Of a DNA stretch of 64,000 bases, positions 1-64,000 are shown in pieces; the stretch's first letter is position 1; the number at the start of each line of letters is the position of its first letter. A program made the position numbers and the translations under genes. The notes under the pieces were generated by a model. It was not told the origin of the DNA and made no database searches. It saw only the letters and a list, made by a program, of their open reading frames with translations. The stretch covers positions 5,252-69,251 of the IMG/VR virus record IMGVR_UViG_3300025929_000016; one strand, 5' to 3'. Origin of the DNA: a virus.

Positions 1-306
1 GCCTTGGGACATACCTGCACCTGTGGAAACAACAATCAGGTCAAGGTCGGCGTCCAGCATTTCCTTGCGGCCTTCCAACGTGGACAAGGCTTTGCCGACG
101 AAGAAATCATGCTTGCCTTGTTTGAACTGCATGCCAAGGTTGTCCAGGATTTCAGCAATTTCTACCCGATCAAGAACCTTGAGCTTTTCAGCTAGTTCCT
201 CGCACTGCAAGCCGACGTACATGGCCGACTGGCGCACGTTGACTTCAAAGGCTGTATTGCCAGCATCAACATTCCAGTTGATAATAGCGTCGATTGGATT
301 CCTCAT
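1..306 (-). CDS. MazG-like/PRA-PH-like NTP pyrophosphohydrolase (3' end truncated by window edge)
   Basis: Not in ORF track. Hand translation from ATG at 306 gives MRNPIDAIINWN...LQCEELAEK...KEMLDADLDLIVVSTGAGMSQG, with the EExxE and ExxD acidic motifs of all-alpha NTP-PPases. ATGA overlap with the upstream gene. Confidence 0.7.
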   Translation of the reverse strand, partial: MRNPIDAIINWNVDAGNTAFEVNVRQSAMYVGLQCEELAEKLKVLDRVEIAEILDNLGMQFKQGKHDFFVGKALSTLEGRKEMLDADLDLIVVSTGAGMSQG

Positions 307-485
307 TGACCTGCCTCCTCGTTCAGGCGCTGTACGCCGTCTTGGTACGTTTTCAGGTTGATGTCCGTGGACAACTTGATTTCTGCCGAGCCGTACTTGC
401 CGGTGCAGTAATTGATCTTCATGATAAGCTGTTCCATCAGTTCCAGCTTCTTCTCCAGATACACGGTCTTTTCCATAGCCATCAT
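303..485 (-). CDS. small hypothetical protein
   Basis: 60-aa ORF with 4-bp overlaps to both neighbours. Confidence 0.55.
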   Translation of the reverse strand: MMAMEKTVYLEKKLELMEQLIMKINYCTGKYGSAEIKLSTDINLKTYQDGVQRLNEEAGQ

Positions 486-1276
486 GCTTCCTTTCGTTGT
501 GATGATTCATAAGCCTTTTTCCAGGCCACACGGACGTCGGTACGGGTCATCCCGTTCCAACTGGTTTTTGTGGATTTCTCCACGACTGTGACAAAGCCAG
601 GATGCAGACCCGCTAACACATGAGCATCCTCCTTCATCAATTCTAGCGTGCGGTAGTTGCTGCACCCGCCTGCGGCGTTGCTGCTGCCGTGGTCATTAGC
701 GTACTGATAGAACACAGCGTTTCGGTACCCGGCGCGAAGTATCTGGAGTGTCATATCCATATCTTCTTTGGTCTTGGTGCGGTCGAACCTGAAGCCGTTA
801 CTCCGGACTACGTCCAGGTCCAAGCCAAAGATACGCATGCTCCGACCCACCAACTTGACGTTCAGCGGTTCGTTCTGATTGCCTTCCCTGCTGCTGATGC
901 CCACCATTGGGTACATCTCGAGAAATTCCAGCATGTCCTGGAACATTTGTTCGTGTTCCGCTGGCGTCATCTTGTACAGCTTCTTGGCCCCGGTTTCCTC
1001 TTTCCGTGTGAAGAACGTCAGATCGTCGTCCATTATGATCAAGAATCGTGTCAACACGTTCTCGATGAGCCACTGCCGCGTCGCCGTCAAGTTGGTAATC
1101 TCGGTAGGCAGCACTAGAAGCTGATTGGTTGAGAAACCCGCCGTCAGGTACTGCGGGTATTCCTGTTGCTGGACACTGAACAACACCATATCGCGTATCG
1201 ACGGCGGCAGGTTGTTGTAGGTCACTTGCTTGTTGATCCGGCCGAGTGTGTTTATCACTATTGTTACGTTCTGCAT
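482..1276 (-). CDS. GT-A fold DNA glycosyltransferase (GREB1/JGT/TAGT-like; related to T-even beta-glucosyl-HMC-alpha-glucosyltransferase)
   Basis: Motifs TLGR, IIMDDDL (DxD), KEDMDMTLQILRAG, GGCSNYRT and VRVAWKKAY; AAGGAG RBS. Confidence 0.8.
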   Translation of the reverse strand: MQNVTIVINTLGRINKQVTYNNLPPSIRDMVLFSVQQQEYPQYLTAGFSTNQLLVLPTEITNLTATRQWLIENVLTRFLIIMDDDLTFFTRKEETGAKKLYKMTPAEHEQMFQDMLEFLEMYPMVGISSREGNQNEPLNVKLVGRSMRIFGLDLDVVRSNGFRFDRTKTKEDMDMTLQILRAGYRNAVFYQYANDHGSSNAAGGCSNYRTLELMKEDAHVLAGLHPGFVTVVEKSTKTSWNGMTRTDVRVAWKKAYESSQRKEA

Positions 1277-1398
1277 CGTACTGCTCCTTAGTTAGTATGG
1301 GACGCTGTTCATTTTCTCTGATCCAAGCTTCATCTTCCTCCTCAATGCCGATTAAAGGACTCCAGGCAAGGTGGCCGCTACACCAATCCCAATGTCCT

Positions 1399-1842
1399 TT
1401 AATCTGCGTTCTTCCGCGCTGCAAGATGTTCAAGAGCTTTCCGCTTGGCGGCTCGTTTGCCGGAACGCGGCGGTCGTACGGGTTCAACCACCGTGCCTTC
1501 CCCGCGACGTAGCTCTTCGAGTTGTTCTTTGGTGTATGGTTTGACATAAGGTACCATTCCTGAATAAATGTTGAATTGTTGACGCGTCCACCCGGTAATG
1601 TCCATAATAGACAATATCATACGAGCTGACAGTACTGCATCCCTAGCCCAGACATGGCTCAATGTTGAGTGGCTTATGTCCAGCAGTTTAGACAATGTTC
1701 TGTTGGACACGGTCTGATTTTCTGCTAGGTCAGGATACAGATGTTCTATCAGTTTGTTGTGTAACCGCGTCGGTGTGTAAGAAGGACTATTGAGAACTGA
1801 TTTGTTGTAAGCCTCAATAGTCCTTTTGCGTGGCTGGCTCAT
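1399..1842 (-). CDS. XRE-like helix-turn-helix DNA-binding protein
   Basis: SNRTLSKLLDISHSTLSHVW HTH pattern; start at 1842 overlaps the polymerase stop. Confidence 0.6.
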   Translation of the reverse strand: MSQPRKRTIEAYNKSVLNSPSYTPTRLHNKLIEHLYPDLAENQTVSNRTLSKLLDISHSTLSHVWARDAVLSARMILSIMDITGWTRQQFNIYSGMVPYVKPYTKEQLEELRRGEGTVVEPVRPPRSGKRAAKRKALEHLAARKNAD

Positions 1843-3728
1843 CCTGCTAACCCCCAATTGGCCCCACGACCTACGCTAACCAGCACCGGCACGTTGAGCT
1901 TATAAGCGTTGATCATGACTTCTTCCATTTCTCGAGCCGCTTCCTCATGCTGTGGATTACCGGTCTCAATGCTAAATCCAAGTTCATCATGCACCGTAAC
2001 AAGAGGATAACCCAACACATCGTATATACCACGACGATGACCTTCAACCATGGCCCGCTTTGTGATATCTGCGGAGCTGCCTTGTAGAACAGCGTTTGCA
2101 GCAGCATGAGTATGAGCGCGCTTAACAGGTCCAAACCGATCGATGGCTTCCTGTTTATCTTTGAAAGCATATATCTCTCCAGGCTTCTTGTCTTCCTTAC
2201 GGATGAACTTGGTTGACTCCCAGAAGTCAAAGCGGCGCTTCCGCTTGCCTATTGTGCGTATATAGCCCCGGTTGCTGGCCCGCTGCATAGCCGCTTCCAT
2301 GAAGGCTTTGGCGAACGGTGCCTTTTGGTGGTATAGTTCGAAGATCTTCTTAGCTTCACTCATAGACAGGCCAAGACTAGCAGCGAGCTTAGTAACGCCC
2401 ATCCCGTACACCAAGCCAAAGTTGATATTCTTTGCCTGCTTCCGAGTGACACCTGTGAGTTGCGCACACATTTCATGAAAGTCTGTGGCCGGGTTTTCAA
2501 TATACTGTTCTCGTGCAACATCTGCAACGCCTCCGGGGAGGGTCGACGCAAAGTGTACGAGCAATCGGTATTCAATTTGACTGAAATCGTATCGCAACCA
2601 CTCTTGCCCATGTTCCGGTAAAAACATGCCACGGCACTTTGCGCTGAAGTACGGATCTTTCTCCGGGTTGGGGATGTTCTGCAAGTTAGGTTTTGATGCA
2701 CTAAGCCTGCCCGTAACCGTGCCATACTCGTCGCCCTTTAATTGATTAAACTGCCCATGCACCCGGCCATTGACGTTGGACTCAACAATGTAGCCCTTGA
2801 TAAATGTGTTGAGGAAGTGGCTATACTTCTTGGCCTCACCCATGTCGGCCAGCATAGGGACTTGGTCTACGAACTTCGCTAGGTTCTTGGCGTTAAGGGC
2901 CGGGTTTCCTTTAGCAGTTCGAGGATAGACAATTCCAAGTCGGTCAAGCTCAGCTGCGATCTGCTTACTAGACTTTGGATTAATTCCGGCAAAGTTAGAT
3001 TGCAGGTCATGGAGCTTGGCTGTCCACTCAATTTCAAGCTGATCTGCATACCCTGCATCAACTCGCACTCCATTGAGATGCATTCGGGCGAGGATAGGGA
3101 GTAGATCACTCTCCATTCTCCATAGGTCTGACATTTCATCTGCTTCCAGCTCCTTTATCTGGCCGTGTATCATTTCCAAGGGTAAAGCGACGTCCTCCTT
3201 TGCATACGGTGCAACCACGTGCGCGGGACATTTCCATATGAACGCTTTCTCTTTGCCCGGCTTGCAACCATAGTTTTGACGGATAAACGCCTCCATCGCT
3301 TCATCCTTTTTGCCGCGACCCAACCGCTTTTGAGCGATCGCCTCCAGGGAGTATTCGAACTGATTTTCATCAAGCAGCGGCTCGGCGACTTGAACGTCCC
3401 AGAAAGGCCCGGCAATCTGTATTCCCTCTGTCCACAGATACGCACACTCGTACTGAAGATTCGCACCCGTTTTAGGTATTTCAGTTGTAAGTTGATCACG
3501 CAGATACCTCCATACAGTTGCTCTGTCCAGGTTGCCGCCGCCTTCGTGCCGCACCGGATAGTACTCAGACCACGTTCTGCCGTCCGGCCACAGTGCGGCC
3601 AAAGCCACGCCTACAATGTAGCCGTCTCGCACCGCGCCCATGCCCTTGTCGATTAGGTCAGGGTCGTAGGTCTCCAAGTCAACGGCGATTAGCTGCGCCT
3701 GCTGTAAGTCGGGATAGGTGACTGTCAT
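1839..3728 (-). CDS. polA: DNA polymerase family A with 3'-5' exonuclease domain
   Basis: ExoI VDLET; TGRLSASKPNLQNIP; motif A YDFSQIEYR; motif B RKQAKNINFGLVYGMG; motif C TVHDEL. Confidence 0.97.
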   Translation of the reverse strand: MTVTYPDLQQAQLIAVDLETYDPDLIDKGMGAVRDGYIVGVALAALWPDGRTWSEYYPVRHEGGGNLDRATVWRYLRDQLTTEIPKTGANLQYECAYLWTEGIQIAGPFWDVQVAEPLLDENQFEYSLEAIAQKRLGRGKKDEAMEAFIRQNYGCKPGKEKAFIWKCPAHVVAPYAKEDVALPLEMIHGQIKELEADEMSDLWRMESDLLPILARMHLNGVRVDAGYADQLEIEWTAKLHDLQSNFAGINPKSSKQIAAELDRLGIVYPRTAKGNPALNAKNLAKFVDQVPMLADMGEAKKYSHFLNTFIKGYIVESNVNGRVHGQFNQLKGDEYGTVTGRLSASKPNLQNIPNPEKDPYFSAKCRGMFLPEHGQEWLRYDFSQIEYRLLVHFASTLPGGVADVAREQYIENPATDFHEMCAQLTGVTRKQAKNINFGLVYGMGVTKLAASLGLSMSEAKKIFELYHQKAPFAKAFMEAAMQRASNRGYIRTIGKRKRRFDFWESTKFIRKEDKKPGEIYAFKDKQEAIDRFGPVKRAHTHAAANAVLQGSSADITKRAMVEGHRRGIYDVLGYPLVTVHDELGFSIETGNPQHEEAAREMEEVMINAYKLNVPVLVSVGRGANWGLAG

Positions 3729-3919
3729 TGGTAGTGCTCCTCTGGTATGCCAAGCACTTTACGCACGTACAATACTCGACCTGTCCAACCTTCATACAAC
3801 AAGGTAAGGCGCTCATTGACTGCGCCGTTGTGCTTATGCCGCCATATGTGATTTTCGAGATAAACACGGTTGGTGTCCACATGAAAATGCTTGACGAACT
3901 TGTCTACTTTGATCATCAT
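3725..3919 (-). CDS. hypothetical protein
   Basis: 64-aa ORF with AAGGAGG RBS, coupled to ligase and polymerase. Confidence 0.55.
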   Translation of the reverse strand: MMIKVDKFVKHFHVDTNRVYLENHIWRHKHNGAVNERLTLLYEGWTGRVLYVRKVLGIPEEHYQ

Positions 3920-4809
3920 GACATATCCTCCTTGCTACGTGTCCACTTGGCTACTGGATGTCTTGGCGCGTCTTTGACTCCGACGTCAAGATACTTAAAG
4001 GTGAGTGTTTTGCCGAGGAACTCAGCTTGATTCTGAAAGATGTACCCGCGCCAGTAGTCATCGAGACCGATGCCGGTTCCGATTTGGAATCGGATTCCTC
4101 CAAAGTCGACAACGAACGCACCCAAGTCTCCTCTGCCGACAAGGTTCGCTTTGTGGCTTGATCGCTCAGTTCTTCCCAGCTCATTGGTTGTGGCTTCGTT
4201 GTCATTCCGCATCCTTTCGACAAATCCGATGATTGTTGCTTCTGCATCCTTGAACTGCTTGACCTTGAGCAGGATGCCTTCCTTGGCGGTGCTGCGGCCA
4301 TACTTGTACCGACCATGCGGCGAGCGTATCATGACGCCTTCGTAACCACGTTCCAGCATTTCCGTTTCGTAGGTCAGCAGTTCGTCCATGTTCGCCATCA
4401 ACAGTTGCTCTACCAATCGCACATCGGCGCCGTACTTCCAACCCATTAACTGCATCAGCTCGTGCCGAACACTAAAGGTTGCGTCGGGATGCTGCACATG
4501 GTCAAACACATAGAACGTTGCGTTTTCGGCAGGCTTGCTATGGGACATTACAACGGATGTTGTGCTGCGGAACACATCTGGCGCTGTCGGGTCTCCAACA
4601 ATCAGCTCGCCGTCAAGATAAGCCAGTTCTGGCCGGTTGAACAGTTGCTGAATATTGGCGTTAGGTACTTGCTTCAGGCTGCGTGTAACAAAGCCAAGGC
4701 CCGGCACGTTGGTTGCGCGGATACCGTCCAGCTTGGGACTGGCAAGCACAGGAAATACGATGTTCTCAAGCACCGCATCGGATGCGAGCATAGGTTTGAA
4801 ATCTGGCAT
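3916..4809 (-). CDS. ATP-dependent DNA ligase
   Basis: KPMLA, adenylation motif SPKLDGIR, LDGEL, YEGVMIR, LLKVK; start placed at MPDFKP after an AGGA RBS. Confidence 0.95.
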   Translation of the reverse strand: MPDFKPMLASDAVLENIVFPVLASPKLDGIRATNVPGLGFVTRSLKQVPNANIQQLFNRPELAYLDGELIVGDPTAPDVFRSTTSVVMSHSKPAENATFYVFDHVQHPDATFSVRHELMQLMGWKYGADVRLVEQLLMANMDELLTYETEMLERGYEGVMIRSPHGRYKYGRSTAKEGILLKVKQFKDAEATIIGFVERMRNDNEATTNELGRTERSSHKANLVGRGDLGAFVVDFGGIRFQIGTGIGLDDYWRGYIFQNQAEFLGKTLTFKYLDVGVKDAPRHPVAKWTRSKEDMS

Positions 4810-4908
4810 TTTATATCCTGTATGTTGTGTTAGCAAATACTAACAGGGGCAATTATACCGTAGCTGCACGGCAAATTGCCCCTAGTCGAAACAAACTTAT
4901 TTCGAGCA

Positions 4909-5436
4909 CTACGCCATGTTGCGGTCTTTCATACGTTCCACAATCTTGAGCATGTGCATCGCCTGGGACTTGGCGTCATCCAGCGCATTGTGGTGCGTAC
5001 CCTGACGCATGAAGGTTACACGCGGGAACATGTTCTTCATGGTGCGATAGCAGCGATTGTTGAAGAACTTCCATGGCGTTTCCGAACCCACCTTGCGATA
5101 CAGTTCTGCGAGCATGGCATTGTCAAAGTCGCTGCCGTTACCCCACAGTTCCATGTAGTCCGGTGCCCAGATGCTGAACTGCGCCAACGCCTTATCAGCC
5201 GCGATGCCGGGTTCCGACAGTACCGTGCGGGCTTCTGAAGACTGATCTGACCACCATTTGAGCGTAGCAGGGTCAGACGTGCAGCCAAGGTCAAAGCACG
5301 ATTGTCGGTCGATGACCACATAGAATTCGCGGCCGAGTGCCAACGAGTCGAAATCCATCTCCACGGCGCCGATGGAAAGTATGGCACTGTTGGCCCCGGT
5401 GCCAAGGGTTTCCAGGTCTAGCATAACGTTATTCAT
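4909..5436 (-). CDS. DEDD 3'-5' exonuclease (Rv2179c/ExoVIII-like)
   Basis: VMLDLETLG, WGNGSDFD, HHNALDDA motifs. Confidence 0.9.
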   Translation of the reverse strand: MNNVMLDLETLGTGANSAILSIGAVEMDFDSLALGREFYVVIDRQSCFDLGCTSDPATLKWWSDQSSEARTVLSEPGIAADKALAQFSIWAPDYMELWGNGSDFDNAMLAELYRKVGSETPWKFFNNRCYRTMKNMFPRVTFMRQGTHHNALDDAKSQAMHMLKIVERMKDRNMA

Positions 5437-5845
5437 GCTTAATTCCTTGTTTGGTTTCTTCGTGTTTGATTTGGGCCAGGATGAGATTCTTGGCATATTC
5501 CAAGTCGCTGTAGTCTTCCCACATCAAGATAAGATTGCTGACAGCTTGCTCCCATGGTAGAATCTCTGCTTCTTGGTAATATTTCAGAAGCAGATGTCCA
5601 TACCCTCTGCAACGTTCTAGCATAGGAGGTCTGTCCAAGTCCAGATAGTTGCTTGCCAGTCGCTTGTCAATATAGCTAATAGACTTCTGCAAGTCCTGGA
5701 TACCGTTCTTCTTGTACCAACGGGCAATGTACTTGCTGGCCGCAGATTCCAGATGTGGGACATCTGCATCATCGCAATAGTCCCAGTGCTGATATCCGCC
5801 AGCGTAGTGATTACCACCGACTTGTTCAACGTGTGGCGTAGACAT
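5429..5845 (-). CDS. DUF3310 (SaV-like) protein
   Basis: QVGGNHY...KYIARWYKKNGIQDLQKSISYI signature. Confidence 0.8.
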   Translation of the reverse strand: MSTPHVEQVGGNHYAGGYQHWDYCDDADVPHLESAASKYIARWYKKNGIQDLQKSISYIDKRLASNYLDLDRPPMLERCRGYGHLLLKYYQEAEILPWEQAVSNLILMWEDYSDLEYAKNLILAQIKHEETKQGIKHE

Positions 5846-6368
5846 ATTGATTCTCCAGTCTGTCAAAGATATTGCAAACGACTTGTTCATAGTCGATTGG
5901 GCAAGGCAGGGTGCGCAGGAAACCGACGATGTTGTCATACATGTCGATCACGTGCTTATTGCCGTACATTAGTTGGTCGATGCAGTAGAAACCAAGCTCC
6001 AGGCTGTCGGCCCACTTCAGCAATTGCTGCTCGTCCTTGGTAAGGTCAACCAACAGGCCGTGGCGCCGATTAAACGCTTCTTCCATTATCTCCAGCTTCT
6101 GCTTGAGCAATGGGCTGCGCCACTTGGTATTGGCGGGCACATCCCCGGTGCTAGTCTCGGCCAGATCGTGGTAGAGCGCCGCCTTCATCAAGTTCATGCT
6201 AGGCTGACCGCCGGTAATTTCCAGCACAAGCATTGCCACGTGGAAGCTATGCTCACCTACGGTCTGGTGACCAATGGTAGGCACGGTGTGGCAGCGACGC
6301 GTCATCGCAGACTGGCGCAAGTCATACATTTTAGTGTCAACGTAAGAGTTGAGTTCGGACATGTCCAT
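5826..6368 (-). CDS. HD-domain 5'-deoxynucleotidase (YfbR-like)
   Basis: QTVGEHSFHVA, ALYHDLAE, TGDVP, LKWADSLE. Confidence 0.88.
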   Translation of the reverse strand: MDMSELNSYVDTKMYDLRQSAMTRRCHTVPTIGHQTVGEHSFHVAMLVLEITGGQPSMNLMKAALYHDLAETSTGDVPANTKWRSPLLKQKLEIMEEAFNRRHGLLVDLTKDEQQLLKWADSLELGFYCIDQLMYGNKHVIDMYDNIVGFLRTLPCPIDYEQVVCNIFDRLENQYVYATR

Positions 6369-7381
6369 TATGCTTTCTCCTTTGCATTGTCCCAACGCTT
6401 TTCCAGCCACTGCATCGTTACCAACCGCCAGTCGTCGGCCAGGATATCAGATGCGTAGTGCTTCGTTGCTTCCCGCTGCGGTTCCAACTTGTTCTTACGC
6501 CATGTGACATGGCTATTGAATGTGTTCCACATAGGGTCAACCACATCGCAGAAGAATGCCGACTTGTAATGCGTGGTTTCGTGACCGGTATCCCAGCGGA
6601 AGAAGAACTCTGCCAAGTCCTCATCCCAATGCGGGTCGGCACAGCCCATAGGGAAGGCTCGCACACCATCCTCGGCATACGGGTCTTGGAAGTCCCGGTG
6701 CTTGACAATGTCAACCCATTGCTGATTGAGGTAGCAGTGGAAGCTGTCCGTGGTTTGGTGATAATGGCCGAGGGCGACACCGAGCTTGTCAGCGATGTAT
6801 TCCTGGAGCATGCTGAACTGGCAGACGTTGGTGCCGGTGAGACCCCAGATGAAGTCATTGCTGCGATTGATCACGTGCATGTTCAACCGGCCCTGCCGCA
6901 CCTTGAGCATGACCATCAGGTTGCAGGGTGTGTCCTTGCCTTCGTACCACAGGTCATTGCGGTCACGAATGTTGATAACCACCTGCCGGCTGTCCGGGTC
7001 TTTTTGCAGACGCTCGATTGCCTTCTGGATCTGGTCATCTCCCATACCCGGCAGACCGCGCATCCGGCGACCGTAGGCACCGTAATAGGTGGAGCCGTTG
7101 TCGCTGTACTTCGCCATGTTGGGCACAAGGTATTGCAAGAAGTCGACGTCTTCCCGGCCTGCAAGAATCCACAGCGGCTCGAAGAAGTGTAGGAACGGGT
7201 TGATGTCCCGTTGTTTGTTGAACAACACGCGCTGGCGCGGGTCTTTGTAGCAGACGCTGACCGGCTGGTCGATTTCTAGCGTATCGCCGTGCTGACTGGC
7301 CTGCTTGACGCCTTGGTTGAGCAACAGATTGATGCCAATGGAATAAACTTCATTGACGTTGTTTGCCTTGATTGTGATCAT
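6368..7381 (-). CDS. thymidylate synthase-fold dUMP hydroxymethyltransferase
   Basis: GAYGRR, DPDSRQVVI, catalytic PCN, and RSNDFIWGLTGTN (Asn specificity residue indicates dUMP; WGxxGxN resembles phage hmdUMP synthases), SFHCY. Confidence 0.85.
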   Translation of the reverse strand: MITIKANNVNEVYSIGINLLLNQGVKQASQHGDTLEIDQPVSVCYKDPRQRVLFNKQRDINPFLHFFEPLWILAGREDVDFLQYLVPNMAKYSDNGSTYYGAYGRRMRGLPGMGDDQIQKAIERLQKDPDSRQVVINIRDRNDLWYEGKDTPCNLMVMLKVRQGRLNMHVINRSNDFIWGLTGTNVCQFSMLQEYIADKLGVALGHYHQTTDSFHCYLNQQWVDIVKHRDFQDPYAEDGVRAFPMGCADPHWDEDLAEFFFRWDTGHETTHYKSAFFCDVVDPMWNTFNSHVTWRKNKLEPQREATKHYASDILADDWRLVTMQWLEKRWDNAKEKA

Positions 7382-7581
7382 TTTCTTCTGCCTTTATTGT
7401 CTCGGGATTCGAAACCGCCTGCTGCCGCAAACGCCTTCAACTTGTTGTACTGCTGCATTGCCATCTGCGGCGTGGAATACCAGATATGGCTACCCGGCCC
7501 ACGTACACGATATGCTGGAATGTTCGTGACTTCGCCAAACTTCGTTGCAATACCGAAGCCTTCACCTGTAGAACTTGTCAT
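7378..7581 (-). CDS. hypothetical protein
   Basis: 67-aa ORF with GAGG RBS; stop overlaps the next start. Confidence 0.55.
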   Translation of the reverse strand: MTSSTGEGFGIATKFGEVTNIPAYRVRGPGSHIWYSTPQMAMQQYNKLKAFAAAGGFESRDNKGRRK

Positions 7582-7598
7582 ATTATCCTCTGTATAAG

Positions 7599-8483
7599 TT
7601 ACTTGCCTGGATACCCACTACGAGGCTTACCTTCCCCGAGGCGGACTCTGCTATGTTTGTCGAATTCGCATAGACAGTTCTGTACGTCATGCACCGGTAA
7701 TTCTATTCCTGTGCGCTGGCGTATTGCACATTGTAGCACAAGAAGTTCCTCTTGTACACGGTCCGTTTTGATGCTCGCTTCCAGTGGCCGGGCGAAGTAA
7801 CGATTCAACCCTCGCCTGCTGCCCGGCCCTATAGGTGCCCAAGTCATCCAGTCGCTGGCGTTGGCGAGGACGGAAGTGTGCTTCAAGTCAGCTACAACCT
7901 GACCGGCCATGAAGCTCCCCATGCCGTCGAACCGTGTGAGTTCGTTGTGGAAATGGTATAACGATTCCCAAGGTAGACTGTCCATGAAAGCCTTGCTGTC
8001 ATGTATCGGCTTCACCACACGGTCAAGTATATAGTCAATCTTGTCCATGCTATGACCGTTGGTGCTCACCAGATAAGCGCCTGTCCAGATCTTGGCTCCT
8101 TTGGCACGTGCTTCTTTTAACGCCAAACGGATGGCATGAATATACCCTTCAAATGAATGCACTTCGCACTCAGGGAACCCAATCAATTGCAACGTGCTTT
8201 CCCTGTTGAACAACCGGGCGATGACCATGGCCGTAACCATGTTCGGGTGCGTATCATACGGGTCACGCCAGTTGCGCTTGATCCACTTGGTGACCTTGTC
8301 GTCTTCCCGGCGCACGTTGCAGAAGCGATATTGCTGGATGATAGGGTCGTGCGTCCACGGCGCAGGGAAGCCACTTTCCCTGCCTACCCGCGCCCGTTCG
8401 CGCTCTATGATCCAATGGTAAAAGAAAGCCTGATGGTTCTCCAGGCCAGCGTAGTCAACGAGTGGTGTGAGTGGTATGTTCAT
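7599..8483 (-). CDS. aGPT-Pplase1 / 5-hmdU DNA kinase helical-domain family protein
   Basis: WIIERE...PWTHDPIIQQYRFCNVRREDD, ARLFN, GMGSFMAGQVVADL, GPGSRRGL, QNCLCEFDK. Confidence 0.85.
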   Translation of the reverse strand: MNIPLTPLVDYAGLENHQAFFYHWIIERERARVGRESGFPAPWTHDPIIQQYRFCNVRREDDKVTKWIKRNWRDPYDTHPNMVTAMVIARLFNRESTLQLIGFPECEVHSFEGYIHAIRLALKEARAKGAKIWTGAYLVSTNGHSMDKIDYILDRVVKPIHDSKAFMDSLPWESLYHFHNELTRFDGMGSFMAGQVVADLKHTSVLANASDWMTWAPIGPGSRRGLNRYFARPLEASIKTDRVQEELLVLQCAIRQRTGIELPVHDVQNCLCEFDKHSRVRLGEGKPRSGYPGK

Positions 8484-8884
8484 AAGTCCTCAGTAACGTG
8501 TTTCCACGAAATTTTCCTTTTTATTTGGCTCACAGTGGACTGGGAAACGCCAAAGTTATCGGCAATTCTTTGCTGCGAACCATATGCTTGGTAAATCAAC
8601 CTCACCAATTCCTCGTCTATAATCGCATTCAGAACCTGTGAGCCTCTGGGTTGCCTTCCCTTATTAACCTTATCTTTCATATTATCTTCATGCGTACCTA
8701 AGAATAAGTGATCAATGTTATAGCAGTTTCGAACATCACACTTATGCAACACCTGAAGACCTTGCGGTATTGGACCATGGTGCTTCTCCCACTCAAGACG
8801 ATGGACTTTGAATATTTTTCGGTTTATGGTGCGTTGTCCATAGCCGTGGCTTGATGCTCCTTCCCACAGTATGCATGGTGTCAT
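8480..8884 (-). CDS. free-standing HNH homing endonuclease with C-terminal HTH
   Basis: CILWEG...GYG...VHRLEW...VLHKCDVRNCYNIDHLFLGTHEDNMKD; C-terminal SQQRIADNFGVSQSTVSQI. Confidence 0.9.
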   Translation of the reverse strand: MTPCILWEGASSHGYGQRTINRKIFKVHRLEWEKHHGPIPQGLQVLHKCDVRNCYNIDHLFLGTHEDNMKDKVNKGRQPRGSQVLNAIIDEELVRLIYQAYGSQQRIADNFGVSQSTVSQIKRKISWKHVTEDL

Positions 8885-8893
8885 ATCAGTTCC

Positions 8894-10432
8894 TCAATAT
8901 GGATAATGGTATTTGCCTTGCGGGAGAACGATGGTTATGCGCTCCTTAGCGCGGGTTAGGGCAACGAAGGCAACGCGATGCTCAGAGTCGCGATCCTTAT
9001 CCATTTCTACATAAGTCCTTTTAGACATGTCGGACATGATGACTACGTGGTCAGCTTGCCCACCTTTGACGCCGTGGATCGTATTAACATGGATCTTAGG
9101 CGTTGAAGAGATTCTTCGCTTTTCCCTGAGTACAGTGATATAATACTGTCGCGTTTCGAGAGATATTCCTTCGAGGGCGTCGTGCCAGACAGGGAGAGGG
9201 TCTCGAGTAAGTCCAAATCTAACGCGGAGATCATCAAGGGTGAGTGCGAGGTCAGGGTCTTCAATGCTGTTGAGCGCAGCCTTACCTCCCCTAGCCACAA
9301 GTCCTCCAACTCTAAGGTGTTCATACATCTCCTTCGCATTTGCTATGGTTAAGGCATTGCCCGGTGCTTTACGCAGGTGCTCCCACGCTACTATGGCCTG
9401 CACGTGGGCCGGTTTAACGCTGGTAAAACCGTTGCGCCCGGTGTAGGTATAGCCCCGCGTATGTAGCAGCTCGTAAATATTATTTAACAGGTAGACATTG
9501 CGCACCAGAATCAATGTTTCTTCATCCGGGTTAATGTCAATCTGCTCCAACATGGAAACATAGTTTATATCACCCTCGGCATCACGCGGTGTGAACTTCT
9601 TGGTGAAACGCTTGCGAACCTGCATTATAACGCTGTTCGCCTTTTCGTACACAACTCTGGGAAGACGGTAAGAATGGCTCAATATTTCCCGGTCGCCTTC
9701 CAAGGCCAGGAAAGTCTCAAGGTCAGCGCCAGACCATTTGTAGATGGACTGATCGTCATCACCAGCAATAATCACCTTCTGCGCACCGCTGAATGCCTTC
9801 TGCAAAACCATCCATTGGGCCTTGGACAAATCTTGCGCTTCGTCGATAACCACGACCTTGACACGCACCGGGCGACCTTCTTCAACGTACCGGTGCAACA
9901 GGTCAGTGAAGTCCATTAACCCATTCTTTTTCTTGTACATTTCGTACCCGGCACTGAACCGTTCTTGCTCTGCCCATGCTACATCAAAACCTTCGTCTTC
10001 CCAAGTTGCCCTTATAGATACACATTTGACGCGGGCAATATTGTCCAGGAAAAGGAATTTGTCTCCTGGTGCAGCTCCAGTCGGTAGAACCCCGTCGGCC
10101 ATGTCATACTGTCCAGACATGTCGTATCCAAGCCAATCACCAAGCTCCGTAAAATTCTGTCTTCCCATGAGGTTTTGTTTGCTACATCCAAGTTCGCGGA
10201 AACAGAGGGAGTGCACAGTTTGGAAAAGAGGAAGTCGTTTTCGCTTAAGATTAAATTGTGCGCAGGCCCGATCAGCGGCTTCTTGGACTGCTTTTTTCGT
10301 GAACGAGACGAAGGCGATTTCTTCTGGTTTGATCCCACGATTAAGTTCCTCCTGCACCATGTTCAACAAGGTAGTGGTTTTGCCGGTGCCCGGTGGCCCA
10401 AGCAATACAAGCTGATTAGGTGCGATCAACAC
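8894..10432 (-). CDS. UvrD/Rep-like superfamily 1 helicase
   Basis: GPPGTGKTT, VIDEAQD, GDDDQSIY, SYRLP, TIHGVKG, VALTRAK; GTG start at 10432 after GAGG. Confidence 0.93.
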   Translation of the reverse strand: MLIAPNQLVLLGPPGTGKTTTLLNMVQEELNRGIKPEEIAFVSFTKKAVQEAADRACAQFNLKRKRLPLFQTVHSLCFRELGCSKQNLMGRQNFTELGDWLGYDMSGQYDMADGVLPTGAAPGDKFLFLDNIARVKCVSIRATWEDEGFDVAWAEQERFSAGYEMYKKKNGLMDFTDLLHRYVEEGRPVRVKVVVIDEAQDLSKAQWMVLQKAFSGAQKVIIAGDDDQSIYKWSGADLETFLALEGDREILSHSYRLPRVVYEKANSVIMQVRKRFTKKFTPRDAEGDINYVSMLEQIDINPDEETLILVRNVYLLNNIYELLHTRGYTYTGRNGFTSVKPAHVQAIVAWEHLRKAPGNALTIANAKEMYEHLRVGGLVARGGKAALNSIEDPDLALTLDDLRVRFGLTRDPLPVWHDALEGISLETRQYYITVLREKRRISSTPKIHVNTIHGVKGGQADHVVIMSDMSKRTYVEMDKDRDSEHRVAFVALTRAKERITIVLPQGKYHYPY

Positions 10433-10646
10433 GATTGAACCTCTGTATGCGTAGGTTAAGGACTTGCAGATAGCCAAGCATGTAGTTCAGTTGCAAGGCA
10501 AGGTGTCTGGCATCCGTGGCGTCCAGCGCCTTGTACTGGTCAGTTGCCAGGAACGCACGAAGCTTTTCACATTTCCTTAACAATTCAAGATGCTCTTCGT
10601 ACACGCGCTGTTGCCATTCGGTGTACAGCATAGGGATTTCAGGCAT
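10416..10646 (-). CDS. small helical protein, crAss001_48-like
   Basis: WQQRVYEEHLEL...KLRAFL...QLNYMLGYLQVLNLRI pattern; AGGAG RBS. Confidence 0.65.
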   Translation of the reverse strand: MPEIPMLYTEWQQRVYEEHLELLRKCEKLRAFLATDQYKALDATDARHLALQLNYMLGYLQVLNLRIQRFNRVDRT

Positions 10647-10716
10647 TTGGATCTCCTAGAGAGGATATTATCAGAGCAATAAGAATAACCAGCGCCGTAC
10701 ACATGATGACTGTCAT
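10639..10716 (-). CDS. putative 25-aa hydrophobic peptide
   Basis: MTVIMCTALVILIALIISSLGDPNA with upstream GGAG; below the ORF-track cutoff. Confidence 0.3.
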   Translation of the reverse strand: MTVIMCTALVILIALIISSLGDPNA

Positions 10717-10848
10717 GATCTCATTGCTCCGCAAGTTGTGTGCACTTTCAACAAAGACCGCAGTACAGGGTTCCAGCACTGCGGCACAGGTGCCGGGTTG
10801 ACCGCTCTACAAGCAAGCGGACTGCCCGGTGGCGGCATGGGTAGCCGC

Positions 10849-12390
10849 TTAAAACTGCATGTCGTCGTCATCGGGCAGCTCAAGCTTCACAGACGGTACC
10901 AATTCGGCAGGTATGCGCCAAACCTGCACGGTTGTGTTCTTGACCTTGATAGTGCCATGTGTGGCACCATTTTCCCTAAGACTTGTCCAGATCTTGCGTG
11001 GCTCGGTGCGTATGCCATTATTGTCCAGATACTTCAACAACGAGTTACCGGCAAAGCATATCATGTCGGACTCTTTGTCGTGCCATGGACGGCCCAGGAT
11101 AATGTCATCCTTCCTACGTGCCGGTGGCGTCTGTACCAAATACTGGAAGGCATACTGATTGATGCGGCTGGCCGCACGGCTTTCAACAGGTGCTTCGATA
11201 AGCTCAACCGTCTCCAGCTTTTCACGGACAATCTTGTCCCAATCATTGGCCTTAACCCTTGGCGGCAGCTTGTTGATAGCCATCACACAAGACCGCCTAA
11301 ACCGCTCCTGAGACATCAAGTCCTCAGTATCCAACTGCACACGCACACCATCCACATCCATAATCCAGATAGGCGGCTCTGTGGCAATCTTGATTAACGA
11401 GCCTAGGTTCAACGTAAATTCTACGTCGCCCTGCCCAATGCCGAAGGTACGCTTGCGGCACAGGTCTTTATTGCAACTGCTGATAAGAGGAGCCTTATTG
11501 CACGGATAGAAATACTCCTTGCGCCCCAGACTCTTAACCAGCAACGACACTTCTTTGGCACCGAGCGGCGGCGTGATGTACCGTTGGTTCATCTCATCGA
11601 CCTTCTCCTCCCAGTCATCGTCAAACTTTAACCGAGCATACACGCCAATAGCAAACAGGGTGTTGTTCCTCGTACCTTCCGGGATCTTGTTGCGGGTAAT
11701 CATTTGCAGGCACGGCGGGCCGTCCTCAAAGGCACCCTTAACGTCGACCTGCACCGCAGACATGGTCGCATGGTCAATGCGAATCATACGGGCCAGTTCA
11801 ATGAACTGCAAGGCTGACAGCTTTTCACCCTTGAAAATACCGTAGCGTTCGGTTGCCCTATGCTCAAAGTACGGCATGTTCAACCAGTTGCCGACGTCGT
11901 TCTTATTTGCCAGCATGTTCTGCTTAGGGAATATTTCTACGCCGCCATAGCCCATCGCCAAGGCAAACTCATACAGCTTGGCCCGGACTTCCTTACAAGG
12001 CACCGGCTCGCTTAAGAACATCGTTAGGTGTGCGCCGCCGGACTTGGTGCGGATGGTCAGTAGCGGTAGTCCCAGGGCACGGACTTTTTCCTCGATTGCG
12101 TTGAGATCGAGTGGGTATTCATCAATGTCAATGGCACCCCACCAGCAAGTACCATCGTCTTGGATAGGAACGACCCCGAGAGAAGCATTGCCGTTAAGAT
12201 GCTGGCTCCACAGTTTAACATTGTAGTCTCCTTTTTCCGTTGTGGCGCGGCCCTGCACCTTATTATCATCCCGCACCGTGTTGGTAATCTTGAACCGGCC
12301 AAATGCCCGGTCCAACCCTTTGTACAGGTCAAAGAACTGATCAGCTAAAAGTTGCTCTTCTGTCAGGTCTTTATCGGAAGGTTTTGCCAT
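10849..12390 (-). CDS. AEP-superfamily DNA primase with PriCT-like domain
   Basis: GAIDID (motif I), RTKSGGAHL (motif II), LNMPY, GPPCL, GTRNNTLF. Confidence 0.85.
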   Translation of the reverse strand: MAKPSDKDLTEEQLLADQFFDLYKGLDRAFGRFKITNTVRDDNKVQGRATTEKGDYNVKLWSQHLNGNASLGVVPIQDDGTCWWGAIDIDEYPLDLNAIEEKVRALGLPLLTIRTKSGGAHLTMFLSEPVPCKEVRAKLYEFALAMGYGGVEIFPKQNMLANKNDVGNWLNMPYFEHRATERYGIFKGEKLSALQFIELARMIRIDHATMSAVQVDVKGAFEDGPPCLQMITRNKIPEGTRNNTLFAIGVYARLKFDDDWEEKVDEMNQRYITPPLGAKEVSLLVKSLGRKEYFYPCNKAPLISSCNKDLCRKRTFGIGQGDVEFTLNLGSLIKIATEPPIWIMDVDGVRVQLDTEDLMSQERFRRSCVMAINKLPPRVKANDWDKIVREKLETVELIEAPVESRAASRINQYAFQYLVQTPPARRKDDIILGRPWHDKESDMICFAGNSLLKYLDNNGIRTEPRKIWTSLRENGATHGTIKVKNTTVQVWRIPAELVPSVKLELPDDDDMQF

Positions 12391-13066
12391 AATTTTCGCA
12401 CGTTGTCACACCGCAGTACTTACCGCAAAGGAAGTTAGGCTTCGCGGGCCAATTGTTCTTTACCAACGATTTCTGGAAAGGCGCTAAACGCTTTTCGAAG
12501 TTTTCCCAGTCGGCATCGTAGAACTCACGGTGTACCTTCGCCTTTGTTGCGTAACCCTTTGCCAACCACTCGTATCGGGTGTCCACTCGTTGTACGTTCG
12601 GGAAGTGGGCAAATACCAGTAGAGCGTTATGCTTGAGCTGGGTACTGTAGGGATCGGGCTTGCCGGTTTTCCAGTCAATAATCGTAGCAACTGTGCCGTC
12701 TGCGGAGATATGCAGAAGGTCAAGTTTGCCCCTCGCGTGACCACTGGCATCCCACCAGCCAACCGGAACACGATTAATGTCAACGCATAACTCTTTTTCG
12801 GCGAAAAACTCACCGCCAAGTGTCTTGAGCTCATCTACGATTTCCTTGATTTGCTTCTTGTACTTGTTGTCGAAGTCAGTACCGTTCAGTGCGTACAGTT
12901 CTGCTTGCTTGTGGATGCTGTCGCCGTCGTTGGCCGCTTGGTTGAAGGGTCTTGCAAATTCTTTACTGATGCGCTCGCCAAAATGCTTGCGTGGGCACAT
13001 TTCGTAACCGGTAAGGGATGAATAGGAGTACGGAAGAATCCGTACCACTTTAGTTTCGGTTGGCAT
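12371..13066 (-). CDS. PD-(D/E)XK (RecB/Cas4-like) exonuclease
   Basis: SYSSLTGYEMCPRK, GKLDLL, IIDWKTGK, QL, C-terminal CxxxC...C cluster. Confidence 0.85.
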   Translation of the reverse strand: MPTETKVVRILPYSYSSLTGYEMCPRKHFGERISKEFARPFNQAANDGDSIHKQAELYALNGTDFDNKYKKQIKEIVDELKTLGGEFFAEKELCVDINRVPVGWWDASGHARGKLDLLHISADGTVATIIDWKTGKPDPYSTQLKHNALLVFAHFPNVQRVDTRYEWLAKGYATKAKVHREFYDADWENFEKRLAPFQKSLVKNNWPAKPNFLCGKYCGVTTCENYGKTFR

Positions 13067-13253
13067 TGAATCTCTCCCAATCTTTTCGGCAATGTTCGTC
13101 ACAGAATAGCTGCGCATCAGCGAGCTTATCGTCGCAGTTATAGCATAGGCCCAAAGGCAGTAGCTCACGCTTTGGGCGCGAGGCGAGGACTCGGCGGGCA
13201 AGTTCTATTTCTAGTTCTAAGCGGTCGCCTGTAATGTCAGCATCGTCCGACAT
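13050..13253 (-). CDS. DksA/TraR-like C4 zinc-finger protein
   Basis: N-terminal DDAD plus CYNC...FCDEHC; AAGGA RBS. Confidence 0.6.
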   Translation of the reverse strand: MSDDADITGDRLELEIELARRVLASRPKRELLPLGLCYNCDDKLADAQLFCDEHCRKDWERFNANRN

Positions 13254-13347
13254 AATAGTTCCTTAGTCTGTATAGTTGCGGGCACTTATTGTAGCCTGCA
13301 TGCAAGGTTGCTGCACGGCCACTCGGTAAATAAACCCGCCTGTATGC

Positions 13348-13380
13348 AAAACGCCCGCCTATGTTACCACAGGAGGGCGC
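13348..13380 (-). terminator. rho-independent terminator after ssb
   Basis: Minus strand CGCCCTCCTGTG-GTAA-CATAGGCGGGCG followed by TTTT. Confidence 0.7.
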
Positions 13381-13404
13381 TTCTTTACTACTACAACAGG
13401 CCGA

Positions 13405-14199
13405 TTAGAATTCTTCGGCCGTTTCTGCCATGCCTTCTTCAACAGGCATTACCGGCTTGGCAGCGCCGGACTTGATTGCATCGCGGAAAGCCTTGGCTTC
13501 CACGTATTCAGCGATGTCTTCGACCTTGCCGAGATTTTCAATGGCAAAGCCAAACCAGGAACCCTTGTCGTTCTTTTCAGGTACCGTGGTGATCTTGTAC
13601 ACGTGAGAGAACATCGGCGCCGTAACGAAGCCGCTGTTGGTTTTCAGCTTGATGCCGTTCATGAGGGACATCCACTGGCGCGACTTTTTCAGTTGCGTCG
13701 AGGACATCGTCAGTTGCGCTGGAGTCAGCGTACCGTCCGCTTTGCGGATCATGACGAAGTGGTTGCGTGTGTCGACCAGCGTATTGCCGTTCGGCAGCAT
13801 GTCGCGACCTTTGTCATCCTTCGTGGTTGGCTGCGACTGCATGTGCTCTGCCACGAAACCGCCACCATCTTCACGGCGCTTCCATTCGATGAAGCGCTGC
13901 GTGTAGTGAACGGGGATGACTTCAATGCCAGCGGTACCGTCGTACAACTCCTGGGTCACAGTGTTGAACAACATACCTTCTTCGGCGCCCTTGATGTAGG
14001 CACCATCCGATTTCTTGCACTGAGGGGATCCAGATTGGAGGATCTGGAGGAAGGGGATAGCATACGCCGAAGCGCCTGCTTCCTCGAAACCGCCACCAGC
14101 GTCTTCTTCCATCGATTGCTGCATCAAGGCAATTTGCTGTGCCTTAACGGTGTCCAGTTCGGTGGAAGCGCCTTCTGCGGTTTTGTCTTTGGTTGCCAT
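13405..14199 (-). CDS. single-stranded DNA-binding protein (phage type)
   Basis: IPFLQILQSGSPQ, STQLKKSRQW, NDKGSWFG, acidic tail ending EEF; replication-module position. Confidence 0.7.
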   Translation of the reverse strand: MATKDKTAEGASTELDTVKAQQIALMQQSMEEDAGGGFEEAGASAYAIPFLQILQSGSPQCKKSDGAYIKGAEEGMLFNTVTQELYDGTAGIEVIPVHYTQRFIEWKRREDGGGFVAEHMQSQPTTKDDKGRDMLPNGNTLVDTRNHFVMIRKADGTLTPAQLTMSSTQLKKSRQWMSLMNGIKLKTNSGFVTAPMFSHVYKITTVPEKNDKGSWFGFAIENLGKVEDIAEYVEAKAFRDAIKSGAAKPVMPVEEGMAETAEEF

Positions 14200-14224
14200 T
14201 TGAAAACTCCAATAATAAAAAGAT

Positions 14225-14546
14225 TAAAAGTGAAAGATGGCTTACCCATCAGCATGTTGGGCCAAACGAGACCAATCGATTAAACCAACACGACAGCCGC
14301 CTAACAGGATACCCGATACATGGCCTGAACACTCTCGAATAGAGACCCGTTAGGAGGCTGTCGTGTTGGCCCTACAGTTAAGTAGGGGATTACCGACACG
14401 GATTTGTTAGCTCGGTTTACTCCGAGTTACCGTGTGGTGGCGCGACACCTCCTATCACGGAATTATGTACACTTTCGTAGTAGCACGGCCAGTACGTCTA
14501 CTGGCACCAAACAGAGGATGAATGCGCCCAATTGCGCACCGTTACC
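14225..14546 (-). ncRNA. candidate structured non-coding RNA / 5' leader of ssb
   Basis: ~340-bp intergenic region with about eight stem-loops, including a ~21-bp near-perfect stem (14285-14369). Confidence 0.45.
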
Positions 14547-14732
14547 TCAACTCTGTTGTGTTTCTTTGACCGCTGCTTCGTGCACAGCTATCTGAGATGT
14601 TATCTGTTGCGTTATTGCCGTAACTAGGCCCGCAACCACATTATAAGGCTGGGAACTAGCTAGTTGCAATAGCAAATCTACATCTTTTGCTGGCAAATTT
14701 AGATTAAATGGAAAGTCGGGTGGCACGTTCAT
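14547..14732 (-). CDS. hypothetical protein
   Basis: 61-aa ORF, ATGA-coupled to the upstream ORF. Confidence 0.55.
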   Translation of the reverse strand: MNVPPDFPFNLNLPAKDVDLLLQLASSQPYNVVAGLVTAITQQITSQIAVHEAAVKETQQS

Positions 14733-14893
14733 AGGTCACCTTCTTCTCTGAGATAAAACTCAACATTGTCGCCAGTTCGAGTTTCTACGGTTATTTCTGT
14801 GTCATCGCCATGGAGTTTGATGAGCGTTTCAACAACAGTCTTCAATGCACCAAGACTACCGTCGAAATTTGTCAGTGGATCAACCTTAATCAT
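14729..14893 (-). CDS. hypothetical 54-aa protein
   Basis: Not in track. MIKVDPLTNFDGSLGALKTVV...FYLREEGDL fills the gap with ATGA overlaps at both ends. Confidence 0.65.
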   Translation of the reverse strand: MIKVDPLTNFDGSLGALKTVVETLIKLHGDDTEITVETRTGDNVEFYLREEGDL

Positions 14894-15483
14894 TTCTTTC
14901 CTTTCGATTTTGGAGGTAGGTCAACTTTGCTACGGTCAACAATGAAAGCGCCGAATGCGGCCAGCGGTACGTTCATCCCTTTTTCCATCACTTCTTTGAG
15001 CGTTGCCTTCAACGTCATCGGGTGGATGGTTTCGTTCTGCACTGGTCGCAGACCCATGTCCGCCAACTTCTTGGCTGTTTCTGCTGCCTTAGCATCTTCG
15101 CCACGAGAGAACTCAACCACGACAGTGTTCTTGATGATACCGTCCAGCTTGTTCTCGCGTAGCCACGTATAGGCCGGGCCGGTATTGTCCTTTGGTATAG
15201 AGCAATAGACCTCTGTCTTCACCGATACCTTGCGACCATCAGCCATCGTGTAGCTGGACAGGCCCGCTTCCTTGATCTTCTCGGGCAGTTCTTTTTCGGC
15301 AATGGCTCGCCAGCGGCGCTTACCTTCTTCCATACGAAGTTCTTGCGCTTCCAGCCAGTTTTCCAGTTCCACCTGCCGGGCCGCTAGGTCTGCCACGGCC
15401 TTGAGCAGTTCGTTGCCGGGCATGGCAACTTCAGGATTCTGCGCATCTTCAGCATCTGCCGCCATTTGGTCTTCGAGGTTCAT
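14890..15483 (-). CDS. conserved phage replication-module protein
   Basis: 197 aa; ELPE...DGRKV...WLRE...IIKN...IHPMTLKA pattern typical of genes next to SSB in polA phages. Confidence 0.7.
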   Translation of the reverse strand: MNLEDQMAADAEDAQNPEVAMPGNELLKAVADLAARQVELENWLEAQELRMEEGKRRWRAIAEKELPEKIKEAGLSSYTMADGRKVSVKTEVYCSIPKDNTGPAYTWLRENKLDGIIKNTVVVEFSRGEDAKAAETAKKLADMGLRPVQNETIHPMTLKATLKEVMEKGMNVPLAAFGAFIVDRSKVDLPPKSKGKK

Positions 15484-15734
15484 ACCTTGGCCTCTCTGTT
15501 AATTATCGACTTGACAAAGTCTTCTTGCATGGCGGGTTCGAAGTTCTGACAGAACCAGAAGATGTCACGGACACAGAGCTTTCCAGGCTCATTGGCCGGC
15601 ACATAGGCGACGCCCGTTGTCCATGGCGACTCGGCCATCTTCATGATCACGTTGGTCACGGCGACTTGGTAGATGCCGCCCTTCTTCTTATGGCGCACAT
15701 AGTCGCCGACCTGCGGTTTGATTGCGAGTGTCAT
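15480..15734 (-). CDS. DUF1653-like SH3-fold protein
   Basis: YVRHKKKGGIYQV...VAY...VRD...F pattern. Confidence 0.55.
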   Translation of the reverse strand: MTLAIKPQVGDYVRHKKKGGIYQVAVTNVIMKMAESPWTTGVAYVPANEPGKLCVRDIFWFCQNFEPAMQEDFVKSIINREAKV

Positions 15735-15964
15735 TTATTTCTCTCCTTTATCATCGCGTCAGCGAACAGATAGCATCGATGGGCCACAAATTCTGGAATC
15801 TTCATTGCCTTTTCTTCGTCAGTAGGGTCTGCATTGGAAATATCGCTGGACAAAATAGCAATCAATGCCTGTCCAGCGAAATGGTCGCGCAGAGTCATTC
15901 CTTTAAACACATGCGTACCTGTGCTAAATGGGAATGCGTCTCCTCCAGTATCTTTATGGCTCAT
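15731..15964 (-). CDS. conserved phage hypothetical protein
   Basis: GGDAFP...GMTLRDHFAGQAL...ADAMIKER, a widespread phage family. Confidence 0.75.
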   Translation of the reverse strand: MSHKDTGGDAFPFSTGTHVFKGMTLRDHFAGQALIAILSSDISNADPTDEEKAMKIPEFVAHRCYLFADAMIKERNK

Positions 15965-16320
15965 AGCGCCTTCCCATGAACGTCAGTTTGGATGGAGTAG
16001 TAGCGCCGTGCCTTCTTATCCCACTTGAGATAGTTCACACGACCGTGGTTGATGTCTGAAGCGACCATGGCGACCATGGACATCAGCACTGGATCGCCGA
16101 CAGGCAGAATAAAGTCATCGTCGCCGAAATCGTGCAGCTTGTCGCGCAGTGTCCGAATCGTCGGCACCGTGGCGAACATTGTCTGGTTGTTTTGCAGGAG
16201 AATATGGACGTCGCCATACTCAATCGCAGGCTTGAGGTTGACGCTCTTCACCGGCTCGCCGGCAATGATATGAGTAGGTTCGCACACGGCGAATACTCGG
16301 GGATGTTTCTTGGTTTCCAT
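15961..16320 (-). CDS. conserved phage hypothetical protein
   Basis: 119 aa; DDFILPVGDP, LKWDK; AGGA RBS. Confidence 0.7.
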   Translation of the reverse strand: METKKHPRVFAVCEPTHIIAGEPVKSVNLKPAIEYGDVHILLQNNQTMFATVPTIRTLRDKLHDFGDDDFILPVGDPVLMSMVAMVASDINHGRVNYLKWDKKARRYYSIQTDVHGKAL

Positions 16321-16372
16321 GATCGTGTCCTGTTATAAACTGTATGGGTGTGGCGGGGTTGCCACGGTGCCC

Positions 16373-16401
16373 ATACTACCCAAAACGCTGTGCGATAGCA
16401 A
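16373..16401 (-). promoter_or_regulatory. sigma70-like promoter
   Basis: TTGCTA-N17-TAGTAT upstream of the gene at 16320. Confidence 0.5.
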
Positions 16402-16439
16402 CAATTCCCTTGTGAGTTTTACATAACGTTCGTTATCGG

Positions 16440-17018
16440 CTATTTCCTGCCAACAACATATCGACAGTTTTCATGCTCGCCGACTGCGCATAGATCGCAA
16501 AATCCATTTCCCGGTGGCACCTCAAGGCAATTCGGCTTGCGCTTGCCCTGCTCGGCTGGCGCTGCGACAGGTGCGGCATAGAGCTTTCGCGCCTCATGCG
16601 CCCAATCGTTCACGACTGGGGATTTTATGTAGTCCTCATAGGATTCAGGGCTGCACTTTATCCATTCGCTCCAACCTCTGCGCTCGTCCCATGTCGGACG
16701 TGTCCTATACTGGTATTCAACAGGCTCCTGCTGCTGCGCTACGGGTGCCAGATCACGTTCAGCCGCAACATGCCAATCGATAAGGTTGCTGATTGTCTTG
16801 CGCGGGTTTGTTGGCTCATAGCAGCTTTTCACTGACATGCAGTGATCGATTGCCGCCTGATGCCATGCATCCTGCTGCGCTACGGGCGCGGCGGCAAGTG
16901 CGGCCAGCGCATATTCGATCATTTGCGCAGTCGTATAGCCATCGGTCGGAAAGCTGTCGCCATTCACATGCGCCCAGGCGCCTGGCTCTGGCAGCGGCGG
17001 CAATTTGGTGTCACTCAT
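16440..17018 (-). CDS. mosaic phage hypothetical protein
   Basis: 192 aa; LPPLPEP, APVAQQ repeats, RKLYAAP; GAGGA RBS. Confidence 0.7.
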   Translation of the reverse strand: MSDTKLPPLPEPGAWAHVNGDSFPTDGYTTAQMIEYALAALAAAPVAQQDAWHQAAIDHCMSVKSCYEPTNPRKTISNLIDWHVAAERDLAPVAQQQEPVEYQYRTRPTWDERRGWSEWIKCSPESYEDYIKSPVVNDWAHEARKLYAAPVAAPAEQGKRKPNCLEVPPGNGFCDLCAVGEHENCRYVVGRK

Positions 17019-17210
17019 TTTGTTTTCCTCAGTTTTCGTTCAATCGGCAGCTATTACGATAAGAAGAGTTATCGTAATAAAGTTATTGGTTTAATTTTGT
17101 ATCTCTTAGCTCCTTAGCTTTAATCATACGTGGTGAAATAGGGTGTTCCTTGGCATAGACACTAGACAGCAGCGCCGCTATGACAAGGAACACTAGGATA
17201 GTGCGCTGAA

Positions 17211-18713
17211 TCATATCCATTCCTTGAAGTCGGTCATGTAGTCAGCAAGGTCCCCTTTATTCCTGAGAGCGGTAATGATCTTGGCGTCCACTGTGTTCTC
17301 AGCTTCAAGGTCGACGTAGTTGACATTTCTTTTCTGCCCAATACGATGTGCACGGTCTTCAGACTGTTTCCGATCTTCGTATGAAAAAGTATTGGAATAG
17401 TAGATAACAGTGGATGCGCAAGTAAGGTTAAGACCAATTCCTCCAGTAGCAACGTTTCCGATGAAAAATTTACGAGTACCACTTGTAAATTCGCGTAAGG
17501 CTTGCTCTCGTTCAGCAGTTGACTTTCCACCATAATAGCTAACACAATCCTCTCCAAGAATTGCCTCGATCTGCTTGATCTCCTCGACGAAGCGACACCA
17601 TATAATACATTGTCCATCGATATCCTCCACTGTATCAAGCAGCGCCTTAATGCGCGGATTGTCCTTCGGGTTGTCGTACAACTGCACCATACCGCCGTCA
17701 TCGGTCGGCAGATAACCATTTGCCAACTGTTGTAGACGCATGATTAGCGTCATCTTGTGCATGACAGTCAACGTTTCGTCGTTCAGTTCGGTCTTCATCT
17801 TAGTCCGAAGCTGTTCGTACATTTTCCATTGCTTAGGTTCAAGCTGGAAGTAACGCTTCTGGTAGATCTTCTCAGGCAGCGTCAGACATTCTTCCTTCGT
17901 TACCCGCATGCTGTACGGTGCAATGATCGCCTTGAGTTTATCCAGATTTTTGTAGACCGCTTTCCCGTTAGCGTCAGTCTTGACAAGCATCGGTGCGAAC
18001 TTGCTGCCGGTCTTGCGCATGATGCCTTGCACCTTCGGATCATTCTTGTCCAGGATTTCTGCATACTCAGCTTTGAAAGCATAATAGCTCTGGCCGAAGA
18101 TAGAAGGGTCAAGGAACATGAATTGTGCGTAGTAGTCGAACGGACTGTTGGAGATTGGCGTACCAGTCAGGATGCGCCGATACTTCGCCAGTTCGCCTAG
18201 CTTGCATAGGTTCTTCGTGCGGATAGCATCAGGATTCTTTATGCGACTGGATTCGTCAACCACCATCATACAGTCAGTGGCCCGCAGGAACTTCTTGGCG
18301 AACTCTAGACCTGACTTGTGGCTGAAACCTTCTACGTTCATGCAGCAGACTCGCAGTGCGCTGCCCGGTTTCAACAAGTCTTCGCATTCTTGCATGGCCT
18401 TCTTGTTACCGGCTTCCCACACTGCCCCTTTCATTTCTGCCCAATCAGGCCAGGAGAAAGGGAAGTCTTCACGCAGCCACTTCGCATGGACACCGTTCGG
18501 CGCAACAAGTAGCAATGAATCAATCCTGCCCAACGAGTGCAGTTTGGCGGCATTGTCAACAATCACCTTGGATTTGCCTGCACCCATTTCAAACAGGATG
18601 GCAAACACTTCCATTGACCAACTGCGCTTCAAACACGCTAGTTGATGGTCATACGGCGGGCTTTTGAAAATATAGGGCTGTTGGGCCGCAACGGCGGCGG
18701 TAGTTTGGGGCAT
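17211..18713 (-). CDS. SNF2-family (SF2) helicase
   Basis: EMGAGKS, VVDESSRIKN, LTGTP, GGIGLNLT, QSEDRAHRIGQ. Confidence 0.93.
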   Translation of the reverse strand: MPQTTAAVAAQQPYIFKSPPYDHQLACLKRSWSMEVFAILFEMGAGKSKVIVDNAAKLHSLGRIDSLLLVAPNGVHAKWLREDFPFSWPDWAEMKGAVWEAGNKKAMQECEDLLKPGSALRVCCMNVEGFSHKSGLEFAKKFLRATDCMMVVDESSRIKNPDAIRTKNLCKLGELAKYRRILTGTPISNSPFDYYAQFMFLDPSIFGQSYYAFKAEYAEILDKNDPKVQGIMRKTGSKFAPMLVKTDANGKAVYKNLDKLKAIIAPYSMRVTKEECLTLPEKIYQKRYFQLEPKQWKMYEQLRTKMKTELNDETLTVMHKMTLIMRLQQLANGYLPTDDGGMVQLYDNPKDNPRIKALLDTVEDIDGQCIIWCRFVEEIKQIEAILGEDCVSYYGGKSTAEREQALREFTSGTRKFFIGNVATGGIGLNLTCASTVIYYSNTFSYEDRKQSEDRAHRIGQKRNVNYVDLEAENTVDAKIITALRNKGDLADYMTDFKEWI

Positions 18714-18814
18714 TTGGGTACCTTTAAAATGGTTTTGGGCTTGCAGGGCAGGCCCGCCACGGCGTTTAAACAAGGTGGTTGGTATGCTGGTACCAACCGG
18801 GTAAATTAAAAAGC

Positions 18815-19018
18815 TCAGCGACCTGCATCGTCCAGCATTTTCAACACTTCTGGAAGCAATTTTGTGTCCCGCAAGTCATCGTAGAGATTGAGACACATAA
18901 CAATATGGTTCGCGGCCATCACGTTGGTGAAAGCATTACCTATTGCCGCTCTTGTCAGCGTGTTGCGAATGAAATACGAAGGACGTTTTCCGTCCTTTAC
19001 ATCCACATAGTAGCTCAT
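18815..19018 (-). CDS. hypothetical protein, first gene of the leftward replication operon
   Basis: 67-aa ORF preceded by an AACTATACAGGATATATC leader. Confidence 0.6.
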   Translation of the reverse strand: MSYYVDVKDGKRPSYFIRNTLTRAAIGNAFTNVMAANHIVMCLNLYDDLRDTKLLPEVLKMLDDAGR

Positions 19019-19264
19019 GGTTAGATATATCCTGTATAGTTATGTTGCGGTGCCAACAGTACGGCAAAACGGCTGTTGTAACAAGTGCCGTTATTTTAGG
19101 CCAAACGCTTTACAAATGCTAAAAGTTGTGGTATCGCGCGTCACGTGCGCGCACAGACAAGGCACTAAAAAATTTTTTAACGGGCATAGGTTTTTACACC
19201 TGCTATATGCGCCATTTTTGCGCTAACCCATTGTTTATATTGGCAAAGGGAAGTGTACACATCT

Positions 19265-19435
19265 AGGTAACACCCTGTTGCATCTGTTAGCACCTACCTA
19301 CCAAAACACGGTGTTTCGTTGCCGCAAAGCAAAAGAACTGCCTAAAATTTAGGCAGTTCCCGTGCATTATTGCTGAGCGTAGTGTTACACCTGTGTGCGT
19401 ACCTGTAACAAAACTGCCTAAATTTTAAGCAGCAT
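19265..19435. promoter_or_regulatory. non-coding control element with 12-bp inverted repeat; partial copy at 56565-56720
   Basis: GAACTGCCTAAA-A-TTTAGGCAGTTC at 19335-19359, plus blocks shared with the 56.6-kb region. Confidence 0.55.
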
Positions 19436-19492
19436 TCACCAAATATTTATTTTGAGCATATTCAAACTACTCAAAATGGAGTTTCCAAGTGG

Positions 19493-21655
19493 TTACTTTT
19501 TGAGCTGGCGGTAGCGTTCCAAGGCACCACCTTCGTCTTGCCTACTTGCTAAGTTTCCGGCTTCGTAGGGCACTTGGCGACCAACTGCCTTCACACCTGA
19601 CTTGACAGCTCGCATCGCCTGTGACAGCGGTCCATTGTTGCGCCGTGCGAAGTCCGCTGCGAATGTCTCAGCCTCCGGTAAATTCATCATGCCCAGACGC
19701 GCCAGTTGCTCACCGTACTGTGGAGCCATACGATCGGCTTGTCCAGATATGAATCGTGCAGCATTGGCCGCGCCAGCCACGGTACGACCAGCAGCGAAGT
19801 TCGCCAGTGCAGCAGGCAATGAAGCCTCACCACCGCTTTCCAGGTAGTCAGCTTGTTGAACCTTCGGCGCAAGAATCTTGGTCGTATCCTGCATACGTTG
19901 TTCAGCAGCCATCTGCTTGGGGAACAGCATCCGCGCACTGTTGTCAGGATACACCTGATCCAGCTTGTCGCGAATGTTCTTGTTGCCGAAGACGGTCTTC
20001 AGGATAGCTTTGCCGTCAGCCGTGGAGCCGGTTTTGTCGGTCAGGATACTGGAGATACCGGCCCGGTAAGCATCGCGTTCAGCATCTGACTTCAGCTTAC
20101 CGAATTCAATTGCTACATCTTCCGGCCGGGTTTTGATGATGTTGCCGCCTTTACGGAGTGCATCCAGCACCGAGCTATCGTCAGCGAACACTTTCCGGGC
20201 TTGCGCGTAGGAACCATTGCTGCCACCGGTCAGGTTTTCGATTTGTCCAGTCAGGTCTTCCATCGCCTTGTTGATCCGACTGATGTTGTATTTCTCGCCG
20301 CCGATCTTGCCCCAACCGACGTACTTACCAGCGTCGTCATTCCACATGGATTGCTTAACATCAGAAAGATGCTTGCGCATTTCATGCAGGTCAGCGATAC
20401 TTGGCGTTTCAACAATCTTAAATTCTTGCGTCTTTGGGTCGACGACCATGCGGCCAGTGAACGGCTCGCCTGCACCACGAGCAGCACCTTCTACATCCTT
20501 GAACAGGCTCTTCTTGAGCGGTGTATCAAAGAACGGCAGGATCTGGTCAGGATGCGGCGTACCTACGGCAAAGGCTTGATCATACAGCGGCTTTGATGCT
20601 TGGGCGCGTTCAGTGATAATACGCTCGGCTTCTGCGCTGGCACCAGTACGCGGGCTGATGTTAGTGGCGATGTCATTCGCAAGCCGATCAGGAGTCTCTA
20701 CGGCACGTTGACCCAAGCGACCTTGGATAATCTCCGCCGCACCGGGTTCTTTACCGGCCTTCTTCAGCATACCAAGAGCCTTAGCTGGTAGAGCATCAGC
20801 CAGAACAACAGGCTTGGCCGCGACTTCCATTGGAGGCCCGACAAAGTTATCCGCCTGCGGTGCCCATGCACCTTTGTTGGACATATCCTTCATCTTGGCA
20901 ACAACGCTCTCGATGCTGTGTCCTTCGCCCAACAGTGTTTCCACCATCTTGCGTTCGGCCCACTTGTTCGGGTCAGTCAGGCCCATAGCCATGAGCGCTT
21001 TCTGCACCATCGGCGTAGCCAGATTGATAGCAGCACCGCCAAGTTTCCCCACACCTTGCAGACCAAGTGTCACACCCGCGCCCATGATAGCGCCGTCCTT
21101 GGCACCCTCCAGGGTTTCGCCGGGCTTGGCACTGCCAGCGCCGCCAGCCGCGCCAAAGGCACCGGCAAGGCCGAGGTTGCCCAATTGACCTACAACCTTG
21201 TTGAGTACGCCGCTGCCCGCTGCATATTCAGCAACAGCAGGAGCTACTTTTGAAAGAGCGCCTTTAGCGAGGCTCGTAACGCCCGCGCCAGTGACAGCAC
21301 CTGGGAGGCCTTCTGTAATGTAGTGTAGAGACGGGTTTTTGTCATTGAAATCTTGGCGTTCTGCCAATACCTTGTTAAGATTGTCATCATATGACTTCCC
21401 TCCTGTAACAGTGTTGAATACTGCTCGCGCACGGTCGCCGAGGCCGAACAATGCACCGTTGAACACGGACTTATCGATACCCGCAGTGTCAACAGGTTTG
21501 CCGTCGTCGCCAACGAATGGCTTCATCTTGGCGTTTGGCGATTCTTCGAAGACAGGCATCTTAAAGCCCTCAGGCGCGGCCACGGGAGCACTAGCTTCCT
21601 TTGGTGTAGCCGCTGCCGGAGCATCGTCAAACGTCGGCATCTTGAAGTCAGCCAT
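19493..21655 (-). CDS. internal virion / DNA ejection protein
   Basis: ~720 aa, Ala/Gly-rich and helical; last gene of the structural operon. Confidence 0.6.
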   Translation of the reverse strand: MADFKMPTFDDAPAAATPKEASAPVAAPEGFKMPVFEESPNAKMKPFVGDDGKPVDTAGIDKSVFNGALFGLGDRARAVFNTVTGGKSYDDNLNKVLAERQDFNDKNPSLHYITEGLPGAVTGAGVTSLAKGALSKVAPAVAEYAAGSGVLNKVVGQLGNLGLAGAFGAAGGAGSAKPGETLEGAKDGAIMGAGVTLGLQGVGKLGGAAINLATPMVQKALMAMGLTDPNKWAERKMVETLLGEGHSIESVVAKMKDMSNKGAWAPQADNFVGPPMEVAAKPVVLADALPAKALGMLKKAGKEPGAAEIIQGRLGQRAVETPDRLANDIATNISPRTGASAEAERIITERAQASKPLYDQAFAVGTPHPDQILPFFDTPLKKSLFKDVEGAARGAGEPFTGRMVVDPKTQEFKIVETPSIADLHEMRKHLSDVKQSMWNDDAGKYVGWGKIGGEKYNISRINKAMEDLTGQIENLTGGSNGSYAQARKVFADDSSVLDALRKGGNIIKTRPEDVAIEFGKLKSDAERDAYRAGISSILTDKTGSTADGKAILKTVFGNKNIRDKLDQVYPDNSARMLFPKQMAAEQRMQDTTKILAPKVQQADYLESGGEASLPAALANFAAGRTVAGAANAARFISGQADRMAPQYGEQLARLGMMNLPEAETFAADFARRNNGPLSQAMRAVKSGVKAVGRQVPYEAGNLASRQDEGGALERYRQLKK

Positions 21656-23640
21656 TATTTCTTCCCTTTCGGTTGGGAGATTTGCAACCATGCTTGAGCG
21701 GCAGCTTTCTCGGCTTCTTTCGGATCCATGTCAGCGTTCTGCGCAACAGCCTGCTTGATAAATTCGTTGCGGAACACTGGACGGTTCTGGTACGATGCTA
21801 CCGAAGGTCCAAGTGTTTGTTCGCTATAGGCGAGCCATTCCTTGCGGATGTCCTTCTTGGTAACGTCGCCTTGAAGTTCCATTTGCTTGACGAACGAGCT
21901 ACGCTCAATCTTGCGCTTGGCACTTTCTTCCATCTGGTTAAGCGAGAACTGCCAGGACTTAGCCGGGTCGGTGATCTTGGCACCCTCTTCAGCTTGCCGC
22001 GCAACGTCGCTGTCAGTCTGCACACCTACCTCAGCCTTGACCTTGGCATTGACTTCTTGAGCAAGGATCTTAGAAGCGTTAGTGATGTTACCAGCTTCCG
22101 TCACCAGCGAACCCTTGATGCCGATTGCTTCCAGCACGTTACCGATGGTCTTTTTCTGGTTGGCAAAGGCACCGGAGTTAAACGGCACCGACCGCAGTTG
22201 GTTGACTGTGGACAGCGTAGATTCAGCCGCTGCCGCAGGACGATGGTAGAACTCATCGTTGTACTTAGTGACTGTTGTCGCTTGCGCATCAGCGGTCTTG
22301 TTCTCCCTGATGTTATCCGCTTGCGACTTCATAGCTACACCCGGCATTGCCGCTGAAGGTGCAGCCGGTGCCGGAGCAGCAGTGGCCGCTGGCGCAGGAC
22401 GGTGTCCCACATTACCGATATCAGCTTTCATTGCTGCCAGATTTGCCGCCGTAGCTGCATCCAGCCGCTGTTGGGCCTTCATCTTGTCTTGCGTCGATGC
22501 GGCAGGATCAGCCAGAATTGCCTTCTGTTGTTCCATGATTGCCACATTTTCCTTGACCATATCGCTGACCGCAGGGATACCCGGCAGTGACGGAGGATCA
22601 CCATCTTTAGGATTGCCGAGAGCAGCAATGCCCGATGCCATACGGCGCTCACCAGCGTTGGTCGGGCCGACAGGCTGTCCATTGTACTTGACCGGTGGCT
22701 GACCGGCTGGCGCACCAGCGGGGGCACCACCAGGAGGCGGCGAGCTGAATATGCCTTGGAAATCAGGCTTCATTTGCGGATCAACAAGTCCCATCAGCGA
22801 TTGCTGCGTGATCTCGTTGGTGCGCTCACGAATCCAAGCATTCTTCTTAGCCAAGCTCGGCTTGCCGTCCTCACCCAAGAAGTCCATAGGATTCTTCTCG
22901 CTCTCAGCTTCCTTGCTGGCGCGTTCGAATGCCTTTTGTGTCATTTGTGCAATCTGTGGGCCTTTGACAACAACTTCAGGCTTGGACTTACCAGTTTCAG
23001 GATCGATTGCCCATGTGTCCACAAGGCCGACGCCTGCAACAGTTTTCCAGCGCGTACCCATGCCGCCTGCGCCGCCTTTGGCGTTGATCGCATTGATGCG
23101 GCTTTGAGCATTTGCCATGGAAGTCAGGTCTTCCAGCGACTTGCCTTCAACCTTGTCGTCAATCTTTTCTTCGTTGTTCTCGAAGTCCAGGCCGAGCTTG
23201 CCGTTATCCACACCAGCTTTGTATTTCTTGCCCTGCTTGAGCAGGTCGGCTTCCATGGCCGCAGCAATGCCGCCGCGCACACCGTTGGTCACGTCCCAAG
23301 GCTTGTCGTTCTTCGCCATGCCGTAGGCGATGTAACGGTCGGGCGTCCAGTCGCTATCCGGCGCAAGGTTGGCTTGCTGCAAGGCAGACAGGGCACCACG
23401 CCGATTTTCCTTGGATGCAGCCAGATCTTCCGGGCTACGCACACGGCTGAACAAGGTGTCCTTGACTTCGTCGATGCTGTCTTGATCCATCATCGGTTGG
23501 GAAGCACGATACAGCGCACCTTGCAAGGCGCCGATGTTTCCATTGGCCGCAGTCATCGGCCCGCCACCGGGCAAGGCACCGTATGGGTTCGGTGTCGCCG
23601 GAGCGGCTATGTACTCGTTTGCTGAGGTGATGTCGGCCAT
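21655..23640 (-). CDS. internal virion / DNA ejection protein
   Basis: 661 aa Ala/Lys/Gln-rich; GVQTDSD motif reminiscent of podovirus ejection proteins. Confidence 0.6.
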   Translation of the reverse strand: MADITSANEYIAAPATPNPYGALPGGGPMTAANGNIGALQGALYRASQPMMDQDSIDEVKDTLFSRVRSPEDLAASKENRRGALSALQQANLAPDSDWTPDRYIAYGMAKNDKPWDVTNGVRGGIAAAMEADLLKQGKKYKAGVDNGKLGLDFENNEEKIDDKVEGKSLEDLTSMANAQSRINAINAKGGAGGMGTRWKTVAGVGLVDTWAIDPETGKSKPEVVVKGPQIAQMTQKAFERASKEAESEKNPMDFLGEDGKPSLAKKNAWIRERTNEITQQSLMGLVDPQMKPDFQGIFSSPPPGGAPAGAPAGQPPVKYNGQPVGPTNAGERRMASGIAALGNPKDGDPPSLPGIPAVSDMVKENVAIMEQQKAILADPAASTQDKMKAQQRLDAATAANLAAMKADIGNVGHRPAPAATAAPAPAAPSAAMPGVAMKSQADNIRENKTADAQATTVTKYNDEFYHRPAAAAESTLSTVNQLRSVPFNSGAFANQKKTIGNVLEAIGIKGSLVTEAGNITNASKILAQEVNAKVKAEVGVQTDSDVARQAEEGAKITDPAKSWQFSLNQMEESAKRKIERSSFVKQMELQGDVTKKDIRKEWLAYSEQTLGPSVASYQNRPVFRNEFIKQAVAQNADMDPKEAEKAAAQAWLQISQPKGKK

Positions 23641-23642
23641 AT

Positions 23643-24779
23643 TTATTTCGCGTTGATGAGGTTGACGAGGTCAGACCAGTTCTGCAACGAGTCCGTAGTC
23701 GGTGCTTGTGTGACAGACGTAGCCTGCGTGTTTGGCGTGATGCGACCAGACACATTCGGCAGGATCTGCGACAGACCACCAAGAGCAGCCAGCGGATAGT
23801 CACGTTGATCCAGGAAGTCCTGGTACTGTGCATCCAGCGCCTTCTGGTTAGTGTTCTGGTTCAGACCACCGACGGTGAGCAGTGAATTCGCATCATTGAT
23901 ACCGAGTGCTTGGCCGGTCGTTGCCAGACCCCCGAGCGTAGTTCCAACCCCGGCCTGTGCTTGGCCGTTAGCTGTAAGAGCCTGACCAATCTGAGATTGG
24001 ATCTGCGCCTGATTGCCGTAGCCCTGCGCAACGTTGGTCGCAGCCGAGCTGAGCGCGCCAATGCCTTGACCTGAAGCAAGTTGCCGTTGTTTTTCCGCAG
24101 CATATTGACTGTTCGCTTCCGTTTGTGCATTCATCAGTGCCGTGGCTTGCGCACCGCTGACAGCATCTTGGTTATCGCGCATGGCGCGGAGGGTGAAGTC
24201 GCCGTTACGAGTCGAGCCAAACTGACCAGCGCCAGTGAAGGTACTGTTGATGCCCGGCAGAACATTCTCGGTCAGATTGCGATTGCCGAGGACGCCAATA
24301 CGATCCACTACGTTGTTCACGTAGGGATTCATGTAAGCCTGAGCTTCGCTGGCGTTGTAGGTCTGACCACCAGCCGACAGGTTCTGCAGAGCAGGGTTCA
24401 GATACGAGGTTGCCTGCGCCAGCGGATTGTTCATCCCTGCCAGCGGAGTCTGTGCGCCGGAAGTTACTCCTGCACCTGCCTGCATCTGTTGGAGACCGCC
24501 TTGTGCAGCGCCAACACCCGCTTGCAGCGTGGGCATGAACTGCCCCTGTTGGTTCTGCACCTGTTGCGTTGCCTGAGCCTGTGAAGGATCAAGTCCGGCG
24601 ACCCGCTGTAGGGGATTACCGGCTGCATCAACAGCGCCCTTATACCCATTGACACCCGGCAGCATATTGAGACCGGCACCTGTGAGCGCTTGACCATATT
24701 GTTCATACCAGTCCGGGAGCGAGTTCAGTTGCGCGCTGGAAGTTGTTCCAGGAGTCAGCGCAGTGGTTGCAGTTGCCAT
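23643..24779 (-). CDS. DNA transfer/pilot protein
   Basis: Gln/Gly/Ala-rich; YMNPY, GAGQFGSTR, LDAQYQDF...YP pattern. Confidence 0.65.
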   Translation of the reverse strand: MATATTALTPGTTSSAQLNSLPDWYEQYGQALTGAGLNMLPGVNGYKGAVDAAGNPLQRVAGLDPSQAQATQQVQNQQGQFMPTLQAGVGAAQGGLQQMQAGAGVTSGAQTPLAGMNNPLAQATSYLNPALQNLSAGGQTYNASEAQAYMNPYVNNVVDRIGVLGNRNLTENVLPGINSTFTGAGQFGSTRNGDFTLRAMRDNQDAVSGAQATALMNAQTEANSQYAAEKQRQLASGQGIGALSSAATNVAQGYGNQAQIQSQIGQALTANGQAQAGVGTTLGGLATTGQALGINDANSLLTVGGLNQNTNQKALDAQYQDFLDQRDYPLAALGGLSQILPNVSGRITPNTQATSVTQAPTTDSLQNWSDLVNLINAK

Positions 24780-24780
24780 G

Positions 24781-25395
24781 TTATACCTTTCGGATTGCGG
24801 TCAGTGCGCCCGTAGGAGCAACAAAGGATGCAGCAGGCCGCGCAGCGATAGGCGCACGTGCTTGAATTGTGTTCGCCGCCTTGTAGGGGCTGGCCTTGCC
24901 TTGGTCAAACAACGCCTGGACTTTGCCCATGTCGCTAGGCGCATGCCCGGTAGCATTGCGAACCAGACCGAGCGCACCAATCAGCTTGACGACAGAAGAT
25001 AGCGGGTCATTCTTGTTGATCAGCTTGTCGCCAACCTTGCCGAGCATATCGCTCCAATCGCCACCAGAACCTCCTAAGGCTCCAGAAGAACTGGGAGAGT
25101 AACCAAGGGCATCGCCCATCCCAGAGCCAACATTTGAGTTCGTATTGAAAATGTCACCCATGCTTGTAGCATCGAGACCGAACATTCCAGAACCAGCATC
25201 TCCATAGGAGCCTCCTGCGTTGTTGCCGAAATAGGAAGCAGCGTCATTCGTGGCACCCGTACGGAAGCCAGTCATGTCTACGTTACCAGTGGAAGATACA
25301 GCGTCGCCGGTGGAGGCCATATCAGGAGCTGCGGAGGCCGCATCAGCGACGTTAGATTCATCCCAGCTATTAAGAGCATCAAGCCAATCGAACAT
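24781..25395 (-). CDS. Gly/Ser-rich putative virion (ejection) protein
   Basis: 204-aa ORF with GAGGA RBS in the ejection cluster. Confidence 0.55.
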   Translation of the reverse strand: MFDWLDALNSWDESNVADAASAAPDMASTGDAVSSTGNVDMTGFRTGATNDAASYFGNNAGGSYGDAGSGMFGLDATSMGDIFNTNSNVGSGMGDALGYSPSSSGALGGSGGDWSDMLGKVGDKLINKNDPLSSVVKLIGALGLVRNATGHAPSDMGKVQALFDQGKASPYKAANTIQARAPIAARPAASFVAPTGALTAIRKV

Positions 25396-25443
25396 TTCAG
25401 TCCTCGTTAAAGTTGTTAGGGAACAGTCTGTTGTTCAACAGGC

Positions 25444-26556
25444 TTAGAGGCTAGACAGAGCGCCTAGCTTAGACCTGTTAATCATAGCACTGTCCTTGCC
25501 CTGCGGCAAGTTATTATTGGTCTGTTGTGGTACTGGCATTTGAGGATTCAGCATTGGGATTTGCCCAATCTCACTTGTCATATCCGTATATTCGGCCTCG
25601 CCGGGCGCTCGGGTTTTTACACCGGCTGCCGCAGCCAGAGCTTGCGCTAAACCGCCAGTACCCAACGTACCACCATAGCTTGCAAAACCGCCTGACGGCC
25701 CGCCTGCGGCCCCGGCACCGCCTTGCTGCGGCGGGTTTAAGGCGTTAAGCAGGTTGTTTGCCGTGCTGCCGTATTTGTAGACCTGTTGTGCTGTTTTGAA
25801 AGCGTCGCCCAAAGACATTCCACCAGCGGCACCACCAAGCATGTCACTAGCTCCGCCGGCTAGACCAGCCCATCCACCGCCAGCGCCAGCCCAGACGCCA
25901 CCGTCAGCAGCGATGCCAGAACCGATACCACTGCCCAAGCCTACACCGGTATCAGCCGTCGTACCGAACAGACCGGCCATGCTACCAGGATCCGTACCGT
26001 ATAACCCAGAACCAAGTTCCGTGCCGCCAGCTTGTGACCATGCAGGAGCCGAGTTACCATAGGTGAATGTTGGAGCAGCTTCAGCACCCTGACCGGCAGA
26101 GCCAGCCGCCGCGCCAGCTTCACCGCCGCCCATAGCGCCGCCAATGGCGGCACCGCCAGCATAGGCAGTGATAGCAGCCACGGCCAGAGGCATGACGGTA
26201 TCCATGAACTTGTCCATGCCCGTATCACGGTTGTCGATCTCGACTTGCCCTTGATACACGCCCGTACCATCTTGATTGCCGGTACCGTTGTCGTGGATAA
26301 CGTTGACGTTCTGCAATGCGCCCGGTTGCCACGCACCACCTTCAGGCAGCATGAACTGGTTGCCGGAGGCATCCCAAGTCCAGTTGCCTTCTTGACCGGG
26401 CAGCTTGAAGGTCACATCGTTGAAGTACGTGTCAGGACGGATCGGACCCCATCCAGCGTCGCCGCCAGCATTGTTCGCATTTTGCAAGGCTTGCTGATAC
26501 CAGTCATCATAAGATTGGCTGGCCTGCGCACCGTTTTGAAATTGTTCCCAATCCAT
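25444..26556 (-). CDS. Gly-rich putative virion (ejection) protein
   Basis: Start MDWEQF after AGGAG; hydrophobic segment followed by a long Gly-rich tract. Confidence 0.55.
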   Translation of the reverse strand: MDWEQFQNGAQASQSYDDWYQQALQNANNAGGDAGWGPIRPDTYFNDVTFKLPGQEGNWTWDASGNQFMLPEGGAWQPGALQNVNVIHDNGTGNQDGTGVYQGQVEIDNRDTGMDKFMDTVMPLAVAAITAYAGGAAIGGAMGGGEAGAAAGSAGQGAEAAPTFTYGNSAPAWSQAGGTELGSGLYGTDPGSMAGLFGTTADTGVGLGSGIGSGIAADGGVWAGAGGGWAGLAGGASDMLGGAAGGMSLGDAFKTAQQVYKYGSTANNLLNALNPPQQGGAGAAGGPSGGFASYGGTLGTGGLAQALAAAAGVKTRAPGEAEYTDMTSEIGQIPMLNPQMPVPQQTNNNLPQGKDSAMINRSKLGALSSL

Positions 26557-26557
26557 G

Positions 26558-28285
26558 TTAACTCCTGTTGTCGCCGGGTTCAATGTGCATCAGCACTCGA
26601 CCCATTGTGTAATTGCCGTGGATATCATTGCTTGTGAAACGCAAGCGGATGGTGCGCCGCTGCTCACGCATATCAATCTTATCGGTTTCGCCGTCGAACA
26701 CATATGCTTGCTTGCTGGACACCTTGCCTTGAGCAGTCTCACTGCCGACCACTTCCAAGGACATCTTGCCGACCATGGCAAAGTCAGGTTCTACACGCAG
26801 CAGCCGCGTAGCAATGTTCTCGCCCATCGGCGCCTCTTGCATAGCGCCACCGGTTGGGAAACCAAAGTCCGAAGTTTCAAAGAAACTAGGGATTGCCAGT
26901 TGGTTATCACCCTGCACCTTGTTCTCGCCTACCTCATGCAGCCACATACTATGGAAGGACATGGCAAACGGAACAGTGGAAATAACGCCCGTACCGTTGG
27001 CATCCGTAGTGATAGTCTGGTTGATAACGAAAGCATTCTTGTCCAGCTTTTCCACGAACAATGTCTGACCCTGCACCTTGCGGATAACACCACGCGCACC
27101 GGCCACGGTCGTAATGACTTGACCAGACAGGTAGTTGCCTACCATGTTGTTCAGGCTGAACTTGATCAACGCCTTGTTAGCTGCGGCATCCGCAAGTACC
27201 GGATATCGGAAGACTTTGGCTGGCTCTCCCGCAGATCGACCAAGGGGAGTATCATACCAGCATTTCTCGCGAACGTTGTAGATAATAGCATGAGTACATT
27301 CGGTCGCGTCACCACGAGGATAATGCCACCAGATTTCACCAGCCGACGGAACCTTGGTCGCGAATACCTTCTGCCGTTGATCGTAATTAAGGTTCTCGAA
27401 GAAGTCTTCTCGATTGGTGTCATTGGGTACCTCCTGGATGTTGCCCGTATAGGCCAGGAAGCGGTCAATGCCGATCCAATAGAAAACACCATCGTATTCG
27501 ATTACACTGCTGGACGACAGGATACTAGCTGCATTGGAAACGGGATCGAACTTAAACACTGCTTGTCCACCGATGTACACCATTCGGATGACAGAATCCA
27601 GAGACCACAATAGACCCGACGGCGACTGACCTTGTCCACGAACTGGGAGACCTTTGACGATCTTGCTACCGGTCGCTCGGTTGGTGCCAGCATCCCCTGT
27701 CGTAAAGTTCCTAGGTTCGTTTTGGTTGCTCCACGAAACGAGACCGTCGGATCCATAACGAACGAGATAAGGGTGCAGCACGACAATGCCGCCACTGACA
27801 GCAGTATTATTTCCGATAGGGACCAGTTTGTCAACGCTGTTCGTATCACCGTAGTAAATCTCACCGTCGACTCCCGCGTCAATGTTAGACAGGTTGGGTG
27901 CAGCATGAGCAAGAATCAAAGACTTGTTGCTACCCGCCGCCGCATCGAACATTGTATCCACTTGCCAGAGGGCTTGCGGGTCGTTGACCCATGTGGCTGG
28001 AGTGCGATCTAGGATGTTGGCGCCGATACCGTTCTTATCCACCTGCACAGCTTCAATGCCGGAGGCGGAGAACGTGTTGATCTGCGTCATATCCTGACGG
28101 TTCCATACAAACATGGCCCTGACCGGGCCGTTGATGTTTGGAGTGATTTCGCGGTAGCCCTTCATCTTCTTGGGCTTGCCACGCTGAAAGCGTACCCAGA
28201 GGCCGTCAACATATCGGGGGCTGTCGAAGTTGGTGCCGTCGCGCTGGATACCCGGCTGCGTCGTAAGTGTGAAGACCTTGGACAT
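26558..28285 (-). CDS. tail nozzle / head-closure (packaged-DNA stabilisation) protein
   Basis: 575 aa beta-rich; PGIQRDGT...VRFQRGKP, EIWWHYP, YNVREKCWY; follows the adaptor gene. Confidence 0.7.
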   Translation of the reverse strand: MSKVFTLTTQPGIQRDGTNFDSPRYVDGLWVRFQRGKPKKMKGYREITPNINGPVRAMFVWNRQDMTQINTFSASGIEAVQVDKNGIGANILDRTPATWVNDPQALWQVDTMFDAAAGSNKSLILAHAAPNLSNIDAGVDGEIYYGDTNSVDKLVPIGNNTAVSGGIVVLHPYLVRYGSDGLVSWSNQNEPRNFTTGDAGTNRATGSKIVKGLPVRGQGQSPSGLLWSLDSVIRMVYIGGQAVFKFDPVSNAASILSSSSVIEYDGVFYWIGIDRFLAYTGNIQEVPNDTNREDFFENLNYDQRQKVFATKVPSAGEIWWHYPRGDATECTHAIIYNVREKCWYDTPLGRSAGEPAKVFRYPVLADAAANKALIKFSLNNMVGNYLSGQVITTVAGARGVIRKVQGQTLFVEKLDKNAFVINQTITTDANGTGVISTVPFAMSFHSMWLHEVGENKVQGDNQLAIPSFFETSDFGFPTGGAMQEAPMGENIATRLLRVEPDFAMVGKMSLEVVGSETAQGKVSSKQAYVFDGETDKIDMREQRRTIRLRFTSNDIHGNYTMGRVLMHIEPGDNRS

Positions 28286-28920
28286 TAAGCCTCCCGCAGA
28301 CCGGCCGACGCATCAAAGGTGCGGCGTTGTGCTTCTGCGGCCAGCGCAGCTACGATCTCATCGTACATGCTCTTGTAGAGGGCCACACGTGCGTCGTTCT
28401 TCAGCCACGGTTGCGCTTGCAGCAGGGTAGCGTACAGGATAAGTTGCGGCGCGTTCTGAGTCGTCCAGTTGACTTGGTCAGAAGGACTCAGCGGGCTTGG
28501 CCGCTCATAGTAGCGCAGCTCAAATGGATAAGCGTCTGCCGGTGCCGGGGCAATAAGGAAATGTTCCGCCGTATAGTCAGCATAGTAGCGCGGCTCGCCC
28601 TGGGAAGTGTCATCCGGAGAAAGACGACGGCAGAACTCGTAAGTGCGCAGGAACGCATGCGCCCGCTTGCGGCCATTGGAGTAATTGAAGCTGACGGACT
28701 CGCGCCAGCGGATAGGCTTCTGGAAGGCAGATTCGCCCTTGGTCATCTTGCCGGACACAACCTTAATCATGCCCAGACCGCGCACCTTGGTCGCTATATC
28801 ATTCTCGGCAAGCATGATGAACCGTGGAATCTGGTTGACGAACTCTTCGTCATCCCGCTCTGCGTAGAGAACTACATCCTTGCAGAGGCTGTCATAGGTC
28901 ATTGCGGCAGCGTTATTCAT
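28285..28920 (-). CDS. head-tail adaptor-like protein
   Basis: MTYDSL...IPRFIMLAE...GEPRYYA...APAPADAY...LILYATL pattern. Confidence 0.7.
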   Translation of the reverse strand: MNNAAAMTYDSLCKDVVLYAERDDEEFVNQIPRFIMLAENDIATKVRGLGMIKVVSGKMTKGESAFQKPIRWRESVSFNYSNGRKRAHAFLRTYEFCRRLSPDDTSQGEPRYYADYTAEHFLIAPAPADAYPFELRYYERPSPLSPSDQVNWTTQNAPQLILYATLLQAQPWLKNDARVALYKSMYDEIVAALAAEAQRRTFDASAGLREA

Positions 28921-29240
28921 AGCGGAATGTATCCTCCAGGTATTGACTTTAGACGGTTGCTTTTGCCCAAGTCTACCACGGAAATGTTGCCTGCACCAAA
29001 CATTTTATCGGTGCCGCTGAACTGGATAGTCAGGGTATTGGCCGCAGCGCCTTTTACAATGATGAACTCTTTACCATTCCTTGCAGCAGGTAAGGTAACA
29101 GTGATATTGCCTGATGCAGTATCAGCGAGAATAATATTATCATTGTAATTAGCAGAATACGATTGGCTAACCCGCCTGACCTGCATGCTCGCCTGGATCT
29201 GGTCAATCGTGTCTTGGGTGACGAGTTGTTCATTATCCAC
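28917..29240 (-). CDS. small tail-fibre-like protein
   Basis: ADTASGNITVTLPAA module also found in fibre proteins. Confidence 0.5.
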   Translation of the reverse strand: MDNEQLVTQDTIDQIQASMQVRRVSQSYSANYNDNIILADTASGNITVTLPAARNGKEFIIVKGAAANTLTIQFSGTDKMFGAGNISVVDLGKSNRLKSIPGGYIPL

Positions 29241-29751
29241 TATTCTTCTCGCCTAGCAGTTCGGTTTTCCGGGCGCTGCCTTTCGTGGAGCCAAAGTAGT
29301 AGGCACAGATCTGCTCAGCCTTTGCCGACAAGTAACCAACCAGAGTGCCAGTAAGCGCAGAGTCAACAGTAGCATACCCGAGCAGAGAAGCGGCCACCAT
29401 AACAAGGAAACCGCCAACGATACTATAAGCGAGAACAGTGTTGGTTGAGTCCTTGACCTGTATCTGGCGATTGCGAGCTGAATCGACGTCTTTGACATAC
29501 AGAGCCTCCATTGCTTCAGCGTTGGCAAAACCAAGCTCCTGCATTTTGGCAGAGAAGTTTTGGTCAGCCAGTTTCATCGCCATCATTTGGTCAGGTGTCA
29601 CTCCTTGCAGTGCGGCTTTGATGCCAGCTTCCGTCTTGTCAGACAGGCCGAGGGCGTCTGCAATGGCCCCAACAGCCGCGCCACCTAGCGGGCCACCAAG
29701 GGCCGTGCCGAGCCATGGAGCGACCGTGGCAACAACATTCTTCCAGTCCAT
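29233..29751 (-). CDS. holin-like membrane protein (3TM/GTA-holin-like)
   Basis: APWLGTALGGPLGG, DVDSARNRQ, two C-terminal TM segments, YYFGS; adjacent to the lysin. Confidence 0.65.
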   Translation of the reverse strand: MDWKNVVATVAPWLGTALGGPLGGAAVGAIADALGLSDKTEAGIKAALQGVTPDQMMAMKLADQNFSAKMQELGFANAEAMEALYVKDVDSARNRQIQVKDSTNTVLAYSIVGGFLVMVAASLLGYATVDSALTGTLVGYLSAKAEQICAYYFGSTKGSARKTELLGEKNSG

Positions 29752-30239
29752 TATTTCAGCTCCTCGATAAAGCGGGTAGTCACGTCAAACAACCGTGCGC
29801 CCCAACCATTCTTGGAGTTCTCATAGGCGGGCGCTTCAGCCATGGTTTTAAACCGGCTGACGAAAACTAAACGAGCTATATCTTTTGATGGTCGGGCCGC
29901 AATAAGGGCCAAGGTCTTGGGACCGATGATACCGTCAGGCAGGGCGCCGACAGCTTTCTGCATTGCTTTGGCTGCTGCACCTACACCACTGTTGACGCCG
30001 AAGTCGAACACAAATTCAGCCAGTGCTGGATCCAGCTTGTCACACTTCAGGTAGCACCAGAAGTCTTTGAAGTATATGTCTTCCGCACGTTCGCGGGTCA
30101 GGTTCTTGATGTCTTCGCCAGGATAAGAACGCTTGCTGATACCGTACTTAGTCTCACCGCCTGGATCGGCCGGATTGTTGACATATCCTCCTTCAATACC
30201 AATTACGTTAGCGAAAACTTGTTGAAAGAGGCTTGGCAT
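29751..30239 (-). CDS. endolysin, glycoside hydrolase family 108
   Basis: EGGYVNNPADPGGETKYGIS, FDFGVNSG, DGIIGPKT. Confidence 0.93.
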   Translation of the reverse strand: MPSLFQQVFANVIGIEGGYVNNPADPGGETKYGISKRSYPGEDIKNLTRERAEDIYFKDFWCYLKCDKLDPALAEFVFDFGVNSGVGAAAKAMQKAVGALPDGIIGPKTLALIAARPSKDIARLVFVSRFKTMAEAPAYENSKNGWGARLFDVTTRFIEELK

Positions 30240-30241
30240 CG

Positions 30242-30628
30242 TTAATGTCCTATAATGTTTCGCACCGAGTTGGTGGCTGACAGTGCGTATTGTATGATTC
30301 CACCCATTGCGACAACCGCAACGACGATGGTTGTTATCCGTACCCACATTGTGTCGACCTTGTGAGACAGTCTTTCTATTTCAATCTTTGTTGCAAATTC
30401 TTTTGACAGTTCGGCTTTATGTGCTTCACGCCGGGCTTCTTCCGCTGACAGTTGCTTTTCAACAGCAGAGGCCAATGAGTTGATTTGCAGCTTTATGTCA
30501 CTGAAGCCTTCCTTCGTTGCGCGTTCCGTACTTTCTATTCGGTTCGCCATAGCGTCGATCTTTTGATTCATGGTGGCCCTATCCGCCATCAGCATCGCTT
30601 CGGCTTCAGTGTACAATTTTTCGGTCAT
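30242..30628 (-). CDS. coiled-coil protein with C-terminal TM helix (lysis cassette, holin/XhlA-like)
   Basis: Heptad region followed by ITTIVVAVVAMGGIIQYAL; directly upstream of the lysin. Confidence 0.55.
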   Translation of the reverse strand: MTEKLYTEAEAMLMADRATMNQKIDAMANRIESTERATKEGFSDIKLQINSLASAVEKQLSAEEARREAHKAELSKEFATKIEIERLSHKVDTMWVRITTIVVAVVAMGGIIQYALSATNSVRNIIGH

Positions 30629-30672
30629 TTGGTGTCCCGGAGGTGGTAGTTTGGCATCGGAAAATATGACCC

Positions 30673-30700
30673 ATACTACCATAAGTTTGCCTGTAGGCAA
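30673..30700 (-). promoter_or_regulatory. promoter of lysis cassette with TTGC-N6-GCAA box
   Basis: TTGCCT-N16-TAGTAT with extended TG; box at 30687-30700. Confidence 0.6.
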
Positions 30701-30734
30701 ATACTTACATTGTTTGTAAGCAACCGCCTACAAA

Positions 30735-31385
30735 TCAATCGCCGCCAGTCCCTCCTCCTGGATTAATGCCATTCTGCGAATTGCAAGAAGGCGAGTTGTA
30801 TTCCATCTCCTGCGTATAATTTCCACCGCTGCCATTAGCGAAAACGCCCATGAGCGAGTAGAAAGATATGCTTCCGTCACCGCCTGCGCTGATCGGTTGG
30901 CAGTACGTATAGAGCAGTGTCCCGTAGGCTGGATATGGCACAAATCCACACTGAGTACTGTTGTAAGCGAGTGGTGAAGCAAACTCGCCACGATTACCAT
31001 CTGCGAATACGCCAACGAGAGTAGTTCCATCGCAATACTGCCGCAACAGGGTTCCGTAGGGCGTCGGTGCTACGTATCCGCACGTTGGACTATTGAATTC
31101 GATAACGTTAGAATACGAACCGCCGTAGCCGTCCGCGTAGGTCTCAAACAAGTTGACATCATTGCAGTAGCGGCCAAGCGGCGTCCCACGTGCCGGGTAG
31201 ACCGGCGGAGGAGGCGGTGGTGGCGTCACAGCAACGGACTTACCCCGCAGTTGCCCAAGGGTAATAGGGCCACTCGGGACGCCAGCCAAGGCTCGGCAAC
31301 GGGCATCGCCGATGGTCAGCGGCAGACCGATACCTAGCTCGGTCGCCACATTCCCTAACGTGATGTTACCGGTTGGCGTAGTCAT
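30735..31385 (-). CDS. tail-fibre tip adhesin-like protein with three Cys-containing repeats
   Basis: N-terminal GNITLGNVATELG...RALAGVPSGPITLGQLRGKS attachment-type domain, poly-Pro linker, 3 x (GTLLxxYC...ADGxGG...NSxxC). Confidence 0.6.
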   Translation of the reverse strand: MTTPTGNITLGNVATELGIGLPLTIGDARCRALAGVPSGPITLGQLRGKSVAVTPPPPPPPVYPARGTPLGRYCNDVNLFETYADGYGGSYSNVIEFNSPTCGYVAPTPYGTLLRQYCDGTTLVGVFADGNRGEFASPLAYNSTQCGFVPYPAYGTLLYTYCQPISAGGDGSISFYSLMGVFANGSGGNYTQEMEYNSPSCNSQNGINPGGGTGGD

Positions 31386-33352
31386 TACTCGAGTTCCTTA
31401 ATACGAGCTTCCAGTTGCAGGATGCGCTTTGCCAGCTCCACAACAGAAACAGCCGCAAAACCGCCATGATGTACAGTGTAGAACCTATCGTCATCCACAT
31501 GCACAGCACGAGGAAGAAACTTGGCAAGCGACTGAGCGCCAACACCAAGACCGTGACCGCCATCGATCCAGTCAAACATGCCGTACTTCTCGATGCCTGC
31601 AAGCGACTCGACATAGTTCTCTGGCAACTGCGACCAGTTCTTTTTCTGCCTTTCATCTGACATTTCCATCACAACAGAAGCACGGAATGGGCCGTAGTTG
31701 TCGCCGCCTGCATTCGTTACTTCCATCCAGTTGTCAGCAGCAAGACGGATCTGCGCGGCGACGCGACCTGCCCAATGGAACGCCAGCGATGGAGGGACAC
31801 CTGCTTGCGCTCCCGCGAAATCGCCTTCACGAATCTGGATACGTTCAGTGTACGCCAGTGTGGTATTACCACCGGCCAATGCCCATTGACCTGGGACACC
31901 GGTCTTTACCGATTGATCGTTACGTGCTGGAGTGTACCCCAGAGCATTCGTCACCATACTACCGTTGATGCCAGTGATGAAACCGGCAGGATTGCTGGCG
32001 TTGTAAGGTGTGAAGTTCAGCTTCGGCTGCGCACCCAGAGCAGTGAGTGCATCCGCTGCCGTAGTAGCGCCCGTACCACCAGCAGCGATAGCCAATGGGC
32101 CAGTAGGCGCAGGAGTTGTCGGACCACCAGTGCCTTCAAAGGTACCAATGAACTTTGTCGCCCGCACCACACCACGGAAGTTAGCTTCGTCAGGCGAGAC
32201 AGTAAGACCAGGAAAGCCTCCAGTGGCGATACCTACCGTATTCGTGCCGGCCCGATACAGACCAGTGTCGCTGTCGCTGGAGAAGTTGATGGAAGGCGCA
32301 CCAGCAGAGCCGTCGATGATGGACACGTTGCTGCCGATAGAGGCAGATTGCGCGGCGACCACGTTCACACCGTCGCAGTACGTGATAACACGGTCGGTAT
32401 TGTTGAACACGACGCCGGTACCGTCAACAGTCTTTAGAGTCAACGTGCGCTGGCCGTTGTAGCTGTTCTGCAGATAGTAGATCGCCACGACCGATGGAAC
32501 AATGACGGTCACGTTGGTAGCCGGAGTGCCGGTGAACTGGAGCAGCTTGCTGGAAGCTTCTGCCGCTGTCAGCGTGAAGGTGCCGCCAGCCGATACATCC
32601 TTGACCAGCTTGGTAAATTGGAATTGAGTGCTGCGACCATAGCCAATGGTGTAGAAGGCATCACCAGAACAGAACACAAAGACAGACTCGTTCGGCGAGA
32701 GCGCCAGAGAAGCGAGGCCATCAATCTTTTCGTTCGACTGCGGTTGGAGCGTGACGGTGCCTTCTCCGCTGTTGCGTTGAGCGTAGAAGAAGTTGTTGCC
32801 GAGACTGTCAGCAGCCGGAAGATTGATAACAGTGCTGCCGCCAATGTTCGTAATGACCTGTGCGCGGTTATCTTTGGTGATGTTGTAGTTGCTGGAGTTA
32901 ACCGTAACCCGCAGCCCGAGGTTTAGCACGTTGTTGCCTGCTACCAACCCCCTACCCGCCAGCGCCGCAGCGTCTGCGCCCGAGGTACCAGCGCCGAATG
33001 TAATGCTGCGCCACATGCCGCCAGTCGTCCCATTGTCGATCAGCCACACATATTTAGCCGCGCCGGGTAGAACAGTGGTGATTTCATTGCCAGCCGTATC
33101 AGCAATTGCAAAGGCTCGCGTGCCCGTATTGTGGAACAGTGCATCCATGCCAAGCGATACCTGAGCAGCAGCCGGGAGCCGCATCTGCAGATTGTCTGCG
33201 AGGGCTTCGACCGAGTTGATTGCCGCGATGTAGTTGTCGCCTTGATAGTTGCTAGGCCAAGCGAATTGCGTGGTCGCATTCAGGGTGATGTAGCGGTAGG
33301 ACTCCCCTGCCGGTGCGACTGTCTTGTTGCCGAGTACGTTGCTGTAGTTCAT
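31385..33352 (-). CDS. tail fibre with C-terminal intramolecular chaperone (peptidase S74-like)
   Basis: GSAGAPSINFSSDSDTGLY, GGTGATTAADALTALG, SDERQKKN, GVGAQ, terminal coiled coil. Confidence 0.85.
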   Translation of the reverse strand: MNYSNVLGNKTVAPAGESYRYITLNATTQFAWPSNYQGDNYIAAINSVEALADNLQMRLPAAAQVSLGMDALFHNTGTRAFAIADTAGNEITTVLPGAAKYVWLIDNGTTGGMWRSITFGAGTSGADAAALAGRGLVAGNNVLNLGLRVTVNSSNYNITKDNRAQVITNIGGSTVINLPAADSLGNNFFYAQRNSGEGTVTLQPQSNEKIDGLASLALSPNESVFVFCSGDAFYTIGYGRSTQFQFTKLVKDVSAGGTFTLTAAEASSKLLQFTGTPATNVTVIVPSVVAIYYLQNSYNGQRTLTLKTVDGTGVVFNNTDRVITYCDGVNVVAAQSASIGSNVSIIDGSAGAPSINFSSDSDTGLYRAGTNTVGIATGGFPGLTVSPDEANFRGVVRATKFIGTFEGTGGPTTPAPTGPLAIAAGGTGATTAADALTALGAQPKLNFTPYNASNPAGFITGINGSMVTNALGYTPARNDQSVKTGVPGQWALAGGNTTLAYTERIQIREGDFAGAQAGVPPSLAFHWAGRVAAQIRLAADNWMEVTNAGGDNYGPFRASVVMEMSDERQKKNWSQLPENYVESLAGIEKYGMFDWIDGGHGLGVGAQSLAKFLPRAVHVDDDRFYTVHHGGFAAVSVVELAKRILQLEARIKELE

Positions 33353-33573
33353 TGTAGATCCTCTTCCGGTCGTGGGTACCGCAATGTTATGATTTCAGTT
33401 TTCCGTGGTGGCAGGTCATGCGGGCTACGCATGTCTTGATCCGCTTTGCACACGCGCAAGGCCGGATTCTGGCGATCCACGACCAGTTCGTCGTATGGGA
33501 ACTTCATATGACAACGGTCGCATATTGCGACCGCTGCTGTACGATTCCCTCTTGTATCGAGGAAGAGTGGCAT
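33349..33573 (-). CDS. small conserved virion-module protein
   Basis: AICDRC...LRVC...LRYPRP; coupled to both neighbours. Confidence 0.65.
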   Translation of the reverse strand: MPLFLDTRGNRTAAVAICDRCHMKFPYDELVVDRQNPALRVCKADQDMRSPHDLPPRKTEIITLRYPRPEEDLQ

Positions 33574-34667
33574 TAGCGTGTGTACCCTGAAATGTTGGGA
33601 AGAATCCGCAACGGTGCGCCGTCAGATTCACCAAGTTCAGCTTCCCTAAGCGCAGTGTCGGCTTGGCTTGAACATAGAGCGATGCGGTTGTCCTGGATGC
33701 CTGGGAGTTCGAATGCCATGTTCTTTGCCAGCATCCAGATGATACATTCAAACCATCGCTCCGGAATTTCCAGCTTAGAAAGCAGACTACCTACGTCCTG
33801 GACTTGGCGCTGCCGAGTAAGAACCAATACGTCTCTCGTATTGCTCGGTACGGGCCACAAGGTCATTATAGGGTTTATCTGCTTCTCATACAAGTAATTA
33901 AGTGGCCTGCCGGCAATATTTTTGTTGCCTATAGCCACGTAATCATCTCGGTTGTACGGTTGCATGGTCTGTTCGCTGTAGTCAGCCGCCAGCACGTACT
34001 GCTCGCTGTAGAACGCCACGCCACCAAGTTCACGCAGACGGTATTCCGTAGCCTCAACCGGGCGCTCAATATCTTGCCAGACCCACATGCCAATGGAACC
34101 AACAACGTTGAAACGCTTCAGTTCATTCCAAGCACCAGCAGCGTTCTTGTACTCAAAAGCCACGCTGAAATTGCCAGGAACACGGAGCAGGAAACCAACG
34201 CTGCGCACCGTGGCCGGTTGCGGCAGAACAGCAGCTTTGAGAGCTGCGACGTTCGTCCAGACCGGAGCCAATGGTTCGTTGGAACGATACCGGGCTTCGA
34301 TAATACCAACCGTGCCAGCAGGCATGCGGTACTGCGCCTGATTCAAGTACAGTGGCACGATGACTTGTTCCAGGCACCACAGATTAACACCACGATTGAT
34401 CATGGATGCAAGAATGAGGTACAGGTTATCGTAGGCGGAGTCCAGTTGCTCAGGCGTCAGGGTTGACGCACTGGCACCGGCCCGGCGCACGGCATGCTCG
34501 ATGACCTTGATGGTATCGATAACAGTGAAGCCCACCGTACCACTGTTGGGTACGATGTCAATAGGTGATGGAGTGACCGTACCGCCGGAACCCGGCGGAG
34601 GATTCACTACGGTACCACCGCCCGAAGGCGGAGGAGTGGTCGTATCAAGTTTTGCAACGACGGTCAT
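33573..34667 (-). CDS. head-tail connector/adaptor-like protein
   Basis: IEHAVRRAG, NRGVNLW, GRPLNY, LWPVP, EIPERW...LA motifs. Confidence 0.65.
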   Translation of the reverse strand: MTVVAKLDTTTPPPSGGGTVVNPPPGSGGTVTPSPIDIVPNSGTVGFTVIDTIKVIEHAVRRAGASASTLTPEQLDSAYDNLYLILASMINRGVNLWCLEQVIVPLYLNQAQYRMPAGTVGIIEARYRSNEPLAPVWTNVAALKAAVLPQPATVRSVGFLLRVPGNFSVAFEYKNAAGAWNELKRFNVVGSIGMWVWQDIERPVEATEYRLRELGGVAFYSEQYVLAADYSEQTMQPYNRDDYVAIGNKNIAGRPLNYLYEKQINPIMTLWPVPSNTRDVLVLTRQRQVQDVGSLLSKLEIPERWFECIIWMLAKNMAFELPGIQDNRIALCSSQADTALREAELGESDGAPLRILPNISGYTR

Positions 34668-34676
34668 GGTTTTCCT

Positions 34677-37600
34677 TTAGATTGGCAAGATGCCGGTGCC
34701 ATTGAGAGTCAATGTTTCGACTTCGCCGGTGCTTTGGGTGACGCTGGAGCCATTGGCTGTTGCAATGAAGCGGTACTTCACTTTGCCGATGGTCGCTGGC
34801 CGCTGCATCGTCATCGTGCCGTTTTTCTGTGGCATGTTGAATGGGCCTTGTGAATTGCCGCTTGGCTGCGGGTCGATATAGTACACGACCGTCGCTGCGA
34901 CGTCATTCTGCGTGTTGGCGTTGACCGTTACTTTGGCAACGTTGCCAGACAGGATGCTTTCGTTCGGCGTAGCAATGCTGAGGGTTGGCGGTGGGAACGG
35001 GTTGTTCTCCGTTGGCGGAGGCGTATCGCTCGCGTTGCCCACACCACCAGTATCGTACAGTAGACCACCAGCGCCAGCAATTTCAAACGACGCCATGCCG
35101 GGGATCGGATTTGTACCACCGCCGTTCGTTAGCGTACCTGTGGCGTTGTATTTGCCGGGGAAGATACGGTCAATGTCCAGCGTAGCCAGTCCAGGACTGA
35201 GTACAAGGGGAACCGGTCCGACTGCCTGCGCACCAGTAGATCCTTCTTGCGGCGTTAGCGTAACCATGCCCGACGTTGGGCTATTGGTAGTGGTGATGGA
35301 GTAGCGGCGAGTTGCACCGTCAGTTTCCTGGACAGTGATGGTACCAGTTGCCAGCGGAGTAGCCGGAGTGCGTTGGAATGCACCAGCATCAGGCATCGTT
35401 CCACGGTTGTTACCGTTCGCATCGTTCCGGGAGATCGAGAACTGCGACGCACCGTTGATCATCTTCGACCCTGCCGCAGGACGAGCGTCGTTGGCCGATT
35501 CGAAGAACTGACCTGGCGAGTAGATAATCTTCGCGCCCTCATCGAACGTCGTTGGTGTGTCGGTGTAGTTGTGATCGCCACCACCGCCAGCAGTCGACGG
35601 AGTGCCGCCGCATTGCGAGAAGATGTTATCCTGGATGAACGCACCGTTGCCGGTGATTGCCGCATTGCCAGCACCCGCACCGCGACGCTTGAACGTGTTG
35701 CGTTTGACATTACCGCTGAAGCTGTTGAGGATACCGCCAGCATCTGCTCCGTCGTGGATAACAAGATTGTCTTCCATAACGAAACCGTTGGCGTATTCAC
35801 CAGTAACAATCGGCTTGACGCTCGAAGTGGACAGCATCCGGTTTGCACGGATACCGCAGGCATCACCACCTTGGCCCCAACCGTCGCGACGGAAGACCCA
35901 ACTACCCGCCGTTTGGATAACGTTGAAGCCTTCGATATACAGTCCAACCTTGACGCGAGAGTCGCCATTCAGCAAGATTTTGATGCCTTGGCTGATTGCG
36001 GTCACGTTGCCTGGAGCGTTGTCAGCTTCGATATCGCTGTAGCCCATGCCTGGATATGGACGCATGTAACCGACATTGTTCGTGTCCGACCAGCCGGGGC
36101 CGATCTGCTGATTGGTCAGGTCGATGTCCTTACGGCACAGAACGACGAATGGGCCGTTGTCCGTAAGCAACGTGCTTTGACTTCCTGTCCATGCAGCAAC
36201 TTGCGTTGCATTGGTGAAATCGTCGCCCGGTTGGTCACCGTAGATCATCACACGGTATCCTGGGATAACCGGCTTAGGCTGTGCGCCAGCGGCCAGCGGC
36301 GTAACCGGGGCCGAGGCAGACGATGGATCAGACGAGTTGATAACGTTACGAGCGCGCACCGTGTACGTGACAGGTGAGCCGTTGGTTGCCGCCAGCGTAG
36401 CAGGAGGCGCAGCGACCGTGACCGTATGGCCGTCGGAACCGAGAACAGTGTAGTCCAGGATTGGCTTGCCGCCATCGCTGGAAGGCGCAGACCAGTTGAC
36501 AGACACAGTACCATCGCCCGCCGTAGCAACAACGTTGCCCGGTGGATTCGGCTTTGTTGAAGCATCCACAATCGGTGCCGTGCCGGACGCTTGCGTAGTG
36601 AACACAAACGGTTGGGACATCGGGCCGAAACCGATCTGGCTGTAGGCACGAGCAGTGAGCGTGTACGTGGTATTCGGATTCAGATTGACCAGCTTGGCAC
36701 CGTCGACGCTAACGTCAAAGAACTGACCTACGTCCTGGGCCGTGCCTGGAGTGATATTAAATTCTATACTCTCAGTCGTACCACCATTCGCCGCTGGCAC
36801 TTGATAGTTGACTTGATAGGTATCTTGTGACGTGCTGGCTTTCACAATGCTGGTAATCACAACCGGGCCGGGAGCTTGTGCAACTGGAGCAGAGTAGGTG
36901 CGAACGATCTGGTAAGGTGCGCCAGAGAGCGAAGCCAGCGTGGATGCCGACACAGAGCTTGTGGAGTGTGCGTACATTTCCAGCAGCAGACCCTGTTGCC
37001 AGTCGCCACGGAATTGCTCACAACCAAGCATTTCACCACCAGCAAAGCTGATTTCTTGCGAGTTCATTGAAACCGCAGCATTGCCGTTGACCGAAATAGC
37101 CGACGTACCGTCTTGATAGCGAGTAACCGCAATGACGTTCTTGCCGAAAGAAATCTGGTTTTCGATCAGTGCCAACTGTATGATGTTCGGCACTGCAACG
37201 TCGACCTTCAGTTGCGGAGTGATTGTTATCTTGAGGCCTTCTTTGACATAACCGCTTTGCGAGTTAGCTGAGGCTGACCAGATATGCATGTTGTTGCCGA
37301 TATCTGAAGGCACTTCGAAAGCAAACACTCGCGTGAACGTGGGATTGTTCAACCCGTTCTGCGAAGCATCTGCCGTGAACCGTGCAGAGGTTGTGCTGTA
37401 CAAGATATTCCACGAATCGGAATCTTCCGACAACAGACCCGCGTCGCCGTTGTAGACGAGATCTTGTTGCGCACGGCCGAAGCTCGTGTGGCCCATGCCG
37501 GTAGATCCCAACACCCAGACCATCGGGCTTGGAAGCAATGTGTTTGTGGTATCGATGGCAATAGGTGTCTCTGGGCGACCGGCACTGTCTGCACCATCAC

Positions 37601-38198
37601 CATCAAAGTGGTACAGAGCGAGTAGATTCGGTGCGCTGCTGCTGACCGGTGCGGTAGGCGGTGTGAAGTTGCTCGACCCGTATTTGTCGCCGCGAGTGAA
37701 AACAACCTCGTCCATTTCGCCGTCGAAGACTGCTGACCCATCTGCTTTGGCGCCGATGAAAAATGGTGTATCTTCGTAGTTGGCGTTGCCCCATGCCGAG
37801 CTGTAGGGCCAACTGGTTCCTGACAACAAGACACCGTCGATAAAGAACCGCTGAGCGCCGGCCATCTGACCATTGACACCGTCTAGATAGACAGCCACAT
37901 GGTGCCATTGACCATCGCGCTTATCATAGCTGGAACCATTAAAGCCTTCATTACCGGCTTTACCGGTCACCCATCCATTCTCCATGAACAACTGAAGACC
38001 TTGCTGTTGGAACAGCATGTGTCCACCAACAGACCCAGGAGCGGCTTTGAACCACAGCTCCATTGTGAAGGAGATGTAATTTCCCGGCTTGCCTGTGATC
38101 GGCGGCGTGGAGGCTTGACCGTAGCCTCCGCTACGGCTTTTGCCGAACTTGCCGCTGTTATTGAACGCAGCATTGGTCAATGTTAATTTGTGCGACAT
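34677..38198 (-). CDS. large virion appendage protein: LamG/ConA-like + FN3 + beta-helix-like domains
   Basis: FTMELW...DGQWHHVA...FDGEMDEV (LamG); LNPNTTYTLTARAY and WSAPSSDGGKPILDYTV (FN3); PDAGAFQ. Confidence 0.75.
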   Translation of the reverse strand: MSHKLTLTNAAFNNSGKFGKSRSGGYGQASTPPITGKPGNYISFTMELWFKAAPGSVGGHMLFQQQGLQLFMENGWVTGKAGNEGFNGSSYDKRDGQWHHVAVYLDGVNGQMAGAQRFFIDGVLLSGTSWPYSSAWGNANYEDTPFFIGAKADGSAVFDGEMDEVVFTRGDKYGSSNFTPPTAPVSSSAPNLLALYHFDGDGADSAGRPETPIAIDTTNTLLPSPMVWVLGSTGMGHTSFGRAQQDLVYNGDAGLLSEDSDSWNILYSTTSARFTADASQNGLNNPTFTRVFAFEVPSDIGNNMHIWSASANSQSGYVKEGLKITITPQLKVDVAVPNIIQLALIENQISFGKNVIAVTRYQDGTSAISVNGNAAVSMNSQEISFAGGEMLGCEQFRGDWQQGLLLEMYAHSTSSVSASTLASLSGAPYQIVRTYSAPVAQAPGPVVITSIVKASTSQDTYQVNYQVPAANGGTTESIEFNITPGTAQDVGQFFDVSVDGAKLVNLNPNTTYTLTARAYSQIGFGPMSQPFVFTTQASGTAPIVDASTKPNPPGNVVATAGDGTVSVNWSAPSSDGGKPILDYTVLGSDGHTVTVAAPPATLAATNGSPVTYTVRARNVINSSDPSSASAPVTPLAAGAQPKPVIPGYRVMIYGDQPGDDFTNATQVAAWTGSQSTLLTDNGPFVVLCRKDIDLTNQQIGPGWSDTNNVGYMRPYPGMGYSDIEADNAPGNVTAISQGIKILLNGDSRVKVGLYIEGFNVIQTAGSWVFRRDGWGQGGDACGIRANRMLSTSSVKPIVTGEYANGFVMEDNLVIHDGADAGGILNSFSGNVKRNTFKRRGAGAGNAAITGNGAFIQDNIFSQCGGTPSTAGGGGDHNYTDTPTTFDEGAKIIYSPGQFFESANDARPAAGSKMINGASQFSISRNDANGNNRGTMPDAGAFQRTPATPLATGTITVQETDGATRRYSITTTNSPTSGMVTLTPQEGSTGAQAVGPVPLVLSPGLATLDIDRIFPGKYNATGTLTNGGGTNPIPGMASFEIAGAGGLLYDTGGVGNASDTPPPTENNPFPPPTLSIATPNESILSGNVAKVTVNANTQNDVAATVVYYIDPQPSGNSQGPFNMPQKNGTMTMQRPATIGKVKYRFIATANGSSVTQSTGEVETLTLNGTGILPI

Positions 38199-38213
38199 GT
38201 AATTATTCCTTTA

Positions 38214-40802
38214 TTAGGCTGGACCAAGTACGAGTGGAGGCTTGATCTGGGCAACGCCTGGATAGCCAAAAATGTGATCACGATCACGTTGAGTTGCAGG
38301 ATCACCCGCTGCTGCTACGTAGTCGGCAATGGCACCGTATTCGTAGTCCAGTACAGCACATGCAGCTTGAATATCCGGGTTGACAAACTCTGGGAAGTAG
38401 TCCCGACGGATATACGGGTACATGGCACGAGGATGGAAGTTAACTTCACGGTCATTGGTCAAGCTGCCGTCAGCATTGTGGAACATGCCGGTCTGACCAA
38501 CTTTCTGCTCGTGGCGATTACCGTAGTCCGTCCAGTCATTGGGCACACCTAACGATGTTCCCCAATTTTCGTAGGCGATGTAGCAGCCTGTTTTGAGGAT
38601 CTTGCCGCAGCACTGTTTGTCCATGCCTTGAATCTGCATATCCATCACAGCCTTGCACTGACCGCCTTTCGCGTACATAACGCTCCAGATGCCGGTCTGT
38701 TTCATGAGGGCCAGGACACCGGCCATGTAGAAGCCGAGACCACCGCCTTGAATGAAAGAACCTTGACCGTCGTCGGTGTGAGCAACTGGAACGCCAAGAT
38801 TGCGCATACCTTTGTAGAAGTCATCTTGGTTGTTGTCAATGAAAGCAGGTACGTAGATATCACGGTAGATACCTGACATGTGATTGACGAACATTTCTTC
38901 AATCTTTGCCCGGCTGATGCCCAAACGGTGCGAGGAAGCCAGCTTCCAGGCAATGGTGAAGCAGAGCCAGTACCATGCTTGCGAGCGAACCATGTAGTCG
39001 CCACGATTCAGACCGCCGCCACCTGCCAGTTGATATAGCGCATCCCACTTGGAGGCGATTGCAGAGCGAACGCTGTTCGTGAAGATTGCACCCCATCCTG
39101 CGTTACCGTAGGAGTGCAGACCGTCGCGGCTCCAGCCAGACCACACGAAGCGACCATTCTTGTCGCGATGGGAGTCGTTGTCACCGTCGCGCATGTCGCC
39201 GAGTAGGCTGATTTTCTTCGGGCCGAACGATGGGCGGCTGTCGTAGTACGTGCGGGTGAAACCCCAGTCACGGAACAGTTCGTCGTTATCGGCGGCGAGT
39301 TGCAGCGTGTTCGGGTTCTTGCACCAGTGATTACTGTGGTTGTGGTAAGCCTTGATGGAGGCGCGGGCCATGCTCTTCCAAGGCACGTTGCCAGCCAGAC
39401 GAGAGCCGTTAGGGTCGGAACCCCACAGAGCCAGAATCGACGGAATTGGCGCACGGTCAAAGCGAGGACCACCGGGGCCGGTGTACCAGTTGTGACCGGA
39501 GAACGAACCCGGCTCGTAGTCCCAGCCGTCGCGCCATGGGCCACTGTCGGCCGAGCCGTCGTTCTGGTAGAAGTTGCCGGACAGCCATGGATCTCCAGGA
39601 GAGAACGATGGACGATCCTTGTAAGCGCGGGGCCACTGAGTCTGCGCCCAGAGGGTGTGCAGGCCATTCTTGCTGTTGCCTTGATAGCCGCCGGTCAGCA
39701 TTGGCTCGACACCGTTGACCGTGTAGTGCGACTTGGCACGGGAAGGACGCTTGGCACCGTCGACCATACCAGCATACATCGTGCTTAGGATAGGCGACAT
39801 GACCTGCGGCGTGTTTTCCCATGTCAGTTGCATACCGGTGTTCCAGTACGGACGGACAGGAGTAGATGTGTCACTACCGAGGACGTATGGTTGACCATTG
39901 ATAGGCAAACCGTCTTGCATTTGGAACGTGTACAGCGGGACACCAGCAGCGTTCTTCATGATGACTTTGAACGGTGCAGGGAAGGTATTGTGCGTGGACT
40001 GATCGTACGTATCGGAGCCAGGATAGCTCGTCCAGGTCGGGTGACGAACAGCAGCGGCGCCGATAACTTCGTACAGCGGCAGGTTGCCCGCTTCCGTATT
40101 GCCTTGGTGCGATGCCAGCAGTGTAAAGCCGAACTCGACTTTGTCGTTGCCGTTACCGTGCAGAACGCCGGTGGTAGATTGATACACGGCACAGTCGCCG
40201 TTCACAAGCGCCATGGCTGCATCTTCGTAGACCCAGTCGTCGTCACGGCTATCGATGATCGTGCTGCCCGACATGAATGGGTTGGCCGGATCGGTGAAGT
40301 TCCAGACTTCGAAAATGTGCGGCGCATTTGCATCCAGAGCAGGAGCAGCCGGGCCGGTGCCGGAAGGCTTAAACCGCTTGCCGGAGATGGAAAAGTCCGA
40401 CGTAACCGACAGACCATTCGTGGTCGTGAATGGTGCGGTTGCTTTCCAGTCGCCGTTAGGTCCGAGGGAACCTTGAATCCAGCGGCTACCATCGGCGCTT
40501 TGCATGCGCAGGACTGACTTGCCGACCGATGTGTCGGCTGCAAGTTGAACAGTCGTGCCTTTCAAAATACCGAGGTCTTTGATCCGACCAGACTGAATCT
40601 TGAGCGGACCATTGGAGCCAACGTTGCGGAAAATAGCGCCTGTCGACCACGCATCCGTTGCATTTGGATTTGGGTCGTTCTTGCAGATGATCCGACGACC
40701 TGAGTTGCCGAGCGCCGCTTGAATAACAGCGGCGTCCTGCAACTTGTTGGGAGAAGCATCCAACTCAAGACGAGTTTGGGGATCGCATTTAAAGTCTGAC
40801 AT
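38214..40802 (-). CDS. large putative receptor-binding/depolymerase protein
   Basis: 862 aa; aromatic-rich C-terminal region; lies in the appendage operon. Confidence 0.55.
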   Translation of the reverse strand: MSDFKCDPQTRLELDASPNKLQDAAVIQAALGNSGRRIICKNDPNPNATDAWSTGAIFRNVGSNGPLKIQSGRIKDLGILKGTTVQLAADTSVGKSVLRMQSADGSRWIQGSLGPNGDWKATAPFTTTNGLSVTSDFSISGKRFKPSGTGPAAPALDANAPHIFEVWNFTDPANPFMSGSTIIDSRDDDWVYEDAAMALVNGDCAVYQSTTGVLHGNGNDKVEFGFTLLASHQGNTEAGNLPLYEVIGAAAVRHPTWTSYPGSDTYDQSTHNTFPAPFKVIMKNAAGVPLYTFQMQDGLPINGQPYVLGSDTSTPVRPYWNTGMQLTWENTPQVMSPILSTMYAGMVDGAKRPSRAKSHYTVNGVEPMLTGGYQGNSKNGLHTLWAQTQWPRAYKDRPSFSPGDPWLSGNFYQNDGSADSGPWRDGWDYEPGSFSGHNWYTGPGGPRFDRAPIPSILALWGSDPNGSRLAGNVPWKSMARASIKAYHNHSNHWCKNPNTLQLAADNDELFRDWGFTRTYYDSRPSFGPKKISLLGDMRDGDNDSHRDKNGRFVWSGWSRDGLHSYGNAGWGAIFTNSVRSAIASKWDALYQLAGGGGLNRGDYMVRSQAWYWLCFTIAWKLASSHRLGISRAKIEEMFVNHMSGIYRDIYVPAFIDNNQDDFYKGMRNLGVPVAHTDDGQGSFIQGGGLGFYMAGVLALMKQTGIWSVMYAKGGQCKAVMDMQIQGMDKQCCGKILKTGCYIAYENWGTSLGVPNDWTDYGNRHEQKVGQTGMFHNADGSLTNDREVNFHPRAMYPYIRRDYFPEFVNPDIQAACAVLDYEYGAIADYVAAAGDPATQRDRDHIFGYPGVAQIKPPLVLGPA

Positions 40803-40811
40803 TGTTTTCCC

Positions 40812-42788
40812 TTAGACAGGAGTTACGGCCATTGGCTGAACACCAATCAAGCCTTGTGGACCTTGAGGACCGGAAGTGTAACGAACAATCACACGCCCGC
40901 GCATGCCGTTCGCATCGCTACCAGCCCACTGATGACCAGGAGCATTTGGCGACTCGAATGTGCAATCTTCGCAAATGACATCGACATCTGGATCTTCGTT
41001 CCAGATGAAGGAAGACTGATTAGCGCCACCTTTTTCATTATAGAAGTGCCAACGCTTGAAGATGTATTCACGAGGGCGGCTGGTATCCACACCCTCGTCG
41101 GCGATACGCACCATGTCGTTCTGGGCAGCATTCGCATACTTGTTGCTGCGACCATCAGTGAAGTAACCACGGCCACCGTTCGGCAGCTCGATCTCACGAC
41201 CGGTTTCCGAGTTGTCAGTGATAACACGAGTCAGACGAGTGACAGCAGCGCGGGACTTGACATTGTGGCCGAGCTTGTTGCCACGGAATGTAGTCTGCGT
41301 CGCATCCCAATCTGCATTGGAGTGGCCCATGTAGATACCATGCGTCAGTCCATCGTCGCCCACCGCGTTCGCATAGACGTCGCAGTTGAACATGTGGATC
41401 GTGCCGGTATAGTCATCAGCCGGGTTCGCGTTGCCGAGGTTGCCGGACAAGCAACCATTCTCGTTATCCGTAAGGACGACGTTGTTGAGCCAGACTTCCG
41501 AGTTGCCGGTCAGCGAAAGACCTTGCGCAGCGTGGGCACCGCCAGATTGCTCGCGAGCACCTGACAGAATCAAGTCCTGAATGGTTACTTTGGCATTCCG
41601 GCCAACCGCGATAACACCACGGTCAAACGCTGCGCGGATGCCGGGGCCGGTACGCAGTTCTGCCCGCTTACCGTTCGGCAATGCGCCGGAGACAGTAATC
41701 ATAGCTCCTGGAGCAGCTTGCTCGATACCGCCGTAGGCTTCTACACCAAGGCCGTTACGCAGGATCTTGAGCGTTTGGCCGTTCTGCAGTTCTGTCATAC
41801 CAGCAGGGCCAGTCGGTCCACGAAGGATGTAGTAGCCGGTGCCAGTCGTGAGGTTGCGGGCGATGAACGAAGGTACGCCGTAGCCGGTGGCCGAACCTGG
41901 AGGCGTAACATCAGTTTCCCAGCATTCAGGGAAGCCGACGCCGAGGGAACCTGTGTAGTCCGCGCTGAGTTTTGTCAGTCCACCGGGCTGCGTAGCCAGC
42001 GTGGGAACGGCACGATTCGGGTGCGCCCAAGCGAGATCCCACTCCATCGTAAATGGGCCTTGCTCACCTTGCCAGATAGAACACTTGATGGTCTGGCCGA
42101 AGTTGTAGCCCTGCGGTGCCAGGAATTTACCGTTCCGCACCAGCTTGACACGGAACCGAGTGCCTTGCACAGCATTGAACGTAACCGTGCCGTCCGAGGC
42201 TTGCTGAATCTCGACTTCCGGCGAGAAGGCCTCGCCAGTGCCGTTGCCAGAAGCTTGATTTCCCCAACCGGCTGCACCGTCAGCGGTGCCGGTCTTGACC
42301 ACAACTTGACCGATCTGACCACCGGGAGGCAGGCCAGAACCGCTGCCGCCGCCATTCGCAGGCCACTTGAAGTTCAACTTGCGGTCAGTGGACGGACCTG
42401 TCATGCTGATTTGCAGGGGCTGATCAGCCGCCACAATTTCCACCGTACCAAGGGAGATGTTTGCCGCCGCGCCTGGAGTTCCGCTGCCACCGCCACCGCC
42501 ACCGACAAGGTTGTTCAGCGGCATTTCCCACACATCGGCCGCAGCATTGAACATCAGCAAGACGAAGCGGTTCACACCCGATAGGGTGAGGGTTGGGCCA
42601 GTGGAACCATCCGGCTGGCGGAACGTACCGGTCGTAGAGCTGATGACGTAGCTGCCTTCTTGCAATACGAAGAAGCCTACGTCAAACGCATTGGAGTTCG
42701 GCGTAAAGTTCAGGACAGGCTGCATATCGCCGTGGAGACCATGGATCTCTCCGGCGTTAGCGGCTGTGATATTCAGTTCATTAGACAT
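40812..42788 (-). CDS. tailspike-like protein with right-handed beta-helix (pectin lyase-like)
   Basis: DNENG, DGLTHGIY, GHNVKSRA, EIELPNGG beta-helix motifs. Confidence 0.75.
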   Translation of the reverse strand: MSNELNITAANAGEIHGLHGDMQPVLNFTPNSNAFDVGFFVLQEGSYVISSTTGTFRQPDGSTGPTLTLSGVNRFVLLMFNAAADVWEMPLNNLVGGGGGGSGTPGAAANISLGTVEIVAADQPLQISMTGPSTDRKLNFKWPANGGGSGSGLPPGGQIGQVVVKTGTADGAAGWGNQASGNGTGEAFSPEVEIQQASDGTVTFNAVQGTRFRVKLVRNGKFLAPQGYNFGQTIKCSIWQGEQGPFTMEWDLAWAHPNRAVPTLATQPGGLTKLSADYTGSLGVGFPECWETDVTPPGSATGYGVPSFIARNLTTGTGYYILRGPTGPAGMTELQNGQTLKILRNGLGVEAYGGIEQAAPGAMITVSGALPNGKRAELRTGPGIRAAFDRGVIAVGRNAKVTIQDLILSGAREQSGGAHAAQGLSLTGNSEVWLNNVVLTDNENGCLSGNLGNANPADDYTGTIHMFNCDVYANAVGDDGLTHGIYMGHSNADWDATQTTFRGNKLGHNVKSRAAVTRLTRVITDNSETGREIELPNGGRGYFTDGRSNKYANAAQNDMVRIADEGVDTSRPREYIFKRWHFYNEKGGANQSSFIWNEDPDVDVICEDCTFESPNAPGHQWAGSDANGMRGRVIVRYTSGPQGPQGLIGVQPMAVTPV

Positions 42789-42796
42789 GTTGCTCC

Positions 42797-44098
42797 TTAC
42801 AGAAGGCCGTCGATAGAGCGTTGGGTGAGCAGCGAAAGAGCAGGTACAATTCCCTTGCCGACTGCCGTATCATTGTTCAGGATCAGCATCTTGCCGGAGC
42901 CGCTTGGCCCTGCTTCGATGGTGCAAGAACGATCTGCCGAGGTAAGGACAGCAGTCCAGACACCAGTATCGATATCGGCGGCCACCATGGTGGAGGCATC
43001 CTGCTCGGTAGACAGACCAACTCCTAGGTCTTGACCAGAAATAACGTTGGTCAGTTGGCCGGTGTAGTTGATCGCAACGATGCTGACACCGTCCCGTTTG
43101 AGCGTCAAAACTTGGCTCGTACCAAAGGCAGTTTTTAAGGCCGATATATAAGCGGCCCGCTTGCTACCCAACCCTGCCCCCGCTACGGCGGCGCGCACCT
43201 GCGCAAGCGTGGCGCTGTCTAGCAGCACTGCCGCCACCGGCGCAACCCCACCGTCCCATGGGTACACGGTAACAAGTTTGAACGCAAAACCGCCACCGTT
43301 GTTCGTAGGTGCGGGAATGTTCGTACTGTCACCATTGTACTGTATAATGAATGGTGTGATGACCCAAACACCGCCTTTGATCAAGTCCAAATCGAGACGG
43401 TAGATCGCGCCCGGCTGAACAGAGAAGGCAGGTGTGGTATTGCCGGAATACTGGAATCCTGGACCGAAGGTGAGTGTGCGACCGCCTTGGCTGTCTTGTT
43501 GGAAGATCAGGCGAATACGGTCACCTGCTTGATAGCCGGTCGGCGTGTCGATGGTGACATTGCGCGTCATCAGCAGTAGGAAGTTGTTGCTGTTCGCGTT
43601 GTTCATCAGCGCGTGACCGTCGGCGCCAATCGGCAGGTCGACTTCCGGGCGGAAGCCTGTCGCTACAGATTGGTCACCCCAAGCGATATCGTAATCGTTA
43701 TTGCTCAGCTTTTTGGGAATCTGGCCGGCGCTACCGCCTTTCGGCAGACCAGCACCTGGAGCACCTGGAGCGCCTGCACTGAGGTTCAGACGGAGCAGTG
43801 CTGCTGTGATTTTCGCGTCAATCAGTGCTTCTTCAGCTGTGTCGTCAACGATTTCAACGTCGGGAATGGTCAGGTCAACGTAGCCGTCCTTGTGGAAGGA
43901 TAGCGTATAGCGACCGTCCATCACATAGAACGAGTAGAAACCTAGAGCATCGGTACGGACAGGGTTGGAAATCTGATTGGCCGTAGAATTAGCGCCGTAG
44001 AGCGTGGCAAGAGAGCCGTTCGGGTTGGAGACGGTGACGAAAGCACCTTCAATCGCATCACCGTGGGGATCTTGATAGTTATCGAAATATTTCTTCAC
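42797..44098 (-). CDS. tail appendage adaptor protein
   Basis: N-terminal anchor (LATLY...NPVRTDALGFYSFY..DGRY), GLPKGG module, QQDSQGGRTLTF domain; GTG start. Confidence 0.65.
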   Translation of the reverse strand: MKKYFDNYQDPHGDAIEGAFVTVSNPNGSLATLYGANSTANQISNPVRTDALGFYSFYVMDGRYTLSFHKDGYVDLTIPDVEIVDDTAEEALIDAKITAALLRLNLSAGAPGAPGAGLPKGGSAGQIPKKLSNNDYDIAWGDQSVATGFRPEVDLPIGADGHALMNNANSNNFLLLMTRNVTIDTPTGYQAGDRIRLIFQQDSQGGRTLTFGPGFQYSGNTTPAFSVQPGAIYRLDLDLIKGGVWVITPFIIQYNGDSTNIPAPTNNGGGFAFKLVTVYPWDGGVAPVAAVLLDSATLAQVRAAVAGAGLGSKRAAYISALKTAFGTSQVLTLKRDGVSIVAINYTGQLTNVISGQDLGVGLSTEQDASTMVAADIDTGVWTAVLTSADRSCTIEAGPSGSGKMLILNNDTAVGKGIVPALSLLTQRSIDGLL

Positions 44099-44133
44099 AC
44101 AAAATCCTTTAGTTTAGCGGTGGATTATGTGTG

Positions 44134-44166
44134 AGTATAGCACGAGGGCAACTTGCTGGCAAGCAA
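44134..44166 (-). promoter_or_regulatory. promoter of appendage operon with TTGC-N6-GCAA box
   Basis: TTGCCA-N17-TATACT with extended TG; box at 44153-44166. Confidence 0.7.
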
Positions 44167-44189
44167 ATACTTGCCAGCGGGCCATGGGA

Positions 44190-44522
44190 TTACAGCGCGA
44201 CTAGATAGGCATTTATCTTTGCACCGGTGCCAGAAATGGTCACCACACGACAGCGAACATAGGCCCATGCATCGGCATTGAGATCGCCGCCCATGACATG
44301 ATCGTTACCGGAGAGGTTGATTGTATTGAGAATAATCCAGTCACGTGGGTCTAGATTATTGGTGCCTTCAAACACGATCTGTGTGGCTAATGCGCCAGTA
44401 CCGTCGATCGTAACTTGGAGGTTCTTGGTCAGTCCGGGAGGGACGAAATATTCGCCTGCGCCGACCGTCGTTTGGTCTTTGAGCATGCGGGTAACGCCAA
44501 GGCGTTGATTGCAACCGGTCAT
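44190..44522 (-). CDS. small beta-rich virion protein
   Basis: 110 aa; AGGAG RBS; follows the capsid terminator. Confidence 0.6.
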   Translation of the reverse strand: MTGCNQRLGVTRMLKDQTTVGAGEYFVPPGLTKNLQVTIDGTGALATQIVFEGTNNLDPRDWIILNTINLSGNDHVMGGDLNADAWAYVRCRVVTISGTGAKINAYLVAL

Positions 44523-44539
44523 ATCAAACTCCTATCTGT

Positions 44540-44573
44540 AAAAATGCCCCGGAACCTTTGCAGGAACCGGGGC
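44540..44573 (-). terminator. rho-independent terminator after major capsid gene
   Basis: GCCCCGG...CCGGGGC followed by ATTTTT on the minus strand. Confidence 0.75.
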
Positions 44574-44617
44574 TAAAATCCCAGGGCAGGGAGGAGACTC
44601 AGTGAGGCTCTACAGAC

Positions 44618-45535
44618 TTACGCGCCTGGAGTGCCGTACAGGGTGCGCCAGTTGGTCCAGCCGGTCGCATAGCGCTCGGTGGCCTTGTAGCGGATGGAGT
44701 CAGTCTCGAAGTCGCCTTCCATCGATTTTTCCAGCTTGCGACGCATCTTGACCTTGAGGCCTTCGCTTTCGTCGGTCTGGATGAACCATGCCGTCGGCGA
44801 CGTAAGGCGCGAGATCACGACCGATTGGTCGGCGGACAGGATGCCCATCGATTTCACGGCGTTGATGTCGTTGTTGTTGGTGCCCGAACGCAGAACCGAT
44901 TTCAGGAGAACTTCGGCCTGGAAAATGTTCGACGGATGGATCACCAGCTTTTGCGGCGACAGGCGGATCTTCTTGCCGTTGTTGTCCTGGGCCAGACGGA
45001 TCTGGATCAGCATCTGTTCCAGGGAGGTCTGGGACAGCGCAGCGGCGGTGCCGAGCAGGTTGGATTGCGTACCGCCGACAACCGGATGGGCATTGGAGAT
45101 CAGCTCCTTGCCGTCGCCGCCGACGTACGAACCGTTGAAGGCACGGTTCAGTTCGTTGGCGCACTTGGTTTCCTTGGTTTCCACCAGAGCTTGGGCCAGA
45201 GCCTTCGCAAACATGGAACCCAGACGGATGTGTTCGCCGTCTTCGACCAGTATCTTGGTCAGCGCGTAGGCCAGACCGTACACCTGATAGGTGTAGCGCT
45301 TGTTGAACAGCACACCGCCGGAGGTGTAGGTGACCGGTTGGCCGTCCTTGATTTCCGGCGCCGCGCCGAAGTTGAACAGGACGCTTTCTTCGTCGAAGGA
45401 ACGGGCCATGCCGTTTTCTTCCTTGAAGATCGGTTTCCACTCGTCCTTGCGTTGGTCATAAACGCCGTCGAAGACGGTATTCAGGATTGGTTCGACAACC
45501 GCACGGAAGTCGGTACTGCGCATGATGTTAGGCAT
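44618..45535 (-). CDS. major capsid protein
   Basis: 305 aa; strong codon bias; GGDGKEL...HP, PQKLVIHP, AWFIQTD, GDFET...YKATERY..GW...YGTPGA. Confidence 0.9.
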   Translation of the reverse strand: MPNIMRSTDFRAVVEPILNTVFDGVYDQRKDEWKPIFKEENGMARSFDEESVLFNFGAAPEIKDGQPVTYTSGGVLFNKRYTYQVYGLAYALTKILVEDGEHIRLGSMFAKALAQALVETKETKCANELNRAFNGSYVGGDGKELISNAHPVVGGTQSNLLGTAAALSQTSLEQMLIQIRLAQDNNGKKIRLSPQKLVIHPSNIFQAEVLLKSVLRSGTNNNDINAVKSMGILSADQSVVISRLTSPTAWFIQTDESEGLKVKMRRKLEKSMEGDFETDSIRYKATERYATGWTNWRTLYGTPGA

Positions 45536-45564
45536 CTTAAGGCTCCTTGATTACGGTTGTCGGA

Positions 45565-46125
45565 TTAGATCGCGACCTTGTTGGCGACGTACTGATGACG
45601 AGCGATCTTGACGCGGACGCGGGTGAAAGCGTCGCCAGGAGCGTTGTCCACAGCATTTTCGATGTCCAGGATACGGAACTGGCCTTGGGCAGCAGCCGCC
45701 ACGACAGCCGAGGCCAGCGTAGCTTGCGACAGACCCAGGAAGGTCGAGCCGGCGTTCGGGTTGGTGATGTCGGCTTGGGCGCCGATGGCGGTCTGTGCGA
45801 CTGGACCGTCAGCTTGCACCAGATATTCCTGCTCGGGATCGTCGATCACGTAGGCCAGAACGTTGGTCGCGCCGGCAACGCCACCAGCAGGCCAGTTGTT
45901 CCGGGTTTGTGGACGACCGTCTGCATCGATGTATTCCACACCAACGAAGACACCCAGGATGTCGGTTGCAGCCGCAGCCGCTTGGATCACGCCAGCCGTG
46001 TCAAGGACGACGACTTGATTTTTGAAGATCTGCGTGGCATAGCCGGGCGCGATCGGGTAAGGACGAGCAGGCTCATCGGCGCTTTTGGCCGGAATGAAAC
46101 CGAATGGTGCGGAAGTTGCCGACAT
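45565..46125 (-). CDS. capsid decoration / minor head protein
   Basis: APFGF, LGVFVGVEY, VIDDP...VQADG; directly upstream of the capsid gene. Confidence 0.7.
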   Translation of the reverse strand: MSATSAPFGFIPAKSADEPARPYPIAPGYATQIFKNQVVVLDTAGVIQAAAAATDILGVFVGVEYIDADGRPQTRNNWPAGGVAGATNVLAYVIDDPEQEYLVQADGPVAQTAIGAQADITNPNAGSTFLGLSQATLASAVVAAAAQGQFRILDIENAVDNAPGDAFTRVRVKIARHQYVANKVAI

Positions 46126-46139
46126 GTGTTTCTCCTAAG

Positions 46140-46703
46140 TCAGTTGAATACAGGAGCGTGACGCGACTTAGCCAGAGTACCGAAGCCATCGGCATCGTCT
46201 TTAGCGTCCTCGAGCTTGCGCGTGTTCGCATCCTGGAATGCAGGGTTATTGTCTTTCAACATCTGCTCTTCTTCCATAGGCTTCTCGTGGTGGAAATAGG
46301 CCATCATTTCCTGGTAGAGTGCCATTGGAACTTTGAACAGAATCATTTCATTCACTGCAATAAAGCCCTCGAATTCACCCGACTTCATCTTATAGTGCTC
46401 GAAACCCGGCACTTCGTCGACTTCGACCCGCTCGTACCCCATCCGCATGCGCTTGTGAATGGGATCCGAACTTGATGTCGAAGACAACCAGCAAGTATGG
46501 AAACCGGCAATTGCCGGTGGGTTAGGGAGTGCGTTAGCAGTCCATTCATCGCGGAAATTGGTACGCCGTTCGGCTGCACTGAAACCAGTGCCGTCCTTCT
46601 GGGTACGCTCGCTATCCGCAGAGGCACGCGAGTCACGACCAGCACCGTCGTCACGCTTGAGTCGGTCGTCGCCGCCCACGATTGCGTTGTTGGTAGTAGT
46701 CAT
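46140..46703 (-). CDS. conserved head-module protein
   Basis: LPNPP..GFHTCWL...MGYERV...MILFKVP pattern. Confidence 0.65.
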   Translation of the reverse strand: MTTTNNAIVGGDDRLKRDDGAGRDSRASADSERTQKDGTGFSAAERRTNFRDEWTANALPNPPAIAGFHTCWLSSTSSSDPIHKRMRMGYERVEVDEVPGFEHYKMKSGEFEGFIAVNEMILFKVPMALYQEMMAYFHHEKPMEEEQMLKDNNPAFQDANTRKLEDAKDDADGFGTLAKSRHAPVFN

Positions 46704-46707
46704 GATC

Positions 46708-47715
46708 TTATGCCTTTCCGTTTTGTTTGTCGTAAGCCCGATAGCTCTGTATCATCTTTTCCCGCGCCTGTGGGTTATCCCACACACCGGCGTCCTTCAT
46801 TGCTTGGACCCGATCTGCAGACAACTTGAAGGTGGCTTTCGCCCCGCCTGGAGCAGAACTATCGCGCCCCGAACCAGAAACTACCGACTTCGGCTTGTCT
46901 TTAGTAGCACCAGCCGCCGTTGATGTCTCAGCAGTAGTTACTTTACCACCGGCAACTCGGTGTGGCAAGTACTTTTTAACGCGGGCGGACAATTCGTCCC
47001 AATATTCCTCGGTGCGAGGGTCAAAACCTTCGGCAACCAGACTATTGTCCAGTGCGCGAGTGACCTGGGAGTCTGGGTCGGTGCCTTCTTGCTTGTACCA
47101 CGCGTTCTGGGACATGAAGCGTTGAGCATTTTCCTGGAGCTTGGTGTCCAGCGGCTTTGGCGCCGATTGGCGTTGTTGGAACGCCTGCTTGACGTTGGTC
47201 AGCTGATCGTGCTTCTGACGCATCGAGATCATTTTCTCGACGGCATCCGCTGCACTTTCGGCATCGCCATTCTGCAGCGCGGTGATCTGACGCTGCTTCT
47301 GGAAGTTGTAGCCTTGGGCCGCTTGCTTGATGCTTTCATCGATCTGTGCCAGCTCGCCGCCTTCTGCACGGCGTTCGATGACTGCCAGACGCTGTTCCAG
47401 GGATTGACGAGCGCTGCGTTCGGAGGCAAGCTCACGACGCATGCGGTCTTCTTTTTCCTGGCGACGGCGTTTCTGTTCGGCGCGCTCTTCGCGACGGCGG
47501 GCTTGCTTCGCAACCGTTTCGTCGTCTACCTGAGTTTCGCCTTCTGCATTGCCTTCAGCAGCAGTCTTTTCGTCGAGTTCGATAACGACGCTGCCGTCGT
47601 CTTGATCGCCGAGCTTAACTGCATTAGCTTGATCATCACCAGCAGCGCCTTCACTGCCAGTATCTTCATGATCAAGATCAAGATTGTCTTCGTGGTCTTC
47701 ATTTTCGATTGCCAT
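46708..47715 (-). CDS. head scaffolding protein
   Basis: Acidic N-terminus, long coiled coil, NAWY...EGFDPRTEEYW, KLSADRVQAMK. Confidence 0.7.
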   Translation of the reverse strand: MAIENEDHEDNLDLDHEDTGSEGAAGDDQANAVKLGDQDDGSVVIELDEKTAAEGNAEGETQVDDETVAKQARRREERAEQKRRRQEKEDRMRRELASERSARQSLEQRLAVIERRAEGGELAQIDESIKQAAQGYNFQKQRQITALQNGDAESAADAVEKMISMRQKHDQLTNVKQAFQQRQSAPKPLDTKLQENAQRFMSQNAWYKQEGTDPDSQVTRALDNSLVAEGFDPRTEEYWDELSARVKKYLPHRVAGGKVTTAETSTAAGATKDKPKSVVSGSGRDSSAPGGAKATFKLSADRVQAMKDAGVWDNPQAREKMIQSYRAYDKQNGKA

Positions 47716-47716
47716 G

Positions 47717-47968
47717 TCATGCTCCAGTTATTTCGTACCAGTCGTCGGTCAAGACGTCCGCTTGTTTGAGTGCCCAGAAGACCACCGTGCCGTCCGTGTT
47801 GTACAGATACAACGATGGTACCTTGAGGGTAGAGTGGGCGATCGGCTTTTGCAGCACGATGTAGGAACCAACCCGGTTCCAACCGCGCCGGGCCACTTTA
47901 CCGCCTGCTTCCAGGCAGCGTATGGCACGACCGATGTCCCAGTCACCGATAGGTTGGGCGATGGTCAC
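47717..47968 (-). CDS. DUF2829 / Tad2-like anti-defence protein
   Basis: IGRAIRCLEAGGKVARRGWN...W...QADVLTDDW signature. Confidence 0.75.
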   Translation of the reverse strand: MTIAQPIGDWDIGRAIRCLEAGGKVARRGWNRVGSYIVLQKPIAHSTLKVPSLYLYNTDGTVVFWALKQADVLTDDWYEITGA

Positions 47969-48417
47969 AGGATGTAGGTGTCGAGTTTCAGGGGATTGCC
48001 GTACACACGTTCGATGACCTCGTGATCATTGACGGTGGCAAAGTACACTTCCTGACCATCCTTGCCCTTGACGGTGCGACGGTTGCCGCCCCAACGAGGA
48101 ACGATGACGAAGTCGCCCGGCTCGCACCACGTACCTTCGAGCCACGGCAGGCCGGTGTCACGATTGCAGAAGGCGAGGTCGCCGACAGCAATGACGCGGG
48201 CCACTTGCATATTCCATTTCTCGGTTTCTTTGGTCTCTTCGACCAGGACGATGCCGCTGGCAGTCTTCGTATTGTGCGACATCAGTTGCACCAGGATACG
48301 AGCGCCGGTAGGAATAACTTCAGGGGATACTTCGGGGAAACGGGACAGAACTTCAGGGTCAGTGCGGAAGTCGGCAGCCGCTTTCATGGCGGTGACGATG
48401 TAAGGCAGGGCTTTCAT
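47965..48417 (-). CDS. GroES-like co-chaperonin
   Basis: PTGARILV, KTASGIVL mobile loop, VIAVG, GDFV, NDHEV. Confidence 0.85.
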   Translation of the reverse strand: MKALPYIVTAMKAAADFRTDPEVLSRFPEVSPEVIPTGARILVQLMSHNTKTASGIVLVEETKETEKWNMQVARVIAVGDLAFCNRDTGLPWLEGTWCEPGDFVIVPRWGGNRRTVKGKDGQEVYFATVNDHEVIERVYGNPLKLDTYIL

Positions 48418-48517
48418 AAAATCTCCGATAGATTTTTCCGGTGGCGCTGACCGCCTTCAGATAGAACCGGAGAGTCTTTCTTACCCCCTGCGCAGGAGGT
48501 CGGCGGTCAGCACAAGC

Positions 48518-48546
48518 ACTATACATGCAGACCTGCCGTAAAGCAA
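48518..48546 (-). promoter_or_regulatory. promoter of head operon with near-consensus TTGC-N6-GCAG box
   Basis: TTGCTT-N17-TATAGT. Confidence 0.6.
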
Positions 48547-48554
48547 CAAATAAA

Positions 48555-48725
48555 TTAATCGTCGGCAATATTTTGGGCGAAGATATCCAATGCTTCGCGC
48601 AGCCCACGAATGCGGCCGACAACCTCGCGATATTTTTCAAGGCTATCGCTTGGCTGAGTGACAAGACCTTCAAGCAGTTCTGCTTCCTGGTCTTTTAGAG
48701 CTTTTACAAAACGGTCGACGTTCAT
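48555..48725 (-). CDS. 56-aa conserved portal-downstream protein
   Basis: Not in track. MNVDRFVKALKDQEAELLEGLV...SLEKYREVVGRIRGLREAL; AGGA RBS. Confidence 0.7.
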   Translation of the reverse strand: MNVDRFVKALKDQEAELLEGLVTQPSDSLEKYREVVGRIRGLREALDIFAQNIADD

Positions 48726-48812
48726 TTATAGTCCTGAGGCGTACCACGTGGCAATAATGATCAGCCACAGAATCACAATGGATTTACTGATGCTGATCAT
48801 TATTGATTTCAT
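48726..48812 (-). CDS. putative 28-aa membrane peptide
   Basis: MKSIMISISKSIVILWLIIIATWYASGL; ATGA overlap upstream and TAA-ATG junction downstream. Confidence 0.4.
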   Translation of the reverse strand: MKSIMISISKSIVILWLIIIATWYASGL

Positions 48813-48997
48813 TTTACTTCTGCCGCTTTTGGCTCAGCTGCGGGCTTGTGAGCACCATGGATGGAAATCACCATGTTTTTTGACGCCGGATCGACTGAAC
48901 CGAACTTCCGATTAGCATATTCAGCAATAGATTTGCAGTCGGAGACGTTTTCGCGGCTGATTTCTTTGCCATCTTGCTTAATAATGAAGGTTTTCAT
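48809..48997 (-). CDS. hypothetical protein
   Basis: 62-aa ORF after the portal gene. Confidence 0.55.
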   Translation of the reverse strand: MKTFIIKQDGKEISRENVSDCKSIAEYANRKFGSVDPASKNMVISIHGAHKPAAEPKAAEVK

Positions 48998-49042
48998 AAA
49001 ATTTCCGTAAAATTGAACGTTTTAATGGACGTATGCGTCGTT

Positions 49043-51706
49043 TTATTGTGCTGCCGGTGCCTGTGGTGCAGGGGCTAACTCGGCCTGCTGCTCGTTTTGC
49101 TCCATTTGGTGCCCATGCTGCTGCTGCGCCAGTGCCAAGGACGCTTGACCATCAATTGTTGCCATTACTTTCGCGTGATTTTGCTCATTTTGCAGCCGAT
49201 CAGCATCCAGTTGGGATTGGAATGCGGCCATGAGCTTCTCGTTGTTCGCGTTAAGTGCTGCAATGAACTGGTCGGTCTGGTTATCGCCTTGATTTTTGAG
49301 GAGTTCGGTCTGCATGTGCATCTCGTTGTCCTGTTGATTCTTGGCGAGCGCGACCTGAGCGTCCAACTGTTCGCCCTGCGGCTTGAGTTGGGTAACTTCA
49401 AGCTGCTTGAGGCCGATGTTCGCTTGATCCAGTTGCTTCTTGCGCTCGACTTCTTGCATGGCGACTTGCATCGTGGCCTGGACTGCTGGATCCATCTGTG
49501 GCTTCGGTGCGTACTGTGCGGCCAGTTCCTGGACTTTCGCCAGCATCTTCATCGGCTCGGCCAATTCCTGATTTATAATCGCCAACACTTTGTCGGACGC
49601 GGCAACCATCGCCTGTTCAACCTGCACGGTCGGCATGTGGTCGGCCAGTTGGCTGAATTGCGTCGCTGCTTCCATGCCGTCAGCGTACAAGAAGCTGATA
49701 TGCTGCGCCACGTGTTCCAGTTGCACGGCCATCATTTTGGTGCCGATTGCAGGATTGCTGAAAACCGGGTCGGTGGCGAACTTCAGGTGCAACATGATGT
49801 GCGCCATGTGGTTCTGCTTCGGCAGCGCCAGCAACGGAGTACCATGCAGCGAAGCCATATTCTCAGCGACCGGGTTGAGGTTCTTCGGCTTTTCCGGCTG
49901 CGGCAGGATACGGGCAGCTTCGGCAGTTGACAGACGCATACGCGTCAACATCATTTGTGCGAGCTGATTGAAATCCCACTTCAACATCGGGAACATGGCG
50001 ACCAGTTGCTGAACACCTTGCATCTGAGCGAAGCGTTGCGTCTCGCTGAAGATGTTCGGGTCGGACACTGGCACGATGTCCATGTTCTTCTGGAAGTCGG
50101 CGCGGCCAATCACCAGCTCGCCAAGCTCTTCCACTGTGACTTGCTCGTCCAGGTAGGTAGCGTTGATGCGATGCAGGATCTCGAGCGACTTCGCCTGCGA
50201 GTGGTGCATGCGGGCGTGGATGCTGGAGTACGTTGCCGCACCTTGCTCCACCAGCGCCATCGTCGTGCCAACCGGCGTACGATCGCCGACCTGGGACAGT
50301 GCCTCGCTAGTCGTGGACAGCACACCTTTACCAGCGTTCGTAAGCCAATCCAGCAACTGGAAAAGCACCGTCGACGGCTGATTGTAGGGCATTGCCATGA
50401 TGGTCTTGCGGATGTCGTCAACGCCCGCGACCTGATCGATCTCCATGATCTCGCCAGGATTGATGGTCAGGTTGCCGCCGTTGCCCTTACCGGACTTCAG
50501 CTTAACCAGCGCCTGCGAGTTGTTGATGTGTGCAGCGTCTAGAAGCGCACGGAGAGCACCAGTGAGGCTACCAGAGAGACCACCAATAAGATGAGGCAGG
50601 CCAATGCCATACGCTCCTCGCCACGGAATGAGTTTGTACTCCGCGATCCAGTCGAGTTTCTTGTAGAGCCGGTCTTCTTCATCCCAATTCCTGTAGAAGC
50701 CAACGACTTCTTCGGTGTGTTCATCGATGGTGATGATGTACGGTGCCAGATCGCCACCGGTACGGTCATCGCTGTCTACCGTGCGCCACGTGTAGACTTC
50801 GTAGAGTTGACGGACTCCATCTTCGTTGTAGCCCGTTCCCGTTTTGCCTTCAATTTTTTCGTTCGCGCCCGCTGTTGCCGACTGGTCTGGATGGCTACCC
50901 AACGTGCTGAGGTTGTCTGGTTCTTTATATAGGCCAGATGCGACGCGGCGGTCGAACTCTTGCTCGGTGAGCATCTGGCGATGTGTTGCGCGGCCAGCAG
51001 TGTAGAAATCGGTGCAGGAATATGGGAGGAACAAATCATCAACCGGAACAAACTCGCAACGTGCACGGCCATACTGTTCATCGTACCACCATTTGATGTA
51101 TTGACTGCCGCCCATGGGCAGTTGAGTGAGTAGAACTTCCAGTTCACTACGGTACTCGCTGATGTTCTTCGTGGTCTGCCAGTTCATGAAGCGGACCTTG
51201 CGATCAGCGACTTCCAGCTTGGCATCCGTCTCCGCACCAACAATGTGAGCCTTGACCGGGCCGCTTGGCGGGAAGATCTCTTTCATGGCGCGGCTGGCAA
51301 AGTCCACGCAGCTTTCGGCCAGGATCGGGTGAACGACTCGGCTGGCACCTTCGAACTCGGCGCCGCCCGGTGCATCTTCGCCCAGACCAGTGCGACGCAG
51401 ACCTTCCTGATACTGCTTGTCGCGGTTGGAGCGAGCTTCCTTGTCCTTCTCGACGAGGTCAATCAGTTCCCGAGCAATCGTGCGCAGTTCCTGCGGGTCA
51501 ATCGTCTCAGCGAGGTTGTCCAGAAAGCCAGATGCTACCGGATCATTCGCAGAATCTTCATCTTCGAAATGCACGACTGCGCCGCCGTCTTCGGTCTCCT
51601 CGATAGAAGTGCTGTCGTCCATCGGTTCAGCGGGTGTTGCTGACAGTGCCGGGTCGCTGATACCTTTGATGTGACGCCGCGCTTCGTCGTTCGGGAGGGT
51701 TGCCAT
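49043..51706 (-). CDS. portal protein
   Basis: 887 aa; FLDNLAE, GASRVVHPILAE, FPPSGPVK, YGIGLPHLIGG, PVGTTMAL, PVSDPNIFS; lies between TerL and head genes. Confidence 0.9.
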   Translation of the reverse strand: MATLPNDEARRHIKGISDPALSATPAEPMDDSTSIEETEDGGAVVHFEDEDSANDPVASGFLDNLAETIDPQELRTIARELIDLVEKDKEARSNRDKQYQEGLRRTGLGEDAPGGAEFEGASRVVHPILAESCVDFASRAMKEIFPPSGPVKAHIVGAETDAKLEVADRKVRFMNWQTTKNISEYRSELEVLLTQLPMGGSQYIKWWYDEQYGRARCEFVPVDDLFLPYSCTDFYTAGRATHRQMLTEQEFDRRVASGLYKEPDNLSTLGSHPDQSATAGANEKIEGKTGTGYNEDGVRQLYEVYTWRTVDSDDRTGGDLAPYIITIDEHTEEVVGFYRNWDEEDRLYKKLDWIAEYKLIPWRGAYGIGLPHLIGGLSGSLTGALRALLDAAHINNSQALVKLKSGKGNGGNLTINPGEIMEIDQVAGVDDIRKTIMAMPYNQPSTVLFQLLDWLTNAGKGVLSTTSEALSQVGDRTPVGTTMALVEQGAATYSSIHARMHHSQAKSLEILHRINATYLDEQVTVEELGELVIGRADFQKNMDIVPVSDPNIFSETQRFAQMQGVQQLVAMFPMLKWDFNQLAQMMLTRMRLSTAEAARILPQPEKPKNLNPVAENMASLHGTPLLALPKQNHMAHIMLHLKFATDPVFSNPAIGTKMMAVQLEHVAQHISFLYADGMEAATQFSQLADHMPTVQVEQAMVAASDKVLAIINQELAEPMKMLAKVQELAAQYAPKPQMDPAVQATMQVAMQEVERKKQLDQANIGLKQLEVTQLKPQGEQLDAQVALAKNQQDNEMHMQTELLKNQGDNQTDQFIAALNANNEKLMAAFQSQLDADRLQNEQNHAKVMATIDGQASLALAQQQHGHQMEQNEQQAELAPAPQAPAAQ

Positions 51707-51740
51707 GTGCAGCCTTAATAGAGGTTATTTACTAGCGGCA

Positions 51741-51769
51741 AGCCTACCATAGAAATTGCCTAGCTGCAA
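51741..51769 (-). promoter_or_regulatory. promoter of portal gene with TTGC-N6-GCAA box
   Basis: TTGCAG-N17-TAGGCT with extended TG; box at 51756-51769. Confidence 0.65.
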
Positions 51770-51781
51770 GCAAATACTCGG

Positions 51782-52030
51782 TCAATGAAACGGATTGTCA
51801 AAGTGCCATTCTCGATTATCCAGCGCTTTATGGAGGTACATATCTTCCTCGTGGTCATTTGTGGGATGGCACCAGCAGTCGACCACATCGTGAGGCCGCA
51901 GGTCGTCCAGTGGATACATGTGCGCCGTGGTCACGCCCTGATGTGTGTAGTCTATGGAGGCCCATCCCACAGACCCTTCACGCAGCGTAAGGGTTGCCGG
52001 CTCGTCGCTTACTGTCTTCTCGGTCGGCAT
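51782..52030 (-). CDS. small His/Cys-rich hypothetical protein (start uncertain)
   Basis: HMYPLDDLRPH...CWCHP...H; overlaps the end of terL. Confidence 0.45.
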   Translation of the reverse strand: MPTEKTVSDEPATLTLREGSVGWASIDYTHQGVTTAHMYPLDDLRPHDVVDCWCHPTNDHEEDMYLHKALDNREWHFDNPFH

Positions 52031-53453
52031 ACTCTTCCTCTTCTTCCCGTGGGTCAACACTAATCCAGTTCTGGTCGCGCAGCAGGGCCAGCGTCTGGCT
52101 GAACGTGTCCGTGTAGTCGTCGTGCAGGCTGAGTGGGAACACGCAGACTTCGGTGAGGAAGTCCGTTGCCCATGTTACAGGCTCGCCCGGCACCTTCTTG
52201 CTTTCCAGCAGATAGCAACGTCCGTTCATAACAAGGTGAGACACAGCGTGAAGCCGCTGCACCTTGTCCATCTTGCCTGGATTGTAGGCGCGGGTCGGCA
52301 CGTTCGTACGATTCAAGTCCTGAATCAGTGTGATACCAGAACCCTTTTCCTCGATCAGGACGATGTCTGCACACTGTCCCGGCTTGGACATATCGTTAAC
52401 ATCGCCTCCATACTTGGCCTTGTATTCGTCCACGACTCGCTTACGCAAGGTGGGATACTGCATGTGTTCGGTCCAGGCATCAAGAAGCATAGCGCAAAAC
52501 ACACCATCTTCATTCTCGAAGACTCCCCAGACCGTGCAGGCCGTGGGATCGTTATGGGTCTTTTCCGTGTAAGCGGTATCATACGACTGAATAATGTAGA
52601 GAAAGTACGGCAGAGGCTTGTTCGCAGGCCAGAGCTTGAACCAGCTTCGCTTGACAATGCCTTGGTCTTCAAGGTCGAGTACTTCAGCATGGATTTCTTG
52701 TCGGCCGAGCGCTGTGCCCTCATACTGAGTGACCTGGTTGAAGAAGGACTGCGCAAGATTGGATTTGTTTTCATACGTCGAGCCTGTCGTGATCTTCATG
52801 CCCTTGGCAGGGTCTTTGCTCCACTTGATAAACATCTGCACCAGCGGGATCGGCTTAGGCGTCGTGGTAATGCAGACCTGTGGCCGCTTGCCAAGGCGCA
52901 GACCGAACATCGCCATATCCCACGTCCGCTGGATAGTCTCAGCGTTACCGTTCGCCCAACCGGCGATCTCGTCCATCCAGATAGCATCATGTTGAGGTCC
53001 GCGCAGCCGTTCCGGTTCCTCAGCGGAATATAGCGTTGCTATCGCGCCATTCGGCCAAGTCAGCCTCCGCTTGGTCGGCTCGAATAGGGGCATGTCGTCC
53101 GGACTGCACACGCTTAGGATGCCTGACTCGCCTTCCACGATAACATCTCGGGCATCCGCACTCGTCGGAGCAATAATCCCGATCCTTCGGCTTCCGTTCT
53201 TTACCTGATCCCGTACCCATTCTGCACCTGTTCGTGTTTTACCAAATCCCCGACCGGCCAGGATTAGCCAGTAGTTCCAGTCTCTATCAACAAAGCCCTC
53301 GAGTTGTTTCGGCCGGGCATTGAACTCCCAGTCATACAGGAGTTCCTTCGCTTCTTCTTCGGATAATGAGTGGAGGAACTCGTCCTGCTCCGCTTGGGGC
53401 AACAGGGCGAATTGTTCCTTCTGACTCAGCGCGTAATTTACAGTAGACATCAC
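51978..53453 (-). CDS. terL: terminase large subunit
   Basis: LAGRGFGKTRTG, LRGPQ, WMDE, TTTPKP, QSYDTA, IEEKGSG, HDDYTD. Confidence 0.97.
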   Translation of the reverse strand: MMSTVNYALSQKEQFALLPQAEQDEFLHSLSEEEAKELLYDWEFNARPKQLEGFVDRDWNYWLILAGRGFGKTRTGAEWVRDQVKNGSRRIGIIAPTSADARDVIVEGESGILSVCSPDDMPLFEPTKRRLTWPNGAIATLYSAEEPERLRGPQHDAIWMDEIAGWANGNAETIQRTWDMAMFGLRLGKRPQVCITTTPKPIPLVQMFIKWSKDPAKGMKITTGSTYENKSNLAQSFFNQVTQYEGTALGRQEIHAEVLDLEDQGIVKRSWFKLWPANKPLPYFLYIIQSYDTAYTEKTHNDPTACTVWGVFENEDGVFCAMLLDAWTEHMQYPTLRKRVVDEYKAKYGGDVNDMSKPGQCADIVLIEEKGSGITLIQDLNRTNVPTRAYNPGKMDKVQRLHAVSHLVMNGRCYLLESKKVPGEPVTWATDFLTEVCVFPLSLHDDYTDTFSQTLALLRDQNWISVDPREEEEEYADREDSKRRAGNPYAA

Positions 53454-53659
53454 AGATCCAGGAGATAGGCATTTGCTTTTTGGAGCAGATACACTGACTC
53501 GGCCACTCGGCCGTTATCGGATGCGACGTAGAGTTCTCCGTCATTGTCCAGCCCTATCACCAGTACGGTCGTGAGATCCTTGCCCTTGGCTGCGTCCAGT
53601 ACTTGAACAACAGGTAGGTCATGAAGAGTGGTACCGTTGAATTGTAGAATGTCAGCCAT
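53450..53659 (-). CDS. hypothetical protein
   Basis: 69-aa ORF overlapping the terL start. Confidence 0.65.
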   Translation of the reverse strand: MADILQFNGTTLHDLPVVQVLDAAKGKDLTTVLVIGLDNDGELYVASDNGRVAESVYLLQKANAYLLDL

Positions 53660-53703
53660 GAGTTATCCGGTGTGAGTGAACGCTTAATCCTAGGCGTTGC
53701 CTC

Positions 53704-53732
53704 ATGGTAACACGATGGTTGCTGGTAGGCAA
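53704..53732 (-). promoter_or_regulatory. promoter of terL operon with TTGC-N6-GCAA box
   Basis: TTGCCT-N17-TACCAT with extended TG; box at 53719-53732. Confidence 0.65.
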
Positions 53733-53846
53733 GCGGTGATTAGTGTTGCAGGATGGGCAATAGCAAAATGACAACTAGTCTAAAATTTTCAACAGGCTGC
53801 GAGTGGGCCATAGTCCAGAATTCTTTCTCCTCCTGGGGTGCGACCG

Positions 53847-54044
53847 ATGCCCATGAGCAACTGATATCCTACGAGCAAGAGTTGCCACCAAGCACTCTTT
53901 CCTGATCACAACATTACTGACAAGCAACTGTTGCCGAGTGACAATGTTGCATACACACAACGTTACCTATCAGCAACTCATGCCTAGTAGCAAGCCATTG
54001 CCTAGCCAGGTTCATGCTCGATAGTAATAGTTGCAAATAATAAA
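53847..54044. repeat. tandem array of ~12 degenerate 14-bp palindromes (TTGC-N6-GCAA), period 16-18 bp
   Basis: Boxes start at 53847, 53865, 53882, 53898, 53914, 53931, 53947, 53963, 53980, 53998, 54014 and 54031. Confidence 0.75.
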
Positions 54045-54691
54045 TATATATTTCCTGTAGGATACTGGCATGAATTAGCTCCCAGCAAGTACCGTGCCAT
54101 GGTGCAGATAGGAAAGATTTGCTGGCACACTTCTTGTCTAGCATGAACCATGCCTGCTATCCTTGCCGACAAGCAATTGTTAATTCCAATTGTTAAATGC
54201 ACGGTTCCACAGCGTCCTCAGATGGACGCGTATTCCATTTAATTTTCGGTGCAGACTACCACAGACGCACCCTAAAAATAATGGAATTGCATTTTCTGGC
54301 ATGGATTGTGCTTAGAATGCCCATGGGCAATGGAACGCTGGCATGGTTCATGCTACGTGTACGCGCCCACGCATCGCGCCTTACATTAGGCTAAGGTTGG
54401 CACTGCTAACAGGCAGTGCCAACCAAAGCAAACAGGCACGGCAACGGCACAGCCTGGACGCCTAGGCAGCGCTACAGGCTGGCGCATAACATAGGCGCAC
54501 CGGCAGCATGCGCGGCGCACAGGCCCGCTAAAGCCGTATAGGTTTTAACTATCAACATTCCATTTCCCATTAAAACGTTTTTACACAAACCTTTGAAAAT
54601 GCCCTATTATTCTTCCATGGCAGCAGCAAACAGCAACTCGCAGCAGCCTAGGCCAAACGGGCCGACCTAACCCAACTATACAGGATATATC

Positions 54692-55300
54692 ATGCAAATC
54701 GTTAAAATCTCCTCCGCCTTCATCTTCTCGGCCGCTTGCACCAAGGAAATGCTGTTTGAGCTGGCACAACATGCATTCGTTGGCTATAGCCTGGAGGCAA
54801 CTGAGAAACTTGCATCGCAGCAACTGTCCAAGTCTAGCGGTGGCAAGGGCGGCAAAAGTGCTGGCGTGGGCGACTTGCCCATGGGCAAGCTCCGTACCTG
54901 CGTGGTTAATAAGCTGGACAACAATCCCGATGTCGCGGACGTGTTCAAGTCGGGCGAAATGGAGTTTGAGTTTAACTGCATGCCGGACCTGGACATGGGC
55001 ACCGCTGGCGCAAATAAGTCCAAGCGGCAACAGTCCGGCCCACGCGCTACGGCAAGCAAGGGCACTATGACCGGCGCATACACCACCGGCCCTAAGAAGT
55101 GTGGCCTTAAGGCAACGGCCGAGACCGACGAGGGCAAACATTCCATCTGGCAACATGTGTTTGCTTGCAGCACTTTTGAGGAATATTTCCAAAAGGCACC
55201 GGCCAAAGCCGTAACCAAAACCGGTCGCGTGATTACCGCGTACAGCGAAATGCAGTGGGCAATCAAGTCCGGCTGGATTGCACCGGTTGCCGCTCAGTAA
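54692..55300 (+). CDS. hypothetical protein, probably highly expressed early gene
   Basis: 202 aa; AACTATACAGGATATATC leader; followed by a terminator. Confidence 0.8.
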   Translation: MQIVKISSAFIFSAACTKEMLFELAQHAFVGYSLEATEKLASQQLSKSSGGKGGKSAGVGDLPMGKLRTCVVNKLDNNPDVADVFKSGEMEFEFNCMPDLDMGTAGANKSKRQQSGPRATASKGTMTGAYTTGPKKCGLKATAETDEGKHSIWQHVFACSTFEEYFQKAPAKAVTKTGRVITAYSEMQWAIKSGWIAPVAAQ

Positions 55301-55308
55301 TAGCACAC

Positions 55309-55331
55309 GGCCCGGCGAAAGCCGGGCCTTT
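55309..55331 (+). terminator. rho-independent terminator
   Basis: GGCCCGGC-GAAA-GCCGGGCC-TTT. Confidence 0.75.
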
Positions 55332-55355
55332 CCCAAATGCAATAGGAGATTGACC

Positions 55356-55607
55356 ATGGAAACGATTATCCAGGCCCGCGACCGCCAGTACGCTGAGGAC
55401 ATGGCAAAGAAACGTGCGAGGCGCGAGGCTGAGGACGAGCTGTATCGTCGGGCGAGCCAGATGCCTGAGAACAAGGACGTGCCGCATACATACGAGCAGC
55501 CTGCTCGCCGCACGGTCTACAGTCGCGATCCGCGCATCTGCAAGCATCAGTTCGCTAATGGTCGCAAGGTTTGCCCATATTGCGCGACAACCAATCCGGA
55601 GGCATGA
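55356..55607 (+). CDS. small protein with C-terminal CxH...CxxC zinc ribbon
   Basis: AGGAG RBS; CKHQF...CPYC. Confidence 0.65.
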   Translation: METIIQARDRQYAEDMAKKRARREAEDELYRRASQMPENKDVPHTYEQPARRTVYSRDPRICKHQFANGRKVCPYCATTNPEA

Positions 55608-55854
55608 TGCGTGATTGGCTGATAGGAGTTGGTATCTTCCTCTGTATTCTAATCGTTGGCTATGTGGAGAATGTGCTATGAGGTATGAAAGAATTGTGAG
55701 CATCAGCCTGCAAGAGTCATGGGCCGTGCGGAAGTGCAGAGCTAAGGACCACCTATGGCAGACGGTCTGTGAGAGTGCAACGCCTCAAAGTTCTGTCTTG
55801 TTTCTGGCGTGCTCACGTTGTGGTAGAACGTTGTTCCATCGCCACTATTAAATC

Positions 55855-55880
55855 AAAAGCCCGCCAAGAGCGGGCTTTTT
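55855..55880. terminator. bidirectional terminator
   Basis: AAAAGCCCGC-CAAGA-GCGGGCTTTTT between convergent genes. Confidence 0.85.
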
Positions 55881-55936
55881 AACGTCTGTTGGTACCAGCA
55901 TACCAACTAGGCCAATTAAACGCCGTCAGCGTCCAT

Positions 55937-56476
55937 CTATGCGTCGCCAGCTACCTTTGCCGGTGCCACGCCCGCCCCACTTACAGCAGCCTGCGCCGCC
56001 AGTGCTTGCTTCAGCCTATCCTTCGCGGTAACAGTCTCCATCGGCCCACCATCCTTGCCAGTCAGTTCCACGGCAGCAGTCTCCTTCCACTTCGCACGTG
56101 TCTTGAGCCAGAACTTTGTCATGTCAGGTGACTGACCGCTCATCGCCATCTGCAACGCAACCTTTGCCACCATGACATTCGGCAGATGCTGGCTGACAGT
56201 CAGCTCTTTCACATAGTACTTCTTCAGCAGCTTGAGTTCGATATTGAGCGCAAGGGCAATGTCCTTTGGCTCCAGGCCCATGCATGTGAGTACGGATACC
56301 TCTCGTGCTTGTGCTGGCGTTGGATTGAAGCCCGGTGAGTTATGACCGGGCTTTAGTTCAATACCTTTCTCCTTCAGGAGTTCAACATGTAGTTCTCGCA
56401 GGCGAGCTTCGGCGTCCTTCGGATCCTCGTATTCGCCGAGTCCCAATGAATCCCAATCTATGGCTTTAAAGGACAT
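55937..56476 (-). CDS. terminase small subunit-like HTH protein
   Basis: PTPAQAREV...DIALALNI...LKKYY..EL...FWLKTRAKWKE...ELTGKDGGP, a typical TerS tail. Confidence 0.75.
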   Translation of the reverse strand: MSFKAIDWDSLGLGEYEDPKDAEARLRELHVELLKEKGIELKPGHNSPGFNPTPAQAREVSVLTCMGLEPKDIALALNIELKLLKKYYVKELTVSQHLPNVMVAKVALQMAMSGQSPDMTKFWLKTRAKWKETAAVELTGKDGGPMETVTAKDRLKQALAAQAAVSGAGVAPAKVAGDA

Positions 56477-56510
56477 TTTGTTACTCCTGGTTTAGCAATA
56501 ATATGAGTGC

Positions 56511-56539
56511 ATATTAGCATGAGAATTGCTGGACGGCAA
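56511..56539 (-). promoter_or_regulatory. promoter of terS with TTGC-N6-GCAA box
   Basis: TTGCCG-N17-TAATAT with extended TG; box at 56526-56539. Confidence 0.7.
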
Positions 56540-56993
56540 GCAGGTTTTATCGTGAAAAAGTGTTAGGTGTTACCCTGTCGTTACATCTGTTAGCACCTCC
56601 CACGCAAAACCAATATTTGGCGCGTGGCTAAGTCAAAACACGACGTTTTGCTGGCACGCTTTTTGCCAACTGCCTATTTTTTAAGCATCCGGTACATGTT
56701 ACCCTTGTTACACCTGTTACCACACCACGGCGCGATGACACCAATATAAACAAGCACTTAACAACCAATCACGTCCAAATGTTACCGACTTGGCATACAC
56801 CCGCCATAGGGGACGCAGATGCAATTGCAAAAACCGTTTCTGATTTTGTTTTGTTTGCCCTACTTTATTGCACCTGCTACCACTGCAAAACGCCCTTGTT
56901 ACAGGCCCACGGCAACCTCTTAATGTACCACTTGCAGGAGCCAGCCCGCACCCGTTAAACTGGCAACCTTTACGTAACAAAATAGGAGGAACC

Positions 56994-57671
56994 ATGAAGG
57001 GCGATCGGGATATACAGGCCGATTACATGCGGGTAATGAACAAAGCCCATGCGATAGGTGAGCATGTCTTTATGACAGGACACGGTGACCAACTCGGCAA
57101 TGTCAGTATCCGTTGCAGCGATGGCAAGATACGACGCGGTCATGTCATAGTGTGGGAAATGCATGCCAACCGAGAAGCGCCTATCGGCATGTATGTAGTG
57201 CGTAAGTGTGAGACTCAGGGATGCATACGCCACGAACACCTGGAGCTTATCACACCTCAGGAGCGTGAGAACAGGAAGAAAAAGAAGTTTGCCGAGATGT
57301 CCCAGCTCGAAAGGGAAGTACGCGAAGCCAACCGCATACGAGTAGAGCACGATGGCCTAGGCCCGGACGAAGTGCGAGGCATCTACTTCGACCCACGCAG
57401 CTATAACAAGCTGGCCGAAGCATATGGCATCAGCCGAACTACCGTGTACAAGATCAAGAAAGGTAAGATCTGGGCACATACCACCGGCCACGTACAAGAA
57501 GGTGAAGTGGAGCCGAGACGCGACCACCGTCAAAAGCTGACGGATGAACAGGTTATAGCGATACGCGAAGACACAAGACCGGCGCGGAAAGTAGCTGCTG
57601 ATTACGGAGTATCGCATGTGACTGTGTACCGCATCAAGAACTTCCTCGAACGTATCAACGTAAGCTACTAG
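56994..57671 (+). CDS. degenerate HNH-like protein with two C-terminal HTH domains
   Basis: AGGAGG RBS; HVIVWE...VVRKCETQGCIRHEHL; LAEAYGISRTTVYKIK and VAADYGVSHVTVYRIK. Confidence 0.7.
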   Translation: MKGDRDIQADYMRVMNKAHAIGEHVFMTGHGDQLGNVSIRCSDGKIRRGHVIVWEMHANREAPIGMYVVRKCETQGCIRHEHLELITPQERENRKKKKFAEMSQLEREVREANRIRVEHDGLGPDEVRGIYFDPRSYNKLAEAYGISRTTVYKIKKGKIWAHTTGHVQEGEVEPRRDHRQKLTDEQVIAIREDTRPARKVAADYGVSHVTVYRIKNFLERINVSY

Positions 57672-57680
57672 GAGAATAAC

Positions 57681-58103
57681 ATGGCAAGACAATTAGACCA
57701 GATGCAGCGAGGATACATGGCCCTGGGATGTCCACGCTGTGGCTTCTTCGGCACCCAAGGATGTCCACGAGGAGATGCTGATTGCCCGATGGGTAGATAC
57801 ATCCCTCCCAAGACACCGGAGCAGTTGCTGGAGGAAGAGGTCAATAAGCTCCTGCCAGTAAAGAACTTCCGTGTGCACATAAAGAAGACTGAGAACTCTA
57901 CCATGTGCCGCGTATCCATGTCAATCATAAACGAGCGGATGCATGACATCGGCGCCATGCCAGCGGACACGGAACCAGTCGTTATCATGCGCATGGTAGA
58001 GGCTTACCGGGCAGGGTTGGAACGTGGTAAAGAAGATGGCAAACAGCAGTTCCAGAAAGAGTTCAGGGACTTTATCGGCGCAGCTAAGGACATGGGAGAC
58101 TGA
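57681..58103 (+). CDS. hypothetical protein
   Basis: 140 aa; AGGAG RBS; CPRC. Confidence 0.7.
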   Translation: MARQLDQMQRGYMALGCPRCGFFGTQGCPRGDADCPMGRYIPPKTPEQLLEEEVNKLLPVKNFRVHIKKTENSTMCRVSMSIINERMHDIGAMPADTEPVVIMRMVEAYRAGLERGKEDGKQQFQKEFRDFIGAAKDMGD

Positions 58104-58104
58104 C

Positions 58105-58398
58105 ATGACGAGTCGATTATTGCGCAACTATCAGCTATCACTGGACTATGCTCACGGCGCGACGCTAGAACAATTAGCTTTCAAGTACGACGTCTCACCT
58201 GGACGCATACACCAGATATATGTGGAAACGATGGCTAAGTGTGCCCTCATAAGGTTCGACAAGCCTACACAGGCGATTAAGCTGCTAGAACACTTAAGAT
58301 ACTGGGAGGCGAAGAATAACGCGAAACGAGACACTCCTGAATACCATTACATGTTTGAACGTGGTGAACTAGACTACAGCTCTTTCTACTCACAATAA
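58105..58398 (+). CDS. sigma-70 region 4-like HTH protein
   Basis: RN...GATLEQLAFKYDVSPGRIHQI. Confidence 0.6.
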   Translation: MTSRLLRNYQLSLDYAHGATLEQLAFKYDVSPGRIHQIYVETMAKCALIRFDKPTQAIKLLEHLRYWEAKNNAKRDTPEYHYMFERGELDYSSFYSQ

Positions 58399-58417
58399 AC
58401 CTGTGGCAATTGATAGT

Positions 58418-58434
58418 TCCACAGTGCTATAATA
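58418..58434 (+). promoter_or_regulatory. extended -10 promoter
   Basis: TTCCACAGTGCTATAAT; near-identical to TTCCACTGTGGTATAAT at 59171-59187. Confidence 0.6.
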
Positions 58435-58474
58435 AACGTGCAGTCCTCCTATACAGTTTATAAAGGGTCATATC

Positions 58475-58798
58475 ATGAACGAAGAGATAGTAGCCAAGAA
58501 CGTTGGCCGCTTGTTGATACTGTATGTTATCTACAATACGGAAGACGAGTTTGACTTTGATAAGATAGACACAGTGGCGGCAGCGGTGCATAAGGCGTAT
58601 GAGCATGATTATGAACCACTGTTGCGTCTGGACAACTGGTTATCGCAAGAATATGACCATGTCCTGTCCGCACTGAATGTCCTTGTTAAGCTGGAAGATA
58701 TCCGCTTGTCCGGCGTGGTTTCACCCATCCACTTTGCCTGCGGCCCAACCGTAGAACTCACCCTCCGCAATCTACATAAAATCCTATCAGGAGAATAA
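58475..58798 (+). CDS. hypothetical protein
   Basis: 107-aa ORF after the promoter. Confidence 0.65.
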   Translation: MNEEIVAKNVGRLLILYVIYNTEDEFDFDKIDTVAAAVHKAYEHDYEPLLRLDNWLSQEYDHVLSALNVLVKLEDIRLSGVVSPIHFACGPTVELTLRNLHKILSGE

Positions 58799-58803
58799 CA
58801 ACA

Positions 58804-59160
58804 ATGCACCGCGATAACCTGCCCGAACTCAGCAGCTTGGCAATACCGCTGAACAATGTAGTGATGACCGTACTACTCCGCAAGATGGTATTGCGTCCGA
58901 CAGTGGAGGATGTCAGTAAGAACATGTTGCTGGCCGCGCTGTTGGTAGAACAACAGGGATATGAATCTGATATCTCGTATTACTTGCAGCATGCAGGACA
59001 TTTCATCAGCGGCACGAAGTATCTGGAACAGTGCATAGACAGCATACGCATCAACATACGACCTGATCCACACGTAATCGGTATCCCTGCCGGTGTCCAT
59101 CACTGGCTCTACAATATGGCCCATCGCATTATCAACCTGGAGACATCTAAACAAAGTTGA
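58804..59160 (+). CDS. hypothetical protein
   Basis: 118 aa; AGGAG RBS. Confidence 0.65.
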   Translation: MHRDNLPELSSLAIPLNNVVMTVLLRKMVLRPTVEDVSKNMLLAALLVEQQGYESDISYYLQHAGHFISGTKYLEQCIDSIRINIRPDPHVIGIPAGVHHWLYNMAHRIINLETSKQS

Positions 59161-59170
59161 ACCATCTTCC

Positions 59171-59187
59171 TTCCACTGTGGTATAAT
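59171..59187 (+). promoter_or_regulatory. extended -10 promoter
   Basis: TGG-TATAAT; shares the TTCCACWGTG block with 58418. Confidence 0.6.
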
Positions 59188-59235
59188 GCATGAAGTGCTC
59201 AACCGTGGGCGCTTAACTTATACAGGAGATATAAC

Positions 59236-59592
59236 ATGATGTCAGCACCCAATCCCACGCGCCTTTCGTCCCTGCCCTATCTGATGGCCGCTGTCCTGCA
59301 CTGTGCTATTGTCAATAACCGTGATCCAGGCGCGCTGGCACAGAAGGCCCATCGTCTAATTAACAAGCACGATTACAAGCATGAAAAGCTGGACCGCACG
59401 GCTCAAGTTGCTTGGGGAACAGATGTGTTCGAGTACCTCGATCAGCACAACCCGTTCAACCATACTCGATACATTATCGAGGTCATCATAACGAATACTA
59501 TGCCTGCCAACATGGAGAAGCTGGACAAGAAGGACGCGTCCTTCGGCAACCTGCGCGACTTCATTAACCACTGCCTGTCGGGAGATGAGTGA
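59236..59592 (+). CDS. hypothetical protein
   Basis: 118 aa; AGGAG RBS. Confidence 0.7.
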   Translation: MMSAPNPTRLSSLPYLMAAVLHCAIVNNRDPGALAQKAHRLINKHDYKHEKLDRTAQVAWGTDVFEYLDQHNPFNHTRYIIEVIITNTMPANMEKLDKKDASFGNLRDFINHCLSGDE

Positions 59593-59900
59593 TGGCGGAT
59601 AAAGAACGCGGCTCACCCATTGGCATGTTTCGGGCGAATGGACGCATTTACGAGCATCGCATATTCATAAGCTCGGACGACCGGGTTGAGTGCCAAGATG
59701 AAGACGGCAACCTTGTCCTGAAGTACACGGCGAATTGCGATGTGTTTGACCACAAGGGCGACCGCGTTGGCCGGTGGCACATGCACAAGGGCGAGTGGTA
59801 CTTCCAGTCTGAAAAGGACGACCAGAAGCACTTCTACAAGCGTGACCTGTTGGAAGCCGAGATGAAAGTATCACAACTCTACATCGAAGGGAAACTGTAA
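59589..59900 (+). CDS. hypothetical protein
   Basis: 103 aa; coupled to both neighbours. Confidence 0.65.
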   Translation: MMADKERGSPIGMFRANGRIYEHRIFISSDDRVECQDEDGNLVLKYTANCDVFDHKGDRVGRWHMHKGEWYFQSEKDDQKHFYKRDLLEAEMKVSQLYIEGKL

Positions 59901-60142
59901 TGCCTGCCTATCTTCCCAATCACCAACCGTTCCGGCAAGCGGGCGGGCAGCACCCGAGCGGTGCTCACCTGTCCTACAGCCTGACCACGCAGCCGAGCGG
60001 CAAGGTGCGGCTGAACGGTTACAACAATGGAGTAATGGTGATCTGCGCTTATAACCTATCGCCCGTTGATGCAGACACCTACGCACTGGACTTCATGCGC
60101 GACGGCGACCAACTTAACCCTGTCATAAGGAGACACAAATGA
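59900..60142 (+). CDS. hypothetical protein
   Basis: 80 aa; TAATG coupling. Confidence 0.55.
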   Translation: MPAYLPNHQPFRQAGGQHPSGAHLSYSLTTQPSGKVRLNGYNNGVMVICAYNLSPVDADTYALDFMRDGDQLNPVIRRHK

Positions 60143-60702
60143 GCATCGCAACGTGGGTACGTGAGAAACTAGCCTTTCGTAAGGCACTTGACCAAATCCG
60201 TCGTCAGTACGGCAAGCCTAGATCCGCATGGGACAAGGCTGAGCAACGACGCAAGGCGCGGGAACTGTTGGCCGCTGCAACGGAGGCGCAGATGCTCAAG
60301 GCTATGGGCATAGGTGTATCGCCAAAGAATCGAGGCCCGCAAGGGCCAACGCCTACTCTGCGAAAGCGCACTGTGGAGGAATCGCAGTCCTCATGGGCTA
60401 TGTCGCCAGAGGCGCAGAACCAGCTTGACCTGCTTACCATCAGCAGCGCACTGCGCAACCATGAGCAGACATGGCCGACGGACGAACCTTTCACAGGCAA
60501 AGGCGGCACGTTTGATGGCGGTGGGGCGAGCAGCGACTGGGATAGTACACCTGTCCACAGCCCATCACATTCGTACTGCTCGAGTGGCGATAGCAGCTCA
60601 TCGTCAAGCTCCTACAGTAGTTCGTCCAGCAGTTCATACGACAGCGGGTCATCTAGCTCTAGTAGCGATAGTGGCTCTTCATCCTCAAGCAGTTCAGACT
60701 AG
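60139..60702 (+). CDS. hypothetical protein with Gly/Ser-rich low-complexity tail
   Basis: AGGAG RBS; GGTFDGGGASSDW followed by poly-Ser. Confidence 0.75.
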   Translation: MSIATWVREKLAFRKALDQIRRQYGKPRSAWDKAEQRRKARELLAAATEAQMLKAMGIGVSPKNRGPQGPTPTLRKRTVEESQSSWAMSPEAQNQLDLLTISSALRNHEQTWPTDEPFTGKGGTFDGGGASSDWDSTPVHSPSHSYCSSGDSSSSSSSYSSSSSSSYDSGSSSSSSDSGSSSSSSSD

Positions 60703-60711
60703 GAGCAAGTC

Positions 60712-61110
60712 ATGCCTTGCAGAAGCGATTATCAAGATCCAACACCACGCGAAGAGTATTGCCAGCGGACGGCGCAACTTTACAAGTTCGTGTTGGAGCA
60801 ACTTGAGCGACCAGTGCCTGTCTACGTCCAGGATACGGCAGAACATCAATATGCAAGTATGGATTATACGACGGCACTTTGTCACGAGCTGACTATCATG
60901 ACGCCGGGCGAGCGCAACAGCATCGTCTACAATGGTCACAACGCTACTTCACGCCAGTTAGCTAATTGGTGGGAGGCACACGAAAAGCTTGACCAGAAGC
61001 GCAAGGCCCAGGAGTCTGATGTCGCCAAGCAACAGGCTCTGGTCGCATCAGCTCTGGACAAGCTGACCGATGAAGAATACCAAGCACTCACAGGAAGGAG
61101 CAAGCCATGA
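60712..61110 (+). CDS. conserved phage hypothetical protein
   Basis: MPC...ALC...LANWWEAHEKLD...ALDKLTDEE pattern. Confidence 0.75.
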   Translation: MPCRSDYQDPTPREEYCQRTAQLYKFVLEQLERPVPVYVQDTAEHQYASMDYTTALCHELTIMTPGERNSIVYNGHNATSRQLANWWEAHEKLDQKRKAQESDVAKQQALVASALDKLTDEEYQALTGRSKP

Positions 61111-61412
61111 TTACCAAACTGATAACCGCTTTCCAGAAGCGTCGCATAGACCGCGAGCTGATGCAACTGGAGCTTGAAGAACTGCAAGCCCATGCGCAGG
61201 CAGAGTTCAACGTCATCAAGGCCGAACGTGCATTGACCGATGCAGAACTGCGGCGTGAGCGGGCACATGACGATGCCCGTATGCATAAGCGTTGGGAAAC
61301 CAAGCGCCTAGAGATTGAGCGTAAGTATCTGGCACTGGAACAGCCGAAGGAAGATTTCGGTATCTTCAACGGCGATAAAGTCACCACATTGATTAAGAAG
61401 GATCAGCCATGA
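61107..61412 (+). CDS. coiled-coil hypothetical protein
   Basis: 101 aa; AGGAG RBS. Confidence 0.65.
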   Translation: MITKLITAFQKRRIDRELMQLELEELQAHAQAEFNVIKAERALTDAELRRERAHDDARMHKRWETKRLEIERKYLALEQPKEDFGIFNGDKVTTLIKKDQP

Positions 61413-61669
61413 ACATTCTTACCCGACAACAGGTTCTTGTGAACACTGATCCACAGCGGCGCTGCTACAACGGATGCCACTTCAGCTCCGAGCTTGTCTG
61501 GACGCCATGGGTTGTGCTGGAATACGATGTGGATGCAGATAAGGTGGAGCGCCGCGTCGAGTTCTGGAAAGAGCTAAATGGGATTGCTGTGGCGGGCCGT
61601 GGAGAAGGTGCCCGGCGCGAATTTAAAATCGTCCCAAGCGACATATTAGAACTCACCGAGCAAGATTAA
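61409..61669 (+). CDS. hypothetical protein
   Basis: NTDPQRRCYNGCHFSSE; ATGA coupling. Confidence 0.65.
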   Translation: MNILTRQQVLVNTDPQRRCYNGCHFSSELVWTPWVVLEYDVDADKVERRVEFWKELNGIAVAGRGEGARREFKIVPSDILELTEQD

Positions 61670-61722
61670 CTGGCCGCAACTGTTGCCGTATGGTACCCTG
61701 GACTGCACATCTTGGAGGTACC

Positions 61723-62064
61723 ATGACGCAGCAAGAGCTTTTCGATTACACCCTGTTGTACTTGCGCCAACAAGGGCAAGCAAGCCTGTCCCCTGCCGGT
61801 GTATGCCGCTATAAGGCTTCCTACGGTGCCTGCGCTATGGGTTGCCACCTGTTACCCGGCGAATACAGCGAGGACATGGAGCGCTTCTCTGTTGATCAAC
61901 TGATAGAGAAGGGTAAGTGGCCCGCACGTTTGATGGAGCATCGGGCACTGATGAAAGAACTACAGACTGCGCACGATATTGACCTGTTGGTCAGCGTTGA
62001 GCAGTGGGAACAGCAGATGTATATCATCTCTAAATATTTCGGACTCATCTACAGCAGGGACTAA
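61723..62064 (+). CDS. hypothetical protein
   Basis: GGAGG RBS; QELFD...QG...CRY...CAMGC...LQTAHD pattern. Confidence 0.7.
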   Translation: MTQQELFDYTLLYLRQQGQASLSPAGVCRYKASYGACAMGCHLLPGEYSEDMERFSVDQLIEKGKWPARLMEHRALMKELQTAHDIDLLVSVEQWEQQMYIISKYFGLIYSRD

Positions 62065-62065
62065 C

Positions 62066-62557
62066 ATGAAACTCTTGCTTTTATTATTGCTGGCGCCGAC
62101 GCTGGTCTTTGGAGAACCTTGTGAAACTATCACCTATAGTCATAGCACTCAGCCGCGTGTACATAAACCCATTCGCAAGAATGCCGCCCCTGTGGGCACT
62201 AAGAAACGTATCGTCAAAGCTCGTGTACATGCGGCCAGAATTGCTACAGTTAATCGGTACGACTGCCCTCCAATTTCTGTCCCGCCCGCATACGCGAGAA
62301 TTATCCCTGGAGTTCCGTATATCGGTGTTCCTCCTGTCTGGGGCTATCCATACCCCATGCCTGCACCCACTGGACCGCTACCTATCTATCCCGGAACGCC
62401 AGAGGACTTCCCACGAACACCCGGCACTCCACCACTATATAATCCCCCTGAAGGAAGCCCGCCAATTCAACCGACCGATATACCAGAGCCGCCGACCATT
62501 TCGGTCATCCTTTTCGGCTTGGCCTTGATGGTTGCGCGGCGCTACTTGAAATCGTAA
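62066..62557 (+). CDS. PEP-CTERM sorting-domain protein
   Basis: Signal peptide MKLLLLLLLAPTLVFG, Pro-rich stalk, C-terminal IPEPPTISVILFGLALMVARR. Confidence 0.85.
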   Translation: MKLLLLLLLAPTLVFGEPCETITYSHSTQPRVHKPIRKNAAPVGTKKRIVKARVHAARIATVNRYDCPPISVPPAYARIIPGVPYIGVPPVWGYPYPMPAPTGPLPIYPGTPEDFPRTPGTPPLYNPPEGSPPIQPTDIPEPPTISVILFGLALMVARRYLKS

Positions 62558-62574
62558 GGCTCTAAACGCAAACC

Positions 62575-62603
62575 TTGTAATCGGAATACGATTCACCTAT
62601 AAT
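62575..62603 (+). promoter_or_regulatory. sigma70 promoter
   Basis: TTGTAA-N17-TATAAT. Confidence 0.75.
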
Positions 62604-62655
62604 AGTACTTAGCAGCGGAATAGTCCACTGCGATAAATCATACAGGAGTAATATC

Positions 62656-63633
62656 ATGAGCCACGAATTCCAAGCAGACGCATCCGGCAAAGTCCCATTC
62701 GCATTCGTCGGTGAGCAAACATGGCACGGTCTGGGTCAGAAGCTGCAACCGGGCGCACCGATCCCAGTCTGGATCGAAGAAGCTGGCTTCAACTACAACA
62801 TCGAAGCCGGTGTGGTCGAGTGCCAAGCGGGCGACAGCAAGGTGATCATGCCTAACAAGCGCCTGCTGTATCGCAACGATACCAAGGCTCCTCTCGCTGT
62901 TGTCGGCGACAAGTACAAGATTGTTCAACCTCCAGATGTCCTCAAATTCTATGAAGATCTCGTCGCTTCCGGTGGATTCCACCTCGAAACTGCTGGCGTC
63001 CTTTTTGGTGGCTCCCGTTACTTTGCATTGGCAAAGGTCGCAGAACACCAACAAGTTGTGGATGGCGATGCGATCGGCGGGTATCTGCTCCTCGCTACCG
63101 CATGCGATGGAAGTCTGGCAACAACGGCACAGTTCACATCAGTTCGCGTGGTCTGCAATAACACCTTACAGATGGCGCTACGAGATACTTCCGGCAAGGA
63201 ACTCAAGCGCATTAAAGTTCCTCATAGCCGAGAATTTGACCATGTGGCCGTTAAGGAACAACTCGGTCTGTCGCAGTCCAGTTTCCAACTGTTCATGCAA
63301 GACATGCGCGTCTTGGCAAAACGGCCACTGATGAACAACGAAGCAGCCAACTTCCTTATTGGTCTGGTCGGCGACCCAACCCAAAGCCTGCAAGATCAGG
63401 AACCCGGCCCTGCCAACCTGATGAAGTCAATCTGGCACCTGTACAGCGGCGCGGCAAAGGGTGCTAGTATGGCCGGCAAGACAGCCTACGGCATGCTTAA
63501 CGCGGTCACTGAGTATGCAGACCACCACACCGGCCACAAAACAGCGGACGCACGGCTGGATGCGGCATGGTTTGGCAAGACGGCTGAGATGAAGGCTAAG
63601 GCTTACGAGCAGCTGATGTTCATGACTGCCTAA
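62656..63633 (+). CDS. DUF932 (phage/plasmid TIGR03299-like) protein
   Basis: TWHGLG, LETAGVL.GG, YLLLATACDGSLAT...TSVRVVCNNTL, LNAVTEYADH. Confidence 0.9.
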   Translation: MSHEFQADASGKVPFAFVGEQTWHGLGQKLQPGAPIPVWIEEAGFNYNIEAGVVECQAGDSKVIMPNKRLLYRNDTKAPLAVVGDKYKIVQPPDVLKFYEDLVASGGFHLETAGVLFGGSRYFALAKVAEHQQVVDGDAIGGYLLLATACDGSLATTAQFTSVRVVCNNTLQMALRDTSGKELKRIKVPHSREFDHVAVKEQLGLSQSSFQLFMQDMRVLAKRPLMNNEAANFLIGLVGDPTQSLQDQEPGPANLMKSIWHLYSGAAKGASMAGKTAYGMLNAVTEYADHHTGHKTADARLDAAWFGKTAEMKAKAYEQLMFMTA

Positions 63634-63667
63634 TAAATAACAGGGAAGCTTCAGCGATAACTCCTCG

Positions 63668-63692
63668 CCCGGCAGGTTGCCGGGTTTTCTTT
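63668..63692 (+). terminator. rho-independent terminator
   Basis: CCCGGCA-GGT-TGCCGGG-TTTTCTTT. Confidence 0.75.
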
Positions 63693-63707
63693 ACCTAAGG
63701 AGTTGTC

Positions 63708-64000
63708 ATGTTTGCAAGATCAGCAGTTGCCGCAATGCTTTGTCTAGCCTCACTCAGCGCCAGCGCATTGACCCTTGACTTTGAGGGCATTGCTGCCGGT
63801 GCCGCGCCGGGTGAGTTTTATGCATCACAAGGTATCCACTTCACTGGAGGGACTGTGGCCTACAATCAGGAAGGTGCGTATGTCGTCGGCCAGACAAAAG
63901 TGTCGTTCGACCAACCAGTGTCCAACATGGTGTTCATGGCCGATGGTCTCAACATCGATAGTATGTCAACCGTCTGCTTCCGCAGCGGCTGCGAGCCTTT
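63708..64000 (+). CDS. secreted protein, PEP-CTERM-family-like N-terminus (truncated by window edge)
   Basis: Not in track. TAAGGAG RBS; MFARSAVAAMLCLASLSASA|LTLDFEGIAAG...FYASQGIHFTGG, a signal peptide with ASA cleavage site followed by a TLDFE start. Confidence 0.6.
   Translation, partial: MFARSAVAAMLCLASLSASALTLDFEGIAAGAAPGEFYASQGIHFTGGTVAYNQEGAYVVGQTKVSFDQPVSNMVFMADGLNIDSMSTVCFRSGCEP

What the first reader, a model, noticed from the sequence alone, without database searches (positions are those of the whole stretch)
1..8483. Hydroxymethyluracil pathway coupled to a base-J-type glycosyltransferase: candidate new sugar-modified thymine
Seen: one minus-strand cluster around the polymerase holds a TS-fold enzyme with the Asn (dUMP) specificity residue (6368-7381), an aGPT-Pplase1/5-hmdU DNA kinase-family gene (7599-8483), an HD nucleotidase, a MazG-like pyrophosphohydrolase and a GREB1/JGT-like glycosyltransferase (482-1276). 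Known: in M6/ViI-type phages 5-hmdU is phosphorylated and then replaced with amino acids by an amino acid:DNA transferase, whereas kinetoplastid JGT glucosylates hmU to base J. No amino acid:DNA transferase, TET/JBP oxygenase or dCMP hydroxymethylase is visible in this window. Inference: the phage replaces T with hmU and may glycosylate hmU directly (phage base J) or via phospho-hmU, with HD/MazG depleting dTMP/dTTP. The cluster continues past the left edge, so further enzymes may be hidden.
Basis: partly seen in the sequence, partly recalled or inferred. Interest (0 to 1): 0.82.

Follow-up and report, generated by a model that had tools for sequence, protein, structure and literature searches.

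The report
Phage hydroxymethyluracil glycosylation module, no kinase
A complete uncultured phage genome carries the genes to swap thymine for hydroxymethyluracil and probably attach a sugar to it, together with a conserved helper enzyme of unknown role that had been mistaken for a kinase.

Summary
On the minus strand the window encodes:
- a thymidylate-synthase homologue with the dUMP-hydroxymethylase signature (Asp143, Cys146, Asp169, Asn177 in E. coli numbering)
- an HD 5'-nucleotidase
- a MazG-like pyrophosphohydrolase
- a GT-A glycosyltransferase of Pfam TAGT
- a PF18723 protein

One label is wrong. PF18723 ("HMUDK_hel", aGPT-Pplase clade 1) is not the 5-hmdU DNA kinase. It has no P-loop. 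The whole 69,251-bp genome, including the 5.2 kb left of the window, has no P-loop kinase (PF18748), no amino acid:DNA transferase (PF18724), no Nmad5 and no TET/JBP.

The gene set is not a one-off. Among 80 IMG/VR loci with related TAGT genes, 73 carry the same hydroxymethylase type and 68 also carry PF18723. In 44 of those 68, PF18723 sits directly next to TAGT. None has the kinase or transferase. The cultured phage PhiJL001 has the same trio.

Best reading (about 0.6): hydroxymethyluracil replaces thymine before replication and is glycosylated on DNA, giving a base-J-like product with no phospho intermediate. PF18723 is a Cys-bearing paralogue of the transferase. Its active-site residues are the same whether it is paired with a kinase or with TAGT. 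Its role is unresolved.

I rate this a new variant of a known kind; there is no chemical proof.

The parts
1..531 (-). 3' part of a 226-aa MazG-like nucleotide pyrophosphohydrolase gene (full gene G000:C1:5102-5782). Candidate dTTP/dUTP pyrophosphatase.
   Evidence: phrog_671 E 1.7e-25 and phrog_2144 MazG-like E 4e-4 for the full protein; no Pfam hit. Substrate is inferred by analogy with the dTTPase/dUTPase of phage 15599 (PMC13458397, passages).
482..1276 (-). TAGT-family GT-A glycosyltransferase (264 aa), the only one in the genome. Proposed DNA 5-hmU glycosyltransferase.
   Evidence: PF20691 E 3e-19 over profile positions 2-205 of 205; phrog_842 E 1e-46. One match in the genome. AF2 pLDDT 93.5. 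GT-A fold; Foldseek top hits RmlT and TarP, E about 3e-7. Asp84-Asp85, Asp172 and Gly203-Gly204-Cys205 are invariant and Asp83 is at least 90% conserved in 43 homologues.
1839..3728 (-). Family A DNA polymerase (629 aa) in the same operon-like run. Presumed to incorporate 5-hmdUTP.
   Evidence: PF00476 E 1.6e-64; phrog_17 E 2e-103. Same synteny as M6-like, Pam3 and RHph_I65 phages.
5429..5938 (-). DUF3310-like small protein (169 aa), syntenic with DUF3310 genes downstream of the TS-HD genes in RHph_I65 (by GenBank label) and, by position, Pam3. Function unknown.
   Evidence: phrog_5839 E 3e-21; phrog_236 'nucleotide kinase' E 2e-10; Pfam DUF3310 below cut-off. BLASTP against T7 gp1.7 is not significant, E 0.42.
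5826..6410 (-). HD-domain YfbR-like 5'-deoxynucleotidase (194 aa). Candidate dTMP-removing enzyme.
   Evidence: PF12917 E 1e-13 and PF13023 E 1e-7. An HD gene follows the TS homologue in 43 of 80 related loci and in MP1412, PhiJL001, Pam3 and MW202897. Substrate is inferred.
6368..7381 (-). Thymidylate-synthase-fold dUMP hydroxymethylase (337 aa).
   Evidence: PF00303 E 7e-20; phrog_5131 E 2.5e-94. Best solved relative is MilA CMP hydroxymethylase 5b6d, E 1e-27. Alignment with E. coli ThyA gives Asp at 143, Cys146, Asp169 and Asn177. It is 36% identical to MP1412_16.
7599..8483 (-). PF18723 / aGPT-Pplase clade 1 protein (294 aa). All-alpha, HhH-glycosylase-like paralogue of the amino acid:DNA transferase. 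Not a kinase.
   Evidence: PF18723 E 4e-44. 35% identical to MP1412_14. No Walker A. AF2 pLDDT 91.6. Best structural match is PaMx11 gp46/PUGT 8z2m_A, Z 10.4, rmsd 4.4, 221 residues. 20 invariant residues including Cys272-Glu273.
8480..8884 (-). HNH homing-type endonuclease lying between the UvrD-like helicase gene and the PF18723 gene. Context only.
   Evidence: PF13392 E 5e-17; phrog_59 E 5e-36.

Best explanation
This is a thymidine-hypermodification module of the M6/Pam3/PhiJL001 phage lineage. The usual kinase + amino-acid-transferase cassette is replaced by a single GT-A glycosyltransferase.

Proposed course:
1. The TS homologue makes 5-hydroxymethyl-dUMP from dUMP. This is inferred from four active-site signature residues.
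2. The HD nucleotidase and the MazG-like pyrophosphohydrolase drain dTMP/dTTP, and recycle dUTP, so that thymine is kept out. This is inferred by analogy.
3. Cellular or unidentified kinases make 5-hmdUTP and the phage PolA incorporates it. Inferred.
4. After replication, the TAGT enzyme uses a host NDP-sugar to glycosylate the hydroxymethyl group of 5-hmU in DNA. No sugar-nucleotide gene is encoded, so UDP-glucose is the simplest guess. The product would be a 5-(glycosyloxymethyl)uracil of the base-J type, with no phospho-hmU intermediate. This is inferred from family membership and from strict linkage to dUMP-type hydroxymethylases.
5. The PF18723 protein is not a kinase. It is a Cys-bearing paralogue of the amino acid:DNA transferase and acts on 5-hmU-containing, probably nascent, DNA. 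It has the same conserved residues whether its neighbour is a kinase or a glycosyltransferase, so its substrate is most likely 5-hmU itself. Either it presents or selects sites for the O-modifying partner, or it processes the 5-hmU that is left unmodified. Which of these is open.
For: Hydroxymethylase:
- Asp143/Cys146/Asp169/Asn177 are present in the window protein and in 76 of 76 TS homologues that cover the site (72 IMG/VR loci, the window's genome, PhiJL001, MP1412, MW202897). One further ORF was truncated.
- The meaning of these positions comes from PMC13326640, sections 24 and 28: N177 means dUMP, an acidic residue at 143 means hydroxymethyl, and D169N means 5-hydroxy.

TAGT:
- Pfam above cut-off, GT-A fold, and a DDD motif (Asp84-Asp85 invariant, Asp83 at least 90% conserved).
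- Family members act on DNA (T6 TAGT, PMC13390438 passage) and align with the J-base GT and GREB1 (PMC7968844 passage).

Linkage:
- 268 IMG/VR relatives of the TAGT were found and 80 were kept.
- A TS homologue is present in 73 of 80, PF18723 in 69 of 80 and HD in 43 of 80 by phmmer.
- 68 loci have TAGT and PF18723 on the same strand. 44 of these are adjacent (27 in one order, 17 in the other), 19 lie within 1.5 kb and 5 lie farther apart.

No kinase or AADT:
- 0 of 80 loci by tblastn or phmmer.
- PF18748 in 0 of 41 and PF18724 in 0 of 41 whole records, 17 of them at least 90% complete.
- The window's own genome has 0.
- Positive controls: MP1412; Pam3, RHph_I65 and L092.

PF18723:
- All 20 residues invariant in 41 TAGT-linked proteins are identical in kinase-linked MP1412_14, Pam3_50 and RHph_I65_008.
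- The best structural match is the AADT PaMx11 gp46.
- Kinase-linked members nest inside the TAGT-linked diversity.

The genome is estimated to be complete (CheckV 100%). 59 ORFs scanned against Pfam gave no other modification or sugar-nucleotide enzyme.
Against: - There are no chemical data. No tool here can show a modified base.
- One characterised TAGT (T6) adds glucose to a sugar already on hmC, not to the base (PMC13390438 passage). The family does not fix the acceptor.
- T4 beta-GT glucosylates 5-hmU in duplex DNA only when it is mispaired with G (PMC4111573 abstract), so hmU:A may be a difficult acceptor.
- The top solved structural neighbours of the TAGT model are wall-teichoic-acid glycosyltransferases, not DNA enzymes.
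- L082 and L084 carry TAGT and the TS homologue but no PF18723 within 10 kb. The 14.7 kb of MW202897 that I read has none either. PF18723 is therefore not obligatory for the glycosyltransferase.
- In the window the two genes lie 6.3 kb apart, not adjacent.
- The alignment placing Cys272 on the AADT catalytic Cys is not significant (E 0.5). VIA Z 10.4 is below the level at which helical folds are safe (note).
- The HD and MazG substrates are guesses.
Confidence: 0.6

Rival explanations
1. PF18723 acts first. Like its AADT paralogue, it uses Cys attack at C6 to replace the hydroxyl of 5-hmU with a small hydroxyl-bearing nucleophile. TAGT then glycosylates that linker. The result would be a linker-plus-sugar thymine of the SP-15/YerA41/Carin-5 kind rather than base J.
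For: - PF18723 is structurally closest to the AADT PaMx11 gp46 and keeps an invariant Cys-Glu.
- It is adjacent to TAGT in 44 of 68 loci.
- Phages with glycosylated linkers on thymine exist, and some related phages carry an aGPT-Pplase gene (PMC13697223 passages).
Against: - AADTs need phospho-hmU, and no kinase is present.
- The AADT metal ligands Glu-Thr upstream of the Cys read Gln-Asn in the window's PF18723 under a non-significant alignment (PMC11472151 section 14; PMC13458397 passages).
- The same PF18723 active site occurs in M6-type phages, where a separate AADT does the transfer and the positional equivalent gp55 was not needed (PMC8989533 passages).
- TAGT + TS loci without PF18723 exist.
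Confidence: 0.13
2. 5-hmU is phosphorylated by the 7599-8483 product, and the phosphate is then displaced, or the phospho-base is glycosylated.
For: The Pfam name of PF18723 is '5-hmdU DNA kinase, helical domain'. In SP10 a Pplase domain is fused to the kinase (PMC5889632, Table 3 passage).
Against: - No Walker A in the protein.
- PF18748 is absent from the genome and from 41 related records, with a positive control in MP1412.
- The demonstrated kinase is the separate P-loop protein M6 gp54 (PMC8989533 passages).
Confidence: 0.04
3. The glycosyltransferase does not act on DNA. It modifies a host surface polymer or a protein, and the virion DNA carries plain 5-hmU (as in SPO1/SP8) or 5-hmU partly converted to T.
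For: - The nearest solved folds are the teichoic-acid enzymes TarP and RmlT.
- GREB1, a relative, glycosylates a protein (PMC7968844 abstract and passage).
Against: - The gene sits in the replication/nucleotide module.
- It travels with a dUMP hydroxymethylase in 73 of 80 loci and next to a DNA-base-flipping-type protein in 44 of 68.
- Characterised phage TAGT and GT-A relatives act on DNA (PMC13390438; bioRxiv 10.1101/2023.12.21.572611, passages).
Confidence: 0.08
4. The TS homologue is an ordinary thymidylate synthase, a dCMP enzyme or a 5-hydroxy-pyrimidine synthase, so the acceptor is not 5-hmU.
For: TS homologues with unexpected chemistry (5-hydroxy-dCMP synthases) were reported recently (PMC13326640 abstract and sections 24, 28).
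Against: All four diagnostic positions point to a dUMP hydroxymethylase: Asp rather than Leu at 143, Asp rather than Asn at 169, and Asn rather than Asp at 177. The signature is the same as in MP1412, a close relative of M6, whose DNA modifications derive from 5-hmdU (PMC8989533 abstract).
Confidence: 0.04

Closest known systems
M6/YuA/MP1412, Pam3 and RHph_I65-type thymidine hypermodification clusters (5-NedU pathway)
   Same: - Same backbone and order: PF18723 gene, then dUMP hydroxymethylase, HD nucleotidase, a DUF3310-type gene and PolA, with an NTP pyrophosphohydrolase nearby.
- The TS signature is identical, and all 20 conserved PF18723 residues are identical.
   Different: - The P-loop 5-hmdU DNA kinase, AADT, PLP enzyme, radical-SAM enzyme and Nmad5 are all missing here.
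- A TAGT glycosyltransferase is present instead.
- The predicted product is an O-glycoside, not an amino-alkyl thymine.
Alphaproteobacteria phage PhiJL001 (AY576273; Keylargovirus, Mesyanzhinovviridae)
   Same: It has gp19 PF18723, gp22 TAGT-like 'glucosyl transferase', gp24 hydroxymethylase, gp25 HD and PolA on one strand. It has no PF18748, and only a sub-threshold PF18724 echo inside gp19. It is the only cultured phage with the trio among the 7 phage records that hit the window's TAGT.
   Different: - Only 36% (TAGT), 34% (PF18723) and 38% (TS) identical to the window proteins.
- It also has Nmad5, dCMP deaminase and ribonucleotide reductase.
- I found no report on its DNA chemistry. The 2005 genome paper is not held.
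Kinetoplastid base J pathway (JBP1/2 thymine hydroxylases + JGT)
   Same: The end product predicted here, a sugar on the hydroxymethyl group of 5-hmU in DNA, is of the same chemical type. The GT domain family is related to the J-base GT (PMC7968844 passage; bioRxiv 10.1101/2023.12.21.572611 passage on structural similarity at about 9% identity).
   Different: - 5-hmU arises before replication from dUMP through a TS homologue, not by oxidation of T in DNA.
- No TET/JBP is present.
- The extent would likely be genome-wide rather than at about 1% of T (recalled).
- The sugar and the anomer are unknown.
T-even hmC glucosylation (T4 alpha/beta-GT; T6 TAGT) and phage TET/5mYOX + GT-A systems
   Same: The logic is the same: a hydroxymethyl-pyrimidine in DNA is glycosylated after replication. 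The Pfam family is the same as T6 TAGT (PMC13390438 passage). Pyle et al. report that GT-A phage enzymes are found next to either 5mYOX or ThyS homologues in metagenomes (bioRxiv 10.1101/2023.12.21.572611, passage).
   Different: The base here is uracil-derived (Asn177), not cytosine-derived. There is no methyltransferase or dioxygenase. There is an obligatory-looking PF18723 partner, which those papers do not mention in the passages I read.
SP-15 / YerA41 / Carin-5 glycosylated thymine hypermodifications
   Same: These are sugar-bearing thymine derivatives in phage DNA, and an aGPT-Pplase gene is noted in related genomes (PMC13697223 abstract and passages).
   Different: In those phages the sugar sits on a long linker at C5 and the PolA is fused to a UDG domain. 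Here PolA is 629 aa with no UDG domain detected and no linker-forming enzymes were found.

Membership tests
TS-fold dUMP hydroxymethylase (SPO1 gp29 / M6-type) | Thymidylate-synthase fold with the catalytic Cys (E. coli C146) | tested here: met
   PF00303 E 7e-20. Cys aligned with C146.
TS-fold dUMP hydroxymethylase (SPO1 gp29 / M6-type) | Asn at ThyA-177 (uracil rather than cytosine substrate) | tested here: met
   Asn in HMMER alignments to TS 6auj, aligned with the Asp of MilA; also in MAFFT alignments. Criterion from PMC13326640, section 24.
TS-fold dUMP hydroxymethylase (SPO1 gp29 / M6-type) | Acidic residue in place of Leu143 (water access, giving hydroxymethyl) and Asp169 retained (not the D169N of 5-hydroxy synthases) | tested here: met
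   Asp at 143 and Asp at 169. Criteria from PMC13326640, sections 24 and 28.
TS-fold dUMP hydroxymethylase (SPO1 gp29 / M6-type) | Makes 5-hmdUMP from dUMP and methylene-THF | not testable with these tools
   Needs an enzyme assay.
TAGT (PF20691) GT-A DNA glycosyltransferase | Profile match above the curated cut-off over the whole domain | tested here: met
   70.2 bits against 27.5, profile positions 2-205 of 205; 70.7 bits in the genome scan.
TAGT (PF20691) GT-A DNA glycosylltransferase | GT-A fold with an acidic DxD-type metal/NDP-sugar motif | tested here: met
   Model pLDDT 93.5. GT-A enzymes top the Foldseek list. Asp84-Asp85 invariant, Asp83 at least 90% conserved.
TAGT (PF20691) GT-A DNA glycosyltransferase | Genomic association with a TET/JBP dioxygenase (origin of the family name) | tested here: not met
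   PF12851 has 0 matches in the genome. A TS-type hydroxymethylase supplies the hydroxymethyl base instead.
TAGT (PF20691) GT-A DNA glycosyltransferase | Transfers sugar to a hydroxymethyl-pyrimidine (or its sugar) in DNA | not testable with these tools
   Needs an assay on 5-hmdU DNA.
5-hmdU DNA kinase (5-HMUDK, PF18748) | P-loop kinase domain / Walker A motif | tested here: not met
   No G....GK[ST] in the 7599-8483 protein (the motif is recalled). PF18748 has 0 matches in the genome at E<=1. Positive control MP1412, E 1e-19.
aGPT-Pplase clade 1 (PF18723, 'HMUDK_hel') | Profile match; all-alpha HhH-glycosylase-like fold related to AADT | tested here: met
   151.5 bits against 25. All-helical model. 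8z2m_A PUGT Z 10.4, then DNA glycosylases Z 8-9. Weak Foldseek hits to MutY/OGG.
aGPT-Pplase clade 1 (PF18723, 'HMUDK_hel') | Conserved C-terminal LCExDK motif and the other family-invariant polar residues | tested here: met
   20 invariant positions shared with MP1412_14, Pam3_50, RHph_I65_008 and PhiJL001 gp19.
Amino acid:DNA transferase (AADT, aGPT-Pplase clade 2, PF18724) | PF18724 match, and Glu-Thr metal ligands four residues before the catalytic Cys | tested here: not met
   PF18724 has 0 matches in the genome. Under a non-significant alignment the window's PF18723 motif reads Gln-Asn-x-Leu-Cys. Residue roles from PMC11472151 section 14 and PMC13458397 passages.
M6/ViI-type thymidine hypermodification pathway | Kinase + AADT pair acting on 5-hmU DNA | tested here: not met
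   Both are absent. Only the hydroxymethylase, HD and PF18723 components are shared.
Kinetoplastid base J system | JBP-type thymine dioxygenase plus JGT | tested here: not met
   No Tet_JBP. The relation of the GT to JGT rests on papers (PMC7968844; bioRxiv 10.1101/2023.12.21.572611) and was not tested by alignment here.

The most novel reading that the evidence does not exclude
The phage makes genuine base-J-type DNA (glycosyl-oxymethyl-uracil) by a route with no dioxygenase and no kinase.

PF18723 (aGPT-Pplase clade 1) would then be the long-missing enzyme that deals with 5-hmU left unmodified in DNA. It would use Cys attack at C6 to form the exocyclic methylene and turn the base into thymine, or it would decide which sites are modified. 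It would work at the replication fork. It would be the common core of all 5-hmU-derived hypermodification systems, whether the partner is a kinase or a glycosyltransferase.

The virion DNA would then be a sequence-patterned mosaic of sugar-hmU and T.
Probability: 0.18. Interest if true: 0.85.

Novelty: new variant of a known kind. Interest (0 to 1): 0.62.

Why it matters
Base J is so far known as a rare mark made by oxidation of thymine in kinetoplastids and their relatives. A phage route to the same kind of base through dUMP hydroxymethylation would be an independent invention. It would also be a new anti-restriction chemistry. In addition, it would supply enzymes that glycosylate 5-hmU paired with A in duplex DNA, which T4 beta-GT does not do (PMC4111573 abstract). 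Such enzymes would be useful for mapping 5-hmU.

The survey also isolates an orphan protein, PF18723. It keeps one active site across kinase-type and glycosyltransferase-type systems. This bears directly on a question stated as open in PMC5889632: how 5-hmdU in phage DNA becomes thymidine, and how sites are chosen.

The module is common in viromes: 268 relatives in IMG/VR. One cultured phage, PhiJL001, carries it, so the prediction can be tested with existing material.

Tried and rejected
- Complex prediction on TAGT (alignment A2) with PF18723 (A3) returned 'no answer' (score 0.00). I count it neither for nor against binding.
- Foldseek of the PF18723 model against PDB gave nothing at E<=0.001. 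A profile search of A3 against PDB sequences gave only chance hits. The VIA wide search was needed to find PUGT.
- hhalign of A3 against a single AADT sequence failed (probability 1.4%). A local hmmsearch gave only a non-significant Cys-on-Cys alignment.
- megablast of window 1-12000 against phages found no match.
- A search for TAGT fusions ('longer') found none. This is weak evidence.
- T7 gp1.7 against the DUF3310-like ORF was not significant, so I dropped the idea that it is the hmdUMP kinase.
- In genome contigs I found only 4 MAG contigs with a TAGT relative, so there is no host lead.

Literature:
- Searches found no paper reporting glycosylated 5-hmU made through a dUMP hydroxymethylase in a phage, and none on the function of aGPT-Pplase clade 1.
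- Iyer et al. 2013 (PMC3763556) and Lohr et al. 2005 (PMC1065128) are not held. They may already note the TAGT-Pplase1 neighbourhood. What I say of Iyer 2013 is recalled.
- Supplementary files were not opened. Table S4 of Pyle et al. and the supplements of Lee et al. 2021 could bear on novelty.

Rows dropped:
- For alignment A2 I used 43 of 63 homologues, leaving out short and near-duplicate ones.
- For A3 I used 41 of 65 distinct PF18723 ORFs, leaving out truncated, over-extended and redundant ones.
- The tree used those 41 plus PhiJL001, L091 and 4 kinase-linked proteins. It was midpoint-rooted and no support values were printed.
- For whole-record family scans I used 41 of the 80 loci, the longest contigs.

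Full report
**What is there**

The window is bases 5252-69251 of a 69,251-bp IMG/VR virus record. CheckV rates the record 100% complete and it is classed as linear.

On the minus strand of window 1-8884 lies an uninterrupted run of genes:
- MazG-like pyrophosphohydrolase. The gene runs 149 bases past the left edge; the full protein is 226 aa, with phrog_671 E 1.7e-25 and no Pfam hit.
- TAGT glycosyltransferase (482-1276).
- A small HTH-like ORF.
- Family A DNA polymerase.
- ATP-dependent ligase.
- Rv2179c-like exonuclease.
- A DUF3310-like ORF.
- HD/YfbR-like 5'-nucleotidase (5826-6410).
- A thymidylate-synthase homologue (6368-7381).
- A 67-aa ORF.
- A PF18723 protein (7599-8483).
- An HNH endonuclease.

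A UvrD-like helicase, an AEP primase and a PD-(D/E)XK nuclease follow.

**The left edge**

I read the 5,251 bases to the left of the window. They hold:
- the start of the MazG-like gene
- small ORFs
- a 382-aa protein of an unnamed PHROG
- a weak T4-endoV-like/phrog_624 gene
- a HisKA fragment

There is no transferase, kinase or sugar-nucleotide gene.

Six-frame family scans of the whole record found no PF18748 (P-loop 5-hmdU DNA kinase), PF18724 (amino acid:DNA transferase), PF18757 (Nmad5) or PF12851 (Tet_JBP). They found exactly one TAGT.

Pfam scans of 59 ORFs of the genome found no other modification enzyme. The middle of the window is structural and lysis genes, many without any Pfam match.

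**The TS homologue**

Its best solved relative is MilA, a CMP hydroxymethylase (E 1e-27).

I aligned it with E. coli ThyA, T4 gp42 and phage relatives. It has the catalytic Cys146, Asp in place of Leu143, Asp169 and Asn177. A 2026 paper (PMC13326640, sections 24 and 28, read in full) gives the meaning of these positions:
- Asn177 selects dUMP and Asp selects dCMP.
- An acidic residue at 143 goes with hydroxymethyl rather than methyl products.
- Asp169Asn marks the newly found 5-hydroxy-dCMP synthases.

The window enzyme therefore carries the dUMP-hydroxymethylase signature and not the hydroxylase one. T4 gp42 aligns one residue out of register at position 177 in MAFFT. The HMMER alignments to TS and to MilA agree on the window's Asn.

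**The 'kinase-family' gene**

Pfam calls PF18723 '5-hmdU DNA kinase, helical domain'. However, in the M6-like phage MP1412 the proteins are separate:
- _10 is PF18724 (the transferase).
- _13 is PF18748 (the P-loop kinase).
- _14 is PF18723.

The window protein is 35% identical to _14 and has no Walker A motif.

Lee et al. (PMC8989533, passages) showed that M6 gp54 is the kinase and gp51 the glycine:DNA transferase, and that gp55 could be left out. PMC5889632 (Table 3 passage) lists gp51 and gp55 as the two Pplase paralogues. gp55 is therefore the counterpart of _14 by position and family, which is an inference.

**How general the arrangement is**

The window's TAGT has 63 homologues in the protein database. 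A search of IMG/VR with their alignment found 268 relatives, of which 80 loci were kept.

In those 80 loci, phmmer on ORFs gave:

| Gene | Loci with it (of 80) |
|---|---|
| TS homologue | 73 |
| PF18723 | 69 |
| HD | 43 |
| P-loop kinase, transferase, Nmad5 | 0 |

tblastn gave 74, 70 and 0 for the TS homologue, PF18723 and the kinase/transferase/Nmad5/PLP/rSAM queries.

Every TS homologue that covers the active site has the same Asp143/Cys146/Asp169/Asn177 signature. That is 76 of 76, counting the window's genome, PhiJL001, MP1412 and MW202897; one more ORF is cut off by a contig end.

In 68 loci TAGT and PF18723 are both present, always on one strand:
- 44 are directly adjacent, many with a 4-base overlap, in either order (27 and 17).
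- 19 lie within 1.5 kb.
- 5 lie farther apart.

Whole-record scans of the 41 longest contigs, 17 of them at least 90% complete, again found no PF18748 and no PF18724. MP1412 was the positive control, with Pam3, RHph_I65 and L092 as positive controls for the local search.

Exceptions:
- L082 and L084 carry TAGT and the TS homologue but no PF18723 within 10 kb. The 14.7 kb of MW202897 that I read has none either.
- L028, L049, L050 and L062 have TAGT without a TS homologue in the fetched stretch. L083 has no TS homologue either and only a weak (37-bit) PF18723 match at its edge.
- Several other loci are cut by contig ends.

Among cultured phages only PhiJL001 has the trio.

**The two proteins**

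The TAGT model (pLDDT 93.5) is a GT-A fold. Its nearest solved structures are RmlT, TarP and GalNAc-transferases. This is the same neighbourhood that Pyle et al. report for phage DNA GT-A enzymes (bioRxiv 10.1101/2023.12.21.572611, passages). Asp84-Asp85, Asp172 and Gly203-Gly204-Cys205 are invariant and Asp83 is at least 90% conserved.

The PF18723 model (pLDDT 91.6) is all-helical. A Foldseek-independent search puts the amino acid:DNA transferase PaMx11 gp46/PUGT first (8z2m_A, Z 10.4, rmsd 4.4, 221 residues). The queuine-salvage DUF2419 and HhH DNA glycosylases follow. For helical proteins this Z is suggestive only.

Forty-one TAGT-linked PF18723 proteins share 20 invariant residues, including Cys272-Glu273 in an LCEFDK motif. 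All 20 are identical in the kinase-linked proteins of MP1412, Pam3 and RHph_I65. A non-significant alignment places Cys272 on the catalytic Cys of the transferase, with Gln-Asn where the transferase has its Glu-Thr metal ligands (PMC11472151 section 14; PMC13458397 passages).

On an approximate tree, the kinase-linked proteins fall at two places inside the TAGT-linked diversity.

Longer relatives exist in which PF18723 is the N-terminal domain of a primase-helicase: 9 proteins were found, and 4 of the 5 I scanned have Prim-Pol, RepB-primase, AAA_25 or DUF5906 domains.

**Reading**

The backbone is that of M6, Pam3, RHph_I65 and PhiJL001: PF18723, hydroxymethylase, HD, DUF3310, PolA. In those phages the gene just upstream of PF18723 is the kinase, directly in MP1412 and Pam3 and with one small ORF between in RHph_I65. 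In the TAGT lineage it is usually the glycosyltransferase.

The simplest account is that 5-hmU fully replaces T during replication and TAGT then puts a sugar on its hydroxymethyl group. No sugar-nucleotide gene is encoded, so a host NDP-sugar is used. With a single GT, a monosaccharide is the default.

PF18723 keeps one active site with either partner. The only intermediate the two systems share is 5-hmU in DNA, so that is its likely substrate. The primase-helicase fusions suggest it works on nascent DNA.

Two roles fit:
- Presenting or selecting 5-hmU for the O-modifying enzyme. This is in line with the SP10 kinase-Pplase fusion in PMC5889632 and with T4 beta-GT failing on hmU:A pairs (PMC4111573 abstract).
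- Processing the unmodified remainder, for instance to thymine. PMC5889632 names that step as unknown. The borohydride experiment in PMC8989533 shows it to be chemically reachable from the Cys-methylene intermediate.

I cannot decide between these two roles. The existence of TAGT + TS loci without PF18723 argues that the glycosyltransferase can act alone.

**Novelty**

That phage GT-A enzymes sit near ThyS homologues is stated in general terms by Pyle et al. Iyer et al. 2013 (recalled, not held) defined TAGT and the Pplase clades.

In the papers I could search I found:
- no demonstration of glycosylated 5-hmU in a phage made by this route
- no mention of the TAGT-PF18723 pairing
- no assigned function for clade 1

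I therefore rate it a new variant of a known kind (5-hmU-derived thymidine hypermodification). It is well supported as a gene module and unproven as chemistry.

Noticed in passing
proteins P0064, P0067, P0068, P0072 (database hits): PF18723 occurs as the N-terminal domain of 559-1081-aa proteins that continue into Prim-Pol/PriCT_2/AAA_25, RepB-primase/AAA_25 or DUF5906 primase-helicase modules. This tethers the orphan domain to the replisome. P0066 (553 aa) has PF18723 plus about 280 residues with no Pfam match.
   Followed up: partly
L092:14302-16455: The TS homologue of this IMG/VR contig matches in two tblastn pieces about 1 kb apart (14302-14880 and 15868-16455). That suggests an intervening element such as an intron, intein or homing endonuclease. 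The same locus has PF18723 and a weak P-loop-kinase-like match (52 bits) instead of TAGT.
   Followed up: no
window 8480-8884 and 56868-57671: There are two HNH endonuclease genes with HTH domains. One is wedged between the UvrD-like helicase gene and the PF18723 gene, so it is a possible homing insertion into the replication module.
   Followed up: no
L004:840-1325 and L004:3761-3997 (left of the window): A 161-aa protein matches phrog_624 (E 3e-46) and, weakly, the T4 endonuclease V family Pyr_excise (below cut-off). A 78-aa ORF is an isolated HisKA phospho-acceptor domain (E 5e-13).
   Followed up: no
window 13405-16320: Three genes match the cyanophage Pam3 gp34, gp33 and gp32 families (E 2e-76, 1e-26, 2e-28) next to the replication module. 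This links the phage to the Pam3/M6/PhiJL001 group.
   Followed up: partly
window 19493-29148 and 31385-34667: A long run of large minus-strand ORFs (up to 732 aa) has no Pfam match at E<=0.001. They are presumably novel tail or structural proteins. Neighbours include a GH108 lysin, a Laminin_G/fn3 fibre protein, a capsid protein and a terminase.
   Followed up: no
window 61979-62557 and 62656-63633: A 192-aa ORF ends in a weak PEP-CTERM-like motif (below cut-off), which is odd for a phage. The next gene is a DUF932 protein, E 1e-55.
   Followed up: no
L094-L097: TAGT relatives in prokaryote genome collections were found only on four contigs of 15-46 kb in MAGs labelled Methylobacter, Acidimicrobiaceae, Woesearchaeota and Clostridia. 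These are probably binned phage contigs, so the labels are unreliable as hosts.
   Followed up: no
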